Shown: in pieces, positions 1-64,000 of the stretch
Layout of the letters: each line of letters begins with the position of its first letter
Numbering within the stretch: the stretch's first letter is position 1
NCBI GenBank assembly: GCA_020719725.1
Contig: DYPU01000003.1
Location: 5,081-69,080 of the forward strand
Length of the DNA stretch: 64,000 nt
From: Anaerolinea sp.
GTDB lineage: Bacteria > Chloroflexota > Anaerolineae > Anaerolineales > Villigracilaceae
Reading direction: 5' to 3'
Made by a program: the position numbers and the translations under genes
Notes under the pieces: generated by a model
What the model was told of the DNA's origin: nothing
The model's input: only the letters and a program-made list of their open reading frames with translations
Databases searched by the model: none

Positions 1-390
1 GAGCGTGGTTTTGAACGTGGTGATCGTTACAAGGGTGGACGGGCCGAGCACCACTCTGCCGGGCCAGGTGGACGTTTCCCGGAACACGGTGGCAAGTCGC
101 ATTATGGCGCTGGCGGTAAACCAGCGCGCGATTTTGGCGGAAAAACATCGCACGAGTCGGGCATGGTGCGTCTCAGCATTCGGCTGGGGAAAGAACATGG
201 CATTCGTCCCAATGATATTGTTGGCGCTATTGCAGGTCAGGCCGATATTCCCGGCGCGGTGATTGGAAAAATTACCATTCAGGATCGTAATTCATGGGTG
301 GATGTGCCGGAAAACCTGGTTGGGAAGGTTTTGGCGAAGGCGGCTGACGCTCAAATTCGTAAGCAGCCGATGGGCCTGCAAAAAGCGTAA
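1..390 (+). CDS. DEAD-box RNA helicase, C-terminal fragment (DbpA-type RNA-binding domain); 5' end outside window
   Basis: Frame 1 is open from base 1 to the stop at 388-390. A Gly/Arg-rich linker is followed by MVRLSIRLGKEHGIRPNDIVGAIAGQADIPGAVIGKITIQDRNSWVDVP, the pattern of the DbpA/DeaD C-terminal domain. Confidence 0.6.
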   Translation, partial: ERGFERGDRYKGGRAEHHSAGPGGRFPEHGGKSHYGAGGKPARDFGGKTSHESGMVRLSIRLGKEHGIRPNDIVGAIAGQADIPGAVIGKITIQDRNSWVDVPENLVGKVLAKAADAQIRKQPMGLQKA

Positions 391-411
391 TTAGCAAAAA
401 GAATACAGGCT

Positions 412-465
412 AAGGTGGAAAGAAGCAGGCTTAAGGGCCTTTCTTCTTTCCACCTTTTTTCTTTT
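412..465. terminator. Intrinsic terminator hairpin between convergent genes
   Basis: AAGGTGGAAAGAAG (412-425) pairs perfectly with CTTCTTTCCACCTT (443-456) and is followed by a T-run. It lies between two convergent stop codons. Confidence 0.6.
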
Positions 466-582
466 CCGGCGCCATCGTTTCTGGTATTAATACCGGCAGG
501 TGCGACCCGTCTAGCCCTGACGAAAACCTATAAAACGGTGTTTTTTCCCTGAAGGGGCGCGCCCTACCCTGTAAATACAACT

Positions 583-1800
583 TTATCCGGCGATTAGTTT
601 TAACACCATGCCAGGTTTGAGCATTTCGCCAGGTGAGACGATGCCCGCCAGGATGCCCGCCATAGCGGCACCAAAAACCTGGTCTTTGGCACAGGTTTGA
701 ATGGTACGGTCTACCATCCAGGGAAAGGTTAGGGCGGTGCGGGCCAGCTGCGAGATTTTATGTAAGCCGTCAAAATGTTTGTGGAAGGCCTGCCCGTACG
801 GAGCCAGGCCAGTTTCAGAAAGGTCGCCTTTTTGCAGGGCCGCAATGGCGGTTTGGGCGGCTATCTCGGCGCTGAGCATGGCGGGCCCGATGCCTTCGCC
901 GGTCATTGGGTGGCCGGTTCCGGCGGCGTCGCCAACCAACATTAGATTGTTGGCATAGGGTTTGACAAGTTCGGCGTCGTCGCGGAAGGGGTGTCCGGCA
1001 ACCGGGCTGATGGCTTCCGCATTTTTGAGCACTTCGCGGGCGTAGGGGTTTTGGCTCATAAAGGTTGTCAGGCGTTCTTGAATATTGGCTTTGAGCCGTT
1101 TTTGGTCTTTGCTAAACATGCCTGTGCCGACCACGGCGATGCCGTCGTTCATGTGGAAGATGTAGCCGTAGGCAGGTAGGACGGATTTTTCCCAATGCAG
1201 TTCAAATAGGCCGGGATCGCCGCTTACGTTGCGGTAATACTGACGCAGGGCCAGTCCATCTGCCGGGCCGGGAACCATGCCCAGGCGGCGGCTGAACGGA
1301 GAGATGCTGCCGTCGGCGGCGATGACCAATTTGGCGTTCAGGCTGACTGGGGTTTTGCCTTCCGTGCCGCTGACGCGCACCAGATCGGGGCTAAATCGTT
1401 CAAATTGAGTCAGGCGAGTATTTTCACGCAGTTTGGCTCCGGCGGCAACGGCATGTTGGACGAGGGTGTGGTCAAATTCACGGCGCGGAATCAGGTAGTT
1501 GGGGTAGGGGGAAAATTGAGTTGGAAAGGGAATGAAGGCCATCGTGCCATTGGGCGAACTGAGTCGGTATCCGATGTTTTTGGCGTAGCCTTTTAGCCTG
1601 GCCCAATCGCTTAAGCCCATTTTTTCGAGCACTTCTACGGCTCCAGAGCAAATGCTATCGCCGCAGGCTTTGTCGCGCGGGAAGGTGGCCTGGTCTACCA
1701 ACAGTACATCTACTCCGGCGCGGGCTAAAAAGTAGGCGGCGGTGGCACCGGCTGGCCCGGCTCCGACAATCAAGACGGTGGCATCGATGGTATCGGTCAT
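583..1800 (-). CDS. FAD-dependent oxidoreductase, geranylgeranyl reductase family
   Basis: 405 aa. N-terminal dinucleotide-binding motif VLIVGAGPAGATAAYFLARAG, then CGD and LVGDAAG motifs typical of the GGR family. Confidence 0.75.
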   Translation of the reverse strand: MTDTIDATVLIVGAGPAGATAAYFLARAGVDVLLVDQATFPRDKACGDSICSGAVEVLEKMGLSDWARLKGYAKNIGYRLSSPNGTMAFIPFPTQFSPYPNYLIPRREFDHTLVQHAVAAGAKLRENTRLTQFERFSPDLVRVSGTEGKTPVSLNAKLVIAADGSISPFSRRLGMVPGPADGLALRQYYRNVSGDPGLFELHWEKSVLPAYGYIFHMNDGIAVVGTGMFSKDQKRLKANIQERLTTFMSQNPYAREVLKNAEAISPVAGHPFRDDAELVKPYANNLMLVGDAAGTGHPMTGEGIGPAMLSAEIAAQTAIAALQKGDLSETGLAPYGQAFHKHFDGLHKISQLARTALTFPWMVDRTIQTCAKDQVFGAAMAGILAGIVSPGEMLKPGMVLKLIAG

Positions 1801-1803
1801 GGA

Positions 1804-2550
1804 TTATTCCTTATAAGAGTTGTTTCTTGCGGCAAGCGCCGCGCCAACGATTCCGGCTTCGTTTAGAAATTGGGCTGGGACGATGGGGGTTTTTACGGTG
1901 AGCAAGGGTAGAAATTTTTCATGTTTTTTGCTGATGCCGCCGCCTAAAATGAATAAATCGGGCCAAAACAGAAATTCCATTCGGTTCAAGTAGAGATTGA
2001 GGCGTTTGGAGTATTTTTCCCAACTCAGGTCTTCGCGTTGGCGGGCTGCGTCAGAGGTTCGTAATTCGGCATCTTCGCCTTTGATTTCGATATGTCCCAA
2101 TTCGGTATTGGGGAGTAAGAGGCCACGGTGAAAGATGGCTGTGCCCAGGCCGGTTCCAAGCGTTATCAGGATGACGGTTCCGGGCTGGTTTTGGCCGGCT
2201 CCGAAGGTCATTTCGGCCAACCCGGCGGCATCGGCATCGTTGAGGAGAGTTACCTGGCGGCCGGTGGCATCGCCAAAGAGCAGCAGGGCATTGATCTCCA
2301 GCCAGCGGGCTGAAATGTTGGAGGCCAGCATGGCGTGACCGTTTTTGATGGCGGCCGGGAATCCAATTCCGATGGGGCCTTTCCAGTCAAAATGGTCTGC
2401 AATTTGGGCGGTTATTTTGGCGATGGCTTCTGGTTCTGCGCCGGGGGGCGTTTCGATTCGTAAGCGGCTCGCCAACAATTGGCCGGTTTGGGTGTCTACC
2501 GGTGCGCCTTTTATGCCGGAACCGCCTATGTCGATACCGAGAATTTGCAT
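1804..2550 (-). CDS. ppgK: Polyphosphate glucokinase (ROK family)
   Basis: 248 aa. [20 protein letters not shown]-terminus and ROK-type sugar kinase layout. GGAGG sits upstream of the ATG. Confidence 0.75.
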
Positions 2551-2559
2551 GTCTGCCTC

Positions 2560-3738
2560 CTACCCGTGGCGCTCCATAAATTTTTCCATACGGCGTAAGG
2601 CTTCTTCAATTTTTTCGTAGGCTGTGGCATACGAACAGCGCACAAATCCCTGGCCGCCCAGGCCAAAAGCGCCGCCTGGTACAACGGCGACGTGTTCTTC
2701 GTGGAGCAGCTTTTCGGCAAAGGTTTCATCGTCCATGCCGCTGGCTTTGATGTTGGGGAAAGCGTAAAATGCGCCGCGCGGCTCAAAGGTGGTTAGTCCC
2801 AGCCGGTTTAGCCCGCTCACAATCAGCTTGCGGCGACGGTCATATTCGACCACCATCTCTGTGACATACGCTTCGCCGCTTTGGAGGGCTTCGATTGCCG
2901 CGTCTTGGGCGGTGGTTGGCGCAGACATGATGGTGTATTGGTGAATTCGCACCAGCCCGGCGATAATTTCGGCTGGTCCGGCGGCGTAACCGATGCGCCA
3001 GCCGGTCATGGCATGGCTTTTGGAAAATCCGCCTAACAGTACGGTGCGGCGCTTGATGTTTTCACCCAGTGCTGGGAAGCAGACGTGTTCAAATCCATAG
3101 ACCAAACGGTCATAAATTTCGTCTGAAACCACCATCAGGTCAAATTCTTCAGCAATTTTGGCAATTTCGATCAGGGTGTCGCGTTCAGCAACGGCCCCGG
3201 TTGGGTTGCTGGGGTAACCGATAAAGATGACTTTGGTGCGTGGGGTGATGGCTTTGCGAATGTCGTTTGGGTCTACCGAAAAGTTGTTTTCCACTCGGCT
3301 GGGGATTTCAACGGGCACCCCGCCAGCCAGATAGACTTCGGCCTGGTACGAGACGAAGCATGGGGTTGGGATGATGACCTCGTCGCCGGGGTCCAGCAGG
3401 GCGGTAAATGTGAGATAGAGGGCTTCAGAAACGCCAACGGTGGCGATAATTTCTGTGGCGGGGTCGTATTTGATGTTGTAGAGTTTGTTCAGGCTTTCGG
3501 AAATGGCCTGGCGCAGTTCTATTCTGCCAGAATTGGAGGTGTAATGCGTTTCGCCTTTTTCAAGGGAGCGAATGCCTGCATCCAAAATAGGTTTCGGGGT
3601 GGTAAAGTCAGGTTCGCCGATGCCAAGTGAAATAACATCTTTCATGGTTGCGGCAATATCAAAAAATTTGCGAATTCCGCTGGGTTTTAGTTCTGTGGCG
3701 CGACGCGCGAGATAGCTTTTTTGAGCATTGGCCTGCAT
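2560..3738 (-). CDS. Pyridoxal-phosphate-dependent aminotransferase, class I/II (aspartate aminotransferase-like)
   Basis: SFSKSHAMTGWRIGY lysine motif and a class I fold pattern. Start moved to MQANAQ (3738) because GGAGG precedes it. The ORF-track start at 3792 has no RBS. Confidence 0.85.
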   Translation of the reverse strand: MQANAQKSYLARRATELKPSGIRKFFDIAATMKDVISLGIGEPDFTTPKPILDAGIRSLEKGETHYTSNSGRIELRQAISESLNKLYNIKYDPATEIIATVGVSEALYLTFTALLDPGDEVIIPTPCFVSYQAEVYLAGGVPVEIPSRVENNFSVDPNDIRKAITPRTKVIFIGYPSNPTGAVAERDTLIEIAKIAEEFDLMVVSDEIYDRLVYGFEHVCFPALGENIKRRTVLLGGFSKSHAMTGWRIGYAAGPAEIIAGLVRIHQYTIMSAPTTAQDAAIEALQSGEAYVTEMVVEYDRRRKLIVSGLNRLGLTTFEPRGAFYAFPNIKASGMDDETFAEKLLHEEHVAVVPGGAFGLGGQGFVRCSYATAYEKIEEALRRMEKFMERHG

Positions 3739-3886
3739 AGTTCCTCCAAAATGGTTGGGTGGGTTTTTTCTTTTGTTTTTTATTGCAAACACTTGGGTAC
3801 AGGCGATAGGCCTATCTCTTTATTGTACAAGCCCAACCTAAAAAACAGTAGGACAAGATGTCACCTTGTCCTACTATAAAACATCC

Positions 3887-4912
3887 CTAAAATTGAATGC
3901 TACTGTTATCGCCAATGTTGACAGCGCGGGCGCGGCCTTCCACCCTGGCCTGTCTGCCGACAAATGAGCCGTGTAACACCGATTGGGTGGCGACTGCGCC
4001 TTCATCCAAAATACTGTTACTGATGATGCAGTGATTGACCTCGCATCCGGCTCCAATGGAGACGTGCGGCCCAATGACGGCGCGTTCCACCCTGGCGGTG
4101 GGGTGTACGAATACTGGGTGGATAATTGTCAACCCCTCGCGCTGGGCCGCTTCGGCAGAATTATCCCGGCCATGGTCGAGCATGTAGACGTTGGTTTCGA
4201 GGGTGGCCTCGATTGTGCCGGTATCCAGCCAGACATCCACTTTTTCCGGGCGCATTTTTGCGCCGTGTTCCAACATAATATTGATGGCATCGGCTAGAAA
4301 ATACTCGCCTTTGAGTTGTACCTGGCGTTTAATTTGCTCGTCTATGGCGGCAATCAGTTTTTCACCTTTTTTGAAAAAATAACAGCCCACCAGCACCAGG
4401 TTATTTTCCATCGTTTGTGGTTTTTCAATCAACCGGGTAATTTGCCCGGTTTCGTCCACTTCGGCCACTCCAAAGCGGCGCGGGTCTGGAACGGGTTTTA
4501 CCCAGGCCACGCCGTCTAGTTTTTCATCGGCGATGAAAGAGAAGTCGGTTTCGACCAGGGTGTCTGAAAAGACCATCATAGTTGGGCCGTGTAGAGAGTG
4601 GCGTGCCAGCCAAAGGGCGTGTGATTGGCCCTTCATTTCTTCTTGCACTACATAGCTGGCTTTAATGTGGGGATAGTTTTTTTCGACATAGACTGGAATT
4701 TGTTCACCCAGGTATGGCCCAATGATGAAAACAAATTCCACTTCAAAAGAGGCTGGAACGCTTGTGAACATTTGCATCAGGTGGTCGAAGGCGGTTTTAC
4801 CGGCGACGCTTACCAGGGGTTTGGGCTTGCTCCAGGTTTGTGGGCGCATCCGGGTTCCCCATCCGGCCATTGGGATAACGATTTTTAAGGTTTGTGCCAA
4901 AATTGCCTCCAT
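3887..4912 (-). CDS. Sugar-phosphate nucleotidyltransferase with C-terminal left-handed beta-helix
   Basis: 341 aa. KIVIPMAGWGTRMRP (G-x-G-T-R nucleotidyltransferase loop) and C-terminal hexapeptide-like repeats. Confidence 0.75.
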   Translation of the reverse strand: MEAILAQTLKIVIPMAGWGTRMRPQTWSKPKPLVSVAGKTAFDHLMQMFTSVPASFEVEFVFIIGPYLGEQIPVYVEKNYPHIKASYVVQEEMKGQSHALWLARHSLHGPTMMVFSDTLVETDFSFIADEKLDGVAWVKPVPDPRRFGVAEVDETGQITRLIEKPQTMENNLVLVGCYFFKKGEKLIAAIDEQIKRQVQLKGEYFLADAINIMLEHGAKMRPEKVDVWLDTGTIEATLETNVYMLDHGRDNSAEAAQREGLTIIHPVFVHPTARVERAVIGPHVSIGAGCEVNHCIISNSILDEGAVATQSVLHGSFVGRQARVEGRARAVNIGDNSSIQF

Positions 4913-4940
4913 TTGGGTAAGACAAATATAAAGATTTGCC

Positions 4941-7127
4941 TTACAAAATCTTCAAATTTGCCAGGCTGGCTGCCAGGCGTTTTAAGCCCACACTTGTAAA
5001 CTGCACATCCAAAATCTCATCATCCTGTTGGATGCGGCTGTCGAGCACAATTCCTTCGTCCCAGAGGGGATGTAAGACCCGCATCCCGGCCCGAAATTTG
5101 GATTCGCGGATCGGAGCGGGGCGGCTGGGGGCGGGCAAGGTCCAGGTATCGTGGCGCGGATTGAGGCTGGTGTTATTGCTGCGTGGGGGTTTGCCACCTG
5201 CCCGGTTTTTTCCGTTTAACAACTCGGTTGGGATATCTTCTAAAAACCGAGAAGGAATCGTGCTTTCGGCGTAGCCCCGTCCGCCGCGTTGCAAGGCGCG
5301 GACGAGATAGAGCGTCTCTTTGGCGCGGGTGATGCCTACATAAAATAAGCGCCGTTCTTCTTCCATTTGTTCCGGCTCATCAAAGGAACGGCTGTGCGGG
5401 AGAGTACCATCATCCAGCCCAACCAGAAAGACTGCGCCAAACTCCAGCCCTTTGGCGGCGTGCAGTGTTAGCAGGGTGGGCACATTTTGGTTTTCGCTTA
5501 AAGTATCCTGGTCGGAAATCAGGGCAGCGTTTTCGAGAAATTCTGAAAGGGTGCGGGTCTGGTATTCCTGAGCCAGACGGCGCAGTTCTACCACGTTTTC
5601 CCAGCGTTCTTTGCCTTCTTCGGTGCCATCGTCCAGGTGGTCTTTGTAGTTGAGGTCTTGCAAAATTTTGTCGAACAACTCTGGCACGGTAAAAGCCATT
5701 GCCATTCCGCGCCAGGCCGAGAAACTTGCGCCAAAATCGGCCAGGGGTAGGGCCGCCCGTCCGCTAAATTGGGCAAAATAAGGTGAGGCTGATCCGCGCG
5801 CCAGATCGAGCAAGATCGAACCAGGGCTGACACCGGCGCTGCGTGCAACGGTATGAAGTGTCAGCAGGGTTTTGTCCCCAATTCCGCGCGGTGGCAGGTT
5901 GATCACCCGGTCGAGTGAGACTTCGTCGGCGGGGTTGTGCGCCAGCCGTAGGAAAGCGATCATATCCTTTACTTCGCGGCGGCCATAAAAGCGTTGCGCT
6001 CCTACCAGTTTATAGGGTAGGCGGGCGCTTAAAAAGGCTTCTTCCATCAGGCGCGATTGGGCGTTGGTGCGGTACATGACGGCGCATTCGCCAGGGTCGA
6101 AGCGTTTGCTGGCGATCAGGTTGGCGATACTATCGACAACAAAGCTGGCTTCGCCGTAATCGTCTAAGGCTTCGTAGTAGTTGATTTTTTCGCCCTGGCC
6201 GAGGTGGCTAAAGAGCTTTTTTTTGCGGCGATGATGAGCTTTGTCGATGACCGCCATGGCGGCATCCAGAATAGTTTGTTTGGAGCGGTAGTTTTGCTCC
6301 AGTAGAATAACCTGGGCGCCGGGGTAGTCTTTTTCGAAGCGTTCCACGTTGCGGTAATCGGCTCCGCGCCAGGCGTAAATCGATTGGTCGGGGTCGCCGA
6401 CTACAAAAATGTTGTTGTGAATAGAAGATAAATATTTCACCAGTGTGTATTGGGCCTGGTTGGTGTCCTGAAATTCGTCTACGAGTACATGCCGAAAGCG
6501 CTGGGCGTATTTTTCGCGCACATCTGGAAATTGGGCCAGCAGGTTGGCGGTCATGACGAGCAAGTCGTCAAAATCGACAGCATTTGAATCTTGCAGGAGT
6601 TCCTGATAGCGTTTGTAGATGCGTTTGATGGCTTCGTCGCGGTAAGTGACGACCGGAAAAGCCTCGGGAGGGATGAGTTCGTTTTTGGCGTGGCTGATGG
6701 CCGCGTGGACGACGATTGGGCGGTAGAGTTTGTCGTTGAGATTGAGTTCCTTCAGGGTGCGTTTGACGATGCTTTGCTGGTCGTCGGCATCAAAGATCAC
6801 GAAATCTGAAGAAACTGGCAGTTTATCGGCTTCGCGGCGTAGCAGGCGGGCGCAAATGGAATGAAATGTGCCCAGAAATAGGCCGCTGGTCATATCTTGT
6901 CCGAGCAATTGCTCCACACGATGCCCCATCTCGCGGGCGGCCTTGTTGGTGAAGGTGACTGCCAGCATTTGATAAGGCCGCACCCCTTCGTAGGCAATCA
7001 GGTAAGCAATCCGTTGGGTGAGCACGCGCGTTTTCCCAGAGCCTGGGCCAGCCAGTACAAGGGTTGGCCCTTCGCCCGCGGTGACCGAACGTTTTTGAGC
7101 GGGGTTGAGTTTTTCGAGAAAGTCCAT
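4941..7127 (-). CDS. pcrA: ATP-dependent DNA helicase PcrA/UvrD family
   Basis: 728 aa. AGPGSGKT Walker A, VDEFQDTN, and SF1 motifs throughout. Confidence 0.9.
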   Translation of the reverse strand: MDFLEKLNPAQKRSVTAGEGPTLVLAGPGSGKTRVLTQRIAYLIAYEGVRPYQMLAVTFTNKAAREMGHRVEQLLGQDMTSGLFLGTFHSICARLLRREADKLPVSSDFVIFDADDQQSIVKRTLKELNLNDKLYRPIVVHAAISHAKNELIPPEAFPVVTYRDEAIKRIYKRYQELLQDSNAVDFDDLLVMTANLLAQFPDVREKYAQRFRHVLVDEFQDTNQAQYTLVKYLSSIHNNIFVVGDPDQSIYAWRGADYRNVERFEKDYPGAQVILLEQNYRSKQTILDAAMAVIDKAHHRRKKKLFSHLGQGEKINYYEALDDYGEASFVVDSIANLIASKRFDPGECAVMYRTNAQSRLMEEAFLSARLPYKLVGAQRFYGRREVKDMIAFLRLAHNPADEVSLDRVINLPPRGIGDKTLLTLHTVARSAGVSPGSILLDLARGSASPYFAQFSGRAALPLADFGASFSAWRGMAMAFTVPELFDKILQDLNYKDHLDDGTEEGKERWENVVELRRLAQEYQTRTLSEFLENAALISDQDTLSENQNVPTLLTLHAAKGLEFGAVFLVGLDDGTLPHSRSFDEPEQMEEERRLFYVGITRAKETLYLVRALQRGGRGYAESTIPSRFLEDIPTELLNGKNRAGGKPPRSNNTSLNPRHDTWTLPAPSRPAPIRESKFRAGMRVLHPLWDEGIVLDSRIQQDDEILDVQFTSVGLKRLAASLANLKIL

Positions 7128-7217
7128 TGTGTGAGGTGGCCTTGGTTAAACAAGTAGAAAGTAGAGAGCTGAGAGTTTACCACCTTCTACTTTTATGGCG
7201 TCTTGTCCTGCTTTATT

Positions 7218-7613
7218 TTAGAGTTGCGAGGTGCAATTGGGGCAGCGGCTGGCTTTTAGGGGGATTTCGGTGTAGCAATGCGGGCAGGTTTTTGTTGTCG
7301 GTTCGGCTGGAGCTGGGGCAGGTTCGTTTTTTTTGCTGGCGTTGGCGGCTTTAACGATGATGAAGATAACGAAAGCAATAATTACAAAGTCGATGATGGC
7401 TTGCGCAAATGAACCCCACTTGACGACAGCCTGACCGACGCTAAAAGTTTGCTCGGTAAAGTTAATTCCGCCCAGGGCCAGCCCAACCATCGGCATCAAG
7501 ATGTCGTTGACGAGTGAGCCGATAATTTTGCCAAAGGCTCCCCCGATGATAACGCCGACTGCCAGATCAATGACATTGCCACGCATGGCGAAATTACGAA
7601 ATTCTTTAAGCAT
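7218..7613 (-). CDS. mscL: Large-conductance mechanosensitive channel with C-terminal CxxC...CxxC tail
   Basis: 131 aa. MLKEFRNFAMRGNVIDLAVGVIIGGAFGKI is canonical MscL. The tail is CPHCYTEIPLKASRCPNC. Confidence 0.9.
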   Translation of the reverse strand: MLKEFRNFAMRGNVIDLAVGVIIGGAFGKIIGSLVNDILMPMVGLALGGINFTEQTFSVGQAVVKWGSFAQAIIDFVIIAFVIFIIVKAANASKKNEPAPAPAEPTTKTCPHCYTEIPLKASRCPNCTSQL

Positions 7614-7629
7614 AGTAGTCTCCTTAAGA

Positions 7630-8445
7630 TTATGGGATTTGCGTTTCGCGGCAATAAGATAAGCTCTTTGAAATGAGCATACATTTAGCCCAACGATTGT
7701 CGAATTTTACCAACAACTCGACTTGTTCCAAGGTTTTATCTGAACTAAAGTGAAAAAGGCGATACTCTGATTGGAGCAGTGCTTCGATGGGCTTGATGGC
7801 GCCAACGTGCATTTGACGATAGGTTGTTTTGTCAATGTCTTGCCCTTGATGGGTGATGACAAAGCGGAGGGTGTTATCGAGTACTATCGCCGAATTGCGC
7901 ACTTTGGCATTGAGCATATCGTCATTGGCAAAACCTGGCAGCGCCAGGATGATGGCGCAGACCAGCATGGGAAACACAATTGAACCTTGTGCGCTTGAAG
8001 CATTGGCTTGTTCTACCAATAGATTACCAACTACCCCAGCCAAAATTGCCGGAATGACAGTGATGAGGATGGAAACCAGCAGCATCTTTTGGTAGTTTTC
8101 TTTTACCGCCATTGGCACCCAGTTTTGCAGGGCCGGTTCCAGTAGTTCAAGGATTTTTGGCGTAATCAACCAGGGTAAAAACAGAGGCGCGCAGCCCAGA
8201 ACAATCCCAAACCCAAGCCAAAGTGCGGCGCTTAGCAAGGTATTGTTGAGACGCATCATGCTCCAACCAACCAGCCCGCCAAGAATTATTCCAAAGAGTG
8301 CCCCAGGAATAAAACTGGCAAACGGATAGGCCCAGTGCGCTTGCATCAATTGATACGCATCGATCCCCCAGGCGGTTATAGCAAAGCCCAACCCCCCAGC
8401 CATGCCATATAATGTCCCCAAAAATAATTTTTGTCTGTTGAACAT
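7630..8445 (-). CDS. Hypothetical polytopic membrane protein with soluble C-terminal domain
   Basis: 271 aa, about 6 hydrophobic segments and then a roughly 100 aa hydrophilic tail. No family recognised. Confidence 0.5.
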   Translation of the reverse strand: MFNRQKLFLGTLYGMAGGLGFAITAWGIDAYQLMQAHWAYPFASFIPGALFGIILGGLVGWSMMRLNNTLLSAALWLGFGIVLGCAPLFLPWLITPKILELLEPALQNWVPMAVKENYQKMLLVSILITVIPAILAGVVGNLLVEQANASSAQGSIVFPMLVCAIILALPGFANDDMLNAKVRNSAIVLDNTLRFVITHQGQDIDKTTYRQMHVGAIKPIEALLQSEYRLFHFSSDKTLEQVELLVKFDNRWAKCMLISKSLSYCRETQIP

Positions 8446-8616
8446 GATTCCCTGATCTTTTTGATAAATCTGTCTGGTTATTATAATGGGTGTTTGACTA
8501 TGAAAAAATGAAATCCTGGCTTTGCCTAAAGCGGCGCATTCAGTTCAAGCTGGCCTAGATGGGGTCGTTTTTCGGGCAAAATGAAGCTAATTTTTGATTA
8601 ACTTTTTTGTTTTGAG

Positions 8617-8644
8617 TTGTTGCAAAAATCATTTGGTGTATAAT
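8617..8644 (+). promoter_or_regulatory. Candidate sigma70-type promoter of the first ABC operon
   Basis: TTGTTG (8617-8622), 16 nt spacer, TATAAT (8639-8644), about 60 nt upstream of the first ATPase gene. Confidence 0.35.
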
Positions 8645-8703
8645 CTCTCTGTGTTTGGCTTTAAAAGCCATCTAACAATCCAGAAAAGCGAAGGATAACG
8701 CGG

Positions 8704-9696
8704 ATGTCCGATTACTTGCTTGATGTTCGAGGACTTGAAACGCAATTTAAGACGCCTGAAGGTGTTGTCCATGCCGTAAATGGCGTTTCGTTCACCTTAA
8801 AGGAGGGAGAGACGCTTGGTGTAGTGGGGGAAAGCGGATGCGGTAAAAGTGTCACCATGATGTCTGTTCTTAGATTAATTCCCTCACCTCCAGGGAAGAC
8901 GGTGGCCGGGGAAGCGTTTTTTAGAGGCCGCGATTTGCTGAAAATGAGCGATGAAGAAATCCGCCATGTGCGCGGTGCTCAAATTGCGATGATTTTTCAG
9001 GATCCGATGACTTCACTTAACCCGGTATTGACGGTAGAACGCCAATTAACCGAACCGTTGCTTCTACATCTGGGCATGTCTAAGGACCAGGCCCGCGCCC
9101 GGGCCGCAGAATTGCTCGAATTAGTGGGCATTCCCAACGGGCGGGATCGTTTAAAAGACTATCCTCATCAATTTTCGGGGGGAATGCGTCAGCGCGTGAT
9201 GATTGCCATGGCGCTGGCTTGCAGCCCACAACTGCTCATTGCTGATGAGCCGACCACAGCCCTTGATGTCACCATTCAAGCCCAAATTACAGATCTGGTC
9301 AAACGTCTGCGTGACGAAATTGGCATGTCTATCATCTGGATCACGCACGATCTGGGCGTAGTCGCCGGTCTGGCGCATCGCGTATTAGTGATGTATGGCG
9401 GTTGTATCATTGAAGAATCGGAAGTTAAAGACCTTTACGCCAATCCTTCGCATCCTTATACCATTGGCTTGCTGGGCAGTTTGCCACGCGTCGATGAAAA
9501 AGAACGTACCCGCCTGTATTCTATTGAAGGCGCCCCGCCTGTTTTGTATAAGAAACCGACTGCCTGTTCTTTTGCTCCACGCTGCAAATGGGCGATGGAG
9601 CGTTGCTGGAAGGAAAATCCCACGCTTGAGCCGGTTTCCCCGGAACACCGTGTTGCCTGCTGGGTGGATGTCAAAACTGGGAGACCTCGCTCATGA
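8704..9696 (+). CDS. Oligopeptide/dipeptide ABC transporter ATP-binding protein (OppD/DppD type)
   Basis: 330 aa. GESGCGKS Walker A, FSGGMRQR signature, [12 protein letters not shown] Walker B, C-terminal oligopeptide-type extension with Cys residues. Confidence 0.9.
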
Positions 9697-10679
9697 GCAG
9701 TAACGCCGAAATCCTTCTTAAGGTTGAAGACCTTAAAATGCACTTTCCCATCTATCGCGGTGTGTTCCAGCGCCAGGTTGGGGCTGTCCGCGCAGTGGAT
9801 GGTGTCAGTTTTGATGTTTATCGTGGTGAAACCCTGGGGCTGGTTGGCGAATCTGGTTGTGGAAAATCCACCACTGGCCGCGCCATCTTGCAACTCTACA
9901 AACCGACTGCCGGGCAAGTCCATTTTGAAGGGGCTGATTTACTCAAACTGCGCGGCGAAGAAATGCGCCACATGCGCCGCAAGATGCAGATGATTTTTCA
10001 GGACCCGTATGCCAGCCTCAACCCGCGTATGACGGTGGAGCAGATTGTTGGCGAGCCTTTGGTGGTTCACGAGGCAATGACGGGCAAAGAAATTCAGGAT
10101 CGTGTCAAAGAGCTTTTAGAATTGGTGGGGCTGAATCCATCCTTTGCCAGCCGCTACCCGCACGAATTTTCTGGTGGTCAGCGGCAGCGGATTGGTGTTG
10201 CTCGCGCGCTAGCCTTACAACCCTCTTTTATTATTTGCGATGAACCAATCTCGGCTCTGGATGTCTCCATTCAGGCTCAGGTTGTCAATTTGCTTGAAGA
10301 GTTACAGGAAAAATTTAATCTAACCTATCTGTTTATTGCGCATGACCTTTCTATGGTTCGTCATATTAGCCAGCGTGTGGCAGTGATGTACTTAGGTGTG
10401 ATTGTTGAATTGGCCGACCGCGACGAGTTGTACCACTCGCCGCTGCATCCCTATACCCAGGCCCTGCTCTCGGCGGTACCGTTGCCAGACCCGGTAATGG
10501 ATTTACAGCGTAAACGTATCATCCTCGAAGGAGATGTTCCTTCACCTGTCAATCCGCCTTCCGGCTGCCGTTTCCGCACCCGCTGTCCGATTGCCGAAAC
10601 AGGCTTATGTGATACAAGCCAACCCAAATTCCGCGAGGTGAAACCAGGCCACTTTGTGGCTTGTCACAAAGTAAGTTAA
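9693..10679 (+). CDS. Oligopeptide/dipeptide ABC transporter ATP-binding protein (OppF/DppF type)
   Basis: 328 aa. [31 protein letters not shown] start/stop overlap with the upstream gene. Confidence 0.9.
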
Positions 10680-10683
10680 CGTG

Positions 10684-10696
10684 AAAGGAGGTGGTT
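10684..10696 (+). promoter_or_regulatory. Shine-Dalgarno-like leader motif AAAGGAGGTGGTT, not positioned for initiation (copy 1)
   Basis: A 13-nt string identical to 18087-18099. Its GGAGG core lies 84 nt upstream of the binding-protein ATG, which has its own GAGGAG RBS. Confidence 0.35.
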
Positions 10697-10774
10697 GCAC
10701 CGATTCTGGTGAAACTTTGCGTCCCTTGTAGTTCCCTTTATTCAATTTCTGATTCAAATATGAGGAGAAGAAAA

Positions 10775-12853
10775 ATGCGTAAACTATTTGCCCTTTTGAG
10801 CCTGCTGGTAGTCGCCAGCATGATGCTCGCGGCCTGCGGTACGCCCGCTGCCCCGGCCACTGAAGCCCCCGCCGCCGAGGCACCTGCCGCCGAAGCCCCT
10901 GCTGTTGAAGCTCCTGCTGCTGAAGCGCCCGCCGCCGAAGCGCCCGCCGCCGCTGTTGAATTTAAATCTGCTGACCCGACCACTCTGGTGATTGCTACCA
11001 TTGGCGAACCGGAAACCCTGGATCCTGCCCTGGCCTACGAAACCGCTGGTGGCGAAATTGTCCAGAACGTTTACGAAACCCTGGTCTTCTATGATGGTGA
11101 AGCCACCGACAAATTCCTGCCGCAATTGGCTGAATCTTGGGAAGTTTCGGACGATGGAACTGTCTACACCTTCAAGATGCGTTCTGGTGTCAAATTCCAC
11201 GATGGCGCAGACATGACCGCTTCCGATGCGGCTTACTCTTTCCAACGTGGTTTGCTCTACGGTGGTTATAGTGGCCCACAGTGGTTGCTGGCCGAACCCT
11301 TCTTTGGCATTGGTATGGATGATGTCTCCCTTCTGGTGGATGACACCGGCGCTTTGGCCGATGATGGCGCTGCTTTGGCTACTGCCGATCCTGCCAAGTT
11401 GCTTGCCGCTTGCGAAAAAGTCACTAGCTTGATTGTTGCCGATGACGCCGCTGGCACAGTTACAATGACTTTGAACCAGGCTTGGGGCCCCTTCATCGCT
11501 ACCATCGCTCAGGGCTGGGGTTCTGTTCTAGACAAAGACTGGGCCGTTGCGAATGGTGCCTGGGATGGCGACTGCGCCACCTGGCAGAATTACTATGCTG
11601 TTCCTTCGGAAAACGACCCGCTGACCACCATCATGAATGGTACCGGCGCGTTCAAGCTCGATCATTGGACTCAGGGTGAAGAACTCGTCCTCGTCCGCAA
11701 TGATGCTTACTGGCGCGATCCTGCCAAACTCGAACGTATCGTTATCAAATCCATCGATGAATGGGGCACTCGCTTTGCCATGCTCCAGGCTGGTGATGCC
11801 GATATGGTCGCTGTTCCTGCTGAAAACCGCTCCCAGGTTGATGAGATGGTCGGTGAAGTACGCGTTTACGATCTGGCTGCCGGCGCTTACCCCGAAGCCG
11901 CTGTCGTTTGCGAATACGACGATACAAAACAAGGCGCTGAGAAATTCATCCCCTGCGCGGGTGATGAAGCCGGCACCGAGGGCACGATGCGCCTCTACAT
12001 TGGCCGCCCCTCCCTGTCCAGCCAGGACTTGTTCATGACTTTCAACATCACCAAAACATCCAACTATGTTGGTTCCGGCAAGTTGGATGGCAATGGCATC
12101 CCGCTTGATTTCTTCTCGGATGTTCATGTCCGCCGTGGCTTTGCCTACAGCTTTGATTGGGGCACCTATATCGGCGATGTGTTCGATGGCGAAGCTATCC
12201 AGCAGCCTGTGCTTGCCCGTCAGGGCATGGCTGGTTATCAGAGCGATGCCCCTGTCTTCAGCCTCGACCTCGAAAAGGCTGCCGCCGAATTCAAGCTGGC
12301 TGACATCGACAAAGATGGCATTCTCGCTGGCGACGACCCAGAAGGCGATTTGTGGACCACCGGTTTTCGCTTGCAGGCCCTCTACAACCAGGGCAATACC
12401 TCCCGCCAGGTTATTTCTGAGATTTTGGCAAGCAACATCTCCACCGTCAACGGACTGTTTGTAATTGAAACCGTTGGCTTGCCCTGGCCGACCTTCTTGC
12501 GCACTATCCGTGCTTCGGAAGCCCCGTACTTTACCAGCGGCTGGGTCGAAGATATTCACGATCCCCACAACTGGTATCAGCCTTACATGCTCGGCACCTA
12601 TGCCAATCGCCAAAAATTATCTAGTGACCTGCGTGCGCAGTTCTCCGACATTCTCGATCGCGGTGTTGCCGCTACCGATTTGGCCGAGCGCCAGACCATC
12701 TACGAAGAAGCCAATGCGCTTTACTTCGACCAGGTTCCGACTGTTCTGTTGGCGACTACCACCAGCCATGGTTTCGAGCAGCGTTGGGTCAATGGCGCCG
12801 TCCTGAACCCAATCTTCTCGGGCAGCTATTTCTACACCATGTACAAAGAGTAA
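10775..12853 (+). CDS. ABC transporter substrate-binding lipoprotein, family 5 (OppA/DppA-like)
   Basis: Signal/lipobox MRKLFALLSLLVVASMMLAAC, (EAPAA)n linker, family-5 SBP body. Start chosen at 10775 because GAGGAG lies 7 nt upstream. Confidence 0.85.
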   Translation: MRKLFALLSLLVVASMMLAACGTPAAPATEAPAAEAPAAEAPAVEAPAAEAPAAEAPAAAVEFKSADPTTLVIATIGEPETLDPALAYETAGGEIVQNVYETLVFYDGEATDKFLPQLAESWEVSDDGTVYTFKMRSGVKFHDGADMTASDAAYSFQRGLLYGGYSGPQWLLAEPFFGIGMDDVSLLVDDTGALADDGAALATADPAKLLAACEKVTSLIVADDAAGTVTMTLNQAWGPFIATIAQGWGSVLDKDWAVANGAWDGDCATWQNYYAVPSENDPLTTIMNGTGAFKLDHWTQGEELVLVRNDAYWRDPAKLERIVIKSIDEWGTRFAMLQAGDADMVAVPAENRSQVDEMVGEVRVYDLAAGAYPEAAVVCEYDDTKQGAEKFIPCAGDEAGTEGTMRLYIGRPSLSSQDLFMTFNITKTSNYVGSGKLDGNGIPLDFFSDVHVRRGFAYSFDWGTYIGDVFDGEAIQQPVLARQGMAGYQSDAPVFSLDLEKAAAEFKLADIDKDGILAGDDPEGDLWTTGFRLQALYNQGNTSRQVISEILASNISTVNGLFVIETVGLPWPTFLRTIRASEAPYFTSGWVEDIHDPHNWYQPYMLGTYANRQKLSSDLRAQFSDILDRGVAATDLAERQTIYEEANALYFDQVPTVLLATTTSHGFEQRWVNGAVLNPIFSGSYFYTMYKE
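10862..10951 (+). repeat. Six tandem 15-bp in-frame repeats encoding (EAPAA)6 linker
   Basis: GAAGCNCCNGCNGCN repeated 6 times, read directly from the sequence. Located inside the binding-protein gene just after the lipobox. Confidence 0.9.
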
Positions 12854-12869
12854 ACTTGTTTTGAACTTA

Positions 12870-12955
12870 TCCGGGGGACTGACAACAGTCCCCCGGATGC
12901 TCCTTGTCGTGCGGAACGAGCCGAAACCTGGTTTCGACTCGTTCCGGACAACAAG
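12870..12955 (+). promoter_or_regulatory. Two strong stem-loops between binding-protein and permease genes (no T-run)
   Basis: Hairpin 1 has a perfect 12-bp stem, TCCGGGGGACTG/CAGTCCCCCGGA (12870-12897). Hairpin 2 has arms of about 25 nt with 3 mismatches (12903-12955). Confidence 0.5.
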
Positions 12956-12982
12956 TAAGATAATCTAGCCTCGAGGTGCTTC

Positions 12983-14044
12983 ATGCTTACCTATATAGTT
13001 CGCCGTTTGTTGCTTGTGCCTTTCCTGCTTTTTGGTGTGACCATTTTGATTTTTGGTATGCTGCAATTTCTTGACCCGGTTGAACGGGCCTCGTTGTATG
13101 TGCGCGGCGATCCAAAAGCGAATCAAATTGAAGCGGCCATCACCAAATATTGCCTGGATTGCCCGATCCATGTGCAATATTTCAATTGGATGATTGGGAG
13201 GGTAGACCCCATAACAAATGAACGCGAAGGTGGTATTTTGTTCGGCAACTTTGGCTGGTCAAAGACCGGTTCACAACCGGTTGCGCAGCTAATCGCGCGC
13301 CGATTTCCCAATACACTCGATTTGACGATTTGGGCCGTAGCGCCGGTAATTCTGGTTGGAATCTGGATGGGAGTTCAGGCGGCAGTTCACCATAATGGTT
13401 GGATTGATCAGGCCGCTCGTGTTTTTAGCATTGTTGGAACATCGTTTCCAAGTTTTGTGTTTGGGTTGCTGATGCTGATGCTTTTCTATGCCAACCTGCA
13501 ATGGTTCCCGCCGGGACGTTTGACGGATGAATTTAGTCAGGTTGTCAATTCTGACCAATTCCTTCATTACACCTCACTGCTGACATTTGACGCTTTGCTG
13601 AATGGTCGTTTTGATATTTTTGTAGATGCTCTGCGCCACATGTTCCTGCCTATTTTGACCTTATCCTATATCAACTGGGCGACCTTTCTGCGTGTCACTC
13701 GCGGCTCCATGCTAGAGACCTTGCGTCAGGAATATGTTACTACGGCACGAGCCAAGGGCTTGTCTGAACATGATGTCATTTATAAACACGCTCAACCCAA
13801 TGCCATGCTGCCCCTGGTAACATTGGCGGGTTTTACAGTGGTTGGCCTGATGGGCGGTGTAATTATTACCGAGACCGTCTTTGATTACCCAGGTATTGGC
13901 TCCGCCGCGGCAGCTGCCTCGGCCCAATTGGATGTGATCACAGTACTTGGTTTTGCCCTTTTCAATGGCCTGCTTCTGATTGTTGCTAACCTTGTCGTTG
14001 ATATTCTCTACGCTGTGGTTGACCCCCGCGTCCGCCTTTCCTAA
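12983..14044 (+). CDS. ABC transporter permease (OppB/DppB type)
   Basis: 353 aa. MLTYIVRRLLLVPFLLFGVT N-terminus typical of OppB, EAA-like loop TARAKGLSE. Confidence 0.9.
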   Translation: MLTYIVRRLLLVPFLLFGVTILIFGMLQFLDPVERASLYVRGDPKANQIEAAITKYCLDCPIHVQYFNWMIGRVDPITNEREGGILFGNFGWSKTGSQPVAQLIARRFPNTLDLTIWAVAPVILVGIWMGVQAAVHHNGWIDQAARVFSIVGTSFPSFVFGLLMLMLFYANLQWFPPGRLTDEFSQVVNSDQFLHYTSLLTFDALLNGRFDIFVDALRHMFLPILTLSYINWATFLRVTRGSMLETLRQEYVTTARAKGLSEHDVIYKHAQPNAMLPLVTLAGFTVVGLMGGVIITETVFDYPGIGSAAAAASAQLDVITVLGFALFNGLLLIVANLVVDILYAVVDPRVRLS

Positions 14045-14053
14045 GAGGTTCCC

Positions 14054-15094
14054 ATGACCCAATCCACCCCATCTGGTGATAATGAATTGCTTGGTTCTGC
14101 CGTTGCCATGCGCAAAATAAGCCGCCTGGAGCGTTTTCTCGGGCCGGAAGGCTATCGCATTCTACAAGGATTGTTCAAGACACCCGCTTCCATCGCCGGT
14201 TTCTCATTGATTCTTCTCTTTATTTTGGTCGCTTTGGCCGCTCCGGTTTTGGCCCCTCCGGTTACTCCCAACGACCCCTATAAAATCCCGCGAGATGGTT
14301 TCAAAGCCCAACCGCGTGAAGCCGGTTCCGAATGGAACAAGAACGTACCCGATATTCCCTTTTGGTATAAAGCCGTCACCGGAAATGATAAATGGGTGCA
14401 TCTCTTTGGCACGGCTCAGGGCCAGTATGATATTTACTACGGCGTAGTTTGGGGCGCGCGCACCGCTTTTAACACAGGTTTAATAGTTGTTCTCTCCACT
14501 TTGTTTATTGGCGTAGTAGTGGGCTCGGTTTCAGCCTACTACGGCGGATTTGTGGACAACGTCATCATGCGTATCGTGGACGTTTTGATGATTTTGCCTG
14601 GACTGATGGCGACCCTTATTTTGGCTGCGGTGCTTACGCCTGTCATTGGGCGCAGTCTTCTACCGGTCATGATTTCGCTGATTGCTTTTGGTTGGATGGG
14701 ATACGCTCGTATTATTCGCGGCGATATTCTCTCAGTTAAAGAACGTGATTACGTCATGGCGGCTCGCGTAATCGGCGTCAAAGACAGCCGTATCCTTTTT
14801 CGCCACATTTTGCCCAACGCTATTTTTTCAACAATGGTACTGGCCTCGCTAGATATTGGCACGGTGACACTTTCTTTCGCAGCCCTCTCTTTCCTCGGGA
14901 TTGGCGTTGAAGTCGGTTACGCTGACTGGGGCCAGGTACTCGCTTTTGCCCGCAACTGGATCAGCAGCCTCAATACCTACTGGTACATCATCGTTTTCCC
15001 TGGCATCACCCTCGTGCTATTCGTCATGGGCTGGAACCTGCTTGGCGATGCATTACGCGACGTGCTCGATCCCCGTATGCGTGGAAAGATGTAG
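14054..15094 (+). CDS. ABC transporter permease (OppC/DppC type)
   Basis: 346 aa. Binding-protein-dependent transport inner-membrane pattern, AARVIGVKDSRILFRHILPN. Confidence 0.9.
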   Translation: MTQSTPSGDNELLGSAVAMRKISRLERFLGPEGYRILQGLFKTPASIAGFSLILLFILVALAAPVLAPPVTPNDPYKIPRDGFKAQPREAGSEWNKNVPDIPFWYKAVTGNDKWVHLFGTAQGQYDIYYGVVWGARTAFNTGLIVVLSTLFIGVVVGSVSAYYGGFVDNVIMRIVDVLMILPGLMATLILAAVLTPVIGRSLLPVMISLIAFGWMGYARIIRGDILSVKERDYVMAARVIGVKDSRILFRHILPNAIFSTMVLASLDIGTVTLSFAALSFLGIGVEVGYADWGQVLAFARNWISSLNTYWYIIVFPGITLVLFVMGWNLLGDALRDVLDPRMRGKM

Positions 15095-15095
15095 T

Positions 15096-15786
15096 TTGTT
15101 TTTGAAAAAAAGTTTTCGTTATCTTCTGTTCCCTCTTGGTTTGGTGCTGGTCATGCTATCGGCGCTGTTTCAAGAGGGAACAGCTTTGTCTGCAACCCCA
15201 ACCCCCGACCGTCTGGCCCAGCCCACCCTGCCCTCAGGAATTCTGGTTTCAATGCCTGCCTTGTCATGGCGATCGAGGCCAAGGCCTGACTGACGAATTC
15301 CGCCAGCTTTACCCCATCGAAGAACAAAACTGTTGGAAATCTGGCTGCCATGGGCCACGCTACTACGAAAATGGTTGGACAATCCCCCATACTGTTCCGG
15401 CGCTGATTGGACCCACCACTCTGGCTAAATTCCCAAACGCCTTAGTTTTGCAAGCCTACCTCAAGACAAGTATGCCTTTTCAGTGGCCGGGTACATTGGA
15501 AGAAGAGAAAGCCTGGGCAATCAGCGCCTTTTTACTGCGTGAAAATGGCCTATGGCTTGCGCAAGAACCGCTTACACCTGAAAATGCAACCTTGATTGGC
15601 ATTCCCAGGCAGCAATTTGCGCCTGTTTTTCCAACCGAAACACCAGCAGCTAGCCAGCTAACTTCCATCATGCACCAATTATCCAACATACACCCGGTCT
15701 CAACCTGGCCTGATATTCCTGTTTGGCTTATCGGGGTAGGAATTTTTGTGTTTACTGGAATTTTAGCCTACCTGGCGAAGCGCTGA
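15096..15786 (+). CDS. Putative membrane-anchored c-type cytochrome; reading frame interrupted (signal peptide and haem domain lie in different frames)
   Basis: CLPCH haem motif (15253-15267), distal SMPFQWP and a C-terminal TM helix lie in the frame of ORF 15136-15786. A good signal peptide (LKKSFRYLLFPLGLVLVMLSALF, from TTG 15096/15102) lies in the frame shifted by one and stops at 15293. Confidence 0.6.
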
Positions 15787-15987
15787 CAGCCAGGCCGCGC
15801 TAAAAATTGTCTAGCTGTGATCTCAGCCCAAACGAAAATCAAATAACGGCAACCCATGAGCCCATGGGGCATTGGCGAAAGATTGCCAGCGCCACATGGG
15901 TTTTTGTGAACATTGAGCGCTTGTCGGATTGGGTGACATAGGATAGGATTCTTCTCTACTATGAAACTTTTTCTGTTGGAGCGCCAA

Positions 15988-17946
15988 ATGAAACGATTCT
16001 TGCTCGCTTTTCCCGGTTTTTTACTCGTTCTGTTGGTGACCGCTTGCACCCTGCCAGATTCAACTGTTAACGCAACTGAACCTGCGCCGATAGCCTCACC
16101 TGCCTCATTCCCCTCCCCTGAAATTACCCCCGTCAGCATCGTTCCCGCGCCGCAAAACCTCACAATTTGCCTGGGCCAGGAACCCAACACCCTTTATCCT
16201 TACGGAAATCCCAATAGCGCCGCGCGCAGTGTGCTTGCCGCGCTTTACGACGGCCCCGTTGATGTATTTTTAGATGGTTATCAACCCGTTATTTTGCAAG
16301 ATATTCCAACGCTAGAAAATGGCGACGTTCAAATCAACCCCATCACAGTCAACCGTGGCGATTTGGTTGTAGATATTGATGACCAACTGGTTTTACTCGA
16401 TGCAGGCGTGCTAATTTTCCCAGCCGGATGCAACGACGAATCCTGCACTGTCAATTATGGAGGTCAGGGGGAAATTCAGATGGACCAACTCGTCGCCACG
16501 TTTCGGCTTTTGCCGCAAGTACTCTGGTCAGACGGTACACCTGTCACCGCGCAAGATTCTGTCTACTCTTTTCTAATTGCCTCCGACAGCGCCACCCCCG
16601 GCTCCAAATATCTGGTTGACCGTACTCAAACCTATGAAGCCGTGGACGAAAAAACCGTGCAATGGTGGGGCCGCCCCGGATATAGCGACCCAACCTACGC
16701 CGATAATTTTTTCGCACCATTTCCTGAACACGCCTGGAAGTCACTTTCTGCCGCCGATCTGGCACGCGCCGACCTGACAGCGCGCCCGCCACTGGGCTGG
16801 GGACCTTATGTTTTTGAAGCCTGGGTTCCAGGGGAGGCTATCCGGTTTTCCAAAAACCTTAACTACTTTCGCGCTCAAGATACTCTGCCCGCCTTTGAGA
16901 CGCTTCGCTTTCTTTTCTTGCAAAATGGCGAAGCGGCCATCAGCGCCATCCTGGCTGGGGATTGCGATCTGCTGGACACCAGCCTGCGCCTAGAATCACA
17001 GCTCGATTTATTAAAAGAACTGGAAAGTAAGCAATCCATCAAAATCTGGGCCACTACCACCTCAGTGATGGAGCGTTTTGATTTTGGGATTCGCCCCGCC
17101 TCTTACGATGATGGTGTTGGCGTAACCGACCGGATTAACCTGTTTGCGGATGTGCGCACCCGTCAGGCAGTAGCGTATTGTCTTAATCGGCAGGAAGTTG
17201 TCGATACAGTGTTGTTCGGGCTATCTACTGTACCGGCCACTTTTATCGCTCCCGCCCACCCTGCTTATAACGAAAATGTCGCCCTTTATCCTTACGATAT
17301 AAACAAGGGCATTAGCTTGCTCGAAGAAGCGGGTTGGCTCGACGATGATGGCGATCCGGCCACGGCGCGGGTGGCAAAAGGAGCTGTATCTGTTCCAGAC
17401 GGCACACAACTCTCTTTTTCTTATCAAACCAGCCAGGCTGCGCAGCGCCGCCAAGTGAGCGAAATTTTAGCTACTTCTTTGCGGGAATGTGGTATCGGCG
17501 TGGAGAGTGTTTATCGTTCGGCTAATGATTTATATGCGCCGGGGCCGCAAGGCCCATTGTTTGGCCGCCAGTTTGACGTTGCGGTTTATGCGGTTGGAGT
17601 TTCTGGGGTCGAACCGGCTTGTGCGCCTTACACCAGCGATGAAATTCCAACGGATGGCTCCAATTGGCTGGGACTAAACATCATGGGCTACGATAATTCG
17701 GATTTTGATGCTCTTTGCCAAAAAGCCCGCCGGGCTTTGCCAGATCAGCCAGAATATCTTACCCAATATGCCCAGTTACAGTCTATTTTTGCCAATGATT
17801 TGCCCTCTATTCCTCTTTATGCTCGTGTCAAAGTTGCCGCAGCGCGCGCTGATTTATGTAATTTTTCTCTTTCGCCCAATAACTTGTTTGATTTATGGAA
17901 CCTTGAAGAGTTTGAGATTGACTCAACTTGCATTAATCCAGAATGA
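15988..17946 (+). CDS. ABC transporter substrate-binding lipoprotein, family 5
   Basis: Lipobox MKRFLLAFPGFLLVLLVTAC. GGAG precedes the ATG at 15988. Family-5 SBP-like body of about 650 aa. Confidence 0.8.
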   Translation: MKRFLLAFPGFLLVLLVTACTLPDSTVNATEPAPIASPASFPSPEITPVSIVPAPQNLTICLGQEPNTLYPYGNPNSAARSVLAALYDGPVDVFLDGYQPVILQDIPTLENGDVQINPITVNRGDLVVDIDDQLVLLDAGVLIFPAGCNDESCTVNYGGQGEIQMDQLVATFRLLPQVLWSDGTPVTAQDSVYSFLIASDSATPGSKYLVDRTQTYEAVDEKTVQWWGRPGYSDPTYADNFFAPFPEHAWKSLSAADLARADLTARPPLGWGPYVFEAWVPGEAIRFSKNLNYFRAQDTLPAFETLRFLFLQNGEAAISAILAGDCDLLDTSLRLESQLDLLKELESKQSIKIWATTTSVMERFDFGIRPASYDDGVGVTDRINLFADVRTRQAVAYCLNRQEVVDTVLFGLSTVPATFIAPAHPAYNENVALYPYDINKGISLLEEAGWLDDDGDPATARVAKGAVSVPDGTQLSFSYQTSQAAQRRQVSEILATSLRECGIGVESVYRSANDLYAPGPQGPLFGRQFDVAVYAVGVSGVEPACAPYTSDEIPTDGSNWLGLNIMGYDNSDFDALCQKARRALPDQPEYLTQYAQLQSIFANDLPSIPLYARVKVAAARADLCNFSLSPNNLFDLWNLEEFEIDSTCINPE

Positions 17947-18005
17947 TTTTTGTAAAAAAATAGCAAAGAGTTCATCTCAAGATGACCGTTCTAAAAGTCT
18001 TTTTC

Positions 18006-18034
18006 TTGACTCTATAAAATCCTTGTGCTATAGT
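18006..18034 (+). promoter_or_regulatory. Near-consensus sigma70-type promoter of the second ABC operon
   Basis: TTGACT (18006-18011), exactly 17 nt spacer, TATAGT (18029-18034). Confidence 0.55.
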
Positions 18035-18086
18035 GATGTTCTTGATTTTCCTTCCTATATGGCGAAGTTTGGGAAAAAATATCAGA

Positions 18087-18099
18087 AAAGGAGGTGGTT
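18087..18099 (+). promoter_or_regulatory. Shine-Dalgarno-like leader motif AAAGGAGGTGGTT (copy 2)
   Basis: Identical 13-mer to 10684-10696. Its GGAGG core lies 83 nt upstream of the ATG at 18177, which has its own AGGAGG RBS. Confidence 0.35.
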
Positions 18100-18176
18100 A
18101 CCGAACCTAACTTGCTCTATACTCACTTTTTTATATCCACCCAACCCGTTTTAAATTTCTCAGGAGGAGAAATACA

Positions 18177-20756
18177 ATGTTGAAAAATCGTTTAATGTCC
18201 ATCTTGGGCTTGCTTGTTGTAGCCAGTATGATCTTGGCTGCTTGCGCGCCCGCTACCCCCGCTGCGACTGAAGCCCCCGCAGTTGAACCAATCGCAGCCC
18301 CGGCTGAACCGGTTGCGACTGAAGCCCCCACTGCCGAGCCTGAACCGACTGCTGTACCTCGCACCACTCGCACCGGTGGCTGGCTGGATAGCATCACCAT
18401 GATTGGCGTTTCGCCCGACTCGGTTGTGACCCAACTCCAGGCTGGTGAAGTTGACCTGTACGCATCGACCCTGGGTCGTGCCGAAGATTTCAAATCCGCC
18501 CAGGATGCTGGTCTCGATTATTCCCAGAACTACGGTGGAACCTATGAGTTGACCTTCAACCCATACGGTGGTGGCGAAAATGGCGCTTTGTTTGATGCCT
18601 CGACCGGCAAACTCAACCCGTTTGCTGTTTCTGCCATCCGCGAAGCCATGAACATGCTCGTAGATCGCAACTATATCGTTCAGGAAGTCTACGGCGGCCT
18701 GGCTACCCCCAAGTTCTTCCCGATCAATGGCGCTTTCCCCGATTATGCCATGTTGGCCGATGTTGCCCGCGAATTGGAAGCCAAGTACGCTTTTAATGAA
18801 GAAGCTGCTGCTGCTGCCATTGGCGCTGAAATGGAAAAACTCGGCGCTGTCAAAAATGCTGATGGTAAGTGGACCTACAACGACGAGCTTGTTAGCGTCA
18901 TCATCATTGTCCGCAATGATGGAGATGGTACCCGCAAGCCGATTGGCGATTACGTTGGTGCCCAACTCGAAAAAATTGGCTTTACCGCCGATTTGCAGTA
19001 CAAGACTTCTTCCGAAGCATCTCCCATCTGGATTCGTGGCAATCCTGGCGATGGCCTCTGGCACATCTACACAGGCGGTTGGATCACCACCGCTGTTAGC
19101 CGCGACGATGGCTCGAACTTCTTGTTCTACTATACCGCCGATGGTTTAGGCCAGCCTCTGTGGCAGGCTTACAAACCCACCGAAGAGTTCTACGCTGTTT
19201 CCCAAAAACTCAACAACAATGACTTTGCGACCCTCGACGAGCGCCGCGAACTGTTTGCCAATGCCCTGCGCCTTTCCATGCAAGACTCTGTCCGCGTTTG
19301 GCTTGTCGATCAGAAAGCCTTCAGCCCCTATCGCCCTGGCGTTCAGGTAACCTCTGATCTGGCCGGTGGCATCCAGGGCGCTCAGTTGCAGGCTTTCACG
19401 CTGCGCTTTGCAGATCAAGAAGGCGGCGAAATGACCTATGCCATGTCTGACATGCTGGTCGAGCCGTGGAATCCCATTGCTGGTTCCAACTGGGTTTACG
19501 ATACCGCCCCCAAACGCTTCATTAACGATTATGGTGTGATTGCCGATCCTTTCACTGGTTTAGCTCAACCTCAGCGGATCGAATCTGCGGTTGTGACCGT
19601 CAAAGAAGGCCTTCCGGTCGGTAAGACCCTCGATTGGATCACGCTTGAGTTCGCTCCTGAAATTCAGGTTCCTGCCGATGCCTTTGTGGATTGGGACGCT
19701 GAAACCCAAACTTTCATCACTGCTGGCGAAGGCACTACTGCCCTGCGCAAGAGTGTTGTTACCTACCCGGCTGATTTCTTTGAAACCATCAAGTGGCACG
19801 ATGGCAGCAATTTCTCGGTTGCCGACTTCATGATGCTCTGGATTATGACCTTTGATCAAGGCAAGGAAGCCAGCGCCATCTATGATGAAGCTACTGTTTC
19901 CACCCTCGAAACCTTCCTGTCTGCTTTCAAGGGTTTCCGCGTCACATCCACCGATCCATTCGTTGTTGAGTACTACTCCGATGTGTATGCTTTGGATGCT
20001 GAACTGAACGTTTTCACCAACTGGCCCGAATACGGTTATGGCAACGCCCCCTGGCAGATGATTGCCCTGGGCAACCTGGCCGAAGCCAATGCCGAATTAG
20101 CCTACTCTGCGGATAAAGCCGATGCCAATGGTGTCGAGTGGATGAGCTTCATCGACGGCCCCAGCCTCGAAGTGATTGGCAAGTATCTCGATCAGGCCAT
20201 CGCCGAAAACTACATCCCCTACGCTGCCACCCTCGGCCAGTACATCACCGCTGAAGATGCTGCTGCTCGTTACGCCAACTACAAAGCCTGGTACGAAGCC
20301 CATGGTCATTACTGGGTTGGCACCGGGCCTTACATGCTCGACAAGGTCTTCTCGGTTGAAAAGACTTTGACCCTGACCCGCAACGAAGCCTTTCCCGATC
20401 TGGCTGACGAATGGGCTGGTTATGCCGCTCCCAAGATTGCCGAAGCCGAAGTTGATGGCGAAGGCCGCGTAACCATTGGCACCGAAGCTGCTTTCGATGT
20501 TTATGTCAATTACGAAGGCGCTGTCTACCCGGCTAATGAGATCAAAGAAGTCAAGTACTTGCTCTTTGACGCTACCGGCGCGCTGGTAGTCACTGGCATG
20601 GCTGAAGCTGTTGCTGATGGACAGTATGTTGTCAAGCTTAGTGCCGAAGAAACTGCCAAATTAGCTGAAGGCTCAAACAAGCTGGAAGTTGTGGTTGTTT
20701 CCAAGCTCGTTAGCATCCCGACTTTTGCGGCGTTCCAGTTCGTTACCGCCAAGTAA
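18177..20756 (+). CDS. Unusually large ABC transporter substrate-binding lipoprotein, family 5-like (859 aa)
   Basis: Lipobox MLKNRLMSILGLLVVASMILAAC, Pro/Ala/Glu-rich linker, SBP-like core with long insertions. AGGAGG RBS. Confidence 0.8.
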   Translation: MLKNRLMSILGLLVVASMILAACAPATPAATEAPAVEPIAAPAEPVATEAPTAEPEPTAVPRTTRTGGWLDSITMIGVSPDSVVTQLQAGEVDLYASTLGRAEDFKSAQDAGLDYSQNYGGTYELTFNPYGGGENGALFDASTGKLNPFAVSAIREAMNMLVDRNYIVQEVYGGLATPKFFPINGAFPDYAMLADVARELEAKYAFNEEAAAAAIGAEMEKLGAVKNADGKWTYNDELVSVIIIVRNDGDGTRKPIGDYVGAQLEKIGFTADLQYKTSSEASPIWIRGNPGDGLWHIYTGGWITTAVSRDDGSNFLFYYTADGLGQPLWQAYKPTEEFYAVSQKLNNNDFATLDERRELFANALRLSMQDSVRVWLVDQKAFSPYRPGVQVTSDLAGGIQGAQLQAFTLRFADQEGGEMTYAMSDMLVEPWNPIAGSNWVYDTAPKRFINDYGVIADPFTGLAQPQRIESAVVTVKEGLPVGKTLDWITLEFAPEIQVPADAFVDWDAETQTFITAGEGTTALRKSVVTYPADFFETIKWHDGSNFSVADFMMLWIMTFDQGKEASAIYDEATVSTLETFLSAFKGFRVTSTDPFVVEYYSDVYALDAELNVFTNWPEYGYGNAPWQMIALGNLAEANAELAYSADKADANGVEWMSFIDGPSLEVIGKYLDQAIAENYIPYAATLGQYITAEDAAARYANYKAWYEAHGHYWVGTGPYMLDKVFSVEKTLTLTRNEAFPDLADEWAGYAAPKIAEAEVDGEGRVTIGTEAAFDVYVNYEGAVYPANEIKEVKYLLFDATGALVVTGMAEAVADGQYVVKLSAEETAKLAEGSNKLEVVVVSKLVSIPTFAAFQFVTAK

Positions 20757-20780
20757 GTCATTCATCTGTAAATTTGCACG

Positions 20781-20813
20781 GCATCAGGGGCAAGGAAACC
20801 TTGCCCCTGATGC
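20781..20813 (+). promoter_or_regulatory. Perfect 15-bp stem-loop immediately after the binding-protein gene (no T-run)
   Basis: GCATCAGGGGCAAGG-AAA-CCTTGCCCCTGATGC, read directly from the sequence. Confidence 0.55.
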
Positions 20814-20856
20814 ACCCTCTATTTGTAAATCCAATTCTCCATCAAAGAGAAGGCCC

Positions 20857-21984
20857 ATGACCAAAACTACAGATGTTCAGCCCAATGATGTTGCTTCTTA
20901 TGCAAGAAAAGCCGCATCTGGCACGTTGACACGCGTGGCCCGTTACACAGCGATGCGCTTGTTGACATTGTTTGTCACCATTGTAATTGGCGTTTATCTG
21001 ACCATTCTCATTGCCAATATGGGCGGATATGTTGATGAAATCTTAAAAGGCGATATTCGTGAGAGAACAGCCATCAGCATCTCCAATAACCCAACCTATC
21101 GTGATTACACAGTTGAACAACGCAACGTCCTTATTCAGGACAAGATCCGGCTGGAAGAGGAGCGACTTGGGCTGAATCGCCCATTTGCCTTGCGCAGTTT
21201 TAGCTATCTTGGCAATGCGCTTACGCTGAACTTTGGGCGTTCGCTCAACATGGTTAGCGATAGCGGCTCAAAAGAAGTGCGCAACATTATCCTGGAACGC
21301 CTGCCTTCGACTTTAGTTTTGTTTGGGCTTTCAAACCTGGTACTCTTTTTTGTTAGCGTTTTTCTGGCGCTGGCACTTTCCAGGCATTATGGCAGCTTTA
21401 TGGATAAAGCTATTGTGGCGTTATCGCCAACTTCTGCCGCGCCGCCCTGGTTCTATGGCATTTTTCTCATTCTTATTTTTGCTGCAGTACTCCATGTTTT
21501 GCCATTTGGGGGCATGGTAGATGCGCCTCCGCCTGATAACTGGTTTGAATATGCGCTAAGCGTTGCAGAACACATGATCTTGCCCGCTTCAGCCCTGATG
21601 CTGGCCTCCATCTTCTTAAGCATTTATAACTGGCGCACCTTCTTCCTCATCTATTCGAGTGAAGACTACGTTGAAATGGCGAAAGCCAAAGGCCTGACAT
21701 CCCGCGACATCGAGAGCCGCTACATTTTAAGGCCTACCCTACCCACCATTATCACCAGCTTTGCTTTATTGCTGATCAATCTGTGGACAGGCGCAATCAT
21801 CACTGAGACTATTTTCAACTGGCCGGGACTGGGTCGCACCCTGTTTCGCGCAGTGGGTTTATATGACACCCCGGTCATCGTTGCTTCAACCATCATCTTT
21901 GCTTATCTTTTGGCGATTACGGTTTTCCTTCTAGATTTTATTTATGCTCTGGTAGACCCCAGAGTCAAAGTCGGTGGAAACTAA
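20857..21984 (+). CDS. ABC transporter permease (OppB/DppB type)
   Basis: Start at MTKTTD (AGAAGG RBS). EAA-like loop MAKAKGLTSRDIESRYILRPTLP, C-terminal ALVDPRV. Confidence 0.85.
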   Translation: MTKTTDVQPNDVASYARKAASGTLTRVARYTAMRLLTLFVTIVIGVYLTILIANMGGYVDEILKGDIRERTAISISNNPTYRDYTVEQRNVLIQDKIRLEEERLGLNRPFALRSFSYLGNALTLNFGRSLNMVSDSGSKEVRNIILERLPSTLVLFGLSNLVLFFVSVFLALALSRHYGSFMDKAIVALSPTSAAPPWFYGIFLILIFAAVLHVLPFGGMVDAPPPDNWFEYALSVAEHMILPASALMLASIFLSIYNWRTFFLIYSSEDYVEMAKAKGLTSRDIESRYILRPTLPTIITSFALLLINLWTGAIITETIFNWPGLGRTLFRAVGLYDTPVIVASTIIFAYLLAITVFLLDFIYALVDPRVKVGGN

Positions 21985-23348
21985 TGAAAACACTTCAAAG
22001 AACCTTCAACGATCTTGCGCGCTACCCATCTGCCATTGCCGGATTGTTCATTATTTTTCTTCTGGTGGCTGCGGGTGTTTACTCCATGTTTGCCATTCCT
22101 TATAGCGAGGCCATTCGCTTGTGGCGCGGTGGCGAAGATGTTTGGTATCAGAACCCTAAAAACGCCGCCCCAGCTTGGTTTAATTATTTCACCGAGAAAA
22201 AACTACCGCAAACCATCTTGATTAGCAGCGTAGATGAAGAAAATCCCGTCCTCGAAAAAGGACTTGCAGAAAGGGTAGCCACACCCCGCGAATCTGGGGC
22301 AGATGTTACCCTAACCTACACTTTTGAATACCTTTATGATGAATTCCCCAAGGATTTGATCTTCTATCTGGATAGCACCTTTGCAGAAAAATTACCATTT
22401 GTAGCTATTCGCTGGTATACCCCGGATGGACGCGAGATTCGTATTACGGATACCAGTGTTCAGTTAAGCCAGACCTATCGCTTTTTACAGGACGAAAAAC
22501 TCATACGCCGTTTAGGCGGCGTATCTCCAGAAATAGGCCTTTTGGCCGACCCCAACTCTGAAACGCCGATTCCGCTCAAAGGCACATACAAAATTGTATT
22601 AGAAGGCATTACTTTTGAAGATGCCTCCACCCTCGACGCTGAATTTGTCCTACACGGACAACTTCATGGCTGGGCGGGCACCGATCACCTGCGCCGAGAT
22701 TTGACCATTCCGTTACTCTGGGGTATTCCGGTTGCGTTGGCGTTTGGGCTGGCGGCCTCACTGGGGACAGGCGTATTGACCATGATTATTTCTGCGATTG
22801 GTGTTTGGTATGGCGGCTGGTTGGACGAACTCATTCAGCGCATCACAGAAATCAATATCGTCTTGCCTTTCCTGTCTATTCTGATTATGGTAGGGACATT
22901 TTACTCGCGTAGCATTTGGGTGATTTTGGGCGTCACAATTGCCTTGAGCATTTTCACGGGTGGCATCAAAAGCTACCGAGCCATCTTTATGCAAGTCCGA
23001 GAATCGACCTACATTGAAGCAGCCCGCGCTTATGGCGCCAGCGATGCGCGTATCATTTTTGTTTACCTGATCCCACGCATCATCCCTCTGCTCATCCCCG
23101 CTCTTGTGTCAGGCATTCCTTCTTTTGTGTTTTTGGAGGCTTCTCTGGCGGTTTTAGGTTTGGGTGACCCGGTCCTTCCGACCTGGGGCAAGATTATCAA
23201 TGATGCTCAGTTCAATGGCGCGTTATACAATGGCATGTATTATTGGATTTTGCAGCCCGCCGTTTTGTTAATGATCACCGGGCTGGCTTTTGCCATGTTG
23301 GGCTTTTCTCTCGACCGTATTTTTAACCCGCGTTTGCGAGGCGTGTAA
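21984..23348 (+). CDS. ABC transporter permease (OppC/DppC type) with a roughly 200 aa extracytoplasmic insertion
   Basis: 454 aa. First TM, then a long hydrophilic segment, then the typical OppC core (AARAYGASDARIIFVYLIPR). TAATG overlap with the upstream gene. Confidence 0.85.
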   Translation: MKTLQRTFNDLARYPSAIAGLFIIFLLVAAGVYSMFAIPYSEAIRLWRGGEDVWYQNPKNAAPAWFNYFTEKKLPQTILISSVDEENPVLEKGLAERVATPRESGADVTLTYTFEYLYDEFPKDLIFYLDSTFAEKLPFVAIRWYTPDGREIRITDTSVQLSQTYRFLQDEKLIRRLGGVSPEIGLLADPNSETPIPLKGTYKIVLEGITFEDASTLDAEFVLHGQLHGWAGTDHLRRDLTIPLLWGIPVALAFGLAASLGTGVLTMIISAIGVWYGGWLDELIQRITEINIVLPFLSILIMVGTFYSRSIWVILGVTIALSIFTGGIKSYRAIFMQVRESTYIEAARAYGASDARIIFVYLIPRIIPLLIPALVSGIPSFVFLEASLAVLGLGDPVLPTWGKIINDAQFNGALYNGMYYWILQPAVLLMITGLAFAMLGFSLDRIFNPRLRGV

Positions 23349-23353
23349 ATCTC

Positions 23354-24310
23354 ATGGCTGAATCAAAATTACTCACCATTAAAGACTTGGTTTTATATTT
23401 CCGCACAGAAAAAGGCCCCGTAAAAGCCGTTGACAAAGTTTTCTTTGAACTTGGTTTCAAGGAAGCAGTTGTGGTTTTGGGCGAATCTGGTTGTGGAAAA
23501 AGCTCACTAGCCAAAGCTATTTTGCGCCTCTTGCCCCGCAATGTAGACTCTTATAGCGGACAGGTAATTCTGGATGGTCAGGATACCATGAAGCTGAGCG
23601 ACGAAGAATACCGACAGCAAATTCGCTGGGTACGCATGTCGCTTGTGCCACAGGCTGCCATGAATTCACTTAACCCAGTTCTGCGGGTTGGCGATCAGGT
23701 TGCCGAACCGATGATGGTTCACCACGGTGTCAAAAAGGAAGAAGCGCTGGAACAAGCCAAAAAAATGTTCCAACACGTCGGCGTTCCAGTTGACTTTCTG
23801 ACGCGCTATGCCTTCGAGTTGAGCGGCGGAATGCGTCAGCGGGTGGCAATTGCCATGGCTCTCGTGACCGCCCCCAGCTTAATTGTGCTCGATGAACCCA
23901 CTTCGGCCTTAGATGTTCTGACCCAGGCCAATATTTTCAATGTTCTCAAACGCATCAAAAAAGAACTGGAAATCAGTTTTATCTTAATTACACACGATAT
24001 TGCTACATCCAGCGAACTTGCCGACCGAGTAGCGGTTATGTATGCTGGTCAAATTGTTGAAACCGGCGATGCGCAACACTTTTTCAATGAGCCATTGCAT
24101 CCTTATTCTCAAATGTTGATGGCTAGTGTGCCTCGCTTGCGGGGCGATAAAGAGCCTCAGTTTATCACCGGGCAACCGCCCAGCCTGCTCAACCCGCCTA
24201 CGGGCTGCCGTTTTGCCGACCGTTGTCCGCAGCGCTTTGAAAAATGCGATCAGGAACCGCCAGTCTTTGAAAAACAAGACCGTCAGGTCAAATGCTGGCT
24301 GCACGCATAA
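23354..24310 (+). CDS. Oligopeptide-type ABC transporter ATP-binding protein
   Basis: [29 protein letters not shown]. Confidence 0.9.
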   Translation: MAESKLLTIKDLVLYFRTEKGPVKAVDKVFFELGFKEAVVVLGESGCGKSSLAKAILRLLPRNVDSYSGQVILDGQDTMKLSDEEYRQQIRWVRMSLVPQAAMNSLNPVLRVGDQVAEPMMVHHGVKKEEALEQAKKMFQHVGVPVDFLTRYAFELSGGMRQRVAIAMALVTAPSLIVLDEPTSALDVLTQANIFNVLKRIKKELEISFILITHDIATSSELADRVAVMYAGQIVETGDAQHFFNEPLHPYSQMLMASVPRLRGDKEPQFITGQPPSLLNPPTGCRFADRCPQRFEKCDQEPPVFEKQDRQVKCWLHA

Positions 24311-24339
24311 ATTGCACAGATAAGTTGAGGAGTAATTTT

Positions 24340-25368
24340 ATGGCTGTGAATATTAATCCAAAAAATACCACCCCTGAAGCCGTAGCCGGAGATACTCTGC
24401 TTGCAGTGCAAGACCTGCATGTCTGGTTTGAGCTGAAACGCTTTGGCTTTGGTCATGCTGGCTATGTGCGCGCGGTGGATGGCGTCAATTTTGAACTAAA
24501 ATACGGCGAATCAACCGCCGTTGTTGGTGAGAGCGGCTGCGGAAAATCGAGCCTGATGAAGACCATCTTGGGCATCAACATTCCGACCAAAGGCGATATT
24601 GTCTTTCAGGGTCGCCAGATGAGTAAAATGGATCGTAAAGAGCTAACCTGGTATCGTTCTCAGGTTGGGTATGTTCAACAAGACCCCTACGGCGCATTGG
24701 CTCCTTTTATGACCATTGAGCGTATTCTCGAAGAACCACTCATCATCAATGGCGTCAAGAGCAAAGCCGAACGGCGAGATCGCATCCGCAAAGTGATGGA
24801 AGAAGTCAAAATGAGCCCGCCCGATGACTTTTTGGGCAAATACCCGCACATGCTCAGCGGCGGACAACAGCAACGGATCGTCATTGCCCGGGCCATGATT
24901 TTAGAGCCCAAGCTGCTCGTTGCGGATGAGCCAGTTTCCATGCTCGATGCCTCTGTGCGCGTTGAAATTCTTAAGTTGCTGCGCAATCTGCAAGAAAAAC
25001 ACAACCTGGCTGTCATCTACATCACGCATGATCTTTCAACCGTGCGCTATTTTTCGGAGCGCATCTTTGTCATGTATGCTGGAAAACTCGTCGAGCGCAG
25101 TCGGATTGAACCGCTTGTCCAGAATCCGCTGCACCCCTATACCCAGGCCCTGCTTGCGGCGACATCCGACCCAGACGCTCGCAACGCGCTCACTTACCGG
25201 GAGCTACCTCCGGGTGAACCGCCCAGTCTCGTTAACCCGCCAGCCGGATGCCGCTTCCATCCACGCTGTTCTCAGATGATTGCCGGGGTGTGCGATGTGA
25301 ATGTGCCGCCAGAATTTGAGCCTTTCCCTGAGCGCATGGCTGCTTGTTGGCTATATAAAGATTCATGA
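24340..25368 (+). CDS. Oligopeptide-type ABC transporter ATP-binding protein
   Basis: [29 protein letters not shown]. Start at MAVNIN with a GAGGAG RBS. Confidence 0.9.
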   Translation: MAVNINPKNTTPEAVAGDTLLAVQDLHVWFELKRFGFGHAGYVRAVDGVNFELKYGESTAVVGESGCGKSSLMKTILGINIPTKGDIVFQGRQMSKMDRKELTWYRSQVGYVQQDPYGALAPFMTIERILEEPLIINGVKSKAERRDRIRKVMEEVKMSPPDDFLGKYPHMLSGGQQQRIVIARAMILEPKLLVADEPVSMLDASVRVEILKLLRNLQEKHNLAVIYITHDLSTVRYFSERIFVMYAGKLVERSRIEPLVQNPLHPYTQALLAATSDPDARNALTYRELPPGEPPSLVNPPAGCRFHPRCSQMIAGVCDVNVPPEFEPFPERMAACWLYKDS

Positions 25369-25574
25369 GCCGTTTTCGTCCATCCGCTTTTTTGGTTGTT
25401 GGGTTTGCGCTGGTGTTTTCTGGCGTTGCTATTCCATTTCTGACCATCACTAAGGCTATCCCGGCTAATTTTTTTGTGTTATTTGCCTCCTACCTGGCGT
25501 CTTTAATTGGGGTTATTTTAGGTCTGCTTTGGGCGGCGGGATATGTTCGGGAACATCGCAACCGTGAAAAATAA
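25365..25574 (+). CDS. Small two-TM membrane protein, translationally coupled to the ATPase gene
   Basis: 69 aa with two hydrophobic helices. ATGA overlap with the stop of the preceding gene. No family recognised. Confidence 0.45.
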   Translation: MSRFRPSAFLVVGFALVFSGVAIPFLTITKAIPANFFVLFASYLASLIGVILGLLWAAGYVREHRNREK

Positions 25575-25578
25575 ACAG

Positions 25579-25612
25579 AGCGGAACAATGCTTTTTTACG
25601 CATTGTTCCGCT
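25579..25612 (+). terminator. Stem-loop ending the second ABC operon
   Basis: AGCGGAACAATGC-loop-GCATTGTTCCGCT, 13-bp perfect stem. Weak T tail (TTTACCC). Confidence 0.45.
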
Positions 25613-25657
25613 TTACCCATAGATACACTCATACTTACCAAATCATGGAGAACATTC

Positions 25658-26710
25658 ATGGTCAAAAATACGCAGGCCTTACTGGAAGTTCGCAATCTCA
25701 AGACCTATTTTTTTACTGAAGACGGGGTAGTAAAAGCGGTGGATGGGGTCGATTTTTACGTTAACCCTGGCGAGGTGCTTGGATTGGTGGGGGAATCGGG
25801 CTGCGGAAAGAGCGTTACTTCACTTTCAATTATGCGGCTTATCAGCGCTCCCGGAAAAATTGTCGAGGGTGAAATCTTATTTGAAGGCAAAGACTTAGTA
25901 AAAGCATCTGAAGATGATATGATTCAGGTCCGCGGCAATCGTATTTCGATGATTTTTCAACAGCCGCAAACAGCGCTTAACCCGGTTTTTCGAGTTGGCG
26001 ATCAGATTGCTGAAGTGCTTGGCATTCATCAAGGGCTTGGAAAAGAGGCCGGGCTTGCTCGCGCGGTAGAACTTCTCAAAATGGTTGGAATTCCAGAGCC
26101 GGAACGGCGCGCCCAGGCCTTTCCGCATGAGCTTTCGGGTGGAATGGCCCAGCGGGTGATGATTGCCATGGGGTTGGCCTGTGTTCCTAATCTCTTAATT
26201 GCGGACGAACCGACAACCGCCCTCGATGTAACTATCCAGGCCCAAATTTTGGATCTGATGCGTAATTTACGCGAAAACATTGGCTCGGCCATCATTCTCA
26301 TCACGCATGATCTGGGCGTGGTTGCCGAAATGTGTGAACGGGTTGCGGTGATGTACGCCGGGCAAATCGTCGAACAGGCCGATGTTGAGACGATTTTTGC
26401 CCGCCCGCTGCATCCTTACACCCAGGGGCTAATTGGCTCTATTCCAGTTTTGGGAAAACTCAAAGACCGGCTCGCAGTCATCCCTGGCTCGGTTCCGAAC
26501 CTGGTCAACCTGCCACCCGGATGCCGCTTTGCTCCGCGCTGCCTGGCTCGCGAGGAGCATCAACTTTCTATCTGCACAGAACAGGCTCCCGCGCTGGAAC
26601 AGGCCGAAGCGGGTCACAAAGTCCGCTGCTGGCTTTACCAAAATGCCGAAGGCCATCGCGCGCCGCTTTCCTATGCCGTTGCCGACCAGTTGCCGGGAGA
26701 TTTAAGATGA
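25658..26710 (+). CDS. Oligopeptide-type ABC transporter ATP-binding protein (OppD type), no cognate permease adjacent
   Basis: [29 protein letters not shown]. Confidence 0.9.
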
Positions 26711-27696
26711 CAGAGCTTGCGCAAACACAACTGAAAGAACTGGTTCAGGTAAAAAATCTGGTTAAATACTTCCCGGTGCGGGCCGGACTGCTACAGCGGG
26801 TTATGGCTTATGTGCAGGCCGTAGACGATGTCTCCTTTACCGTCCGCCAAGGTGAGACGCTGGGCATGGTGGGCGAATCGGGTTGCGGTAAGACAACTAT
26901 TGGGCGCGCTATGTTGCGTTTGATAGAGCCTACTTCCGGTTCTGTCAGTTTTGATGGACAGGATGTGCTTAAGCTGCGTGGCGCATCTTTAAAACATATT
27001 CGGCGCGACATGCAGATCATCTTTCAGGACCCTTATGCCTCGCTCGACCCGCGTATGCCCATTGGCGAATCGGTTATGGAAGGGTTGAACATTCATAATA
27101 TCGGTACGCGCCAGGAGCGTTTCGAGATGATGCTCGATACGCTCAAGAAAGTGGGTTTGGAAGACTACCACGCCCGCCGCTACCCTCACGAATTTTCGGG
27201 TGGACAGCGCCAACGCATTGGCATAGCCCGCGCTCTGGCGCTGCGCCCCAAGTTTATCGTTTGCGATGAACCAGTTTCTGCCCTGGACGTTTCTATTCAA
27301 TCACAAGTGCTGAATATTCTGAAAGATTTACAAGGGGAATTTGGCCTGACTTACCTCTTCATTGCCCACAACCTGAGCGTGGTGGAGCATATCTCAGACC
27401 GGGTGGCGGTAATGTATTTGGGGAAAATGGTCGAGCTAACCCGCCGCGAAGAACTTTTTGCCAACCCACTGCACCCGTATACCCGCGCCTTAATGTCTGC
27501 CATTCCTGTGCCAGACCCAACGCTCAAACGTGACCGAACCATTCTCAAAGGCGATGTTCCCAGCCCCTTAAACCCACCCAAAGGCTGCCGTTTTCACCCG
27601 CGTTGCCCGGTGGCGAAAGATATTTGTTCGCAACAAGAGCCAGTTTTTAAGCAAGCAAATTCAGATCACTGGGTAGCTTGTTGGCTGTATGAATAG
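26707..27696 (+). CDS. Oligopeptide-type ABC transporter ATP-binding protein (OppF type)
   Basis: Start at MTELAQ (ATGA overlap with the upstream stop). [29 protein letters not shown]. Confidence 0.9.
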
Positions 27697-27752
27697 CAAA
27701 GGCTTGGCCCAATTGAATTTGAGTATTTCATTGATGATTTCAGGTGGTGAGT

Positions 27753-28787
27753 ATGACGTTTCGTATCTTGATAGTAGATGACCAGCGCGATGTTAGCCGC
27801 TTACTCCGCTCTGCCCTGGAGACGATTGAACAAGGCCTCAAGGTCAGCGAAGCCCCTTCTGGTGAGGAAGCGCTACTCGAAGCCAGCCGCACCCCGGTGG
27901 ACTTGTTGATTACCGATTACCGCCTGCCAGGTATGAGCGGCGTCGAACTGATGCAGAAAATTCGCAATCGGACCCCCAACATCAAAATCATCATCATTTC
28001 TGGCGTGAGCGACCCCAAAGCCAAAGCCGATATTGAAAAAGCTGGCGCAGACGCTTACTTTATTAAACCAGTCCAAATGGCAGAGTTTCTCGATAGCGTG
28101 GAGCGTTTACTGGGAATGGCCCGCACAATTTTACAACCCACCGCAGCCGCCCAGCCTAAAGAAACACTCCCAGAACGCAAAAGCCTGGCCGATTTACTGG
28201 CTGGGCTGCGCAAGACCCTGGACGCTCAATCGGTTTTTTTACTCAATGGTTTGGGCCATGTCCAGGCCGAAACAGGTGAACTGCCCGAAGGCAGCCGCGT
28301 TTCCTTAATTGCCGCGCTGATGGCAATGCACAATGCCGCTCAAAAAGTTGCCAGCCTGCTTGGCAAAGTCGAATTGCACCTGCACCTGTTTGATGGTGAA
28401 GCCAACGATCTCGTTTTTGTCCCGATTGGACAAGCGCATGTTTTATGGGTAGTTGGCAAGGGCCTGGCCGATCTGGTCTCAATTTCGGCGACCATTGATT
28501 TATTAAACGCCACCAAAGTGGAAATTTTAACCGTGCTGGAACAAATTGGGGCTGAAAGCTCATTGCCAGCGCCCGAACCGGAACAGCAGGGTATTCCGGC
28601 CTTCATGGAATCGGTCACAATTCCGATGGAATTTGACGAACTGCTACGCAAAGCCTCCTCCAAAAAAGAAGATGCCAACGCTTTTTGGGATCAGGCCATT
28701 GAAAAAGGTACGCAGTATGCCGAGCCAGATAAGCTAACCTACGAGCAAGCCGCCCAATTGGGGTTAGCGCCATCGAAGGGCAAATAA
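27753..28787 (+). CDS. Response regulator: CheY-like receiver plus roadblock/LC7-like domain and acidic tail; no DNA-binding domain recognised
   Basis: FRILIVDDQ...DLLITDYRLPGMSG...IIISG...K receiver pattern. The central segment (LLNGLGHVQAETGELPEG...HLHLFDGEANDLVFVPIG) resembles roadblock/LC7 (MglB-like) by eye. Confidence 0.7.
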   Translation: MTFRILIVDDQRDVSRLLRSALETIEQGLKVSEAPSGEEALLEASRTPVDLLITDYRLPGMSGVELMQKIRNRTPNIKIIIISGVSDPKAKADIEKAGADAYFIKPVQMAEFLDSVERLLGMARTILQPTAAAQPKETLPERKSLADLLAGLRKTLDAQSVFLLNGLGHVQAETGELPEGSRVSLIAALMAMHNAAQKVASLLGKVELHLHLFDGEANDLVFVPIGQAHVLWVVGKGLADLVSISATIDLLNATKVEILTVLEQIGAESSLPAPEPEQQGIPAFMESVTIPMEFDELLRKASSKKEDANAFWDQAIEKGTQYAEPDKLTYEQAAQLGLAPSKGK

Positions 28788-28811
28788 AGTTTTAAAGAAT
28801 TGAAAAAAAGG

Positions 28812-28840
28812 TTGCCCATAGACTGGCCCTGTGATACAAT
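28812..28840 (+). promoter_or_regulatory. Candidate promoter of tRNA-Gln (and possibly glmU)
   Basis: TTGCCC (28812-28817), 17 nt spacer, TACAAT (28835-28840) preceded by TGA. The tRNA 5' end lies 14 nt downstream. Confidence 0.5.
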
Positions 28841-28853
28841 ATTGCCCGCTCAC

Positions 28854-28924
28854 TGGGGCGTGGTGCAACGGCAGCACACCGGCCTTTGGAGCCGTGGATC
28901 TTGGTTCGAGTCCAGGCGCCCCAG
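28854..28924 (+). tRNA. tRNA-Gln (anticodon UUG)
   Basis: Folded by hand. Acceptor TGGGGCG/CGCCCCA, D stem GTGC/GCAC, anticodon stem CCGGC/GCCGT around loop CTTTGGA (TTG), T arm CTTGG-TTCGAGT-CCAGG, discriminator G followed by CC. The U1-A72 start matches the known tRNA-Gln style. Confidence 0.85.
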
Positions 28925-28934
28925 CCTATTTTGA

Positions 28935-28986
28935 AATGCAGAATGCAGAATGTGGAATGAAAATTCTGCATTCTGCATTCTGCATT
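28935..28986 (+). repeat. Inverted repeat built from tandem GCAGAAT heptamers (hairpin with slippable register)
   Basis: AATGCAGAATGCAGAAT (28935-28951) is complementary to three tandem ATTCTGC units (28963-28983 plus ATT). It sits between tRNA-Gln and glmU. Confidence 0.75.
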
Positions 28987-29016
28987 CAACCCTTAAACAT
29001 TTCTTTGGAGTGTTTT

Positions 29017-30375
29017 ATGCTAAAAATTACCCCCGTTATCCTCGCCGCCGGGCAGGGAACCCGCATGAAATCGAAACTGCCAAAAATGCTGCACCAGGTT
29101 TGCGGTCAGCCGCTCATTTTTCATGCCCTGCAAGCCGTTCAAGCGTTCACTAGTGAAAAGCCAGTGATGGTGATTGGGCATGGCGCCGAAGCCGTTCAGG
29201 CCGCCGTAGGCGAGACTGTACGCTTTGTTATCCAGGCCGAGCAGCTTGGCACCGGGCACGCTGTGATGCAAGCCGAACAGCTTCTAAACGGCCAGACCGA
29301 CCTGGTACTTGTCACCTATGGCGATATGCCGCTTTTGCGCGCCGACACTGTCCAAAAACTGGTGGAAACCCAAAAGGCCAACCCTGGCCCGCTGACCCTG
29401 CTGACCGTCATCGCCGAAGACCCGCGTGGTTTTGGGCGGATTGTGCGAAATGCGGCTGGAACCGTCGCCGCAATTGTGGAAGAGGCCCAGGCTGGCCCCG
29501 CCGAACTGGCGATTAAAGAACTAAATGTGGGCGCTTACTGTTTTCGCTCCGAGTGGCTATGGGCGGCGCTGAAACAGATTCCGCTTTCACCGAAGGGCGA
29601 GTATTATCTGACCGATACGGTGGCGTTCGCGGTTGATGCGAATTTGCCGGTGCAGGCCATTGTGATGGACGATATGGCTGAAACGATTGGCGTCAACAGC
29701 CGAGTCCATTTGGCGGAGGCCGAAGCTGCCATGAGACAACGCATTAATACCGGTCACATGCTGAATGGTGTGACGATGATTCAGCCCGAGACGACTTATA
29801 TCGAAGCGGGAGTCAGCATTGGGCGTGATACGATTCTGTGGCCGAACACCTATTTGTACGGCCACACCTCCATTGGCGAAGATTGTGTCATCGGGCCGAA
29901 TACCCTCATCCGTAATACCAAAATTGGCGCGCGCTGTAGGGTGTTGATGTCTGACCTGGAAGGCGCTGTGCTGGAAAACGATGTCGATATGGGGCCGTTT
30001 GCGCGGCTTCGCAAGGGCGCACACTTGGGTAGCCACGTCCACATGGGCAATTTTGGTGAGGTGAAAGATTCGCACCTGAGCGAGGGTGTCAAGATGGGCC
30101 ATTTTTCGTATATTGGCAATGCTGAAATTGGGCCGAATACCAATATTGGCGCGGGGACAATTACCTGTAATTATGATGGTGTGAAAAAACACTCCACCAC
30201 GATTGGCGAGGATGTTTTTATTGGTTCGGATACGATGCTGGTGGCTCCGTTGACGATTGGCGCGCGCGCGCGCACCGGGGCTGGTTCGGTGGTGACGAAA
30301 AACGTTGCCGAAGATACGCTGGTGGTTGGTGCTCCGGCCCGAGCCATTAAGAAATTGGAACGTAGCCATGACTGA
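29017..30375 (+). CDS. glmU: Bifunctional UDP-N-acetylglucosamine pyrophosphorylase / glucosamine-1-phosphate N-acetyltransferase
   Basis: Start at MLKITPVILAAGQGTRMKS (GGAG RBS). LbH hexapeptide C-terminal half. The ORF-track N-terminal extension runs through the tRNA and was discarded. Confidence 0.9.
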   Translation: MLKITPVILAAGQGTRMKSKLPKMLHQVCGQPLIFHALQAVQAFTSEKPVMVIGHGAEAVQAAVGETVRFVIQAEQLGTGHAVMQAEQLLNGQTDLVLVTYGDMPLLRADTVQKLVETQKANPGPLTLLTVIAEDPRGFGRIVRNAAGTVAAIVEEAQAGPAELAIKELNVGAYCFRSEWLWAALKQIPLSPKGEYYLTDTVAFAVDANLPVQAIVMDDMAETIGVNSRVHLAEAEAAMRQRINTGHMLNGVTMIQPETTYIEAGVSIGRDTILWPNTYLYGHTSIGEDCVIGPNTLIRNTKIGARCRVLMSDLEGAVLENDVDMGPFARLRKGAHLGSHVHMGNFGEVKDSHLSEGVKMGHFSYIGNAEIGPNTNIGAGTITCNYDGVKKHSTTIGEDVFIGSDTMLVAPLTIGARARTGAGSVVTKNVAEDTLVVGAPARAIKKLERSHD

Positions 30376-30793
30376 CCCAGAATACCAGGCCCTGATTGAT
30401 CTTGCCAATGCAGCCCGCCAGTGCGCCTATGCCCCCTATTCCAACTATCGGGTTGGCGCGGCCCTGCAGACGAAGTCTGGCCGTATTTTCACCGGTGTCA
30501 ATGTGGAGAGTGCCGCTTACCCGACGACGATGTGCGCTGAGCGCGTGGCTGTTTACAAGGCGGTTTCGGAAGGTGAACGTGAGTTTGAGGTGATTGCGGT
30601 GGTAACAGATAATGGCGGTTCTCCCTGTGGCGGGTGCCGCCAGGTTTTGGCCGAATTCGGCCTGGAGACAGTGGTGCTGATTGCGGATGGCGCTGGCCGC
30701 CTGGTTTCTGAATCTACGGTGGGGAAGTTGCTGCCGCTGGCTTTTACGCCGCAGTATTTGCCGGGAAAACCCGACGAATATTGCGCTGACTAA
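30368..30793 (+). CDS. cdd: Cytidine deaminase
   Basis: CAERVA and PCGGCRQ zinc-binding motifs. 8-nt overlap with the glmU stop. Confidence 0.85.
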   Translation: MTDPEYQALIDLANAARQCAYAPYSNYRVGAALQTKSGRIFTGVNVESAAYPTTMCAERVAVYKAVSEGEREFEVIAVVTDNGGSPCGGCRQVLAEFGLETVVLIADGAGRLVSESTVGKLLPLAFTPQYLPGKPDEYCAD

Positions 30794-30811
30794 TGAAGAC
30801 TTGAATCCCCT

Positions 30812-31570
30812 ATGGAGACCCCCCGCTCTTTCCGCGCCGAAGCTGTTGTGCTGCGTCATGCCGATTGGGGCGAGGCCGACCGGATTTTGACGCTTTATAC
30901 CCGTGAACAGGGCAAAATTCGGGCCATCGCCAAGGGCGCGCGCAAGATGCGCTCGCGCAAAGCCGGGCATTTGGAGCCGTTTAACCATATCACCGTTCAA
31001 TTGGCGCGGGCGCGCGACCTGGCGATTGTGACGCAAGTTGAAACGCTGGATGCCTACCTGCCGCTGCGCGAAGAGTTGATGCTGATGGGCTATGCTTCCT
31101 ACGCGATGGAATTGCTCGACCGCTTTACCTATGACGAAGAAGGTGGCAATTCGATTATTTTTCGCCTTTTGACAGAAACGTTGGCACGCCTGGCCGGGCA
31201 GATTGAGCCCTGGTTGGTGTTGCGCTACTATGAAATGCGCCTGCTCGACAGTCTGGGGTTTCGCCCGCAGTTGTTCACCTGCAGTCATTGTCAGCGCGAG
31301 ATTATGCCGGAAGATCAGTATTTTTCAGCATCTGCGGGCGGTGTAATCTGCCCGCGCTGCGGCAACGGCCTGCCAGGATTATGGCCGGTAAGTATGGGGG
31401 CGCTAAAATATTTGCGCCATTTTCAGCGCAGCAACTTCAACGATGCGGCCCGCGCCCAACCAACACTCGCCGAGCAACGCGAAATAGAAACCTTGATGCA
31501 AGCCAACCTGACCTATTTATTGGAACGCGGCCTGAATACCCCCGGTTTTTTAAAGCGAATGCAGGCTTAG
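30812..31570 (+). CDS. recO: DNA repair protein RecO
   Basis: 252 aa. N-terminal OB-fold pattern (AVVLRHADWGEADRILTLYTREQGKIRAIAKGARK) and a CxxC...CxxC zinc motif (CSHC...CPRC). Confidence 0.85.
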   Translation: METPRSFRAEAVVLRHADWGEADRILTLYTREQGKIRAIAKGARKMRSRKAGHLEPFNHITVQLARARDLAIVTQVETLDAYLPLREELMLMGYASYAMELLDRFTYDEEGGNSIIFRLLTETLARLAGQIEPWLVLRYYEMRLLDSLGFRPQLFTCSHCQREIMPEDQYFSASAGGVICPRCGNGLPGLWPVSMGALKYLRHFQRSNFNDAARAQPTLAEQREIETLMQANLTYLLERGLNTPGFLKRMQA

Positions 31571-31607
31571 TTCAGTTTGTGCGTTATTGCCTTTTTGACT
31601 TTGATAC

Positions 31608-32783
31608 CTACCCCTTTTTTTGTCGCCGTTTAGCCCAATAGACCAAAAAACTCTGGACATAAAAAGTGGTTGGCGCACCCAATTTCGTCCAAATGAAACG
31701 CTGAATGGGCGCATTGCGAATGCCAAAGAAAGTGCGCGCCGTCAGGGTGCGCAGGCGCAAGGATTTTCCCAATTCAGAAGACAAAATCCGTCTTTTATAA
31801 CGGCTAAAGTGAAAGTCATTCTTTTCAAAGGCCGCTACAATCTCTTCAGCGGCCAGGCGGCCATAGCCCAGCGCTGGAGCAATCCCCTCGCCAAAAAGCG
31901 CATCCACTCCGGCGGCATCACCAGCCAAAATCAGGCCAGGACTGGAAAACTCTGCTTTGGACTCAAACCAGCGAATGGGATGACCCTCCACCTTATATTC
32001 ACTCAGGTCATAGCCGTGGGCTTGCATCTCTTCTGCCAGCGCCTCCAGTAGCGGGCGGGTTGCCGCGCCAGATGTAAAATTGGCATCGTAAATGCCCCAA
32101 CAGCGGCTGGAAACACCCTTCACCAGCGTTGGAAAATCCCAAATATAACCGCCAATCCCGGTTGGGATTGGGCGAAAGTCAAAATAAGCATCCTGCTGAA
32201 TGTGAGATGACGCTTCCGGCTTGGGAGGGGCGATGAGTTCCAGCACCCGGGCCGAATGGGCCGTTTCGCGTGGATTCACTATCCGGCGGGTGATACCCTT
32301 CGATCCATCCGCCCCGATGACTGCTTTTGCGTGAAATGTGCCCTGATCTGTGCTGAGAACACAGCCCTGCGCCGAGGCTTGCACCGTTTTGACGGTCACT
32401 CCTTCGCGGATGTCGAAGCCGCTGGCGCGCGCTTTGGCGGCCAACCAGGCATCAAACTCATCCCGCCGAATTAGCCGAAAGGCAATGCCGCTTTCATCGG
32501 GTGCGTTCATTGCCAGGCCCTGCCCGGCAAAGTCAAAATGTGCCAGTGGCGCATCGACATGCGCAATTTCGGTAATATCCAGGCCCAATTCGCGCAAAAC
32601 AATCTCACCATCTGGTAGCAATCCGCCGCCGCATAGCTTGGGGCGCGGGTGCTGTGATTTTTCCAAAATCAGGGTGCGTTGAGCAATTCCTGGCATCATT
32701 TGGGCCAGGTGCAGGGCGCTCGAAAGCCCAGCCGGGCCTGCGCCAAGAATGATAAGGTCGTAGGTGGGAGTATTCAAGCTCAT
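31608..32783 (-). CDS. FAD-dependent oxidoreductase, geranylgeranyl reductase-like
   Basis: Start at MSLNTPTYDLIILGAGPAGLSSALH. CGG and LAGDAAG motifs. Directly downstream of the ArsR-type gene. Confidence 0.7.
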   Translation of the reverse strand: MSLNTPTYDLIILGAGPAGLSSALHLAQMMPGIAQRTLILEKSQHPRPKLCGGGLLPDGEIVLRELGLDITEIAHVDAPLAHFDFAGQGLAMNAPDESGIAFRLIRRDEFDAWLAAKARASGFDIREGVTVKTVQASAQGCVLSTDQGTFHAKAVIGADGSKGITRRIVNPRETAHSARVLELIAPPKPEASSHIQQDAYFDFRPIPTGIGGYIWDFPTLVKGVSSRCWGIYDANFTSGAATRPLLEALAEEMQAHGYDLSEYKVEGHPIRWFESKAEFSSPGLILAGDAAGVDALFGEGIAPALGYGRLAAEEIVAAFEKNDFHFSRYKRRILSSELGKSLRLRTLTARTFFGIRNAPIQRFIWTKLGAPTTFYVQSFLVYWAKRRQKKG

Positions 32784-32793
32784 AAGTTTTTTT

Positions 32794-33873
32794 TTATTCT
32801 TCTTGGGTGTGGGCGCTAAGAAAGGTTTGCAAACCGCCAAAAGTATTCTTAAGAGCTTCCTGGCGGGTGGTGTAACGTTTTTCCTGGCCTTGCAAGCGCA
32901 AGTTGACCAAACCAGCCAGGCGCAATTCACTTAGATGGTGAGTGACAGTGGGCGCGCGCAATTGTAACCGGCGCGCTAATTCGGAAGGAGTTAGTTCTTC
33001 GAGCGAGAGATAGCGCAGAATTTTTAGACGGGTGGGGTCGGCCAGGGCTTTGAGCTTGCGCAGCAGGTCATCCGGAACCAGTTCGCCCGGAATATCCGAC
33101 ATATTGGCTGGACGAGCGCCAAATAAAATCAACATACGGGTTGGGCTTAGCGCCCGATACATGACCAGCGGCGTTGTCCAATAAGCGGGTGCGATGATAA
33201 GCTCTTTTTCGAGAATGTTCTCGTTAAATTGGACGCCCTGGCTTAATTCAGTGAGGAGTTCAGGTGTATTTAAACGGGTGGCAAGCTCTTGAGCGCGTTC
33301 CAAACCGGTTTTTAGCACAGGAGCGACGCGTTTCTCTTCTTCTTCAAAAAAAGCCTGTTGATAGGCTTGCATAGCGCTCAAATAGCCTTCGCCAAGCTCG
33401 GAAGGATGAGAACACCAATCAAGAAAGCGCCCAATAGCCATGTCGTTATATTTGGTTTTTTCTTTTTTGCCAGCCAATTTGCGAATGGCTTGTAAATCGT
33501 TTTGCCCCCAGGTCTGATTTTGGGTTACCCGGCTCAAAATGTTGAAATATTCATCTTCTTGATTTTCTTTGTTCAGGTAAATTTCGCTAAAACGCTGGGG
33601 CGCGGGAATTTGGCGCATGGTATGCAACGCCCCGAGTGAGTCTTTGGGTTCAGGCAGATGATGAATCCAGGCCAGGGGCGCCGCAAGAAATGGGATGATT
33701 TCTTCCAATAATTTACGTTCAACCGCCGGAATACGGGAACGCACTCCGGCGGCCCAGGAGGCGCGCACACCATGATATTCTGGTTCGTGCAAAACGTGCA
33801 GGCTGATGAAAAATTCGTATGCGGTGCCAAAATCCCAGGTAATATGGCTGGTATTGGATGTGGTTGATGTCAT
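32794..33873 (-). CDS. ArsR-family transcriptional regulator with a roughly 260 aa N-terminal domain of unknown function
   Basis: C-terminal LKALADPTRLKILRYLSLEELTPSELARRLQLRAPTVTHHLSELRLAGLV is a canonical ArsR winged HTH. Confidence 0.75.
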   Translation of the reverse strand: MTSTTSNTSHITWDFGTAYEFFISLHVLHEPEYHGVRASWAAGVRSRIPAVERKLLEEIIPFLAAPLAWIHHLPEPKDSLGALHTMRQIPAPQRFSEIYLNKENQEDEYFNILSRVTQNQTWGQNDLQAIRKLAGKKEKTKYNDMAIGRFLDWCSHPSELGEGYLSAMQAYQQAFFEEEEKRVAPVLKTGLERAQELATRLNTPELLTELSQGVQFNENILEKELIIAPAYWTTPLVMYRALSPTRMLILFGARPANMSDIPGELVPDDLLRKLKALADPTRLKILRYLSLEELTPSELARRLQLRAPTVTHHLSELRLAGLVNLRLQGQEKRYTTRQEALKNTFGGLQTFLSAHTQEE

Positions 33874-33923
33874 GCAGTTTCCTTGACAAACCGGGTGTGT
33901 GAACGTGAGCGGTTCACCATCTT

Positions 33924-34085
33924 CTAGCCGATTGTAATGAAGATTGGCCCCATTTGCAAGTCAAGGTGAATATGGAAGAAAGGCTTGGCGGCGGGTAGTA
34001 TTTGGGCGCGTTCCAGGTTCCATTCGTCCTGAGTGTGGTAACTGCGCTGTGCGAGTAAAGCATGAATTTGTAAGAGATCGGTCAT
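33924..34085 (-). CDS. Small hypothetical protein (53 aa) upstream of the ArsR-type gene
   Basis: GGAAG lies 6 nt upstream of the ATG at 34085. No family recognised, so coding status is uncertain. Confidence 0.3.
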   Translation of the reverse strand: MTDLLQIHALLAQRSYHTQDEWNLERAQILPAAKPFFHIHLDLQMGPIFITIG

Positions 34086-34316
34086 TATTGCTTCCTTTTT
34101 TGTTGATTTTGAGTACCTTCTTAATAATTTTGGGCAAATATCCAAACCCTAAAGTTTTTTTGCCAGCCAGGGAAGCCTTTAGGGCCTTTCCCCCATTTTT
34201 TTTGAGAAGATACGCGTTTTGCTTCAAACATTTCTGGGTATGAAATTATTTCGCCACCCGCCAAAGCGTAACACCGCGCAGGGGTTTATGGCTCAATAGG
34301 CTTTAAGTAGGCCGTG

Positions 34317-34348
34317 TTAGATATATATCTAATTAGATAATAGTCTAA
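34317..34348. promoter_or_regulatory. Two abutting 16-bp TTAGA-N6-TCTAA palindromes (candidate operator)
   Basis: TTAGATATATATCTAA (34317-34332, perfect) and TTAGATAATAGTCTAA (34333-34348, outer 5+5 perfect). Located in the divergent region between the ArsR operon and the Fur-ECF operon. Confidence 0.5.
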
Positions 34349-34517
34349 TACTAAGCCTTTGTCAAGATGGATTTTTGAGGCGTGTTACAAAATTGACTGG
34401 CTTACACACGATTCTACAGCCCCTGGCCCAGGTTCGACAGGATTTAATGGCGCTTCTCTTTATCATCATCAGCATGATCTTTTGCTTTTTTTTATTGCAA
34501 TAAGTTACAATAAGAAA

Positions 34518-34949
34518 ATGACTTGCTCTCCGGCTCATCTTGCTGAACAAATTCGCGCCAAGGGGTTTCGTTTAACCCCGCAGCGTATGGCGATCTTCAA
34601 TGTTTTACATGAATCGGGTGGACATTTAGTTCGTACCGAAATTTACGAGCGGGTTCAAGCTCTTGCCCCGGTTTTGACCGAGCCGACCGTTTACCGCACC
34701 CTCGACTTTTTGGTTGAAAACGAACTGGTGCGCGTTACCCACGCGGGCAATGGACGCCTCGAATATGAATTGGCCCGTCACCGTCATCATCACCTGCATT
34801 GCTCGGCCTGTGGTGCCGAATTGGAAATTGCCCACGAACAGATGCAAAAGATTTTTGCTCACCTGGAGTTGTCCACTGGTTATCGGCTAACCGAAAACCA
34901 TATTACCCTGATGGGCCTCTGCCCGCACTGCCAAGAAATAGGAGATTAA
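34518..34949 (+). CDS. Fur-family metalloregulator
   Basis: Start at MTCSPAHLAEQIRAKGFRLTPQRMAIFNVL. HRHHHLHCSACG and CPHC metal sites. Confidence 0.85.
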   Translation: MTCSPAHLAEQIRAKGFRLTPQRMAIFNVLHESGGHLVRTEIYERVQALAPVLTEPTVYRTLDFLVENELVRVTHAGNGRLEYELARHRHHHLHCSACGAELEIAHEQMQKIFAHLELSTGYRLTENHITLMGLCPHCQEIGD

Positions 34950-34950
34950 G

Positions 34951-35889
34951 ATGCTATTTTCACCCGCGCCACTTCATATTCCCGATGGTTTTCTAAGCCT
35001 GATTATTTCTCTGTTCTTTTGGGTGATTACCGTGGTGGCTGTTGGCATGGCAATTTCCAAAACCAACAAAACCCTCGGCGAAAAACAGGTTCCACTAATG
35101 GGAATCATGGCCGCCTTTATCTTTGCCGCCCAAATGCTCAATTTTCCGGTGGCGGGCGGCACCTCTGGTCACTTTTTGGGCGGCACTCTGGCCGCCATTG
35201 TACTTGGCCCCTGGGCTGCTATTTTGGTGGTGACAGCCGTCGTTGGGTTACAAGGATTACTCTTTCAGGATGGTGGCTTGCTGGTGATGGGAGCCAATAT
35301 TTTCAATATGGGTATTCTCACCGCGCTGATTGGTTTTGGCCTATACCGTTCGGTTATTAACGCCAACAAAACCACCCGGCTCATTGTGGCAGGCCTCGGC
35401 GCGTGGCTTGCCACAATGGCCGCCGCGCTCTTGGCGTCTCTCCAACTTTGGTTGAGTGGCACATCTCAACTTCAAGTGGTCATCCCGGCTATGCTGGGTG
35501 TCCATGCCCTCATTGGTATCGGTGAAGCTTTGGTGACAGTAGCCGCCCTGGCATTTATTATGCAGGCTCGTCCGGATTTATTGGACGCCAAAGCGGTTGT
35601 CGAAAAAGGAGGCCGCGGTTGGATTTATGGTGGAGTGCTTATCTCCATCTTGACTGTTCTTCTTTCCCCCTTTGCGTCGGGCGATCCCGACGGCCTGGAA
35701 CGCGTTGCCGAAACTATGGGCTTCTTAGATCGAGGCCTTTCCGCTTCTTACCAAATTTTGCCAGATTACACTGTCCCATTTTTGGGAGAAACCGCTCTCT
35801 CCACCATTGTCGCTGGTATGGTTGGGGCGCTGGTGTTGCTGGGCATCCTGGTTCTGATTGGCGGCCTGCTTAAGCGGCGTGCCTCTTAG
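34951..35889 (+). CDS. cbiM: ECF transporter substrate-capture component CbiM/NikM fused to a C-terminal PDGLE domain
   Basis: HIPDGFL, FPVAGGTSGHFLGG, LFQDGG motifs. C-terminal SGDPDGLERVAE plus a final TM. AGGAG RBS inside the fur 3' end. Confidence 0.85.
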   Translation: MLFSPAPLHIPDGFLSLIISLFFWVITVVAVGMAISKTNKTLGEKQVPLMGIMAAFIFAAQMLNFPVAGGTSGHFLGGTLAAIVLGPWAAILVVTAVVGLQGLLFQDGGLLVMGANIFNMGILTALIGFGLYRSVINANKTTRLIVAGLGAWLATMAAALLASLQLWLSGTSQLQVVIPAMLGVHALIGIGEALVTVAALAFIMQARPDLLDAKAVVEKGGRGWIYGGVLISILTVLLSPFASGDPDGLERVAETMGFLDRGLSASYQILPDYTVPFLGETALSTIVAGMVGALVLLGILVLIGGLLKRRAS

Positions 35890-35947
35890 TCCCTGTGGCT
35901 TTTGCCAGAGTCCATTTCTCATTCATCAATAGGTCAAACCTGCTAAT

Positions 35948-36739
35948 ATGCATGCTGATGCCTTCGACCGTTACTACCACGCTGAAAGCCCCCTGCACCG
36001 CCTCGACCCTCGCGTCAAGGTATTCTTGACGGTGGCCTTCATCCTCTCCAATGCGCTCCTCTCCGATGGTGTCTGGGCCGCTTTTGGTCTGGCCTGGCTT
36101 TTAATACTCTTTGCCAACCGGTTTTCGGGTCTGGGTGTCGAATTTTCCTTCAAACGCTCTTTCATTGCCTTGCCGTTTGCGTTGGCGGCTGTTTCGGCTA
36201 TTTTCATCCCTGCCGGGCAGCCGCTGGCCGAATGGACAATTGGCCCCATCCAACTCGTTCCCACTGATTTTGGCCTGATGCGTTTTGCCAGTATTCTGCT
36301 ACGATCCTGGCTCTCTGTCCAGGCCGGAATTTTGCTGGTGGCTGTCACCCAGTTCCCAGACATGATTCACGCCTTTGAACATTTGCGTGTTCCGGCAATT
36401 CTTACCACCATCATCGCTTTCCTATACCGTTACCTTTTTGTCCTCACCGACGAAGTGATGCGCCTGTTACGCGCCCGCGAATCGCGTTCTGCCGCCCTGC
36501 CCGGCCTCAAAAGTGGAGGCAGCCTCTTCTGGCGCGCGCGCGTGGCCGGAAATATGGCGGGGCAGCTTTTTCTGCGCAGCTACGAACGCAGCGACCGCAT
36601 CTATAACGCCATGCTCGCGCGCGGCTATCAGGGCCAAATGCGCACTTTGCGCTCCCACACCATGACTCGCCGTGACTGGCTTATTCTTAGTCTCGGATTA
36701 TTCGCTCTCATCTTCTTACAACTACTCGCCCGACTGTAA
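35948..36739 (+). CDS. cbiQ: ECF transporter transmembrane (T) component CbiQ
   Basis: 263 aa, polytopic. LDPRVK near the N-terminus and ARESR/ARG motifs typical of CbiQ/EcfT. Confidence 0.8.
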   Translation: MHADAFDRYYHAESPLHRLDPRVKVFLTVAFILSNALLSDGVWAAFGLAWLLILFANRFSGLGVEFSFKRSFIALPFALAAVSAIFIPAGQPLAEWTIGPIQLVPTDFGLMRFASILLRSWLSVQAGILLVAVTQFPDMIHAFEHLRVPAILTTIIAFLYRYLFVLTDEVMRLLRARESRSAALPGLKSGGSLFWRARVAGNMAGQLFLRSYERSDRIYNAMLARGYQGQMRTLRSHTMTRRDWLILSLGLFALIFLQLLARL

Positions 36740-36744
36740 CCCTC

Positions 36745-37500
36745 ATGCCCCACACTCATCCCACCCACCATTATCAACTGCCTCATTTCGAAGGCGACAT
36801 TCTGCAAATTACAGACTTGCATTTTTCCTACCCAGATGGACACGCCGCTTTACATGGCATCCAGCTGTGCCTGGCTCAGGGTGAAAAAGTGGCTCTGGTT
36901 GGCCCCAACGGAGCCGGAAAAAGTACACTGATGCTGCACCTGAACGGTATTTTGGGTGATAGTGGAGCCGTCACCGTGGCCGGATTACCCCTTAACCCCA
37001 AAACCCTGCCTCAAATTCGCGCCGCCGTTGGGCTGGTCTTCCAAAACCCCGACGATCAACTCTTTTCCCCCACCGTTTTTGAAGATGTGGCCTTTGGCCC
37101 GCTTCACATGGGCTTGCCCGAAGCTGAAATTCACATTCGGGTTGATGCCGCCCTTGAAAGCGTGCGGATGAGCGCCTACCGTGAACGCCTTTCACACCAC
37201 CTCAGTGTTGGAGAAAAAAAACGCATCGCCATCGCCACCGTCTTGGCGATGAACCCGCGCCTGTTGGTACTCGATGAACCCTCTGCGGGGCTCGACCCGC
37301 GCGCCCGCCGCACCCTAATCCATTTGCTGCGCGACTTGCCCATCACCATGCTGGTCTCTACACACGATTTAGCCCTGGCAAAAGAACTGTTCCCCCGCAT
37401 GATTATCATGGACGAAGGTCGCATTGTTGCCGACGGGCCAACCCTCGAACTGCTTCAAGATCAGGGCTTGCTTGAAGCGCATGGTCTGGAAAAACCGTAA
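36745..37500 (+). CDS. cbiO: ECF transporter ATPase CbiO
   Basis: GPNGAGKST Walker A, LSVGEKKR signature, LLVLDEPSAGLD Walker B. Confidence 0.85.
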   Translation: MPHTHPTHHYQLPHFEGDILQITDLHFSYPDGHAALHGIQLCLAQGEKVALVGPNGAGKSTLMLHLNGILGDSGAVTVAGLPLNPKTLPQIRAAVGLVFQNPDDQLFSPTVFEDVAFGPLHMGLPEAEIHIRVDAALESVRMSAYRERLSHHLSVGEKKRIAIATVLAMNPRLLVLDEPSAGLDPRARRTLIHLLRDLPITMLVSTHDLALAKELFPRMIIMDEGRIVADGPTLELLQDQGLLEAHGLEKP

Positions 37501-37504
37501 GATA

Positions 37505-39226
37505 CTACTCTTGGCTGGGTGGGGGATTTAGCACCTCGGCCAACAAGCCCAATTCGGAGAGGGCCTCCATAATTTTGGCTTCGGCGCCGGGTTTGATGAC
37601 TGCCGCCGTGGGGCCTAACGCCTCTGCCAGAAATCGCCCCGCTTTGGAGTTTTTCATTTCGTTCATCACCTCTGGCCTGGCTACCCGTAAAACGGCCAAA
37701 TGCTCCAGCCTGGCCTCGGTTCCGTTAATCTCCCAGCGTTGGACGGCTTTTAAAAACGACGGCGGAATTGCTCCGGCGGCGTTTTTTGCCAGCAGGCTTA
37801 GCAGTTGACTGGCTTTTAAGCCTTGAGCATTGGCTTGTTTCAGTGATTGTGGCGTAACGCGATAGCGATATTCTTCTATGGATGGTGATTCTTGCCATTC
37901 ACAAAAGCGCGCAATCTGATAGCGCACGCTGCGGGTTGTTGGGCGTAACATACTAATGCGCCCATTAGAATTGATGTTGATTTTGCCAGTTTCGGCTCGT
38001 ACTTCAGCCTTTTCTAATAGCCGAAAAGCGCTGAAAGGTCCGCCTTCTTGGGTCATTGCTACATCGGCCAGGCCCAGCCCGTGCAGGCTGCTGATAATTT
38101 GTCGAATGAGTGCGCCTTCCACCTCGTCCCAGTGACCAAAGCCGCGCAAATAGAGACCGTCACTTTGGCGTTTGATGAACCAGGTATCGTATTCGCCAGC
38201 CTGGCGTTGAAAATCGGGGGATTGGGCTTTTAAGTCGCGGATCAGGGCTGGCAGGCTCCACCATTGATTTTTGGGCAGCAGAGCCAGGGTGTCTAGTAAA
38301 AACTGACGGGTGGCGAGGGGCGTATTGCTCCAGCCGCCTTCGCAGATCAGGCTAGGGATCAGGTGCAGGTCGTTTAGGGTGGGGCTGGCGCGCCAGGCGC
38401 GGCTGAGTAAGGCCAGGCTTTCGGCGCGGGGCGATTCTAGAAAGGTTTTGATGGCTTCAGGAAACAGGTTGGGGGCTGCGGTGGGGTTGGAAGTTTCAGC
38501 CGTGGGGCGCTGAATTAAACGAGATTCAGCTAAAAGTTCCAGAGCGAGCGGCTGCGAAAAGGCCAGGGGTGGGCATTCGTGGCCGGTACGCAGGGCCGCC
38601 AACAGTGTGGTCAGGTCTTCCAATAGTCCATCTGTTGCATTTTGGACAATTGCTTTTTCGGCGGGTGTCGCTGGGCGGCCTAGCGGCTGGTCGAGGTTGG
38701 GTGGGGCGGCGGGGCTGGCTTTTTTGGCGATAGGTTCATTGGTGGGCTTGGGTTCGGGGCTGGCGGGCTGGCCGGGTTCGGGGTTGCTGAACCCGATAAA
38801 GGCGAGCGCTTCGAGTAGGTCGTCGGGGATGAAGGCGAATTCCTGTGGGCCTTTTTCGGTGTCGAAGAAGGCTCGCGCCAGGAGGGAGCGATACCACAGG
38901 CTTTCGGTGGTGGAGGTGGGATGCAGGTAAGGTTGTTCGCGGTCTCGTTTGCCGGGTCCCATTTCGCGCAGGGGGCCGTAGGTGCGAGTGAAGGCATCCC
39001 AGGGGTGGCGGCCCTGGGTGTCGCTGAGTGCGCCAAGCGCGGCCTGGCTGGTTTCGGGTAAGGTGGTGATGATTTCTTCGAGCAGTTCTGCGTCACACAG
39101 GGTTGAGGCCAGTTCGGCGGCGGCGTTGGCCGGTTCGGCTGAGGTTAATTCTACGCCCCAAAGCGAGGCGATGATGCGTAGAAATCCGAGGTCGTGGTTG
39201 AGAAGGATTTTTTCGAGGGTGGGCAT
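37505..39226 (-). CDS. Hypothetical protein with XPB-N-terminal-like (helicase-associated) C-terminal region; no ATPase motifs
   Basis: 573 aa. The C-terminal YRVTPQSLKQANAQGLKASQLLSLLAKNAAGAIPPSFLKAVQRW resembles, from memory, the N-terminal domain of XPB/ERCC3 helicases. No Walker A or DEAH box. Confidence 0.5.
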   Translation of the reverse strand: MPTLEKILLNHDLGFLRIIASLWGVELTSAEPANAAAELASTLCDAELLEEIITTLPETSQAALGALSDTQGRHPWDAFTRTYGPLREMGPGKRDREQPYLHPTSTTESLWYRSLLARAFFDTEKGPQEFAFIPDDLLEALAFIGFSNPEPGQPASPEPKPTNEPIAKKASPAAPPNLDQPLGRPATPAEKAIVQNATDGLLEDLTTLLAALRTGHECPPLAFSQPLALELLAESRLIQRPTAETSNPTAAPNLFPEAIKTFLESPRAESLALLSRAWRASPTLNDLHLIPSLICEGGWSNTPLATRQFLLDTLALLPKNQWWSLPALIRDLKAQSPDFQRQAGEYDTWFIKRQSDGLYLRGFGHWDEVEGALIRQIISSLHGLGLADVAMTQEGGPFSAFRLLEKAEVRAETGKININSNGRISMLRPTTRSVRYQIARFCEWQESPSIEEYRYRVTPQSLKQANAQGLKASQLLSLLAKNAAGAIPPSFLKAVQRWEINGTEARLEHLAVLRVARPEVMNEMKNSKAGRFLAEALGPTAAVIKPGAEAKIMEALSELGLLAEVLNPPPSQE

Positions 39227-39355
39227 GGGCTTATTCTACTGCTTTTGTGCTTTTTTTGATGGGTTTGTTATTCTTATGCGCAGTCGTACAAATGGGGGAG
39301 TGACCTTGTTTTCGGCTGCGGTTATAGTGTTTTTATAATCTTTAAGGAGGAACCT

Positions 39356-40282
39356 ATGAAACGTGTTTTGCCTGTTTTTCTTCTGTTTGTTTTTGTATTG
39401 AGCGCTTGTGGTCAGGCTGCTCCGACGGCGGTAACTTTGCCGACGGCTGTTCCCACGTTGGAGATTGTGGTTAACCCAACGGAAAAGCCACAGGATGCTG
39501 TGGCTGGTGATGTGCGTACTTCCACTGTGGACGGCATGATTCAGGCTTTTGTGCCGGGAGGTAGCTTCCAGATGGGTGGCTTTGATGAGGATGCGCAGGA
39601 TGATGAAAAGCCAGCGCACAAGGTGTCGGTTGGGCCTTTTTGGATGGATAAGGTTGAAGTGACCAATGCCATGTATAGTTTGTGCGTGCAGGCTGGCGCT
39701 TGTACGTTACCGAATGAGTTGAAATCGGCGACCCGCCCCAGTTACTTTGCCAATGCCGAATTTAACGATTATCCGGTTGTCTATGTTTCTTATGAAAGCG
39801 CAAAGTCCTATTGTTCCTGGGCGGGGCGTCGCCTGCCCACTGAAGCCGAGTGGGAATTTGCTGCGCGTGGTTCGGCGGATTTCCGCCGCTATCCTTGGGG
39901 TGATCAAAGCCCCACCAATAACCTGGCGAATTATGATTATGCCGTGCGTGATACTACGCGGGTAGGGTCTTATCCCAACGGAGCCAGTCCCTTTGGGATT
40001 TTGGATATGTCTGGTAATGTTTGGGAGTGGGTAGCCGATTTTTATAACCCGATCTACTACCAGGGTGGGGCCGAGCAAAATCCGACCGGGCCTTCTTCGG
40101 CGGGTGTCAACGGTTTGCGCCGGGGCATTCGAGGTGGTTCCTGGCAGGATAGTTTCAAAGATGTACGTCTTTCTAATCGCGGCTTTGCAATTGCGCCCGA
40201 TTTGACCTCGGATAGCAAGTCTTCAGAGTATTTGGGCGATGTTAAAGACAGTATTGGTTTCCGCTGCGTGTCTGGGAACTAA
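39356..40282 (+). CDS. Formylglycine-generating-enzyme (SUMF1/FGE-sulfatase) domain lipoprotein
   Basis: Lipobox LFVFVLSAC. KVEVTNAMY, YPVVYVSYESAKSYCSWAGRRLPTEAEWEFAARG, GNVWEWV, RGGSW, GFRC motifs. AGGAGG RBS. Confidence 0.8.
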   Translation: MKRVLPVFLLFVFVLSACGQAAPTAVTLPTAVPTLEIVVNPTEKPQDAVAGDVRTSTVDGMIQAFVPGGSFQMGGFDEDAQDDEKPAHKVSVGPFWMDKVEVTNAMYSLCVQAGACTLPNELKSATRPSYFANAEFNDYPVVYVSYESAKSYCSWAGRRLPTEAEWEFAARGSADFRRYPWGDQSPTNNLANYDYAVRDTTRVGSYPNGASPFGILDMSGNVWEWVADFYNPIYYQGGAEQNPTGPSSAGVNGLRRGIRGGSWQDSFKDVRLSNRGFAIAPDLTSDSKSSEYLGDVKDSIGFRCVSGN

Positions 40283-40413
40283 TTTTTAGCCCAAACTAGA
40301 ACCGGTTTTGGCATTTTGTTCACCCGTAGCTGACGTGAAAAGCCAGGCTGTTTTATCGTCTGATCTGCCTTCGCTAGTTGCGGGTGAACTTTTTAATGGC
40401 AGCAGCCCGTCCT

Positions 40414-40442
40414 TTGACTTGTTTTTAAAGCTGTGGTAATAT
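40414..40442 (+). promoter_or_regulatory. Candidate promoter of the SAM riboswitch-metK unit
   Basis: TTGACT (40414-40419), 17 nt spacer, TAATAT (40437-40442), about 30 nt upstream of the riboswitch. Confidence 0.55.
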
Positions 40443-40473
40443 CCGCAAACAATTCAATAGCCCCATGAAGGCA

Positions 40474-40580
40474 CTCTTATCCAGAGAGGCGGAGGGACCG
40501 GCCCGACGATGCCTCGACAACCGGTTGGCGAAAGCCAAACACGGTGCCAATTCCGGCAGGAAACATCTGGAAGATGAGAG
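40474..40580 (+). promoter_or_regulatory. SAM-I (S-box) riboswitch
   Basis: CTCTTATCCAGAGAGGCGGAGGGACCGGCCCGACGATGCC...GGTGCCAATTCC...AGATGAGAG matches the conserved S-box core, directly upstream of metK. Confidence 0.9.
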
Positions 40581-40599
40581 GGCGTCTGCTTTTTGCAAT

Positions 40600-40635
40600 A
40601 GCCCTTTCTGATTGTCTGGAAGGGCTAAAATTTTT
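40600..40635 (+). terminator. Candidate riboswitch expression-platform hairpin
   Basis: AGCCCTT...AAGGGCT (7-bp stem) followed by AAAATTTTT. Weak as an intrinsic terminator. Confidence 0.35.
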
Positions 40636-40655
40636 AAATAAGGAGATAAAACGCA

Positions 40656-41867
40656 ATGAGCAATACTTTTATGAACTCGGCTAAGTTACTTTTCACATCC
40701 GAAAGTGTGACAGAAGGCCACCCTGATAAAATTTGCGACCAGGTTTCAGATGCAGTGCTCGATGCCTGCCTGGCCCAGGACCCGTATTCGCGCGTGGCTT
40801 GCGAAACTGCCGTTAAAACCGGCTTGGTTATGGTGTTGGGCGAAATCACGACCAATGCTTTTGTTAATTTTGATGAGTTGGTGCGCAAGGTCATCAACGA
40901 AATTGGGTATGACAGCAGCGAAAAGGGATTTGATGGCAGCACATGCGCTGTCCTTTCTGCCATTGCCAGCCAAAGCGCCGATATTGCCCTGGGTGTGGAT
41001 CACGCTATGGAAGATAAAAGCGGCGAGATGACCGATGCCAAAATCGAGCATGTTGGCGCGGGCGACCAGGGCATGATGTTTGGCTTTGCCTGTAACGAAA
41101 CCGCCACCCTGATGCCAATGCCGATTTACCTGGCCCACAAACTGACCCGCCGCCTGAGCGAAGTCCGTAAAAACGGAACCCTGCCCTGGCTGCGCCCGGA
41201 TGGAAAAAGCCAGGTAACGGTGGAATATGCCTACGGCAAACCCCGGCGCGTCGATACCGTGCTTATCTCCACCCAGCACGCCGCCGAAGTTTCACAGGAA
41301 GAGATTCGCGCCAGCATCATCGAATACGTCATCAACCCGGTTATCCCCGCTGAATTGCGCGACGGCGAACTCAAAATCTACGTCAATCCCACCGGGCGCT
41401 TTGTCATCGGCGGCCCAATGGGAGATGCCGGTGTTACCGGGCGCAAAATTATTGTCGATACCTATGGCGGCATGGGCCGGCATGGCGGCGGCGCTTTCTC
41501 TGGGAAAGACCCCACCAAAGTCGACCGCTCTGCCGCCTACGCTGCGCGCTGGGCCGCCAAAAATGTAGTCGCCGCCGGGTTAGCGGAACGCTGCGAAATT
41601 CAGGTGGCCTATGCCATTGGTGTAGCGCACCCACTCTCCGTCAATGTCGAAACCTTCGGCACTGGCAAAATTGCCGATGAGAAAATTGCCGAAATCATCA
41701 CCCAAACCTTCGATTTACGCCCCGGCGCCATCATCCGCGATTTGAACCTGCGCCGCCCCATCTATCGCCAAACCGCCGCCTACGGTCACTTTGGCCGCGA
41801 CGACATTCAACTGCCCTGGGAAGAAACCAACAAAGCCGAAGCCTTACGCCAGGCTGCTGGTCTCTAA
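40656..41867 (+). CDS. metK: S-adenosylmethionine synthase
   Basis: 403 aa. [64 protein letters not shown]. Confidence 0.95.
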
Positions 41868-41883
41868 AAAATAACGCTCCACC

Positions 41884-41918
41884 AAAGGCCGCTGAATTTT
41901 CAGCGGCCTTTTTGTTTT
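41884..41918 (+). terminator. Intrinsic terminator after metK
   Basis: AAAGGCCGCTGA-loop-TCAGCGGCCTTT followed by TTGTTTT. Confidence 0.7.
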
Positions 41919-41969
41919 CTGGTACACTCTCAAATCATCTGCTTATTTTTGCCCGAAAGAAGAACAACC

Positions 41970-42980
41970 ATGAAGAAAAAATTACCCCTGCTACTTATTG
42001 CGCTCTTGCTTGCGCTTTCCAACATCCACACTGCCCAAGCTCAAACCCCTGCCGCCCCGGTCGTGCGCGCCGTCATGTTTTGGATGGCAGGCTGCAAACA
42101 TTGCGAAGAAACCATCAGCATCACCCTGCCTCCCCTCCACGAAAAATACGGCCCACAATTTGACCTGACTCTGATACAGATTTACGACTTGCAAGAAATA
42201 GACGCGCTCTACGCCCTGGCCGCCAGCTACGGGATCGAACAAAAATATGTTGGCGTTCCTTTTTTAGTTATCGCCGACCAGCCCCTGGTCGGCTCCCAGC
42301 AAATTCGCTTGCAGTTACCAGATTTAATCGACGAAAACCTTGCCAGCGGTGGAGTGGAACTTTCGGATAGACCAGAGATACTGCCGCTGTTGGCTTTAAC
42401 CGCCCGGCCCGCCTCATCTCAGCCGGTTTCGCCGTCTGAAAAACCAGTCGAACCCCAGTCGCCCCGCAGCAACGGCTTCACCCTGGCGGCGATTGTTCTG
42501 GCTGGAACGATTTTGGCCTTACTATATGCCCTGCTGAAGCTCATTCGGGGAAGATTTACAGCCCGCTCCCGACTCGCATCGTGGTTTATTCCGTTTCTAA
42601 GCCTGGTTGGGCTGGCAATAGCCCTCTACCTGGCCTATATCGAAATGACCCTTTCGCAAGCCTTTTGCGGCCCAATTGGTGATTGCAACATCGTTCAGGC
42701 CAGCCCCTACGCTAGTTTATTTGGAATTTTGCCGATTGGTTTGTTGGGCGTTTTTGGCTATTTTGCTATTTTGGCCGCCTGGTGGCTGGGCCGCCAACCC
42801 TGGAAGCTGCTTGCGCGCCAGATGCCGCTGGCTTTATTTGGGCTGGCGCTGTTCGGAACACTTTTTTCGGCTTACCTGACCTATCTGGAACTGTTTGTGA
42901 TTGACGCTGTGTGTCTTTGGTGTCTTGGCTCGGCTGTGATTCAAACAAGCCTTTTATTGCTGATCACCAGGGAACTGTAA
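41970..42980 (+). CDS. Exported thioredoxin-like domain fused to a C-terminal VKOR (vitamin K epoxide reductase family) membrane domain
   Basis: Signal peptide MKKKLPLLLIALLLALSNIHTAQA, Trx-like CKHC, then TM helices with the loop pair CGPIGDC and CLWC (the VKOR CxxC). Confidence 0.75.
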   Translation: MKKKLPLLLIALLLALSNIHTAQAQTPAAPVVRAVMFWMAGCKHCEETISITLPPLHEKYGPQFDLTLIQIYDLQEIDALYALAASYGIEQKYVGVPFLVIADQPLVGSQQIRLQLPDLIDENLASGGVELSDRPEILPLLALTARPASSQPVSPSEKPVEPQSPRSNGFTLAAIVLAGTILALLYALLKLIRGRFTARSRLASWFIPFLSLVGLAIALYLAYIEMTLSQAFCGPIGDCNIVQASPYASLFGILPIGLLGVFGYFAILAAWWLGRQPWKLLARQMPLALFGLALFGTLFSAYLTYLELFVIDAVCLWCLGSAVIQTSLLLLITREL

Positions 42981-43009
42981 AAGCAATTTTCGCGCCGTTG
43001 CATGAATTT

Positions 43010-43990
43010 TTAGCGCGTCAATTCCACCACAAACGCCTCAAGCGCCAAATCCAGAGTCATCTGGCCGGTTTTGGCGGCTTCATCCATTACCAGCAAATGC
43101 TGATAAATCCCCCGTAAGGATTTCATACTAAAACGTTTGGCCTGGTTAAAGACCTTTTCGGCCACAAAAGGGTGTTGCCCCAATGCCGAAACGACATCGG
43201 ACAAGGTTCCACCTGCATCCAGCACCTCGCGCGCCATGATCAACAAGCGAAATTGACGGATGACAAGCGCAAACAACTCAAACGGTTCGCGCTCGCCGAG
43301 CAGGCGGCGCAGCAGTTTTTGGGCCTGACGTCCGTTTTGGGTTCCGATTGCATCCACCAGGTCGAAAATATCGGTTCCGGCGGAGGTGACGCTAACCGCC
43401 TCGACATCCTCGATCCCAATCGCGTGGGCAAAATCGACATAAGTCAGCAATTTGGTGATTTCCTGAGCGGCCTGGCGCGGATCTTCGCCGACCATCTCAG
43501 CCAAACGCGCGGCGGCTTGCGGTTCGATTTGCCCGCTCTGGCGTTTGGTTTCGCTGATAATCCACCCTGGCATGTCCTTTTGCCGGGGCAGTAAAAATGA
43601 TTCGCTTTTGGCGCTTTCGGGGTGTTTGGCGGCCCATTTGACCAACCAATGATTAGGGATTTCGCGCTCTTTGAGTTCATCAATATCGACCAAGACTAAT
43701 AGGGTGCTGGGGGGGATGGTTTCCAGAAAAGCGCTAAACTTTTTATGGCCTTCCAGACCGGTATATTTTTTAGAAGGCGCATCCAGTACGACCAGCCGCT
43801 TCGAGGCCAAAAAAGGCATGGCCCCAATGGCATTATTTAGTTCCTTCTCGTTGACGGTGCGCGCATCCAGATGAGATGTGTTCATTTCGGCGGAGGTTGG
43901 GTCGGTGAAGATGGCGTCAAATTTTGTCACCCGTTTGCGGATGGCGAATTCGTCGTTGCCGATAAAAATGTAGATGTGCTGGTCGCTCAT
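43010..43990 (-). CDS. holA: DNA polymerase III delta subunit
   Basis: 326 aa. YIFIGNDEFAI N-terminus and the overall HolA pattern (LTYVDF..., LRRLL..GE.P..L). Confidence 0.75.
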   Translation of the reverse strand: MSDQHIYIFIGNDEFAIRKRVTKFDAIFTDPTSAEMNTSHLDARTVNEKELNNAIGAMPFLASKRLVVLDAPSKKYTGLEGHKKFSAFLETIPPSTLLVLVDIDELKEREIPNHWLVKWAAKHPESAKSESFLLPRQKDMPGWIISETKRQSGQIEPQAAARLAEMVGEDPRQAAQEITKLLTYVDFAHAIGIEDVEAVSVTSAGTDIFDLVDAIGTQNGRQAQKLLRRLLGEREPFELFALVIRQFRLLIMAREVLDAGGTLSDVVSALGQHPFVAEKVFNQAKRFSMKSLRGIYQHLLVMDEAAKTGQMTLDLALEAFVVELTR

Positions 43991-43997
43991 GGCGGGT

Positions 43998-44489
43998 TTA
44001 TTCCAGTTCTTCGACCCAGCGCCGGTTGTCTTCGTCGCGGACAGCGCGCTCGGCCTGGTGAATTAATTTGTTAAGGCCGCCGCAGCGCAGGCGGGCATTG
44101 GGCGGACGGTAGGCGGCTGGCAGTGGCGTGGGTTGCTGATTGAGACTGATATTGAAGCAGGGAGCGTATTGTTGGATGAGGGCGCGCTCTGCGGCGTTCA
44201 GGTCGTTGCCAAGGCTGTTAAATTGTTCGGCCTGTGAACTGAACAGCTCGATGTTGAATTTCATCGAAACCGGCCAATTGTTCCAGACAAAGCGCCCGAC
44301 GATGGAGTGGCCCTTGAATCCGCTGAGGAGATGTTCCCAGACCCGCGCAAAGGCGAGGTGCGACTGGCCGACGTAGAAAACCACTTCCTGGTCGCGGAAC
44401 AGGTACAGGTCGAGGCTTTTCCATTCCGCGGGGCATTGCTCGATGAGCAGGAAGCGCTTGAGGGAGAGGGAGACTTCAGGGGTGGTCAT
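43998..44489 (-). CDS. GIY-YIG-like nuclease domain protein
   Basis: 163 aa. LYLFRDQEVVFYVGQS, RVWEH, AERALIQQYAPCFN follow the spacing of the GIY...YIG...R...E...N motifs. Confidence 0.5.
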   Translation of the reverse strand: MTTPEVSLSLKRFLLIEQCPAEWKSLDLYLFRDQEVVFYVGQSHLAFARVWEHLLSGFKGHSIVGRFVWNNWPVSMKFNIELFSSQAEQFNSLGNDLNAAERALIQQYAPCFNISLNQQPTPLPAAYRPPNARLRCGGLNKLIHQAERAVRDEDNRRWVEELE

Positions 44490-44520
44490 GGCTGTGAATT
44501 CTGCCTTCTTTTGAAGTCAA

Positions 44521-45084
44521 TTATCCTGGCGCGCAGGCTGCCATCAGCGCCTGGAGCTTGCAGGTGGTATTCCAGTTGCGAATGGTGATCTCGGGATAGA
44601 TAGGCGAAGCGATGATGCGGGTCAGGTGACTCTGGGAGGCGCGTGCGATCAGGCGCGAGAAATATAACACATCCGGGCCGCAAAAAAACGCATCGCCCTC
44701 CGGCCGGGCGCTCAGGTGGCGGACCGCCTCGTCTGCAATCAGGGGCGGGCGCAGGAAAATGACATCGTAGCGGTATTCGTCCGGCTGGCTGCCGAATCCG
44801 GGCGGGGCGCTACGCACGATTTCGGCCAGCTTTTTTGCTGGGCAGAGCACGATGTTCGCTTTGTAGGGTGGGAACGCAGCCGAAAGCAGCGTTTCGATTT
44901 GCGCAGTCAGGCCGGGCAGGTCCGTTTCAGGGGCCGTGAACAGGACGTTGCCGCTCTGGATATACGTGGCAACCTGGCCAAACCCGTTGGCTTTGAAACG
45001 GGCCTTGAGATCGGCCATCTTGATGATGTTTTTGCCGCCGACGTTGATGCCGCGCAGCAGGGCGAGGTATTGGGTGGGGGTCAT
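44521..45084 (-). CDS. DUF1697 family protein
   Basis: Start at MTPTQYLALLRGINVGGKNIIKMADLKARFKANGFGQVATYIQSGNVLF, the hallmark DUF1697 N-terminus. Confidence 0.75.
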   Translation of the reverse strand: MTPTQYLALLRGINVGGKNIIKMADLKARFKANGFGQVATYIQSGNVLFTAPETDLPGLTAQIETLLSAAFPPYKANIVLCPAKKLAEIVRSAPPGFGSQPDEYRYDVIFLRPPLIADEAVRHLSARPEGDAFFCGPDVLYFSRLIARASQSHLTRIIASPIYPEITIRNWNTTCKLQALMAACAPG

Positions 45085-45205
45085 AAGGGTGTTGGGGTAC
45101 CTGTGTGGTTGGAAAGTGACGGATAAAGGCAAAAGACGCTAAAGCCCCTCTCGTTCGGGCAACGCCCGCACTTCTGTTTTGCCTTGTTTTAAGGTTGCGG
45201 ATCGC

Positions 45206-45466
45206 CTACGCTGATGCCATTAAAACTTCGACACCATTTTCCCAGAGTTCATACTCACTCAAATCAGCAGCATCATTCCATGAAATACCATAACCGCCCG
45301 AATCAACTTTTACTGACCTAAAAAAAACATCATTTTTTAATACTTGAAACATATCAAGGTTAAGCAATGGGGCGCAGTTATAGATTTTTTCAATTCCATT
45401 GACAAATTTGACCAATAATTTTTTATTTTCTAGGGCTTGAACCGATAAAATTTTAGGGGCGTTCAT
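45206..45466 (-). CDS. DUF2442 family protein
   Basis: Start at MNAPKILSVQALENKKLLVKFVNG...SVKVDSGGYGISWNDAADLSEYELW, the typical DUF2442 pattern. 4-nt gap after the DUF4160 gene. Confidence 0.7.
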   Translation of the reverse strand: MNAPKILSVQALENKKLLVKFVNGIEKIYNCAPLLNLDMFQVLKNDVFFRSVKVDSGGYGISWNDAADLSEYELWENGVEVLMASA

Positions 45467-45470
45467 GTTT

Positions 45471-45725
45471 TTACTCCAATCCTGGCAGTTGCTTGAATTC
45501 ATTATTCTGCCACATGCGCAACAATTCATTTTTATATTGCGCTCCCCATTCTTTAACCAATTTCTGCGACCGCGACGGCAAATCACCTTCAATCATTTCA
45601 AGTGTTTCAATTGCAAAAACGCCATTGAATTCACCATAAACGGCGTGAAAATGAGGAATGCCATGTTCACTTTGGCTGAAATACATCTTGATGATGATGC
45701 CATAAAATCGGGCTATGACTGGCAT
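45471..45725 (-). CDS. DUF4160 family protein
   Basis: MPVIARFYGIIIKMYFSQSEHGIPHFHAVYGEFNGVFAIETLEMIEGDLP is the characteristic DUF4160 sequence. Confidence 0.75.
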   Translation of the reverse strand: MPVIARFYGIIIKMYFSQSEHGIPHFHAVYGEFNGVFAIETLEMIEGDLPSRSQKLVKEWGAQYKNELLRMWQNNEFKQLPGLE

Positions 45726-45831
45726 ATACTTCTCCTTTGATTATTCTTAAAGTATAGCACAGCAAAAATCACGTATATCGAGCCACTTTTTGCTTTTTAG
45801 GCGTATTGTTCAAGGGGTAAGCCAACTATTA

Positions 45832-45875
45832 ATTCAGCGGCAGGCCGCCTTTTTATGGCGAACCTGCCGCTGAAT
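45832..45875 (-). terminator. Stem-loop downstream of the cysS operon
   Basis: ATTCAGCGGCAGG (45832-45844) is complementary to CCTGCCGCTGAAT (45863-45875), just past the stop at 45885. Confidence 0.4.
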
Positions 45876-45884
45876 GTTTCGTTT

Positions 45885-46385
45885 TTACTTTGTCACCACG
45901 CGGTGGATGGTTTCTGAAACCGGGTAAATATCCACAATTGCCAGGTCGCCGGGGTTGGGGTCGGTGGTGATTTTTTGCTGGAGCAGCGGCCCAAGCGCCT
46001 GTCCCGCGAAAATGGCCAGGGTGGCCAGGACTGTGACCAGCGGCAGGCGCTCAAAACGTTCGCGGCTGCTCTTCGTGCCGATGAAGCCGTACAAGGCTGC
46101 CAGGGCTGCCAGCCCGCCGGTGACGGCGTAATTCGTGCCACAGCCAGCGTGGATGGCTAGCCCGACCTCTCCGTTTTGCAGGCGCGAAAGGGCTTCGCTG
46201 ACGGCCTCGCGCACATCTTCGGTGGGAATTTTGCCGATGATGAAGAATCCGGTCGGGTTGGAGTGACCGCCCATGCCTTTGCGCGGAAAACGGGCTGAAA
46301 GGATGTGGATGGTGGCATGTTCCAGGGCGTGGTTGCGGCGGGTCGGGTGAATGTAGGGGGCTTGCAATAAATTGAGATTTGTCAT
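45885..46385 (-). CDS. Conserved hypothetical protein (HALEHATIH motif, C-terminal hydrophobic segments)
   Basis: Start at MTNLNLL, 5 nt after the cysS stop. RRNHALEHATIHIL and HAGCGTNY motifs. Family not securely recognised. Confidence 0.5.
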   Translation of the reverse strand: MTNLNLLQAPYIHPTRRNHALEHATIHILSARFPRKGMGGHSNPTGFFIIGKIPTEDVREAVSEALSRLQNGEVGLAIHAGCGTNYAVTGGLAALAALYGFIGTKSSRERFERLPLVTVLATLAIFAGQALGPLLQQKITTDPNPGDLAIVDIYPVSETIHRVVTK

Positions 46386-46390
46386 TTTAT

Positions 46391-47785
46391 TTACCAGTGC
46401 CAGGTGGAGCCTTGTTTGCTGTCTTCGACGGTCACGCCCAGGGCCTTGAGCCGGTCGCGGATCAGGTCGGAGAGCGCCCACAGCTTTTGGGCGCGCACTT
46501 CGGCGCGGACTTCGAGCAGCAGGTCGATGAATTTGTCGGCGTCGCCGCTGCCGGTTTTCTCACTCAGGCGCAGGCCAAAGACCCCAGCCAGCTCGCGGAT
46601 GGCGGCCTGGGCGGGTTGGAGTTGGGCGTCGGTTGCGCTGGCATCGCGGGCAAAGTTGATGGCGCGTACCAGCTCGAAGATGCCGCCCAGCGCGCCGGCA
46701 GCGTTGAAGTCATCATCCATAGCGGCGACAAAGGCTTCACGGGTGGCGGCGGTCTGCTTTTCGAGCGTGGTTAGGGCTTCGGGCGCGGCACCCGGCGCGG
46801 CGGCAGGGGCCGGTTTTAGGGCCGATTTAATCCGCTCCAGGCCTTTTTCGGCACCGTCCAGGGTTTCTTCGTTGAACATGAGCGGCGCGCGGTACGAGCC
46901 GTTGAGGACGAGCATCCGCATCACATCGGCATCGCGTTTGGAGAGGAATTCTTTGATGCTGATGATGTTGCCGAGGCTTTTCGACATTTTTTCGCCGCCG
47001 AGCTGTAACATGCCGTTGTGCATCCAGTAACGCGCAAATTGTTTGCCGGTGTAGCTTTCGGTTTGGGCGATTTCGTTTTCATGATGGGGGAAGATCAGGT
47101 CGTTGCCGCCGCCGTGAATGTCGATTTGCTCGCCGAGTTCTTGCAGGTTCATGGCCGAGCATTCGATGTGCCAGCCAGGCCGGCCCTGGCCCCAGGGGCT
47201 TTCCCAGGCCGGTTCGCCGGGTTTGGCGGCTTTCCAGAGGGCAAAGTCCATTGGGTGTTCTTTGAGTTCTTCCACCTCGATGCGCGCACCAGCCTGCATA
47301 TCGTCTAATTTGCGGGCAGAAAGTTTGCCGTAGTCTTCGTCGTGGCTGACGCGGAAGTAGACATCGCCGTTGGTGGCTGGGTAGGCGTAGCCGCGTTCGA
47401 TCAGGCCCTGCACAAAGGCGATGATGCCCGGCATGGTTTGGCTGACGCGCGGTTTGGCGGTGGCGGGCAGAATATTGAGATCGTCGAGGTTGTGGTCAAA
47501 GTCGCTAATATATTTTTGCGAAAGTTCAAGCGGGTCGATGCCCATCTGGTTGGCGCGATTGATGATTTTATCGTCCACATCGGTGTAGTTCATCACATGG
47601 CGCACGTTCAATCCGCGATATTCGAGGTAGCGGCGGATAATGTCGAAGACCAGCGCCGACATGGCGTGTCCGACATGCGCGTCATTGTAGACGGTGGGGC
47701 CGCAGACGTACAGTTTGACGACGCCCGGTTCGAGCGTTTGCAGTTCTTCTTTTTTACGGGTGAGGGTATTGTATAGGCGGATCAT
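46391..47785 (-). CDS. cysS: Cysteine--tRNA ligase
   Basis: 464 aa. HVGHA (HIGH), KMSKS and the CysRS zinc-site pattern. Confidence 0.95.
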
Positions 47786-47849
47786 GGCTTTCTCCTGTGA
47801 TGGATTGAATTATAAACCAGCCTGTAACTCTCTGATACAATTCGCATTA

Positions 47850-49508
47850 ATGAACGAGTTCTTTATTCAAAACATCCAACGCCGCCTGGCGCGTCATTTT
47901 AATAATGCCCGCGTCGCTCTGATGGCCTTGCGGGTGCGCGCGCTTGCGCCCAAAACCAAAGAGGCGCGCCCCATCGCGTTTTTTAAAGCCTCCAGCGGCC
48001 TCGATGATCTTTCGTGGAACAGTGCCTTTCACCTGCTCACGTCTTGGGGGCTGCGCCTGCAAGGCCTCCCGGTTGCCTACTTCGCTTGTGATCATGGCTT
48101 GAGTCGCTGCGTACTCGGCACCAACCGCGATCATCCCGCCCAGAAACCGCCCTGTCGTTCGTGTGTTTATCAGGCCAAAACGCTGTATACGGGCGTTCCG
48201 GCTTTCTCAAGGCCCCTTTCAACCGCTCCTGGCGCAATCGGACGGGCTGAAGACCACCAGACAACTGTAACCTGGTTCACCTTTCAGCGCGATCCTCGCC
48301 TCGAAACAGCCCTCGCCAATTTGTCACTCGACCAACTGACAGGCTTCACCTACCAAAAAATTCCCCTCGGTCAACTGGTTTTACCCGGTTTGCGCTGGAT
48401 TTTACGCCGCCACAATCTCATTGACGATGACGCGACTCGCTTTTTTCTGCGAGAGTACATTCTCTCCGCGTTTAGCCTGGCGCAGCGCTTCGAGCATTTT
48501 CTGGAACAGACCAACCCGCAGCTTGTGGTGGTTTTTAACGGCCAGTTCTACCCGGAAGCGACCGCCAAATGGGTGGCGCACCAGCGCGGGCTGAGAGTGA
48601 TCAGCCACGAAGTGGGCCTCCTCCCCGTCACCGGATTCTTCACTGAAGGTGAATCGACCGCCTATCCCATCGACATCCCCGATGCGTTTGACTTGAACAA
48701 TACTCAAAATGCCCGGCTGGATGCCTATCTCGAAAAACGCTTTCAGGGTAATTTCAGCATGGCTGGGGTCAAGTTTTGGCCGTCTATGCAAGGATTAGAC
48801 GAGTCTTTTTTAGCAAAAGCTGCCGGGTTTAAGCAAATTGTCCCGGTTTTCACCAACGTCATCTTTGATACCAGCCAGCCCCACGCCAACACAGTTTTTA
48901 GCGATATGTTTGCTTGGCTCGATGTGGTGTTGGAAATTGCCCAATTGCACCCCGAAACGTTGTTTGTGCTGCGCGCCCACCCCGACGAGACTCGCGCCCG
49001 CAAAGCCAGCCTGGAAACTGTTGCCGGGTGGGTGGCCAGCCGCCGCGCCACAGAGCAACCAAATATCGTTTTTGTGCCGCCGCAGGAGTTTCTTAGTTCT
49101 TACGAGTTGATCGCCCGCTCCAAATTTGTGCTCATCTACAACTCTACCATTGGCCTGGAAGCCACTATTTTGGGCGTGCCGGTACTTTGCGCCGGGAAAG
49201 CTCGTTTTACCCAATATCCCACCGTTTTCTTCCCACAGTCTATTCCAGAATACTGCGCCACGCTGGAAGATTTCCTAAAAGCCGAAAAAATTTCGATTCC
49301 CGCCGAGTTTCGCCGTAATGGACGGCGTTTTTTGTACTATCAGCTTTTTCGCACCTCGCTGCCCTTTGGCAGTTTCCTCGAAACCGGCGTACGCGCCACC
49401 CACGCCCGGCTCAAATGGTTCAACCCGCGTGATTTGCCGACAGCTCCTGCCATTCAAACCATCACGCGTGGTTTGCTCGATAATGATGATTTTTTGCTGA
49501 AAGAGTAA
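47850..49508 (+). CDS. KpsC/KpsS-like (Capsule_synth-like) glycosyltransferase candidate with N-terminal four-Cys motif
   Basis: Start at MNEFFIQN. C-terminal FVLRAHPDE...FVLIYNSTIGLEATILGVPVLCAGKARF resembles capsule-biosynthesis KpsS/KpsC proteins. The N-terminal region carries C-x6-C...C-x2-C. Confidence 0.5.
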   Translation: MNEFFIQNIQRRLARHFNNARVALMALRVRALAPKTKEARPIAFFKASSGLDDLSWNSAFHLLTSWGLRLQGLPVAYFACDHGLSRCVLGTNRDHPAQKPPCRSCVYQAKTLYTGVPAFSRPLSTAPGAIGRAEDHQTTVTWFTFQRDPRLETALANLSLDQLTGFTYQKIPLGQLVLPGLRWILRRHNLIDDDATRFFLREYILSAFSLAQRFEHFLEQTNPQLVVVFNGQFYPEATAKWVAHQRGLRVISHEVGLLPVTGFFTEGESTAYPIDIPDAFDLNNTQNARLDAYLEKRFQGNFSMAGVKFWPSMQGLDESFLAKAAGFKQIVPVFTNVIFDTSQPHANTVFSDMFAWLDVVLEIAQLHPETLFVLRAHPDETRARKASLETVAGWVASRRATEQPNIVFVPPQEFLSSYELIARSKFVLIYNSTIGLEATILGVPVLCAGKARFTQYPTVFFPQSIPEYCATLEDFLKAEKISIPAEFRRNGRRFLYYQLFRTSLPFGSFLETGVRATHARLKWFNPRDLPTAPAIQTITRGLLDNDDFLLKE

Positions 49509-49572
49509 AATGCCGCCACGCCCGCAAAAAATGCTCAACTGTAGCGCTTTTGCGGTTCGATAAGGTTTCTCT

Positions 49573-50451
49573 ATGCCGAACCTCCGCCATATTCTGCGCC
49601 AAACTATTTATGAGACCGAAAAACTGGCCCAACGGGCCAAATTCGCATCCTGTCCTGCGCCGCTAAACGGCTGGCCGATTTTGCTGGGAATTTCTTTCCC
49701 TAAAAGTGGCACGCACCTGCTCGACCAGATTTTGCTCGGTTTTGCGGATGTTGCTCCATTTGCGCGCCGCCTGCACTCGTTTTATGCCCAATATGACGGT
49801 GATACCGGACGTAAGCGCTCCAGCGCCGAAACCAGCGCCTGGCTGGAGTCGCTCCGCCCGTTGGATGTGACCTCGGCCCATCTGTTTGCCTCGCCCGAAG
49901 CCCTCCGGCGCATCATTTCACCCGCTTTTGTGCCTTATTTTATCTTCCGCGACCCGCGCGACGTGGTTGTCTCGCATGTTTTTTATGTGACAGACATGGA
50001 ACCCAACCATGTTCACCATGCTCACTACCAATCGCTGCCCGATTTTGCCGCCCGGCTCAAAACCAGTATTTTGGGAATCCCCAGGTTGGCTGAACATGGG
50101 GATTCCAACCTGGAATTTCCCGACATCGCCGCCCGCTTTGCGCCTTATCTGGGCTGGCTCGACCAGCCTGAAGTCCTGGCTTTGCATTTTGAAGACCTGA
50201 TTAATGACCGTCCCGCCGCGCTGAACCAAATTAGCGAGCATTTCCTGGCGCGCGTCCCGCTCAGCGGTTCTCGAAGCGCAATTCTCGAAGCGCTCGAAGC
50301 AGCCATCAACCCTCAAAAATCGCCCACATTCCGCTCTGGTAAAACCGGCGAGTGGAAAAAACATTTCAGCGCCGAGCATAAAGCCATTTTCAAGGAATTC
50401 GCTGGAGATTTGCTGGTACGGCTAGGATATGAGCAAGATAATAACTGGTAA
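49573..50451 (+). CDS. PAPS-dependent sulfotransferase family protein
   Basis: FPKSGTHLL (5'-phosphosulfate loop), FRDPRDVVVS (3'-phosphate motif), RSGKTGEWKKHF near the C-terminus. Confidence 0.75.
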   Translation: MPNLRHILRQTIYETEKLAQRAKFASCPAPLNGWPILLGISFPKSGTHLLDQILLGFADVAPFARRLHSFYAQYDGDTGRKRSSAETSAWLESLRPLDVTSAHLFASPEALRRIISPAFVPYFIFRDPRDVVVSHVFYVTDMEPNHVHHAHYQSLPDFAARLKTSILGIPRLAEHGDSNLEFPDIAARFAPYLGWLDQPEVLALHFEDLINDRPAALNQISEHFLARVPLSGSRSAILEALEAAINPQKSPTFRSGKTGEWKKHFSAEHKAIFKEFAGDLLVRLGYEQDNNW

Positions 50452-51394
50452 GAGCAGCCCGGCCTGCTCGCTCGTCATTCGCGCCTACAATGAAGCCCGG
50501 CATTTGCCGCGTTTGCTGGAAGGGGTTAGACAGCAGAGCGTATCGGATGTCGAAGTGATTTTGGTCGATTCGGGTTCGACGGACGATACCGTTGCGATTG
50601 CCAAATCTTACGGCGCGAAAATTATCCACATTGCCCCAGCGGAGTTTACCTTTGGGCGTTCACTCAACCTGGGCCTTACGGTAGCCACCCGTGAACTGGT
50701 CGCCATTGCCTCGGCGCATGTCTACCCGGTTTATCCCGACTGGCTGGAGCGTTTGCTGGAACCCTTCGCCGACGACTCGGCGGTGGGGCTGACGTATGGC
50801 AAACAGCGCGGCCTGGCGACGAGTAAATACTCTGAGCATCAAATCTTTGCGCGTTGGTTTCCCGAAACTTCCCAATTAAGGCAAACACATCCATTTTGCA
50901 ATAATGCCAATGCCGCAGTCCGCCGCTCGGTGTGGAATCAGCACCCGTATGACGAATCTTTGACCGGGCTGGAAGATTTGGCATTTGCAGCCTGGGCGCA
51001 AGGCCAGGGCTACCGCATTGCCTATATCGCCGAAGCCGAAATCATTCACATCCACAATGAGACGCCCATTGGAGTGCGCAACCGTTATAAACGCGAAGCG
51101 ATGGCTTTTAAGCAGATTTATCCCGAAGCGCACTTTAACGCGTACGATTTTATTCACATGACGGCTAGCAATATCGTCACCGATTTGTTCCATGCAGCCC
51201 AGGCTGGCCTTTTGCGCCGGGTTTTGCCCGAAATTTTTTGGTTTCGCTACAACCAATTTTGGGGAACGTATCTGGGCTATCGCCAATCTGCCGAGTGGAA
51301 CTGGAACTTGCGTCAGACATTCTATTATCCGCGCGGACTGGTCGCCGAGTCTACCTCGCCGCGCGAGGTGGAGCCGATTCGGTATAATGAGTGA
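50429..51394 (+). CDS. Glycosyltransferase family 2
   Basis: CSLVIRAYNEARHLPRLLEGVRQQSVSDVEVILVDSGSTDDT and a downstream acidic (ED) motif. Confidence 0.8.
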   Translation: MSKIITGKSSPACSLVIRAYNEARHLPRLLEGVRQQSVSDVEVILVDSGSTDDTVAIAKSYGAKIIHIAPAEFTFGRSLNLGLTVATRELVAIASAHVYPVYPDWLERLLEPFADDSAVGLTYGKQRGLATSKYSEHQIFARWFPETSQLRQTHPFCNNANAAVRRSVWNQHPYDESLTGLEDLAFAAWAQGQGYRIAYIAEAEIIHIHNETPIGVRNRYKREAMAFKQIYPEAHFNAYDFIHMTASNIVTDLFHAAQAGLLRRVLPEIFWFRYNQFWGTYLGYRQSAEWNWNLRQTFYYPRGLVAESTSPREVEPIRYNE

Positions 51395-52133
51395 TATGAC
51401 TTCTGAGTTGGCTCGTGAAAATTTCTTACGCATGGCTGAAGACGATCGTTCTTTGGCATTGGTGACAGATTTTAGCCAGCAATCAGACCGGATGCTGATT
51501 TCGTTTGGCGGTATAAAAGGGTTTCGCGTGATTCCACCCTTCGAGTTTTTTAACCTGACCCAGGCCTTGCCCGCCAAAAAAATTTTTGTGCGTGATTTTT
51601 CTCAGAGCTGGTATCAAGCTGGTTTGCCGGGCCTTGTGGATAGCGTGGAAGGTATTGCGGCCTATTTGCGGGAACAGATTAAAGCCCAGGGGACAAAGCG
51701 CCTGGTGCTGTTGGGAAATTCGATGGGGGGCTATGCTGCCCTCCTGTTTGGCGCTTTGCTTGATGCTGATGTGGTGCTGGCATTTGCGCCGCAAACCTAC
51801 CTGGGCCTGGGGCGGCGCTTGCAGACGGGTGATTTGCGCTGGTTTAAGCAGCTACGCCGTGCCGAAAAGAATTGCAAAACCCCTCTTTTTCTTGACTTGC
51901 GCGCTTTTTTGGGTTCTTTGCCGCCGCGCCGCGGAAGTTATCACTTGTATTACAGCCGCAATGAGATTTGGGATTATTTCCACGCCCGCCATTTGCGGGG
52001 AACTTTTGTGCAATTGCATGAATCGCGCGGCAGCGGTCATCGTTTGGTGCGTGATTTGCGTGACAGCGGGCAACTGCAACAGATTTTGGTGGAGGCGTTG
52101 CGCGAGGTGGAGCCGTTTCGGCATTCTGAGTAG
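51387..52133 (+). CDS. Alpha/beta-hydrolase-fold protein (putative esterase/acyltransferase)
   Basis: GNSMGG nucleophile elbow after a beta-strand (RLVLLGNSMGGYAALLFG). The start overlaps the GT2 stop. Confidence 0.5.
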   Translation: MSDMTSELARENFLRMAEDDRSLALVTDFSQQSDRMLISFGGIKGFRVIPPFEFFNLTQALPAKKIFVRDFSQSWYQAGLPGLVDSVEGIAAYLREQIKAQGTKRLVLLGNSMGGYAALLFGALLDADVVLAFAPQTYLGLGRRLQTGDLRWFKQLRRAEKNCKTPLFLDLRAFLGSLPPRRGSYHLYYSRNEIWDYFHARHLRGTFVQLHESRGSGHRLVRDLRDSGQLQQILVEALREVEPFRHSE

Positions 52134-52228
52134 ATTAGCGTTTTTTAACCGAAGGGCTACCCTGTAAACACATTAAAACCGGTAGAGTCAAAAAATGGTG
52201 GCAAGCCATCAATCCAAAAGGATAGTAT

Positions 52229-54295
52229 ATGATTAAAATAACCAATTTGTTTTCGAAAATCCGATTTATCCCAACCAATATTCCTTTATTCCTTTTGGTT
52301 GCCAGCGGATTGGCTTTTGGAATTATTTCTCCTTTTTTAGGCTTTTATCAGGATGATTGGCATTTTGTTTATTATTACGTTACGCGCGGCTTGCCAGGTT
52401 TGGTGGAAATCTTCATCTACGATGGTCACCCATTGTCTGCCTGGTCCTATATTTTAGGGTTTTGGCTTCTCGGTATAAATCCGGTTGCCTGGCAGTTATT
52501 TTCGGTTTTTTTGCGTTGGTTGGCAGCCTGGGCCGTGTGGAAATTGCTTCATCAACTTTGGCCCAATCATCTTCGTCAAACTTTTTTGTCCGCGCTATTT
52601 TTTTTGTTATATCCGGCATTTGTTTTGCAAGCGCAAGCAATTTCTTATTTTGAAGTTTGGATTAGTTATATTTTCTTAATCCTTTCTTTTTATTTTTCGG
52701 GGCGGGGGATTCAAGAAAAACATATTGGATACCATTCTCTCGGTTTTTTAAGTAAAGTTGCCCATATATTTACCAGTGAGTATGTCACTGGGCTGGAGTT
52801 TGTTCGCCCATTTATTATTTGGTACCAGCTCCCCAGCCAAGAGTATGGATCACTTAGAGAAAAGTTGATTAAGGTAATTAGACTGTGGCTTCCCTATTTA
52901 CTTATCAATATTGGCTATATTGTTTGGCGAGTCTTTATTTTCGTTTCCCCAGTAAAGGAAAGAACCGCCACAAGAATGCTTTCTGGTCTGTTGGAAAACC
53001 CAATTGAAACGACTCAAACACTTCTTTTGAATCTGATTCAGGATTTGGTGTTGCTTTTGGGAACAAGCTGGTACTCCATCCTAACGCCCAGCCAGTTCGA
53101 TTTTTCTCGGATTATTAATTGGGTTTTCTTTATCATTATGGCCCTAAGCGCCGGGCTGACATGGATTAGCTTAAAAACAATTTCAGTGGAAAAAAATAAA
53201 ACGCTGTTGAATTTGCCCCAAAATGCAATTTTTCTCGGATTTTTGTTTGTCTTATTGGGTCTGGCACCTTACTATGCGATTGGCTATTTTATGCACGCAA
53301 AATACGCGCCCTGGAATGGGCGCGTTGCCCTTGGTTCGCTGATTGGCGCTGGCATATTGATAAGTGTACTGATTCACGCCCTGATCGCATCAAGAAAAAA
53401 ACAAAATATTGTCATAGCGCTTCTGGTTGCCCTACTCATTGGCTGGCAAGTGCGCAGCGCAAACGAGTTTCGTTATTCATGGGAAAAACAGCTTAATTTT
53501 TATCAACAACTATTGTGGCGTATTCCAGAATTAAAAGAGAATACTGCATTTATCAGCGAACAGGAAATATTGCCCTTCATGGGCGATTACCCAACCGCCT
53601 TTGCGATTAATGCGTTGTATGGGCAGGTGACCTCCATAAAAGACAAAAACATTCCCTACTGGTTTTTTACAACAGTGGGGGATTTCCTGGGGAAAGAGAA
53701 AGAGCTTTCAGAAGGAATCTTGATTGGTGACGAGAAGCATTCTTTGAGTTTTGTGGGGAAAAGCCAGGAAAGCCTGATCCTTCGTTTTGAGCCTGAGCAA
53801 GGGCAGTGTTTATGGATATTGTATCCACAAGATGCGAATTCCAGTTTGCTCAATCCCACCGAGCGCCTGATTGCTCCCCTTAGCGCAATTAACCGTATCG
53901 AAAACGGTCAATCAACCCATTTAATACAAGAGATTGGCGGTTCACCGAATAGCCAGAATTGGTGTTATTTTTATCAAAAGGCTGAACTAGCCAGACAATT
54001 TAATCAATGGGATAGCGTTCTCCAACTTTGGGAACAGGCCCAATTGAACTCTCAGCGCCCAGGCAATGGATTTGAATACACCCCGTTTATTCAGGCCTAT
54101 GCTTATACGGGCGATTGGGAGACAGCGCTGGCCCTAACCAATGATGCCAATCGATTAAGCCGCGCAATGAATTGGTCATTATGCCCGTTATGGGAAGACC
54201 TTCGCCAAAACACACCTGCCTCATCCCAAAAGGACAAGGCGTTTAAGGCCCTCAAGGAACGCTTGAAGTGTTCAGATTTTGCAGTCAACCCGTAA
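52229..54295 (+). CDS. Polytopic membrane protein, paralogue P1 (GT-C-like candidate) with Cys-containing, TPR-like C-terminal ectodomain
   Basis: 688 aa. YQDDWH in the first loop, more than 10 hydrophobic segments, C-terminal NWCYFYQKAELARQ. Paralogous to 55012-57042 and 57198-59207. Confidence 0.6.
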   Translation: MIKITNLFSKIRFIPTNIPLFLLVASGLAFGIISPFLGFYQDDWHFVYYYVTRGLPGLVEIFIYDGHPLSAWSYILGFWLLGINPVAWQLFSVFLRWLAAWAVWKLLHQLWPNHLRQTFLSALFFLLYPAFVLQAQAISYFEVWISYIFLILSFYFSGRGIQEKHIGYHSLGFLSKVAHIFTSEYVTGLEFVRPFIIWYQLPSQEYGSLREKLIKVIRLWLPYLLINIGYIVWRVFIFVSPVKERTATRMLSGLLENPIETTQTLLLNLIQDLVLLLGTSWYSILTPSQFDFSRIINWVFFIIMALSAGLTWISLKTISVEKNKTLLNLPQNAIFLGFLFVLLGLAPYYAIGYFMHAKYAPWNGRVALGSLIGAGILISVLIHALIASRKKQNIVIALLVALLIGWQVRSANEFRYSWEKQLNFYQQLLWRIPELKENTAFISEQEILPFMGDYPTAFAINALYGQVTSIKDKNIPYWFFTTVGDFLGKEKELSEGILIGDEKHSLSFVGKSQESLILRFEPEQGQCLWILYPQDANSSLLNPTERLIAPLSAINRIENGQSTHLIQEIGGSPNSQNWCYFYQKAELARQFNQWDSVLQLWEQAQLNSQRPGNGFEYTPFIQAYAYTGDWETALALTNDANRLSRAMNWSLCPLWEDLRQNTPASSQKDKAFKALKERLKCSDFAVNP

Positions 54296-54340
54296 ATGAA
54301 CTTGCGGGCACAAAAATAACAGACAATCTTAGAGAGAAAT

Positions 54341-55015
54341 ATGCCTACAATTGCTGCCCTGGTCCCTATGCGTCACAATAGCCAGCGTGTTCCCGGCAAA
54401 AACTACCGCGCGCTGGCCGAAAAGCCACTTTACGAGCACATCATCGAAGTATTGCTGGCCGTCCCAGAAATTAGCACTATTATGGTGGATACTGATTCTG
54501 AGCCGGTGATGGCTGGCCTGCGCCGCGATTTTCCGCAAGTGCAGTTGATTGAGCGGCCCGAAAACCTGCGCGCGCCCGAAATCCCGATGAATGAGATTCT
54601 GGCCTACGATACCGCTCAGCTTGAAGCTGATTTTTATCTTCAGACGCACAGCACCAACCCGCTTCTGCGCCCCGAAACACTTTCGCGCGGCATTCAAAAA
54701 TTCCTGCAGCAATATCCTGCCTACGATTCCATGTTTTCGGTCACGCGCCTGCAAACCCGGCTGTGGGATCAACTGACCCGGCCCATCAACCACAACCCGG
54801 CGATTTTGCTTCAAACTCAGGATTTACCGCCTGTTTACGAGGAAAACTCCTGCTTTTATATGTTTACCCGGCAAAACTTACTAACGCGCCGCAACCGCAT
54901 GGGCCTGCGCCCGCTTATGGTAGAAATCCCGCGCATGGAAGCAGTTGATATTGACGAAGAAGCCGACTTCCAAATTGCAGACTTGCTTATGCGGCGGCGT
55001 TTGGGATTAAGCTAA
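54341..55015 (+). CDS. Cytidylyltransferase (NeuA/KdsB-type, CTP_transf_3-like)
   Basis: 224 aa. IAALVPMRHNSQRVPGKNYRALAEKPL matches the acylneuraminate/KDO cytidylyltransferase N-terminal loop. Confidence 0.7.
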   Translation: MPTIAALVPMRHNSQRVPGKNYRALAEKPLYEHIIEVLLAVPEISTIMVDTDSEPVMAGLRRDFPQVQLIERPENLRAPEIPMNEILAYDTAQLEADFYLQTHSTNPLLRPETLSRGIQKFLQQYPAYDSMFSVTRLQTRLWDQLTRPINHNPAILLQTQDLPPVYEENSCFYMFTRQNLLTRRNRMGLRPLMVEIPRMEAVDIDEEADFQIADLLMRRRLGLS

Positions 55016-57042
55016 TGACAAAGAATCTCAGAGATCGTCTTGTAATCGTAGCGAAACGCTGCCGGGTAGTGTGGGTCTTCAGACAAGAAAGTGCATAAAG
55101 GAAAACGCATCTTGTTTCTTCCCTTAATTTCTTTATTGAAGAGCGACTTTGCATCTTCAATTCTGCCGAGATTGATTAGCGCCTCAAGAAAAGGCACTAA
55201 TTCCGATTTATCCCTTGCTACAAGTTTTAGGGCAACTGCCTGATTATATAAATTGCCAATTTCTTCCCAGTTTCCAGGCTGGCGCGCCAGAGCCGCTTTT
55301 TGATAGTAGTAACACCAATTGTGGCTTGGTTCAGAACCAAATATCTGGGCAGGTGAAATTGGGGATGGGCCAAATGAAATGATTCGATCTACACGCGAAT
55401 ATTCCCCAACCTGTTGAATTAGCAGAGTCTCGTTCTCCGAATAGATTGGCAGAGTACCATCGATTACATCGACGCAAGACGCGGATGATGGCACGCTTAT
55501 CAACAGCAAGTTGCTAAAGTCTCTGTGCAGTTTTATGTCACGGACACGGTTTTCAAGAACGCTTTTCTTCAATATGTCGTAGGCCGTATCGGATGTTAGC
55601 ACTTCGGCCTGAATTGCGGGGGCCGCGGCTGGGATTGGCCGGTAGATTAAATTTAGCGGCCCCCACACCTCGTAATCTTGTTGCATTCGATACCCTTCTG
55701 GCAGATGTACCATTACTAGCGTATCGTTTTTGATTTCAGGCGCACGCCAGGTAAGCTGCCACCAAGTTTCCCGTTGATAGTCCCATAGTCTTGCCCAGTA
55801 ATCAGCATTCAGCATTTGGGTGGAGACTGCCAGTCCAATCAGCCCAACCAGCAGCAGCTTGCGGAACTTTGGTCGCAACATAAGCGCAAACCCTGCAACT
55901 AGCAGGACTACTCCGCTGATGGGGTGCAGGCCATAGCTTTTATAGGCATCAAATAAATCAACTTAACGACCAGAAAGCACAACCGGAAAAACAGCACAGG
56001 CAACGATGAAAGCGCCAAGCCAGAGAAACTCTTGGAGTAGCCCCGTTGTCTTTTCTTCAGCATCGTTGCCAGCCCACCATTTTTTGAAGAAGAACAAGTA
56101 GAACAGCACCAAGCCTACCACCGTGCCGGCTGTCAAGACAGCGCTTGCCAGGTCTGAGTAAGACGCATTCGCAAATAATAGATAAGGTTTTACAAACCAC
56201 GCAAAAATAGAAGTATCTAAAAAATTTTTGGCAGTCTCAACCCCTAAACGTAGCAACATGGCGCGCAAGTTGCCAAGATAGTCACTCGCCAATCTGGCCG
56301 CATCTGTAGCATTTCGGGAGCTTTCAAAGATGAAAATGCGCCAATAGATAAAGCCAGCCATCGCTAACGGGTAAGGCCACCACCTTTTAACAACTTCCAA
56401 CACCAGCGATCGAGTTTTTGTGAAGCCCTGCTGCACCAAGCCGTATACTAAAAGCGCCAGGCGCATTCCTTCCAAGCCAATCATATATTCGTAGATGAAT
56501 AAATAATTCACGGTTAGAATAAAAGATAAAAAACCCAACCCAAATTTCCAGAGTTTATGGTTGGTTTTCATTGCCTGAAGCATTAAGGCAATTGAAACAA
56601 GTGCGCAGCCAAACCCGTAAAGATGATTTTGCTTGGTGTTTGCATTCGGTTGCGAAAGGAAACCCGGATAGACAATAAAAAGCACAACCATCAACGTGGT
56701 AATGTATTTTTGGCTCGGCCAAATTAAGCGCAATATCCAAAAGAAAGCCAACCCGCCAATCAACCGCCATAGCAATGCATATAAGTGCCAGTGGACGATT
56801 GTTTCACCTAGCAACCGATAAACAAGAGAATAAACAACCCCCATAAAAGGACGATCTGTGCTAAACAATGGGATAATGCTTTGCGCGCCTCGTGCCTGAC
56901 CAGACCAAAGCAAATACCAATCGTCGTGATAGTAGCCTAATTGCGGAATTCTGCTGCCGTGCGTAATAAGCGTGGTAAATAAAATCAACAAAAAAGCAAA
57001 GAAAATTTCGCTTTTAATGATTTTTTGAATACTTTGCTTCAT
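55012..57042 (-). pseudogene. Paralogue P2 of the same membrane protein family, interrupted by one in-frame TAA (55963-55965)
   Basis: ORFs 55963-57042 and 55012-55881 are in the same frame. The 27 codons between them are open and align with the paralogues. Motifs YHDDWY and HNWCYYYQKAALARQ are present. Confidence 0.6.
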
Positions 57043-57084
57043 TTATCTTCTCCATCCAGCTTTAATTCCCGGCTTCACATGAAA

Positions 57085-57128
57085 AAATGGGCAAACTGCC
57101 TAAGTTAAGTAAGATCAGTTGCCCATTT
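57085..57128. promoter_or_regulatory. Inverted repeat in the divergent P2/P3 intergenic region
   Basis: AAATGGGCAAACTG (57085-57098) versus CAGTTGCCCATTT (57116-57128). 13 bp are complementary with one bulged A and a 17-nt spacer. Confidence 0.45.
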
Positions 57129-57197
57129 CAGCGTAAAATTACACTCTTAAAAGCCCTCAAGGTATTTTCATCCCTGTCTGCCCTCTAAAAACAACCT

Positions 57198-59207
57198 ATG
57201 AAAACTCTTTTTGCCAGACACCCCCTTGCCTTCTCCAGTCTTATCCTGATATTCATCTCAGCCCTTATTTACCTGCCCCAGATCGGCCAAATGGGCTATC
57301 TGAACGACGATTGGTACCTGATGTACGATGCCCAAGTGCGCGGCGCAGACGTTTTCAGCCAGGTCTTTGCCAGCGACCGACCTTTGCGAGCCTTTGTGAT
57401 GGCCCCAGCCTTCACCTTGTTTGGCCTAAACCCACTGCCCTACCACCTCAGCGCCTACGCCTTTCGGCTCATCGCTGGACTGGCCGTCCTTTGGCTGGCG
57501 CGTCAACTATGGCCCAAACGCCCCGATTTCAGCCTGCTGAGCGCCCTCCTTTTTCTCATCTACCCTGGCTTCTTATCTCAAATCAACGCCATCGACTACC
57601 TTTCGCACCTTGTCAGCCTGGCCGCCATCACCCTCTCCATCGCGTTTACGCTGGCTGCCCTCAAAACCAGCGCCAGCGCTCAAAAATGGAGCTTTAGCGC
57701 CCTGGCAGTGCTTTTAGGCTGGGTTTCTTACGGTTTAATGGAGTATTTCATCGGCTTCGAAGGCTTGCGGCTTGCCAGTGCGGCCCTGTATTTTTGGCAG
57801 GACGATGCAAACGGCCCCCTGCGGCGCAAAGTTGTCTCCCTTACCCGCGCCATTCTGCCTTTTTGGTTGGCTCCGCTCGGCTTTCTAAGCTGGAGACTGT
57901 TTCTGTTCAGCCCAGAACGACGCGCCACTGACACCTCCTCCCAGCTTGGCGCATTACTTTCCTCTCCGCTCATCACCGGCGGCTGGTGGCTGGTTTACCT
58001 GATTCAAGACAGTCTCAACACCATTTTTCTGGCCTGGGCGGTTCCGCCCTACACCCTGGCATTTACCCTGCGTCTGCGAGACAGTTTGCTCGGTCTGGGG
58101 CTGGCTTTTGGGTTGGGCTTGTTCTCCTGGTTCATTTTCGCCAAACTAATCCCGTCATTGTCGCAACCTGATATTTCGCTACCCTCTCAACCCCTTTGGG
58201 TTGGCCTATTTTCCGTGCTGGTTGGCCTCATCCCGATCCTTTTTGCCAATCGCCATGTTGAATTTGCCAATTACTCGCGCTACACCATCCCTGGCATGGT
58301 CGGCGCGGCACTGGTGATGGCTGCGCTTATTTTTGCCCTGCCTCGCGGCCATTTGCGCCACATTGGGCTGGCCTTACTGGTTGGCCTGGGCGCCCTTACC
58401 CATCATGCCAATGCAGTCAATGCGGTAGCCAATCAAAAAGTAATTCAAACCTTTTGGTGGCAGGTTAGCTGGCGCATCCCACAAATCCAGCCAGGCACTT
58501 TACTGACTGCCATGCACCCCGGTTTTGGCATTCAAGAAGATTACTTCATCTGGGGCCCAGCCAATCTAATCTACGCCCCGCAAAAACAAACCGGGCCGCA
58601 AGTAAAAATTAGCTTGCCCGCCGCCATTTTGACAGATGAAAATACCCTCAAGATGCTGACCGGCCAAGGCCGCGAAGAAACTGAACGGCGCGGCAACCTG
58701 AGCATTCGAGAATACGATACGCTGCTAGTGCTGACGCTTCCCAATCTTTCGGCTTGTGTGCGCGTAATAGACGGCAGCGCCCCAGAGCTATCTACGCTCG
58801 ACGATAACCGCATCCGTTTGGTGGCTTCAAACTCAAATCTTCAAAACGTGCTACCCGATGGCTCCCACCAAACGCCGCCCGCTGTAATTTTTGGCCCGGA
58901 ACCAATTCACGACTGGTGTTATTATTACCAAAAAGCGGCGCTAGCCCGCCAACAAGGCGATTTTGCTCAGGTTGCGGCTCTTGGCGACGAAGCTCTTCAG
59001 TTGGGCTACTATCCCGGCGACCGGGTGGAGTGGCTACCCTTCCTGCAAGCCTACGCCAGCCTCGAACGTCAACCCAATGTGCGCCAAATTATCCGCATTT
59101 TGCGCGAAGACGCCTATCTGACCCAGCAAACCTGCCAAAATGCTCAGGCCTGGGAACTTTCTGCCCCCATGCGTTCTCTTTTTGATGAGTTACTCTGCCA
59201 AAACTAA
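57198..59207 (+). CDS. Polytopic membrane protein, paralogue P3 (GT-C-like candidate)
   Basis: 669 aa. LNDDWY loop motif, DRP, LWP, YPGF, C-terminal HDWCYYYQKAALARQ. Confidence 0.6.
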   Translation: MKTLFARHPLAFSSLILIFISALIYLPQIGQMGYLNDDWYLMYDAQVRGADVFSQVFASDRPLRAFVMAPAFTLFGLNPLPYHLSAYAFRLIAGLAVLWLARQLWPKRPDFSLLSALLFLIYPGFLSQINAIDYLSHLVSLAAITLSIAFTLAALKTSASAQKWSFSALAVLLGWVSYGLMEYFIGFEGLRLASAALYFWQDDANGPLRRKVVSLTRAILPFWLAPLGFLSWRLFLFSPERRATDTSSQLGALLSSPLITGGWWLVYLIQDSLNTIFLAWAVPPYTLAFTLRLRDSLLGLGLAFGLGLFSWFIFAKLIPSLSQPDISLPSQPLWVGLFSVLVGLIPILFANRHVEFANYSRYTIPGMVGAALVMAALIFALPRGHLRHIGLALLVGLGALTHHANAVNAVANQKVIQTFWWQVSWRIPQIQPGTLLTAMHPGFGIQEDYFIWGPANLIYAPQKQTGPQVKISLPAAILTDENTLKMLTGQGREETERRGNLSIREYDTLLVLTLPNLSACVRVIDGSAPELSTLDDNRIRLVASNSNLQNVLPDGSHQTPPAVIFGPEPIHDWCYYYQKAALARQQGDFAQVAALGDEALQLGYYPGDRVEWLPFLQAYASLERQPNVRQIIRILREDAYLTQQTCQNAQAWELSAPMRSLFDELLCQN

Positions 59208-59226
59208 CCCATTCTACCAACCTCCT

Positions 59227-60216
59227 ATGAAAAAAATCCTTTTCTCTGCCCCCTACATGCTACCCTTCGTGGAACGCTTTCGCCCGGTTTTCAACCATTA
59301 TGGCCTCGAACTCATTTTGCCCGAAGTTCACGAAAGGCTCGAAGAAGTCGAAATCTTGCCCTACGCCGGTCAATTTGACGGTGCAATTTGCGGAGATGAC
59401 CGCTACACTCCGCGCGTTCTCGCCGCCTGTGCGCCGCGTCTCAAAGTCATTTCCAAATGGGGCACGGGCATCGATTCCATCCACGCTGAAACCTGTCACC
59501 AGCTCGGAATTAAATTGTGCCGCACTCCCAACGCCTTCACCACCCCGGTGGCTGATAGCGTTATGGGATATATGCTGGCCTTTGCGCGCCGCCAACCCTG
59601 GATGAGCCAGCAAATGAAAAGCCTCATTTGGGACAAAATTCCAGGTAAAGCGCTAAGCGAATTTACGCTGGGGATTATTGGCGTCGGTGCAATTGGCAAG
59701 GCCCTCACCCGCCGCGCCCGCGCTTTTGGCATGAACGTCCTCGGCACAGACATTATCGACCTTGACCATGTCTTTGTGGGCGAAACGGGCATTCAAATAA
59801 CCCACCTGGAAGATTTGCTTGCCAATTCCGATTTTATCTCGCTCAACTGTGATCTAAACCCCACTTCCCAACACATTCTCAACGCTGAAACGCTCAAACA
59901 CACCAAGCCCGGGGCCATCGTCATCAACACCGCGCGTGGGCCGCTGGTTGATGAACCAGCCCTAATCGCGGCGCTTCAATCCGGCCATTTGGGCGGCGCG
60001 GCCCTGGATGTCTTCGAAGTGGAACCTTTGCCACACGATAGCCCACTGATGGGCATGGACAATGTCTTACTAGCGCCTCACAACGCCAATTCCAGCCCGG
60101 CGGCCTGGGAGCGAGTCCATTGGAACACCATCAAAAACGTATTAGATGGCCTGGGAATCGACGCCAGTGATCTCGCCCGCTTCCGTAACGAGCCAGCCAG
60201 GAGTGCAAATGACTAA
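59227..60216 (+). CDS. D-isomer-specific 2-hydroxyacid dehydrogenase (phosphoglycerate dehydrogenase-like)
   Basis: Start at MKKILFSAPY. GIIGVGAIGKAL NAD-binding loop, INTARGPLVDE, ALDVFEVEPLP, APHNA. Confidence 0.85.
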   Translation: MKKILFSAPYMLPFVERFRPVFNHYGLELILPEVHERLEEVEILPYAGQFDGAICGDDRYTPRVLAACAPRLKVISKWGTGIDSIHAETCHQLGIKLCRTPNAFTTPVADSVMGYMLAFARRQPWMSQQMKSLIWDKIPGKALSEFTLGIIGVGAIGKALTRRARAFGMNVLGTDIIDLDHVFVGETGIQITHLEDLLANSDFISLNCDLNPTSQHILNAETLKHTKPGAIVINTARGPLVDEPALIAALQSGHLGGAALDVFEVEPLPHDSPLMGMDNVLLAPHNANSSPAAWERVHWNTIKNVLDGLGIDASDLARFRNEPARSAND

Positions 60217-60973
60217 AACTATTCTCATCACCGGCGCCGTTGGCGGAATTGGCCGCGCCACTGTTCAACTCTTTGCCCAAAAAGGCTGGCTGGTGATTGG
60301 TGTGGATCGTTCCCCCCTCTCTGGCGATGACGATTTTTTCCCATCCAATGGGCGCTTCATCCAGGCTGATATTTCCCGCCCAGATGTAATGGAACGCATC
60401 TTCATCCAGACTCGCGAATCCACGGCCACATTAGATGTCCTCGTTAACAATGCCGCCTACCAGATTGCCAAGCCCCTGCTCGAAACTACCGTCGAAGAAT
60501 GGGACGCTGTCATGGCCTCCAACTTGCGTTCGGTTTTCCTCGCCGCCAAATTGGCCTACCCACTCATCAAACAGGCCGGCAGCGGCGCAATCGTCAATGT
60601 CTCCTCGGTTCACGCCATTCAAACCTCTGCCAATATCGCCGCCTACGCCGCCAGCAAAGGCGGGCTTTTGGCGCTAACACGCGCCATGGCAATTGAATTT
60701 GCTTCTGACAATATCCGCGTGAACGCCATTCTGCCTGGCGCAGTGGATACTCCCATGCTGCGCGCCGGGCTTGGGCGCGGCCATGTCGGGCAGGGCGATG
60801 TACAAAATCGCCTGGAAAATCTGGCGCGCAAAACCGTCAACGGGCGCGTTGGCCAACCATCCGAAATCGCCCACGCCATCTACTTTCTGGCCGATAACGA
60901 ACAATCCTCCTTTATGACTGGTCAGGCCCTCGTGATCGACGGCGGCGCAACCGCCCGACTCAGTACCGAGTAA
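60209..60973 (+). CDS. Short-chain dehydrogenase/reductase (SDR)
   Basis: ILITGAVGGIGRAT, NNAA, SSVHA...YAASKGG catalytic pattern. AGGAG RBS and 8-nt overlap with the upstream gene. Confidence 0.9.
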   Translation: MTKTILITGAVGGIGRATVQLFAQKGWLVIGVDRSPLSGDDDFFPSNGRFIQADISRPDVMERIFIQTRESTATLDVLVNNAAYQIAKPLLETTVEEWDAVMASNLRSVFLAAKLAYPLIKQAGSGAIVNVSSVHAIQTSANIAAYAASKGGLLALTRAMAIEFASDNIRVNAILPGAVDTPMLRAGLGRGHVGQGDVQNRLENLARKTVNGRVGQPSEIAHAIYFLADNEQSSFMTGQALVIDGGATARLSTE

Positions 60974-61006
60974 CAGAAACTCCACAATCGGAAGAAATTT
61001 TCACCC

Positions 61007-61816
61007 ATGCTCAACCAACTCAAAGCCTCATCCCTCTACCCTCTGTTGCGCGATACCTACATCACCCTGCGTGATCTGCCGCAACTGCCCGCTGCCTACC
61101 TTCACCCCTGGCGGCGAGAGAGTATTCAACGCCTGGCTGAACTGAAAGACAAACACAAAGGCCAGCGCGCCTTCATCATCGGCAACGGCCCCAGCCTCAA
61201 AAATACCGACCTGTCGAAGCTCAAAGGCGAAATCACCTTTGGCATGAATCGCATCTATCTGATGTTCCCTGAACTCGGCTTTCGCACCACCTACCTGAGC
61301 GTGGTCAACGACCTGGTCATCGAACAAACTGCCGCAGACCTCGCCAGCCTGGACCTACCCAAATTCATCTGTTGGCGCTCTCGGCGTTTTTTCCAACAAC
61401 CCCATTCGGCCTCCTTCAGCCTGCCCACCTTTCTCCACACCACCTACGACTCGCCACGTTTCTCATCCGATGTGCGCGGACGGGTTTGGGAAGGAGCCAC
61501 CGTCACCTACGTCACCCTGCAACTGGCCTTTCACATGGGGTTTAGCCAGGTTTACCTGCTTGGCGTAGACCACAACTATGAGACCAAAGGCAAACCCAAC
61601 ACTACCATCACCTCCCAAGGTGACGATCCTAACCACTTTCACGCCGCATATTTTGGCAAAGGCTTTCGCTGGCAGCTTCCCGACCTCGAAACCTCCGAAA
61701 TGGCCTACCGCATGGCCCGCCGCGCCTACGAAAAGGCCGGACGCAGCCTCCAGGATGCCACCATCGCCGGTAAATTGACCATTTTTGAAAAAGCGAACTT
61801 TAACGACCTCTTTTGA
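61007..61816 (+). CDS. DUF115 / MptE-like (Maf or sialyltransferase-like) protein
   Basis: AFIIGNGPSLKNTDLSKLKGEITFGMN and YLLGVDHNY resemble the DUF115 family that includes flagellin nonulosonic-acid transferases. Confidence 0.55.
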   Translation: MLNQLKASSLYPLLRDTYITLRDLPQLPAAYLHPWRRESIQRLAELKDKHKGQRAFIIGNGPSLKNTDLSKLKGEITFGMNRIYLMFPELGFRTTYLSVVNDLVIEQTAADLASLDLPKFICWRSRRFFQQPHSASFSLPTFLHTTYDSPRFSSDVRGRVWEGATVTYVTLQLAFHMGFSQVYLLGVDHNYETKGKPNTTITSQGDDPNHFHAAYFGKGFRWQLPDLETSEMAYRMARRAYEKAGRSLQDATIAGKLTIFEKANFNDLF

Positions 61817-61861
61817 CAGTTTCCCGCGCCTCCTGTCATTGGCGCAGCCCGGACATTCTCT

Positions 61862-63391
61862 GTGCATCAGACTCCCCCACGCTTGCCTCCCGCTAAATTG
61901 ATTTTCCCCCTGCTCCTGGCGCTGCTCCTGGGCCTGGGCGCTTTTCTGCGCTTCGTCGATCTCTCCCAACCTCTGTTAGATTTTCATCCCACCCGCCAGC
62001 TTTTTTCTGCCGTAAAAGCGCGTGGGATGTACTACCAAACCTTGCCCAACGCATCCTTTTGGCAAAAAGACATCTCTTACCGTCAATGGCAAGGCGAAGC
62101 AACCATCGAGCCGCCCGTCGTCGAAAACATCGCTGTCTTTTTTTATAAATTATCCGGCCAAGAGAACACCGCCTACCCGCGCGCTGTTTCAGCCGCATTT
62201 TGGCTCATCACCGCCGTATTTCTTTTTTGGCTGGCCCGCAATCTAGTTCACTCTACCCCTGCCGCGCTATTTTCGGTTGCATTCTTTTTACTCACCCCCT
62301 ACTCCATACCGGCCAGCCGCAGCTTTCAACCCGACCCGCTGATGGTACTGTTCATTATTATTTTTTGGTGGGCCATCCAAACCTGGAGCCAACAATGGCC
62401 CAACCCGCGCTGGCATTGGGCCATTCTGGCCGGGTTGGTGGGTGGTTTTGCCATCTTTATTAAATTAACCGCAGTCTTTTTTATCATTGGCGGGGCTTTG
62501 GGCCCAATTTTGGCCCATCTCAACCTGTACAAGAGCCTCAAAAACCCACAAACCTGGCTAATCATGCTGCTTGGCGTGCTACCTGCCGGATTCTACCTGT
62601 ACGATGGCCTGTACATTAGCGGCGTTCTTAGCCAGCAATTTGGCGGACGGTTCTTTCCAGGCTTTTGGATTGACCCCTATTTTTACCTGCGCTGGCTTCT
62701 TAAAGTTGACGCCGTTGTTGGCTTGCTTGGGCTTAGTTTGGCGCTGCTCAGTTGGCTTGTTTTTGCCGCCAAACCTGCCAAAATTGTTCTTGCGGCCCCG
62801 TGGCTGGGCTATTTTATCTATGGATTGGTCTTTCCACACCACATTTCCAGCCACGATTACTATAGCCTACCGTTGATTCCGCTGGCGGCCCTCAGTTTTG
62901 CGCCTTTGGCGCGTGAGATCGCTGTAAAACTTGAACCATCCCTTAAGTCGCGCTTTTCCTGGGGCATTTTCTTTTTGCTTTTCGCCTTTTTTCTAACCGG
63001 CTACGCCAGCCTCAGTTACCTTGCAATCCGCCAGGCCGATACCCGCCCCCTGGCTCAAATGAATGCAGAAATTGGCGAAATCATCCAGCATCAGCCGGGC
63101 ATCCTTGCGCTTACCGAAGAATATGGCTATCCACTGGCTTATTATGGCTGGCAAAACGTTAGCCTGTGGCCGCCAGCCGCCACAATCGAAGACTATCGGC
63201 AGGTTTTTGCTCGCCAAACCAAAGAGAAAGCCTATTTTCTCGTCACCGATTTCGCAGAACTGGCGCGTCAACCCCAATTACTGGAAAAACTAACCGAATA
63301 TACAATTTTTGCCCAAAGTCGCGGTTATGTTATATACGACTTGAAAGCGCCGCGCATTCAACCTAACTTACCCGAAACCGGCCTGCCTTGA
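61862..63391 (+). CDS. GT-C membrane glycosyltransferase, ArnT/PMT_2-like
   Basis: 509 aa, GTG start, more than 10 TM segments. The early loop with EPPVVEN followed by an aromatic-rich helix resembles family 39-type transferases. Confidence 0.6.
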   Translation: MHQTPPRLPPAKLIFPLLLALLLGLGAFLRFVDLSQPLLDFHPTRQLFSAVKARGMYYQTLPNASFWQKDISYRQWQGEATIEPPVVENIAVFFYKLSGQENTAYPRAVSAAFWLITAVFLFWLARNLVHSTPAALFSVAFFLLTPYSIPASRSFQPDPLMVLFIIIFWWAIQTWSQQWPNPRWHWAILAGLVGGFAIFIKLTAVFFIIGGALGPILAHLNLYKSLKNPQTWLIMLLGVLPAGFYLYDGLYISGVLSQQFGGRFFPGFWIDPYFYLRWLLKVDAVVGLLGLSLALLSWLVFAAKPAKIVLAAPWLGYFIYGLVFPHHISSHDYYSLPLIPLAALSFAPLAREIAVKLEPSLKSRFSWGIFFLLFAFFLTGYASLSYLAIRQADTRPLAQMNAEIGEIIQHQPGILALTEEYGYPLAYYGWQNVSLWPPAATIEDYRQVFARQTKEKAYFLVTDFAELARQPQLLEKLTEYTIFAQSRGYVIYDLKAPRIQPNLPETGLP

Positions 63392-64000
63392 ACAATCCCA
63401 CTGTTTCTGTGATCACCCCATCCTACAACCAATCCCGCTACCTGGAGCAAACTCTGCGCTCGGTGCTAATGCAGGATTACCCCAACCTCGAATATTTTGT
63501 CATTGATGGCGGCTCGACTGATTCCAGCGTGGAGATTATCCGCCAGTACGAGCGTCAGCTAACGGGTTGGGTTTCGGAAAAAGACCAGGGCCAGGCAGAA
63601 GCGATCAATAAAGGATTCCGGCGCGCGGGCGGAGAAATCATCGCCTGGCTCAATTCCGATGATCTTTACCAGCCTGGAGCCATCCAAAAAGCGGTTGAAA
63701 CCTTCCAAAAATATCCCGCAGCCGGGTTGGTTTATGGCAATGTCTTGTCCATTGACGAAAATTCAAAATCTTTCAACTTGCAAACTTTTAAACCCATAAC
63801 ATTGGTAGATTTAATGTCTTTCAATATCATTAGCCAGCCAGCGGTTTTTATGCGCCGCGCGGTACTCGAACAAGCCGGGTGGCTCGATCTCAGCTTTCAC
63901 CTATTGCTTGATCATCAACTCTGGCTGCGAATGGCGCAACTGGCCCCGCTGATTTACATTCCTGAGACGCTGGCTGCCGCCCGTTACCACGCCGAAGCCA
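63388..64000 (+). CDS. Glycosyltransferase family 2, 3' end outside window
   Basis: TTG start overlapping the upstream TGA (TTGA). Frame open to the window end. VSVITPSYNQSRYLEQTLRSVLMQDYPNLEYFVIDGGSTDSS and NSDD motifs. Confidence 0.8.
   Translation, partial: MNNPTVSVITPSYNQSRYLEQTLRSVLMQDYPNLEYFVIDGGSTDSSVEIIRQYERQLTGWVSEKDQGQAEAINKGFRRAGGEIIAWLNSDDLYQPGAIQKAVETFQKYPAAGLVYGNVLSIDENSKSFNLQTFKPITLVDLMSFNIISQPAVFMRRAVLEQAGWLDLSFHLLLDHQLWLRMAQLAPLIYIPETLAAARYHAEA

What the first reader, a model, noticed from the sequence alone, without database searches (positions are those of the whole stretch)
52229..59207. Three paralogues of an uncharacterised polytopic membrane protein family (DDW loop motif plus conserved-Cys, TPR-like ectodomain)
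Seen: P1 has 688 aa, P2 has about 676 codons once its two halves are joined, and P3 has 669 aa. All three share the same architecture. After the first TM helix there is a conserved acidic-aromatic loop: GFYQDDWHF, GYYHDDWYL and GYLNDDWYL. They also share DRP (P2 and P3), LWP and YP(G/A)F motifs, at least 10 hydrophobic segments, and a C-terminal soluble domain of about 250 aa. That domain carries NWCYFYQKAELARQ, HNWCYYYQKAALARQ or HDWCYYYQKAALARQ and a further conserved Cys (SCVDVIDG in P2, ACVRVIDG in P3). Established: GT-C fold transferases (ArnT, PglB, PMT, TMTC) carry catalytic acidic residues in the first extracytoplasmic loop, and some have C-terminal TPR domains for acceptor recognition. 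Inference: these are GT-C-like transferases of an undescribed subfamily whose diversified ectodomains select different acceptors. Three copies side by side suggests acceptor or donor specialisation.
Basis: partly seen in the sequence, partly recalled or inferred. Interest (0 to 1): 0.65.

Follow-up and report, generated by a model that had tools for sequence, protein, structure and literature searches.

The report
Unnamed GT-C membrane glycosyltransferase family, Anaerolineae
Three neighbouring genes encode members of a large, unnamed family of membrane proteins, seen here only in Anaerolineae bacteria, whose predicted structure is that of lipid-linked-sugar (GT-C) glycosyltransferases and which sits in a conserved gene cluster that probably builds a sulfated, sialic-acid-like surface glycan; one copy carries a real premature stop codon.

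Summary
P1 (52229-54295, +), P2 (57042-55012, -) and P3 (57198-59207, +) are full-length paralogues (BLASTP E 3e-42 to 1e-96) and carry the quoted motifs. P2 is cut by one in-frame TAA, which is also present in four independent metagenome assemblies.

None of the three hits Pfam or NCBIfam. The family is nevertheless large: 3612 clusters at 50% identity. The best 80 genome loci are all Chloroflexota, mostly Anaerolineae.

An AlphaFold2 model of P3 (pLDDT 94.7) matches only GT-C_A enzymes with high probability: ArnT, STT3, PglB, Pmt4 and ALG3. TM-scores are low (0.26-0.42), and profile comparisons with PMT_2 and with PDB sequences are not significant. The layout fits GT-C_A. Invariant D38 lies at the tip of the first helix of the first outer loop, conserved basic residues lie in loops 4 and 5, and there is a C-terminal domain with four invariant cysteines. 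Only its last ~100 residues are TPR/PPR-like.

P3 is the universal copy in a strongly syntenic cluster: sulfotransferase, GT2, cytidylyltransferase, dehydrogenases, MptE-like protein and a PMT_2 GT-C. P1 and P2 are old, patchy accessory subfamilies with atypically low GC.

Verdict: a new sequence family of a known fold class. Donor and acceptor are unknown.

The parts
52229..54295 (+). P1, 688 aa. Accessory paralogue of the 'P1-type' subfamily. The DDW motif is at residues 42-44 (window 52352-52360).
   Evidence: ORF. Aligns end to end with P3 (E 3e-42). Falls in a pure clade of 8 in the NJ tree, always in the slot upstream of the cytidylyltransferase. GC 0.423 and GC3 0.441 against 0.52-0.57 for the core cluster. 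Has exactly four Cys, all in the invariant columns. Lacks R61, R241, T244 and R352 of the family consensus.
55012..57042 (-). P2, 676 codons. Accessory paralogue of the 'P2-type' subfamily, interrupted by one in-frame stop. The DDW motif is at residues 40-42 (window 56917-56925).
   Evidence: Keeps 59 of the 66 positions that are at least 90% conserved in the family. Falls in a pure clade of 6 in the NJ tree. Lies on the opposite strand to the rest of the cluster, whereas P2-type orthologues elsewhere are co-directional. GC 0.452.
55963..55965 (-). In-frame TAA at codon 360 of P2, in loop 5 (GR*V).
   Evidence: Sequence. P2-type orthologues have N here and P3-type mostly H. Contigs of four independent metagenome runs show no variant at this position. 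No ATG, GTG or TTG follows until 55881, so the helix encoded between the stop and that start would be lost.
57198..59207 (+). P3, 669 aa. The universal, core-cluster copy. The public gene call starts 31 codons too late, at M32.
   Evidence: Homologues align from residues 1-20 onward. AF2 pLDDT 94.7, pTM 0.92. GC 0.548 matches the cluster.
57198..58475 (+). P3 membrane domain, residues 1-426.
- TM1: 9-25.
- Outer loop 1: helices 38-48 and 62-75.
- TM2-7: 79-236.
- Loop 4: 237-292.
- TM8-11: 293-405.
   Evidence: DSSP of the model. Foldseek hits to GT-C_A enzymes. Mapped onto the GT-C_A definition in PMC13503287 and PMC12041525. The TM count of 11 is an inference.
57306..57314 (+). D37-D38-W39 of P3. 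D38 is the candidate catalytic base at the N-terminal tip of the first helix of loop 1.
   Evidence: D38 and W39 are invariant in 42 sequences that go down to 29% identity; D37 is conserved in at least 90%. The helix starts at residue 38. Family flank charges are KR 2.9 / DE 0.6 before TM1 and KR 1.0 / DE 2.1 after it.
58476..59204 (+). P3 C-terminal soluble domain, residues 427-669. It comprises an alpha/beta subdomain (427-565) and three TPR/PPR-like helix pairs (573-667), with four invariant Cys (520, 574, 646, 667).
   Evidence: Models. Foldseek finds only PPR/TPR solenoids over ~100-125 columns, E 0.04-0.4. The family profile hits a designer PPR protein at E 8.6e-5 on residues 593-642. 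Cys statistics.
54341..55015 (+). CTP_transf_3 cytidylyltransferase (PseF/KdsB-like), lying between P1 and P2. It is the most constant neighbour of the family.
   Evidence: Pfam E 2.4e-24. The NCBIfam PseF model scores 68 bits, below its cut-off. Present next to the family gene in 58-62 of 80 loci at 59-83% identity.
47850..52133 (+). Upstream cluster genes:
- KpsS/C-like 'surface carbohydrate biosynthesis' protein, 47850-49508.
- Sulfotransferase, 49573-50451.
- GT2, 50429-51394.
- Alpha/beta hydrolase, 51387-52133.
   Evidence: Pfam and NCBIfam results. Synteny across loci. The hydrolase is found in 0 of 80 loci.
59227..64000 (+). Downstream cluster genes:
- 2-hydroxyacid dehydrogenase, 59227-60216.
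- SDR, 60209-60973.
- MptE-like/DUF115 protein, 61007-61816.
- PMT_2 GT-C, 61862-63391.
- GT2, from 63388, running off the window.
   Evidence: The same order and strand recur in most loci at 60-80% identity.

Best explanation
P1, P2 and P3 belong to an unnamed family of integral-membrane glycosyltransferases with the GT-C_A fold, seen here only in Chloroflexota (mostly Anaerolineae).

Proposed mechanism, by analogy with solved GT-C_A enzymes:
- The N-terminus is cytoplasmic.
- A seven-helix conserved module presents the first outer loop, whose first helix starts with invariant D38 (the DDW motif). D38 acts as the catalytic base that deprotonates the acceptor.
- A polyprenyl-phosphate-linked sugar (or a polyprenyl-diphosphate-linked glycan) enters from the membrane beneath loop 4.
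- Its phosphate is held by conserved basic residues of loop 4 (R241), loop 5 (R352, R361) and nearby helices (R191, R233).
- The sugar is transferred with inversion to an acceptor on the outer face of the membrane.
- The acceptor is positioned by the four variable TM helices and by the C-terminal domain, which is stabilised by two disulfides (alpha/beta subdomain plus three TPR/PPR-like repeats).

Roles of the three copies:
- P3 is the housekeeping copy of a conserved operon that also encodes a sulfotransferase, GT2 enzymes, a CMP-sugar synthetase, a Maf/MptE-like protein, a KpsS-like protein and a PMT_2-type GT-C. The pathway therefore most likely builds a sulfated, acidic (nonulosonic-acid-like) cell-surface glycoconjugate.
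- P1 and P2 are accessory paralogues that probably add or attach a variant sugar or acceptor.
- P2 is most likely a recently inactivated pseudogene in this lineage.

What is shown: paralogy, family size and taxonomic range, fold similarity, motif conservation, synteny, and the reality of the stop codon.

What is inferred: topology beyond TM1, catalysis, donor, acceptor and the pathway product.
For: - Fold. The AF2 model has pLDDT 94.7 and pTM 0.92. The 12 best Foldseek hits in the PDB are all GT-C_A enzymes: ArnT 5f15 (E 1e-4), STT3 8b6l_I and 6ezn_F, Pmt4 9i5k_A, PglB 5ogl and others, at prob 0.97-1.0. Further down the list ALG3 (9s6r_A) scores prob 0.97. All transporters and WaaL score prob < 0.25. 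About 280 columns align to Pmt4 at 6-7 A rmsd, which is the size of the conserved module.
- Layout. It matches the published GT-C_A definition. There are two helices in loop 1, and the invariant Asp lies at the tip of the first. The conserved RATD motif lies in the loop after TM7, and NR..SRY in the loop two helices later. The 7+4 TM plus outward C-terminal domain arrangement is that of ALG9 and ALG12.
- Topology. The N-flank of TM1 is basic and the C-flank acidic across the family. P1 and P3 have exactly four Cys, and all four lie in invariant columns of the C-terminal domain. The window also encodes a VKOR-family protein, a family known for forming disulfide bonds outside the cytoplasm.
- Context. 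The order sulfotransferase - GT2 - [P1] - cytidylyltransferase - [P2] - P3 - 2-hydroxyacid dehydrogenase - SDR - MptE-like - PMT_2 - GT2 recurs in most loci that are long enough. A second cluster type pairs the family with NeuB, a CMP-synthetase-phosphatase fusion, a PAPS synthase, sulfotransferases and a PMT-type GT-C.
- Paralogue history. P1-type and P2-type sequences form pure clades tied to their syntenic slots. Both window copies have low GC.
Against: - No sequence-level homology to any known GT-C family was found. Pfam and NCBIfam give nothing, even at E <= 10 on 42 members. Profile searches of PDB sequences find no GT-C. hhalign against 38 PMT_2 orthologues gives prob 5% and E 0.007.
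- Foldseek TM-scores are only 0.26-0.42, with rmsd of 12-19 A for the full-length alignments.
- Counting every long helix of the model as membrane-spanning gives 12, which would put the C-terminal domain in the cytoplasm. The outward orientation requires that helix 257-288 does not cross the membrane, and the positive-inside rule does not settle this.
- None of the three GT2 proteins has a clear TM anchor typical of GtrB/ArnC-type polyprenyl-phosphate sugar synthases.
- No flippase or initiating phosphoglycosyltransferase is visible in the cluster.
- No biochemical data exist for any member.
Confidence: 0.72

Rival explanations
1. The fold is the same, but the chemistry is en bloc transfer. 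The family would be the oligosaccharyl- or polysaccharyl-transferase ('ligase') of the pathway. It would take a glycan that is fully assembled, sulfated and NulO-capped on polyprenyl diphosphate in the cytoplasm, and attach it to a surface protein or wall polymer, as STT3, PglB and AglB do. The PMT_2 protein would then be the monosaccharide transferase.
For: - STT3 and PglB score as well as ArnT in Foldseek and give the highest query TM-scores (0.34-0.37).
- The conserved partners are a sulfotransferase in the window, which uses PAPS by established knowledge of that enzyme class, and, in the second cluster type, a PAPS synthase. There are also CMP-sugar enzymes. Both need cytoplasmic donors (established knowledge), so the decorated glycan must be exported and attached as a block.
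- A nearly invariant aromatic motif, FWWQVxWRxP (419-428), follows the last TM helix directly. This is about where OSTs carry WWDYG (the OST motif position is from my own knowledge).
- The C-terminal alpha/beta domain is also an OST-like feature.
Against: - No WWD(Y/W)G, DK or MI motif is present, and there is no sequence similarity to STT3/PglB profiles.
- No initiating phosphoglycosyltransferase, Wzx or ABC exporter is seen in the cluster.
- A DxD/E metal site in loop 2 or loop 5 was not identified.
- No feature found here distinguishes a diphosphate from a monophosphate donor.
Confidence: 0.3
2. The proteins are non-catalytic GT-C-like membrane proteins: a scaffold, chaperone or substrate-binding subunit, as PIGU is in the GPI transamidase. 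In this reading the fold is kept but glycosyl transfer is absent.
For: - Non-enzymatic proteins with this fold exist. PIGU is cited as a structural homologue of PimE in PMC12041525.
- No activity has been shown for any member of the family.
- Sequence homology to active GT-C families is undetectable.
Against: - The acidic residue at the catalytic position is invariant across sequences that go down to 29% identity, together with a set of conserved Arg, Glu and Asp residues in the outer loops.
- The family sits constantly in glycan-biosynthesis operons.
Confidence: 0.06
3. The proteins are not GT-C at all. They would be a transporter or flippase, or a Wzy/WaaL/SEDS-type polymerase or ligase that the fold search has mis-assigned.
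For: - Foldseek TM-scores to GT-C enzymes are low.
- The cluster lacks an obvious flippase or polymerase.
Against: - MFS, MATE, LeuT-type transporters, MurJ and WaaL all score prob 0.06-0.25 with TM 0.07-0.14. GT-C_A enzymes score prob ~1.0.
- The long first outer loop with two helices and an invariant Asp is a GT-C_A signature and not a transporter feature.
Confidence: 0.04
4. This concerns P2 only. The TAA does not kill the gene. P2 would be made as two polypeptides (catalytic TM module, and last TM helix plus ectodomain) or by stop-codon readthrough, and would remain functional.
For: - Apart from the stop, P2 keeps 59 of the 66 highly conserved positions and both reading frames are intact.
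- The allele is the only one seen in four samples spanning 13 years.
Against: - The first possible start after the stop is 27 codons downstream. It removes one TM helix, which would invert the topology of the C-terminal piece.
- The sampled populations differ by only 1-2 SNPs per 600 nt, so they are near-clonal. Fixation and intactness therefore say little about selection.
- All five P2-type orthologues are uninterrupted.
Confidence: 0.2

Closest known systems
ArnT (CAZy GT83; PDB 5f15, 5ezm), undecaprenyl-phosphate-L-Ara4N:lipid A transferase
   Same: It is the best Foldseek hit (E 1e-4, prob 1.0). It is a bacterial GT-C_A enzyme with the catalytic Asp in the first periplasmic loop and a C-terminal periplasmic domain. 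It uses a polyprenyl-monophosphate sugar donor made by a GT2 enzyme.
   Different: There is no detectable sequence similarity. TM-score is 0.26-0.35. The C-terminal domain differs: here an alpha/beta subdomain plus TPR/PPR-like repeats with two predicted disulfides. ArnT has 13 TM helices (my own knowledge) against a likely 11 here. The acceptor cannot be lipid A if, as is generally held for Chloroflexota (my own knowledge, not tested here), these organisms lack LPS.
STT3 / PglB / AglB oligosaccharyltransferases (GT66)
   Same: They score as well as ArnT and give the highest query TM-scores, 0.34-0.37. They share the C-terminal extracytoplasmic alpha/beta domain after the last TM helix and have an aromatic motif close to the membrane.
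   Different: The family has no WWDYG, DK or MI motifs, no Pfam STT3 hit, and no identified metal-binding DxD in loop 2.
PMT / PMT_2 and TMTC1-4 protein O-mannosyltransferases (GT39, GT105)
   Same: Pmt4 is a high-probability hit, and its conserved module aligns over ~280 columns. TMTC proteins and many bacterial PMT_2 proteins combine a GT-C membrane domain with C-terminal TPR repeats facing away from the cytoplasm (my own knowledge). A PMT_2 protein is encoded five genes downstream, at 61862-63391.
   Different: hhalign against 38 PMT_2 orthologues is not significant (prob 5%). There is no MIR domain. There are only three TPR/PPR-like helix pairs, and they are preceded by an unmatched alpha/beta subdomain.
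ALG9 / ALG12 (GT22) and ALG3 (GT58)
   Same: ALG9 and ALG12 have seven conserved plus four variable TM helices and a C-terminal lumenal domain. In ALG3 the donor phosphate is held by basic residues of loops 4 and 5. The catalytic base lies in the first helix of loop 1 (PMC13503287). ALG3 9s6r_A is a Foldseek hit at prob 0.97.
   Different: These are eukaryotic ER enzymes that act on a dolichol-PP-linked acceptor. There is no sequence similarity, and their C-terminal domains are small.
GT136 (Citrobacter youngae ORF12) and Gtr/YfhO-type three-component glycosylation systems
   Same: GT136 is a recent example of a GT-C family recognised only through AlphaFold. It has a periplasmic domain after TM1 and an extra C-terminal carbohydrate-binding domain, and it acts after polymerisation using a polyprenyl-phosphate sugar (PMC11127046). 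GT2 genes lie near the family, as in those systems.
   Different: The cluster has no PRPP-dependent synthase, no MATE flippase and no GtrA-type flippase. The C-terminal domain is helical-repeat, not beta-rich. The GT2 proteins lack clear membrane anchors.

Membership tests
GT-C_A structural class (definition: PMC13503287, PMC12041525) | The overall fold resembles solved GT-C_A enzymes, with an N-terminal conserved module of seven TM helices. | tested here: met
   All 12 best Foldseek hits are GT-C_A enzymes at prob 0.97-1.0 and E 1e-4 to 3e-2. The ~280-column alignments to Pmt4 have 6-7 A rmsd. Non-GT-C folds score prob < 0.25. Caveat: TM-scores are 0.26-0.42, and no residue-level superposition was available.
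GT-C_A structural class | The first extracytoplasmic loop contains two helices, and the first carries the catalytic Asp or Glu at its tip. | tested here: met
   Helices 38-48 and 62-75 lie between TM1 (9-25) and TM2 (79-104). D38 is the first residue of helix 1 and is invariant; D37 is conserved in at least 90%. The catalytic role itself was not tested.
GT-C_A structural class | The active-site loop faces the extracytoplasmic side. | tested here: inconclusive
   Charge bias around TM1 (KR 2.9 before, 1.0 after; DE 0.6 before, 2.1 after) supports an N-in, loop-1-out orientation. The four invariant Cys in the C-terminal domain, together with a VKOR gene in the window, support an outward C-terminus. 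The helix count (11 or 12) and the positive-inside rule leave the C-terminal half unresolved.
GT-C_A structural class | Uses an isoprenoid-phosphate-linked sugar as donor. | not testable with these tools
   There are only indirect pointers: conserved basic residues in loops 4 and 5 at the positions that bind the donor phosphate in ALG3 and PimE, and GT2 genes in the cluster.
PMT_2 / PMT (Pfam PF13231 / PF02366; GT39, GT83) | A significant match to the family HMM or profile. | tested here: not met
   Pfam gives no hit at E <= 0.1 for P1-P3, and no PMT or PMT_2 hit at E <= 10 for 42 family members. hhalign against the window PMT_2 protein gives E 0.15, and against 38 PMT_2 orthologues E 0.0074 with prob 5%.
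Oligosaccharyltransferase STT3/PglB/AglB (GT66) | A WWD(Y/W)G motif in the C-terminal domain and a match to the STT3 HMM. | tested here: not met
   There is no STT3 Pfam hit. A profile search of PDB sequences gives one OST-named chain at E 0.65, which is not significant. The family consensus has FWWQVxWRxP but no WWDxG.
TPR / PPR-like helical repeat (C-terminal domain only) | Tandem antiparallel helix pairs that match known alpha-solenoids. | tested here: met
   Six helices of 11-13 residues span 573-667. Foldseek finds designed PPR and TPR proteins over ~100-125 columns at E 0.04-0.4 and prob up to 1.0. The family profile hits dPPR10 at E 8.6e-5. This applies only to ~100 of the ~245 ectodomain residues, and Pfam TPR models are not reached.
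Wzy / WaaL / SEDS (polymerase or ligase) | Fold similarity to WaaL, RodA or Wzy. | tested here: not met
   WaaL 7tpg_B scores E 0.25, prob 0.23 and TM 0.14.

The most novel reading that the evidence does not exclude
The family is the long-missing attachment enzyme of an Anaerolineae-wide surface glycosylation system. It would be a new GT-C_A family (a future CAZy family), unrelated in sequence to STT3/PglB, that transfers a pre-assembled, sulfated, nonulosonic-acid-containing glycan from a polyprenyl diphosphate carrier to an envelope protein or wall polymer. This would be an independent bacterial origin of OST-like chemistry. The accessory P1 and P2 types would act as alternative acceptor- or glycan-specific transferases.
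Probability: 0.25. Interest if true: 0.75.

Novelty: new variant of a known kind. Interest (0 to 1): 0.5.

Why it matters
Anaerolineae are among the most abundant filamentous bacteria in sediments, biofilms and wastewater sludge, yet their cell envelope is poorly understood. This family has thousands of members, carries no annotation, and is the most constant membrane enzyme of a highly conserved operon. That operon combines sulfation, CMP-activated acidic sugars and lipid-linked glycosyl transfer.

Recognising the family as GT-C_A turns a block of 'hypothetical proteins' into a testable pathway for a sulfated, sialic-acid-like surface glycan. It also offers a candidate new CAZy family with an unusual acceptor-side domain (alpha/beta plus TPR/PPR-like, with two predicted disulfides). 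Finally, it shows how far GT-C sequences can diverge while keeping the catalytic layout.

Tried and rejected
- Pfam and NCBIfam scans of P1, both P2 halves and P3 gave nothing, apart from a meaningless 17-bit MotX (Sel1-repeat) hit on the P2 C-terminal half.
- A Pfam scan of 42 diverse members at E <= 10 gave only scattered single hits: three TPR families, DUF6541 and others.
- Profile searches of all PDB sequences with A1 and A3 found no GT-C. They found only a designer PPR protein on the helical repeats and one non-significant OST-named chain at E 0.65.
- hhalign of the family profile against the window's own PMT_2 protein, and against an alignment of 38 PMT_2 orthologues taken from the fetched loci, was not significant. 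The aligned stretch is nevertheless the topologically equivalent one: end of loop 1, TM2, TM3.
- I tried to settle the topology from family-averaged hydropathy and K/R counts. This is decisive for TM1 and loop 1 but not for the C-terminal half.
- The fold search of the isolated ectodomain gave no match at E <= 1e-3. The alpha/beta subdomain remains unmatched.
- I looked for inverted repeats that might explain the inversion of P2, and for promoters or terminators. Nothing exceeded chance.
- I tested whether the neighbouring 478-aa polytopic protein with a YWADDF motif is a family member. hhalign says it is not.
- Literature searches found no description of this family or cluster.

Full report

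Yes. The ORF list gives P1 at 52229..54295 (+, 688 aa) and P3 at 57198..59207 (+, 669 aa). On the minus strand there are two ORFs, 57042..55963 (359 aa) and 55881..55012 (289 aa). Reading the minus strand across the gap shows that the two are in the same frame. They are separated by one TAA (window 55963-55965) and 27 sense codons, so P2 is a 676-codon gene with a single nonsense codon.

The three proteins align from end to end. BLASTP gives 2e-47 (P1-P2), 3e-42 (P1-P3) and 1e-96 (P2-P3), at 26-34% identity. The only correction is that P2 reads IWP where P1 and P3 read LWP.

The TAA is not an assembly artefact. The NCBI assembly and an independent Logan assembly both call the gene as two pieces. 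Contigs from four separate metagenome runs (soil 2012, biofilm 2014, two cave samples 2025) cover the site without any variant. Uninterrupted P2-type orthologues have Asn at this position (GRNV), and P3-type proteins mostly have His.

**2. How large is the family, and is it annotated?**

Pfam-A and NCBIfam give no hit for any of the three proteins. A scan of 42 diverse relatives at E <= 10 also gives no consistent hit.

The family is nevertheless large:
- A word-seeded search with P3 returned at least 858 proteins. None had a Pfam domain on record. Source names are shown for only about a quarter of proteins, and every one shown was 'hypothetical protein', several of them from Anaerolineae MAG records.
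- An exhaustive profile search of cluster representatives at 50% identity found 3612 proteins at E <= 1e-3 and 1478 at E <= 1e-30. The best 150 were nearly all about 670 aa long, apart from some N-terminally truncated fragments.
- A scan of species-representative genomes gave 355 loci. The best 80 are all Chloroflexota, mostly Anaerolineae, Anaerolineales or Anaerolineaceae MAGs.

The window itself therefore most likely comes from an Anaerolineae genome. Its cluster genes are 60-80% identical to those of such MAGs.

**3. What fold do these proteins have?**

An AlphaFold2 model of P3, built on an 80-sequence alignment, is very confident (mean pLDDT 94.7, pTM 0.92).

Foldseek against the PDB gives twelve best hits, all GT-C_A glycosyltransferases at probability 0.97-1.0:
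- ArnT (5f15 at E 1e-4; 5ezm)
- STT3 from human, yeast and dog OST complexes
- Chaetomium Pmt4
- PglB

ALG3 follows further down the list at probability 0.97. MFS, MATE and LeuT-type transporters, pyrophosphatases, MurJ and the WaaL ligase follow with probability 0.06-0.25 and TM-scores near 0.1.

There are caveats. TM-scores to the GT-C enzymes are only 0.26-0.42. The tool returns no residue alignment.

At the sequence level nothing links the family to known GT-C families:
- Profile searches of all PDB sequences find no GT-C.
- hhalign against the window's own PMT_2 protein gives E 0.15.
- hhalign against an alignment of 38 PMT_2 orthologues extracted from the fetched loci gives E 0.007 and probability 5%. 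The stretch it picks is the topologically equivalent one (end of loop 1, TM2, TM3), but the score is not significant.

The assignment is therefore a fold-level one.

**4. How does the anatomy compare with the GT-C_A definition?**

Recent structural papers define GT-C_A enzymes as follows (PMC13503287; PMC12041525):
- They use isoprenoid-linked sugars.
- They have an N-terminal conserved module of seven TM helices.
- The first outer loop contains two helices, and the first carries the catalytic base at its tip.
- Loop 4 arches over the donor.
- The donor phosphate is held by basic residues of loops 4 and 5.
- A variable C-terminal module follows. In ALG9 and ALG12 it consists of four TM helices plus a lumenal domain.

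P3 maps onto this closely:
- TM1 is 9-25.
- Loop 1 has helices 38-48 and 62-75.
- D38 is the first residue of helix 1. D38 and W39 are invariant down to 29% identity.
- D37, D60 and R61 are at least 90% conserved, and P62 is invariant.
- Six further helices run to residue 236. YPGFLSQxN lies at the outer end of TM3, and E188 and R191 lie at the outer end of TM6.
- Next comes a loop with the conserved motif R241-A-T244-D245.
- Four more hydrophobic helices follow: 293-317, 330-349, 361-379 and 386-405.
- The second loop of this block carries N351-R352 ... S360-R361-Y362.

On topology, the flanks of TM1 show a clear positive-inside bias across the family: KR 2.9 and DE 0.6 before it, KR 1.0 and DE 2.1 after it. 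This puts DDW outside. P1 and P3 contain exactly four cysteines each. All four lie in the four invariant Cys columns of the C-terminal domain. The window also encodes a VKOR-family protein, a family known for forming disulfide bonds outside the cytoplasm. Both points favour an outward-facing C-terminal domain.

One issue remains unresolved. If the 32-residue helix 257-288 were membrane-spanning, the count would be 12 and the C-terminus would be cytoplasmic. Family-averaged charge counts do not decide the matter. I treat the 7+4 arrangement as the more likely one, because it places all conserved loops on the same side. This is an inference.

**5. What is the ectodomain?**

A separate model of residues 408-669 is equally confident (pLDDT 94.3). 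It has no PDB match at E <= 1e-3. The only hits are designed PPR and TPR solenoids that cover ~100-125 columns (E 0.04-0.4). The family profile also picks up a designer PPR protein on residues 593-642 (E 8.6e-5).

So the last ~100 residues (six helices, 573-667) are TPR/PPR-like. Residues 427-565 form an alpha/beta subdomain without a recognisable relative.

Loop 4, the variable TM helices and the alpha/beta subdomain are the least conserved, at 17-25% for P1. In solved GT-C_A enzymes the acceptor binds mainly to the variable module (PMC13503287). The pattern is therefore still compatible with different acceptors or donors.

**6. What is the genomic context?**

I ran tblastn with the window's cluster proteins against the 80 fetched loci. 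It shows a strikingly conserved, co-directional gene order:

KpsS/C-like protein - sulfotransferase - GT2 - [P1-type] - CTP_transf_3 cytidylyltransferase - [P2-type] - P3-type - 2-hydroxyacid dehydrogenase - SDR - MptE-like/DUF115 - PMT_2 GT-C - GT2 - [second PMT_2] - [GT2]

The neighbours are 55-80% identical to the window's proteins, except PMT_2 at 30-51%. P3 itself is only 41-55% identical to its orthologues.

The P3 type is present in every locus. The P1 type is present in seven loci and the P2 type in five. One locus (L037) has all three in the window's order.

In an NJ tree the P1-type and P2-type sequences form pure clades of 8 and 6, and these match their syntenic slots. They are therefore old subfamilies and not recent tandem duplicates.

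In the window, P1 (GC 0.423, GC3 0.441) and P2 (GC 0.452, GC3 0.482) differ clearly from P3 (0.548, 0.61) and from the other cluster genes (0.52-0.57). This suggests they were acquired laterally from a lower-GC relative. P2 is also inverted relative to its orthologues.

A second recurrent context is seen in loci such as L076. There the family lies with a TagF-like protein, two sulfotransferases, a bifunctional ATP-sulfurylase/APS-kinase, a PMT-type GT-C, an SDR, a cytidylyltransferase-phosphatase fusion and NeuB.

Across both contexts the constant companions are sulfation, CMP activation of a nonulosonic-type sugar, and a PMT-type GT-C.

**7. What is the most likely mechanism?**

I propose that the family catalyses an inverting glycosyl transfer on the outer face of the membrane from a polyprenyl-(di)phosphate-linked donor:
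- D38 acts as the catalytic base.
- R241, R352, R361, R191 and R233 hold the donor phosphate.
- The variable helices and the disulfide-stabilised ectodomain hold the acceptor.
- The pathway product is a sulfated, acidic surface glycoconjugate.

My confidence that these are GT-C_A transferases is about 0.7. Within that, I cannot separate two readings:
- ArnT/PMT-like monosaccharide transfer from a polyprenyl-monophosphate sugar.
- OST-like en bloc transfer.

Three points favour the OST-like reading. The partner enzymes use cytoplasmic donors (PAPS, CMP-sugars), so a decorated glycan would have to be exported whole. The STT3 hits are as good as the ArnT hit. A nearly invariant FWWQVxWRxP motif follows the last TM helix.

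Three points count against it. OST motifs are absent. No initiating phosphoglycosyltransferase or flippase is present in the cluster. The co-encoded PMT_2 protein could equally fill that role.

The non-catalytic reading and the non-GT-C reading are both unlikely.

**8. What is the status of P2?**

Apart from the stop, P2 keeps 59 of the 66 positions that are at least 90% conserved in the family. However, the first start codon after the stop lies 27 codons downstream, and using it would delete a TM helix. The sampled populations are nearly clonal. I conclude that P2 is most likely a recent pseudogene of an accessory copy. A functional split or readthrough is not excluded (about 0.2).

**9. How novel is this?**

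The fold class and the general chemistry are well known. New GT-C families recognised only through structure prediction continue to appear, for example GT136 (PMC11127046).

Three things are new here:
- a very large sequence family without any model or name, seen only in Chloroflexota among the loci examined;
- its particular C-terminal domain;
- its tight linkage to a conserved sulfation and CMP-sugar operon.

I found no paper that describes the family or the cluster. I rate it a new variant of a known kind, with interest of about 0.5.

Noticed in passing
window 57198-57290 (the first 31 codons of P3): The public gene call for P3 starts at M32 (638 aa) and so omits TM1. Homologues align from residues 1-20 onward, and the longer ORF restores the N-in topology. 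The deposited annotation is therefore probably truncated.
   Followed up: partly
L001:17043-18479 (just beyond the window end, about 64333-65769 in window coordinates): A 478-aa polytopic protein with about 11 hydrophobic segments and no Pfam or NCBIfam hit. It carries YWADDF right after its first TM helix, which resembles a GT-C motif. It is found in only 2 of 80 loci. hhalign shows no relation to the P family.
   Followed up: partly
window 41949-42980 (+): A 343-aa protein with a C-terminal VKOR domain (E 3e-23). The VKOR family is known for forming disulfide bonds outside the cytoplasm, which is relevant to the four invariant Cys of the family's ectodomain.
   Followed up: no
window 51387-52133 (+): An alpha/beta-hydrolase gene immediately upstream of P1. 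It has no counterpart in any of the 80 related loci, so it is another lineage-specific insertion in the conserved cluster.
   Followed up: partly
L076:1253-17590 (similar in L071, L079, L032, L018): A second cluster type around a family member. It contains a TagF-like protein, sulfotransferases, a GFO/IDH/MocA oxidoreductase, a bifunctional ATP-sulfurylase/APS-kinase, a PMT-type GT-C, an SDR, a CTP_transf_3-HAD fusion and NeuB. Together these form a complete-looking module for nonulosonic acid synthesis and sulfation. There are also unannotated proteins of about 576 aa.
   Followed up: partly
window 47850-49508 (+) and 61007-61816 (+): Two conserved cluster members: a KpsS/KpsC-like protein ('surface carbohydrate biosynthesis' / BFO_1060 family) and an MptE-like/DUF115 protein (Maf-like). 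From my own knowledge, both types are elsewhere linked to transfer of CMP-activated Kdo or nonulosonic acids. No NeuB-type synthase lies in this cluster, so the identity of the CMP-sugar is open.
   Followed up: no
window 8704-27696 (+): Two to three consecutive Opp/Dpp-type peptide ABC transporter operons. They include unusually long solute-binding proteins (720, 661 and 859 aa) and six ATPase genes. They are unrelated to the finding.
   Followed up: no
window 52229-54295 and 55012-57042: P1 and P2 have GC3 of 0.44 and 0.48, against 0.56-0.68 for all neighbouring genes. This marks two compositional islands inside an otherwise uniform operon.
   Followed up: yes
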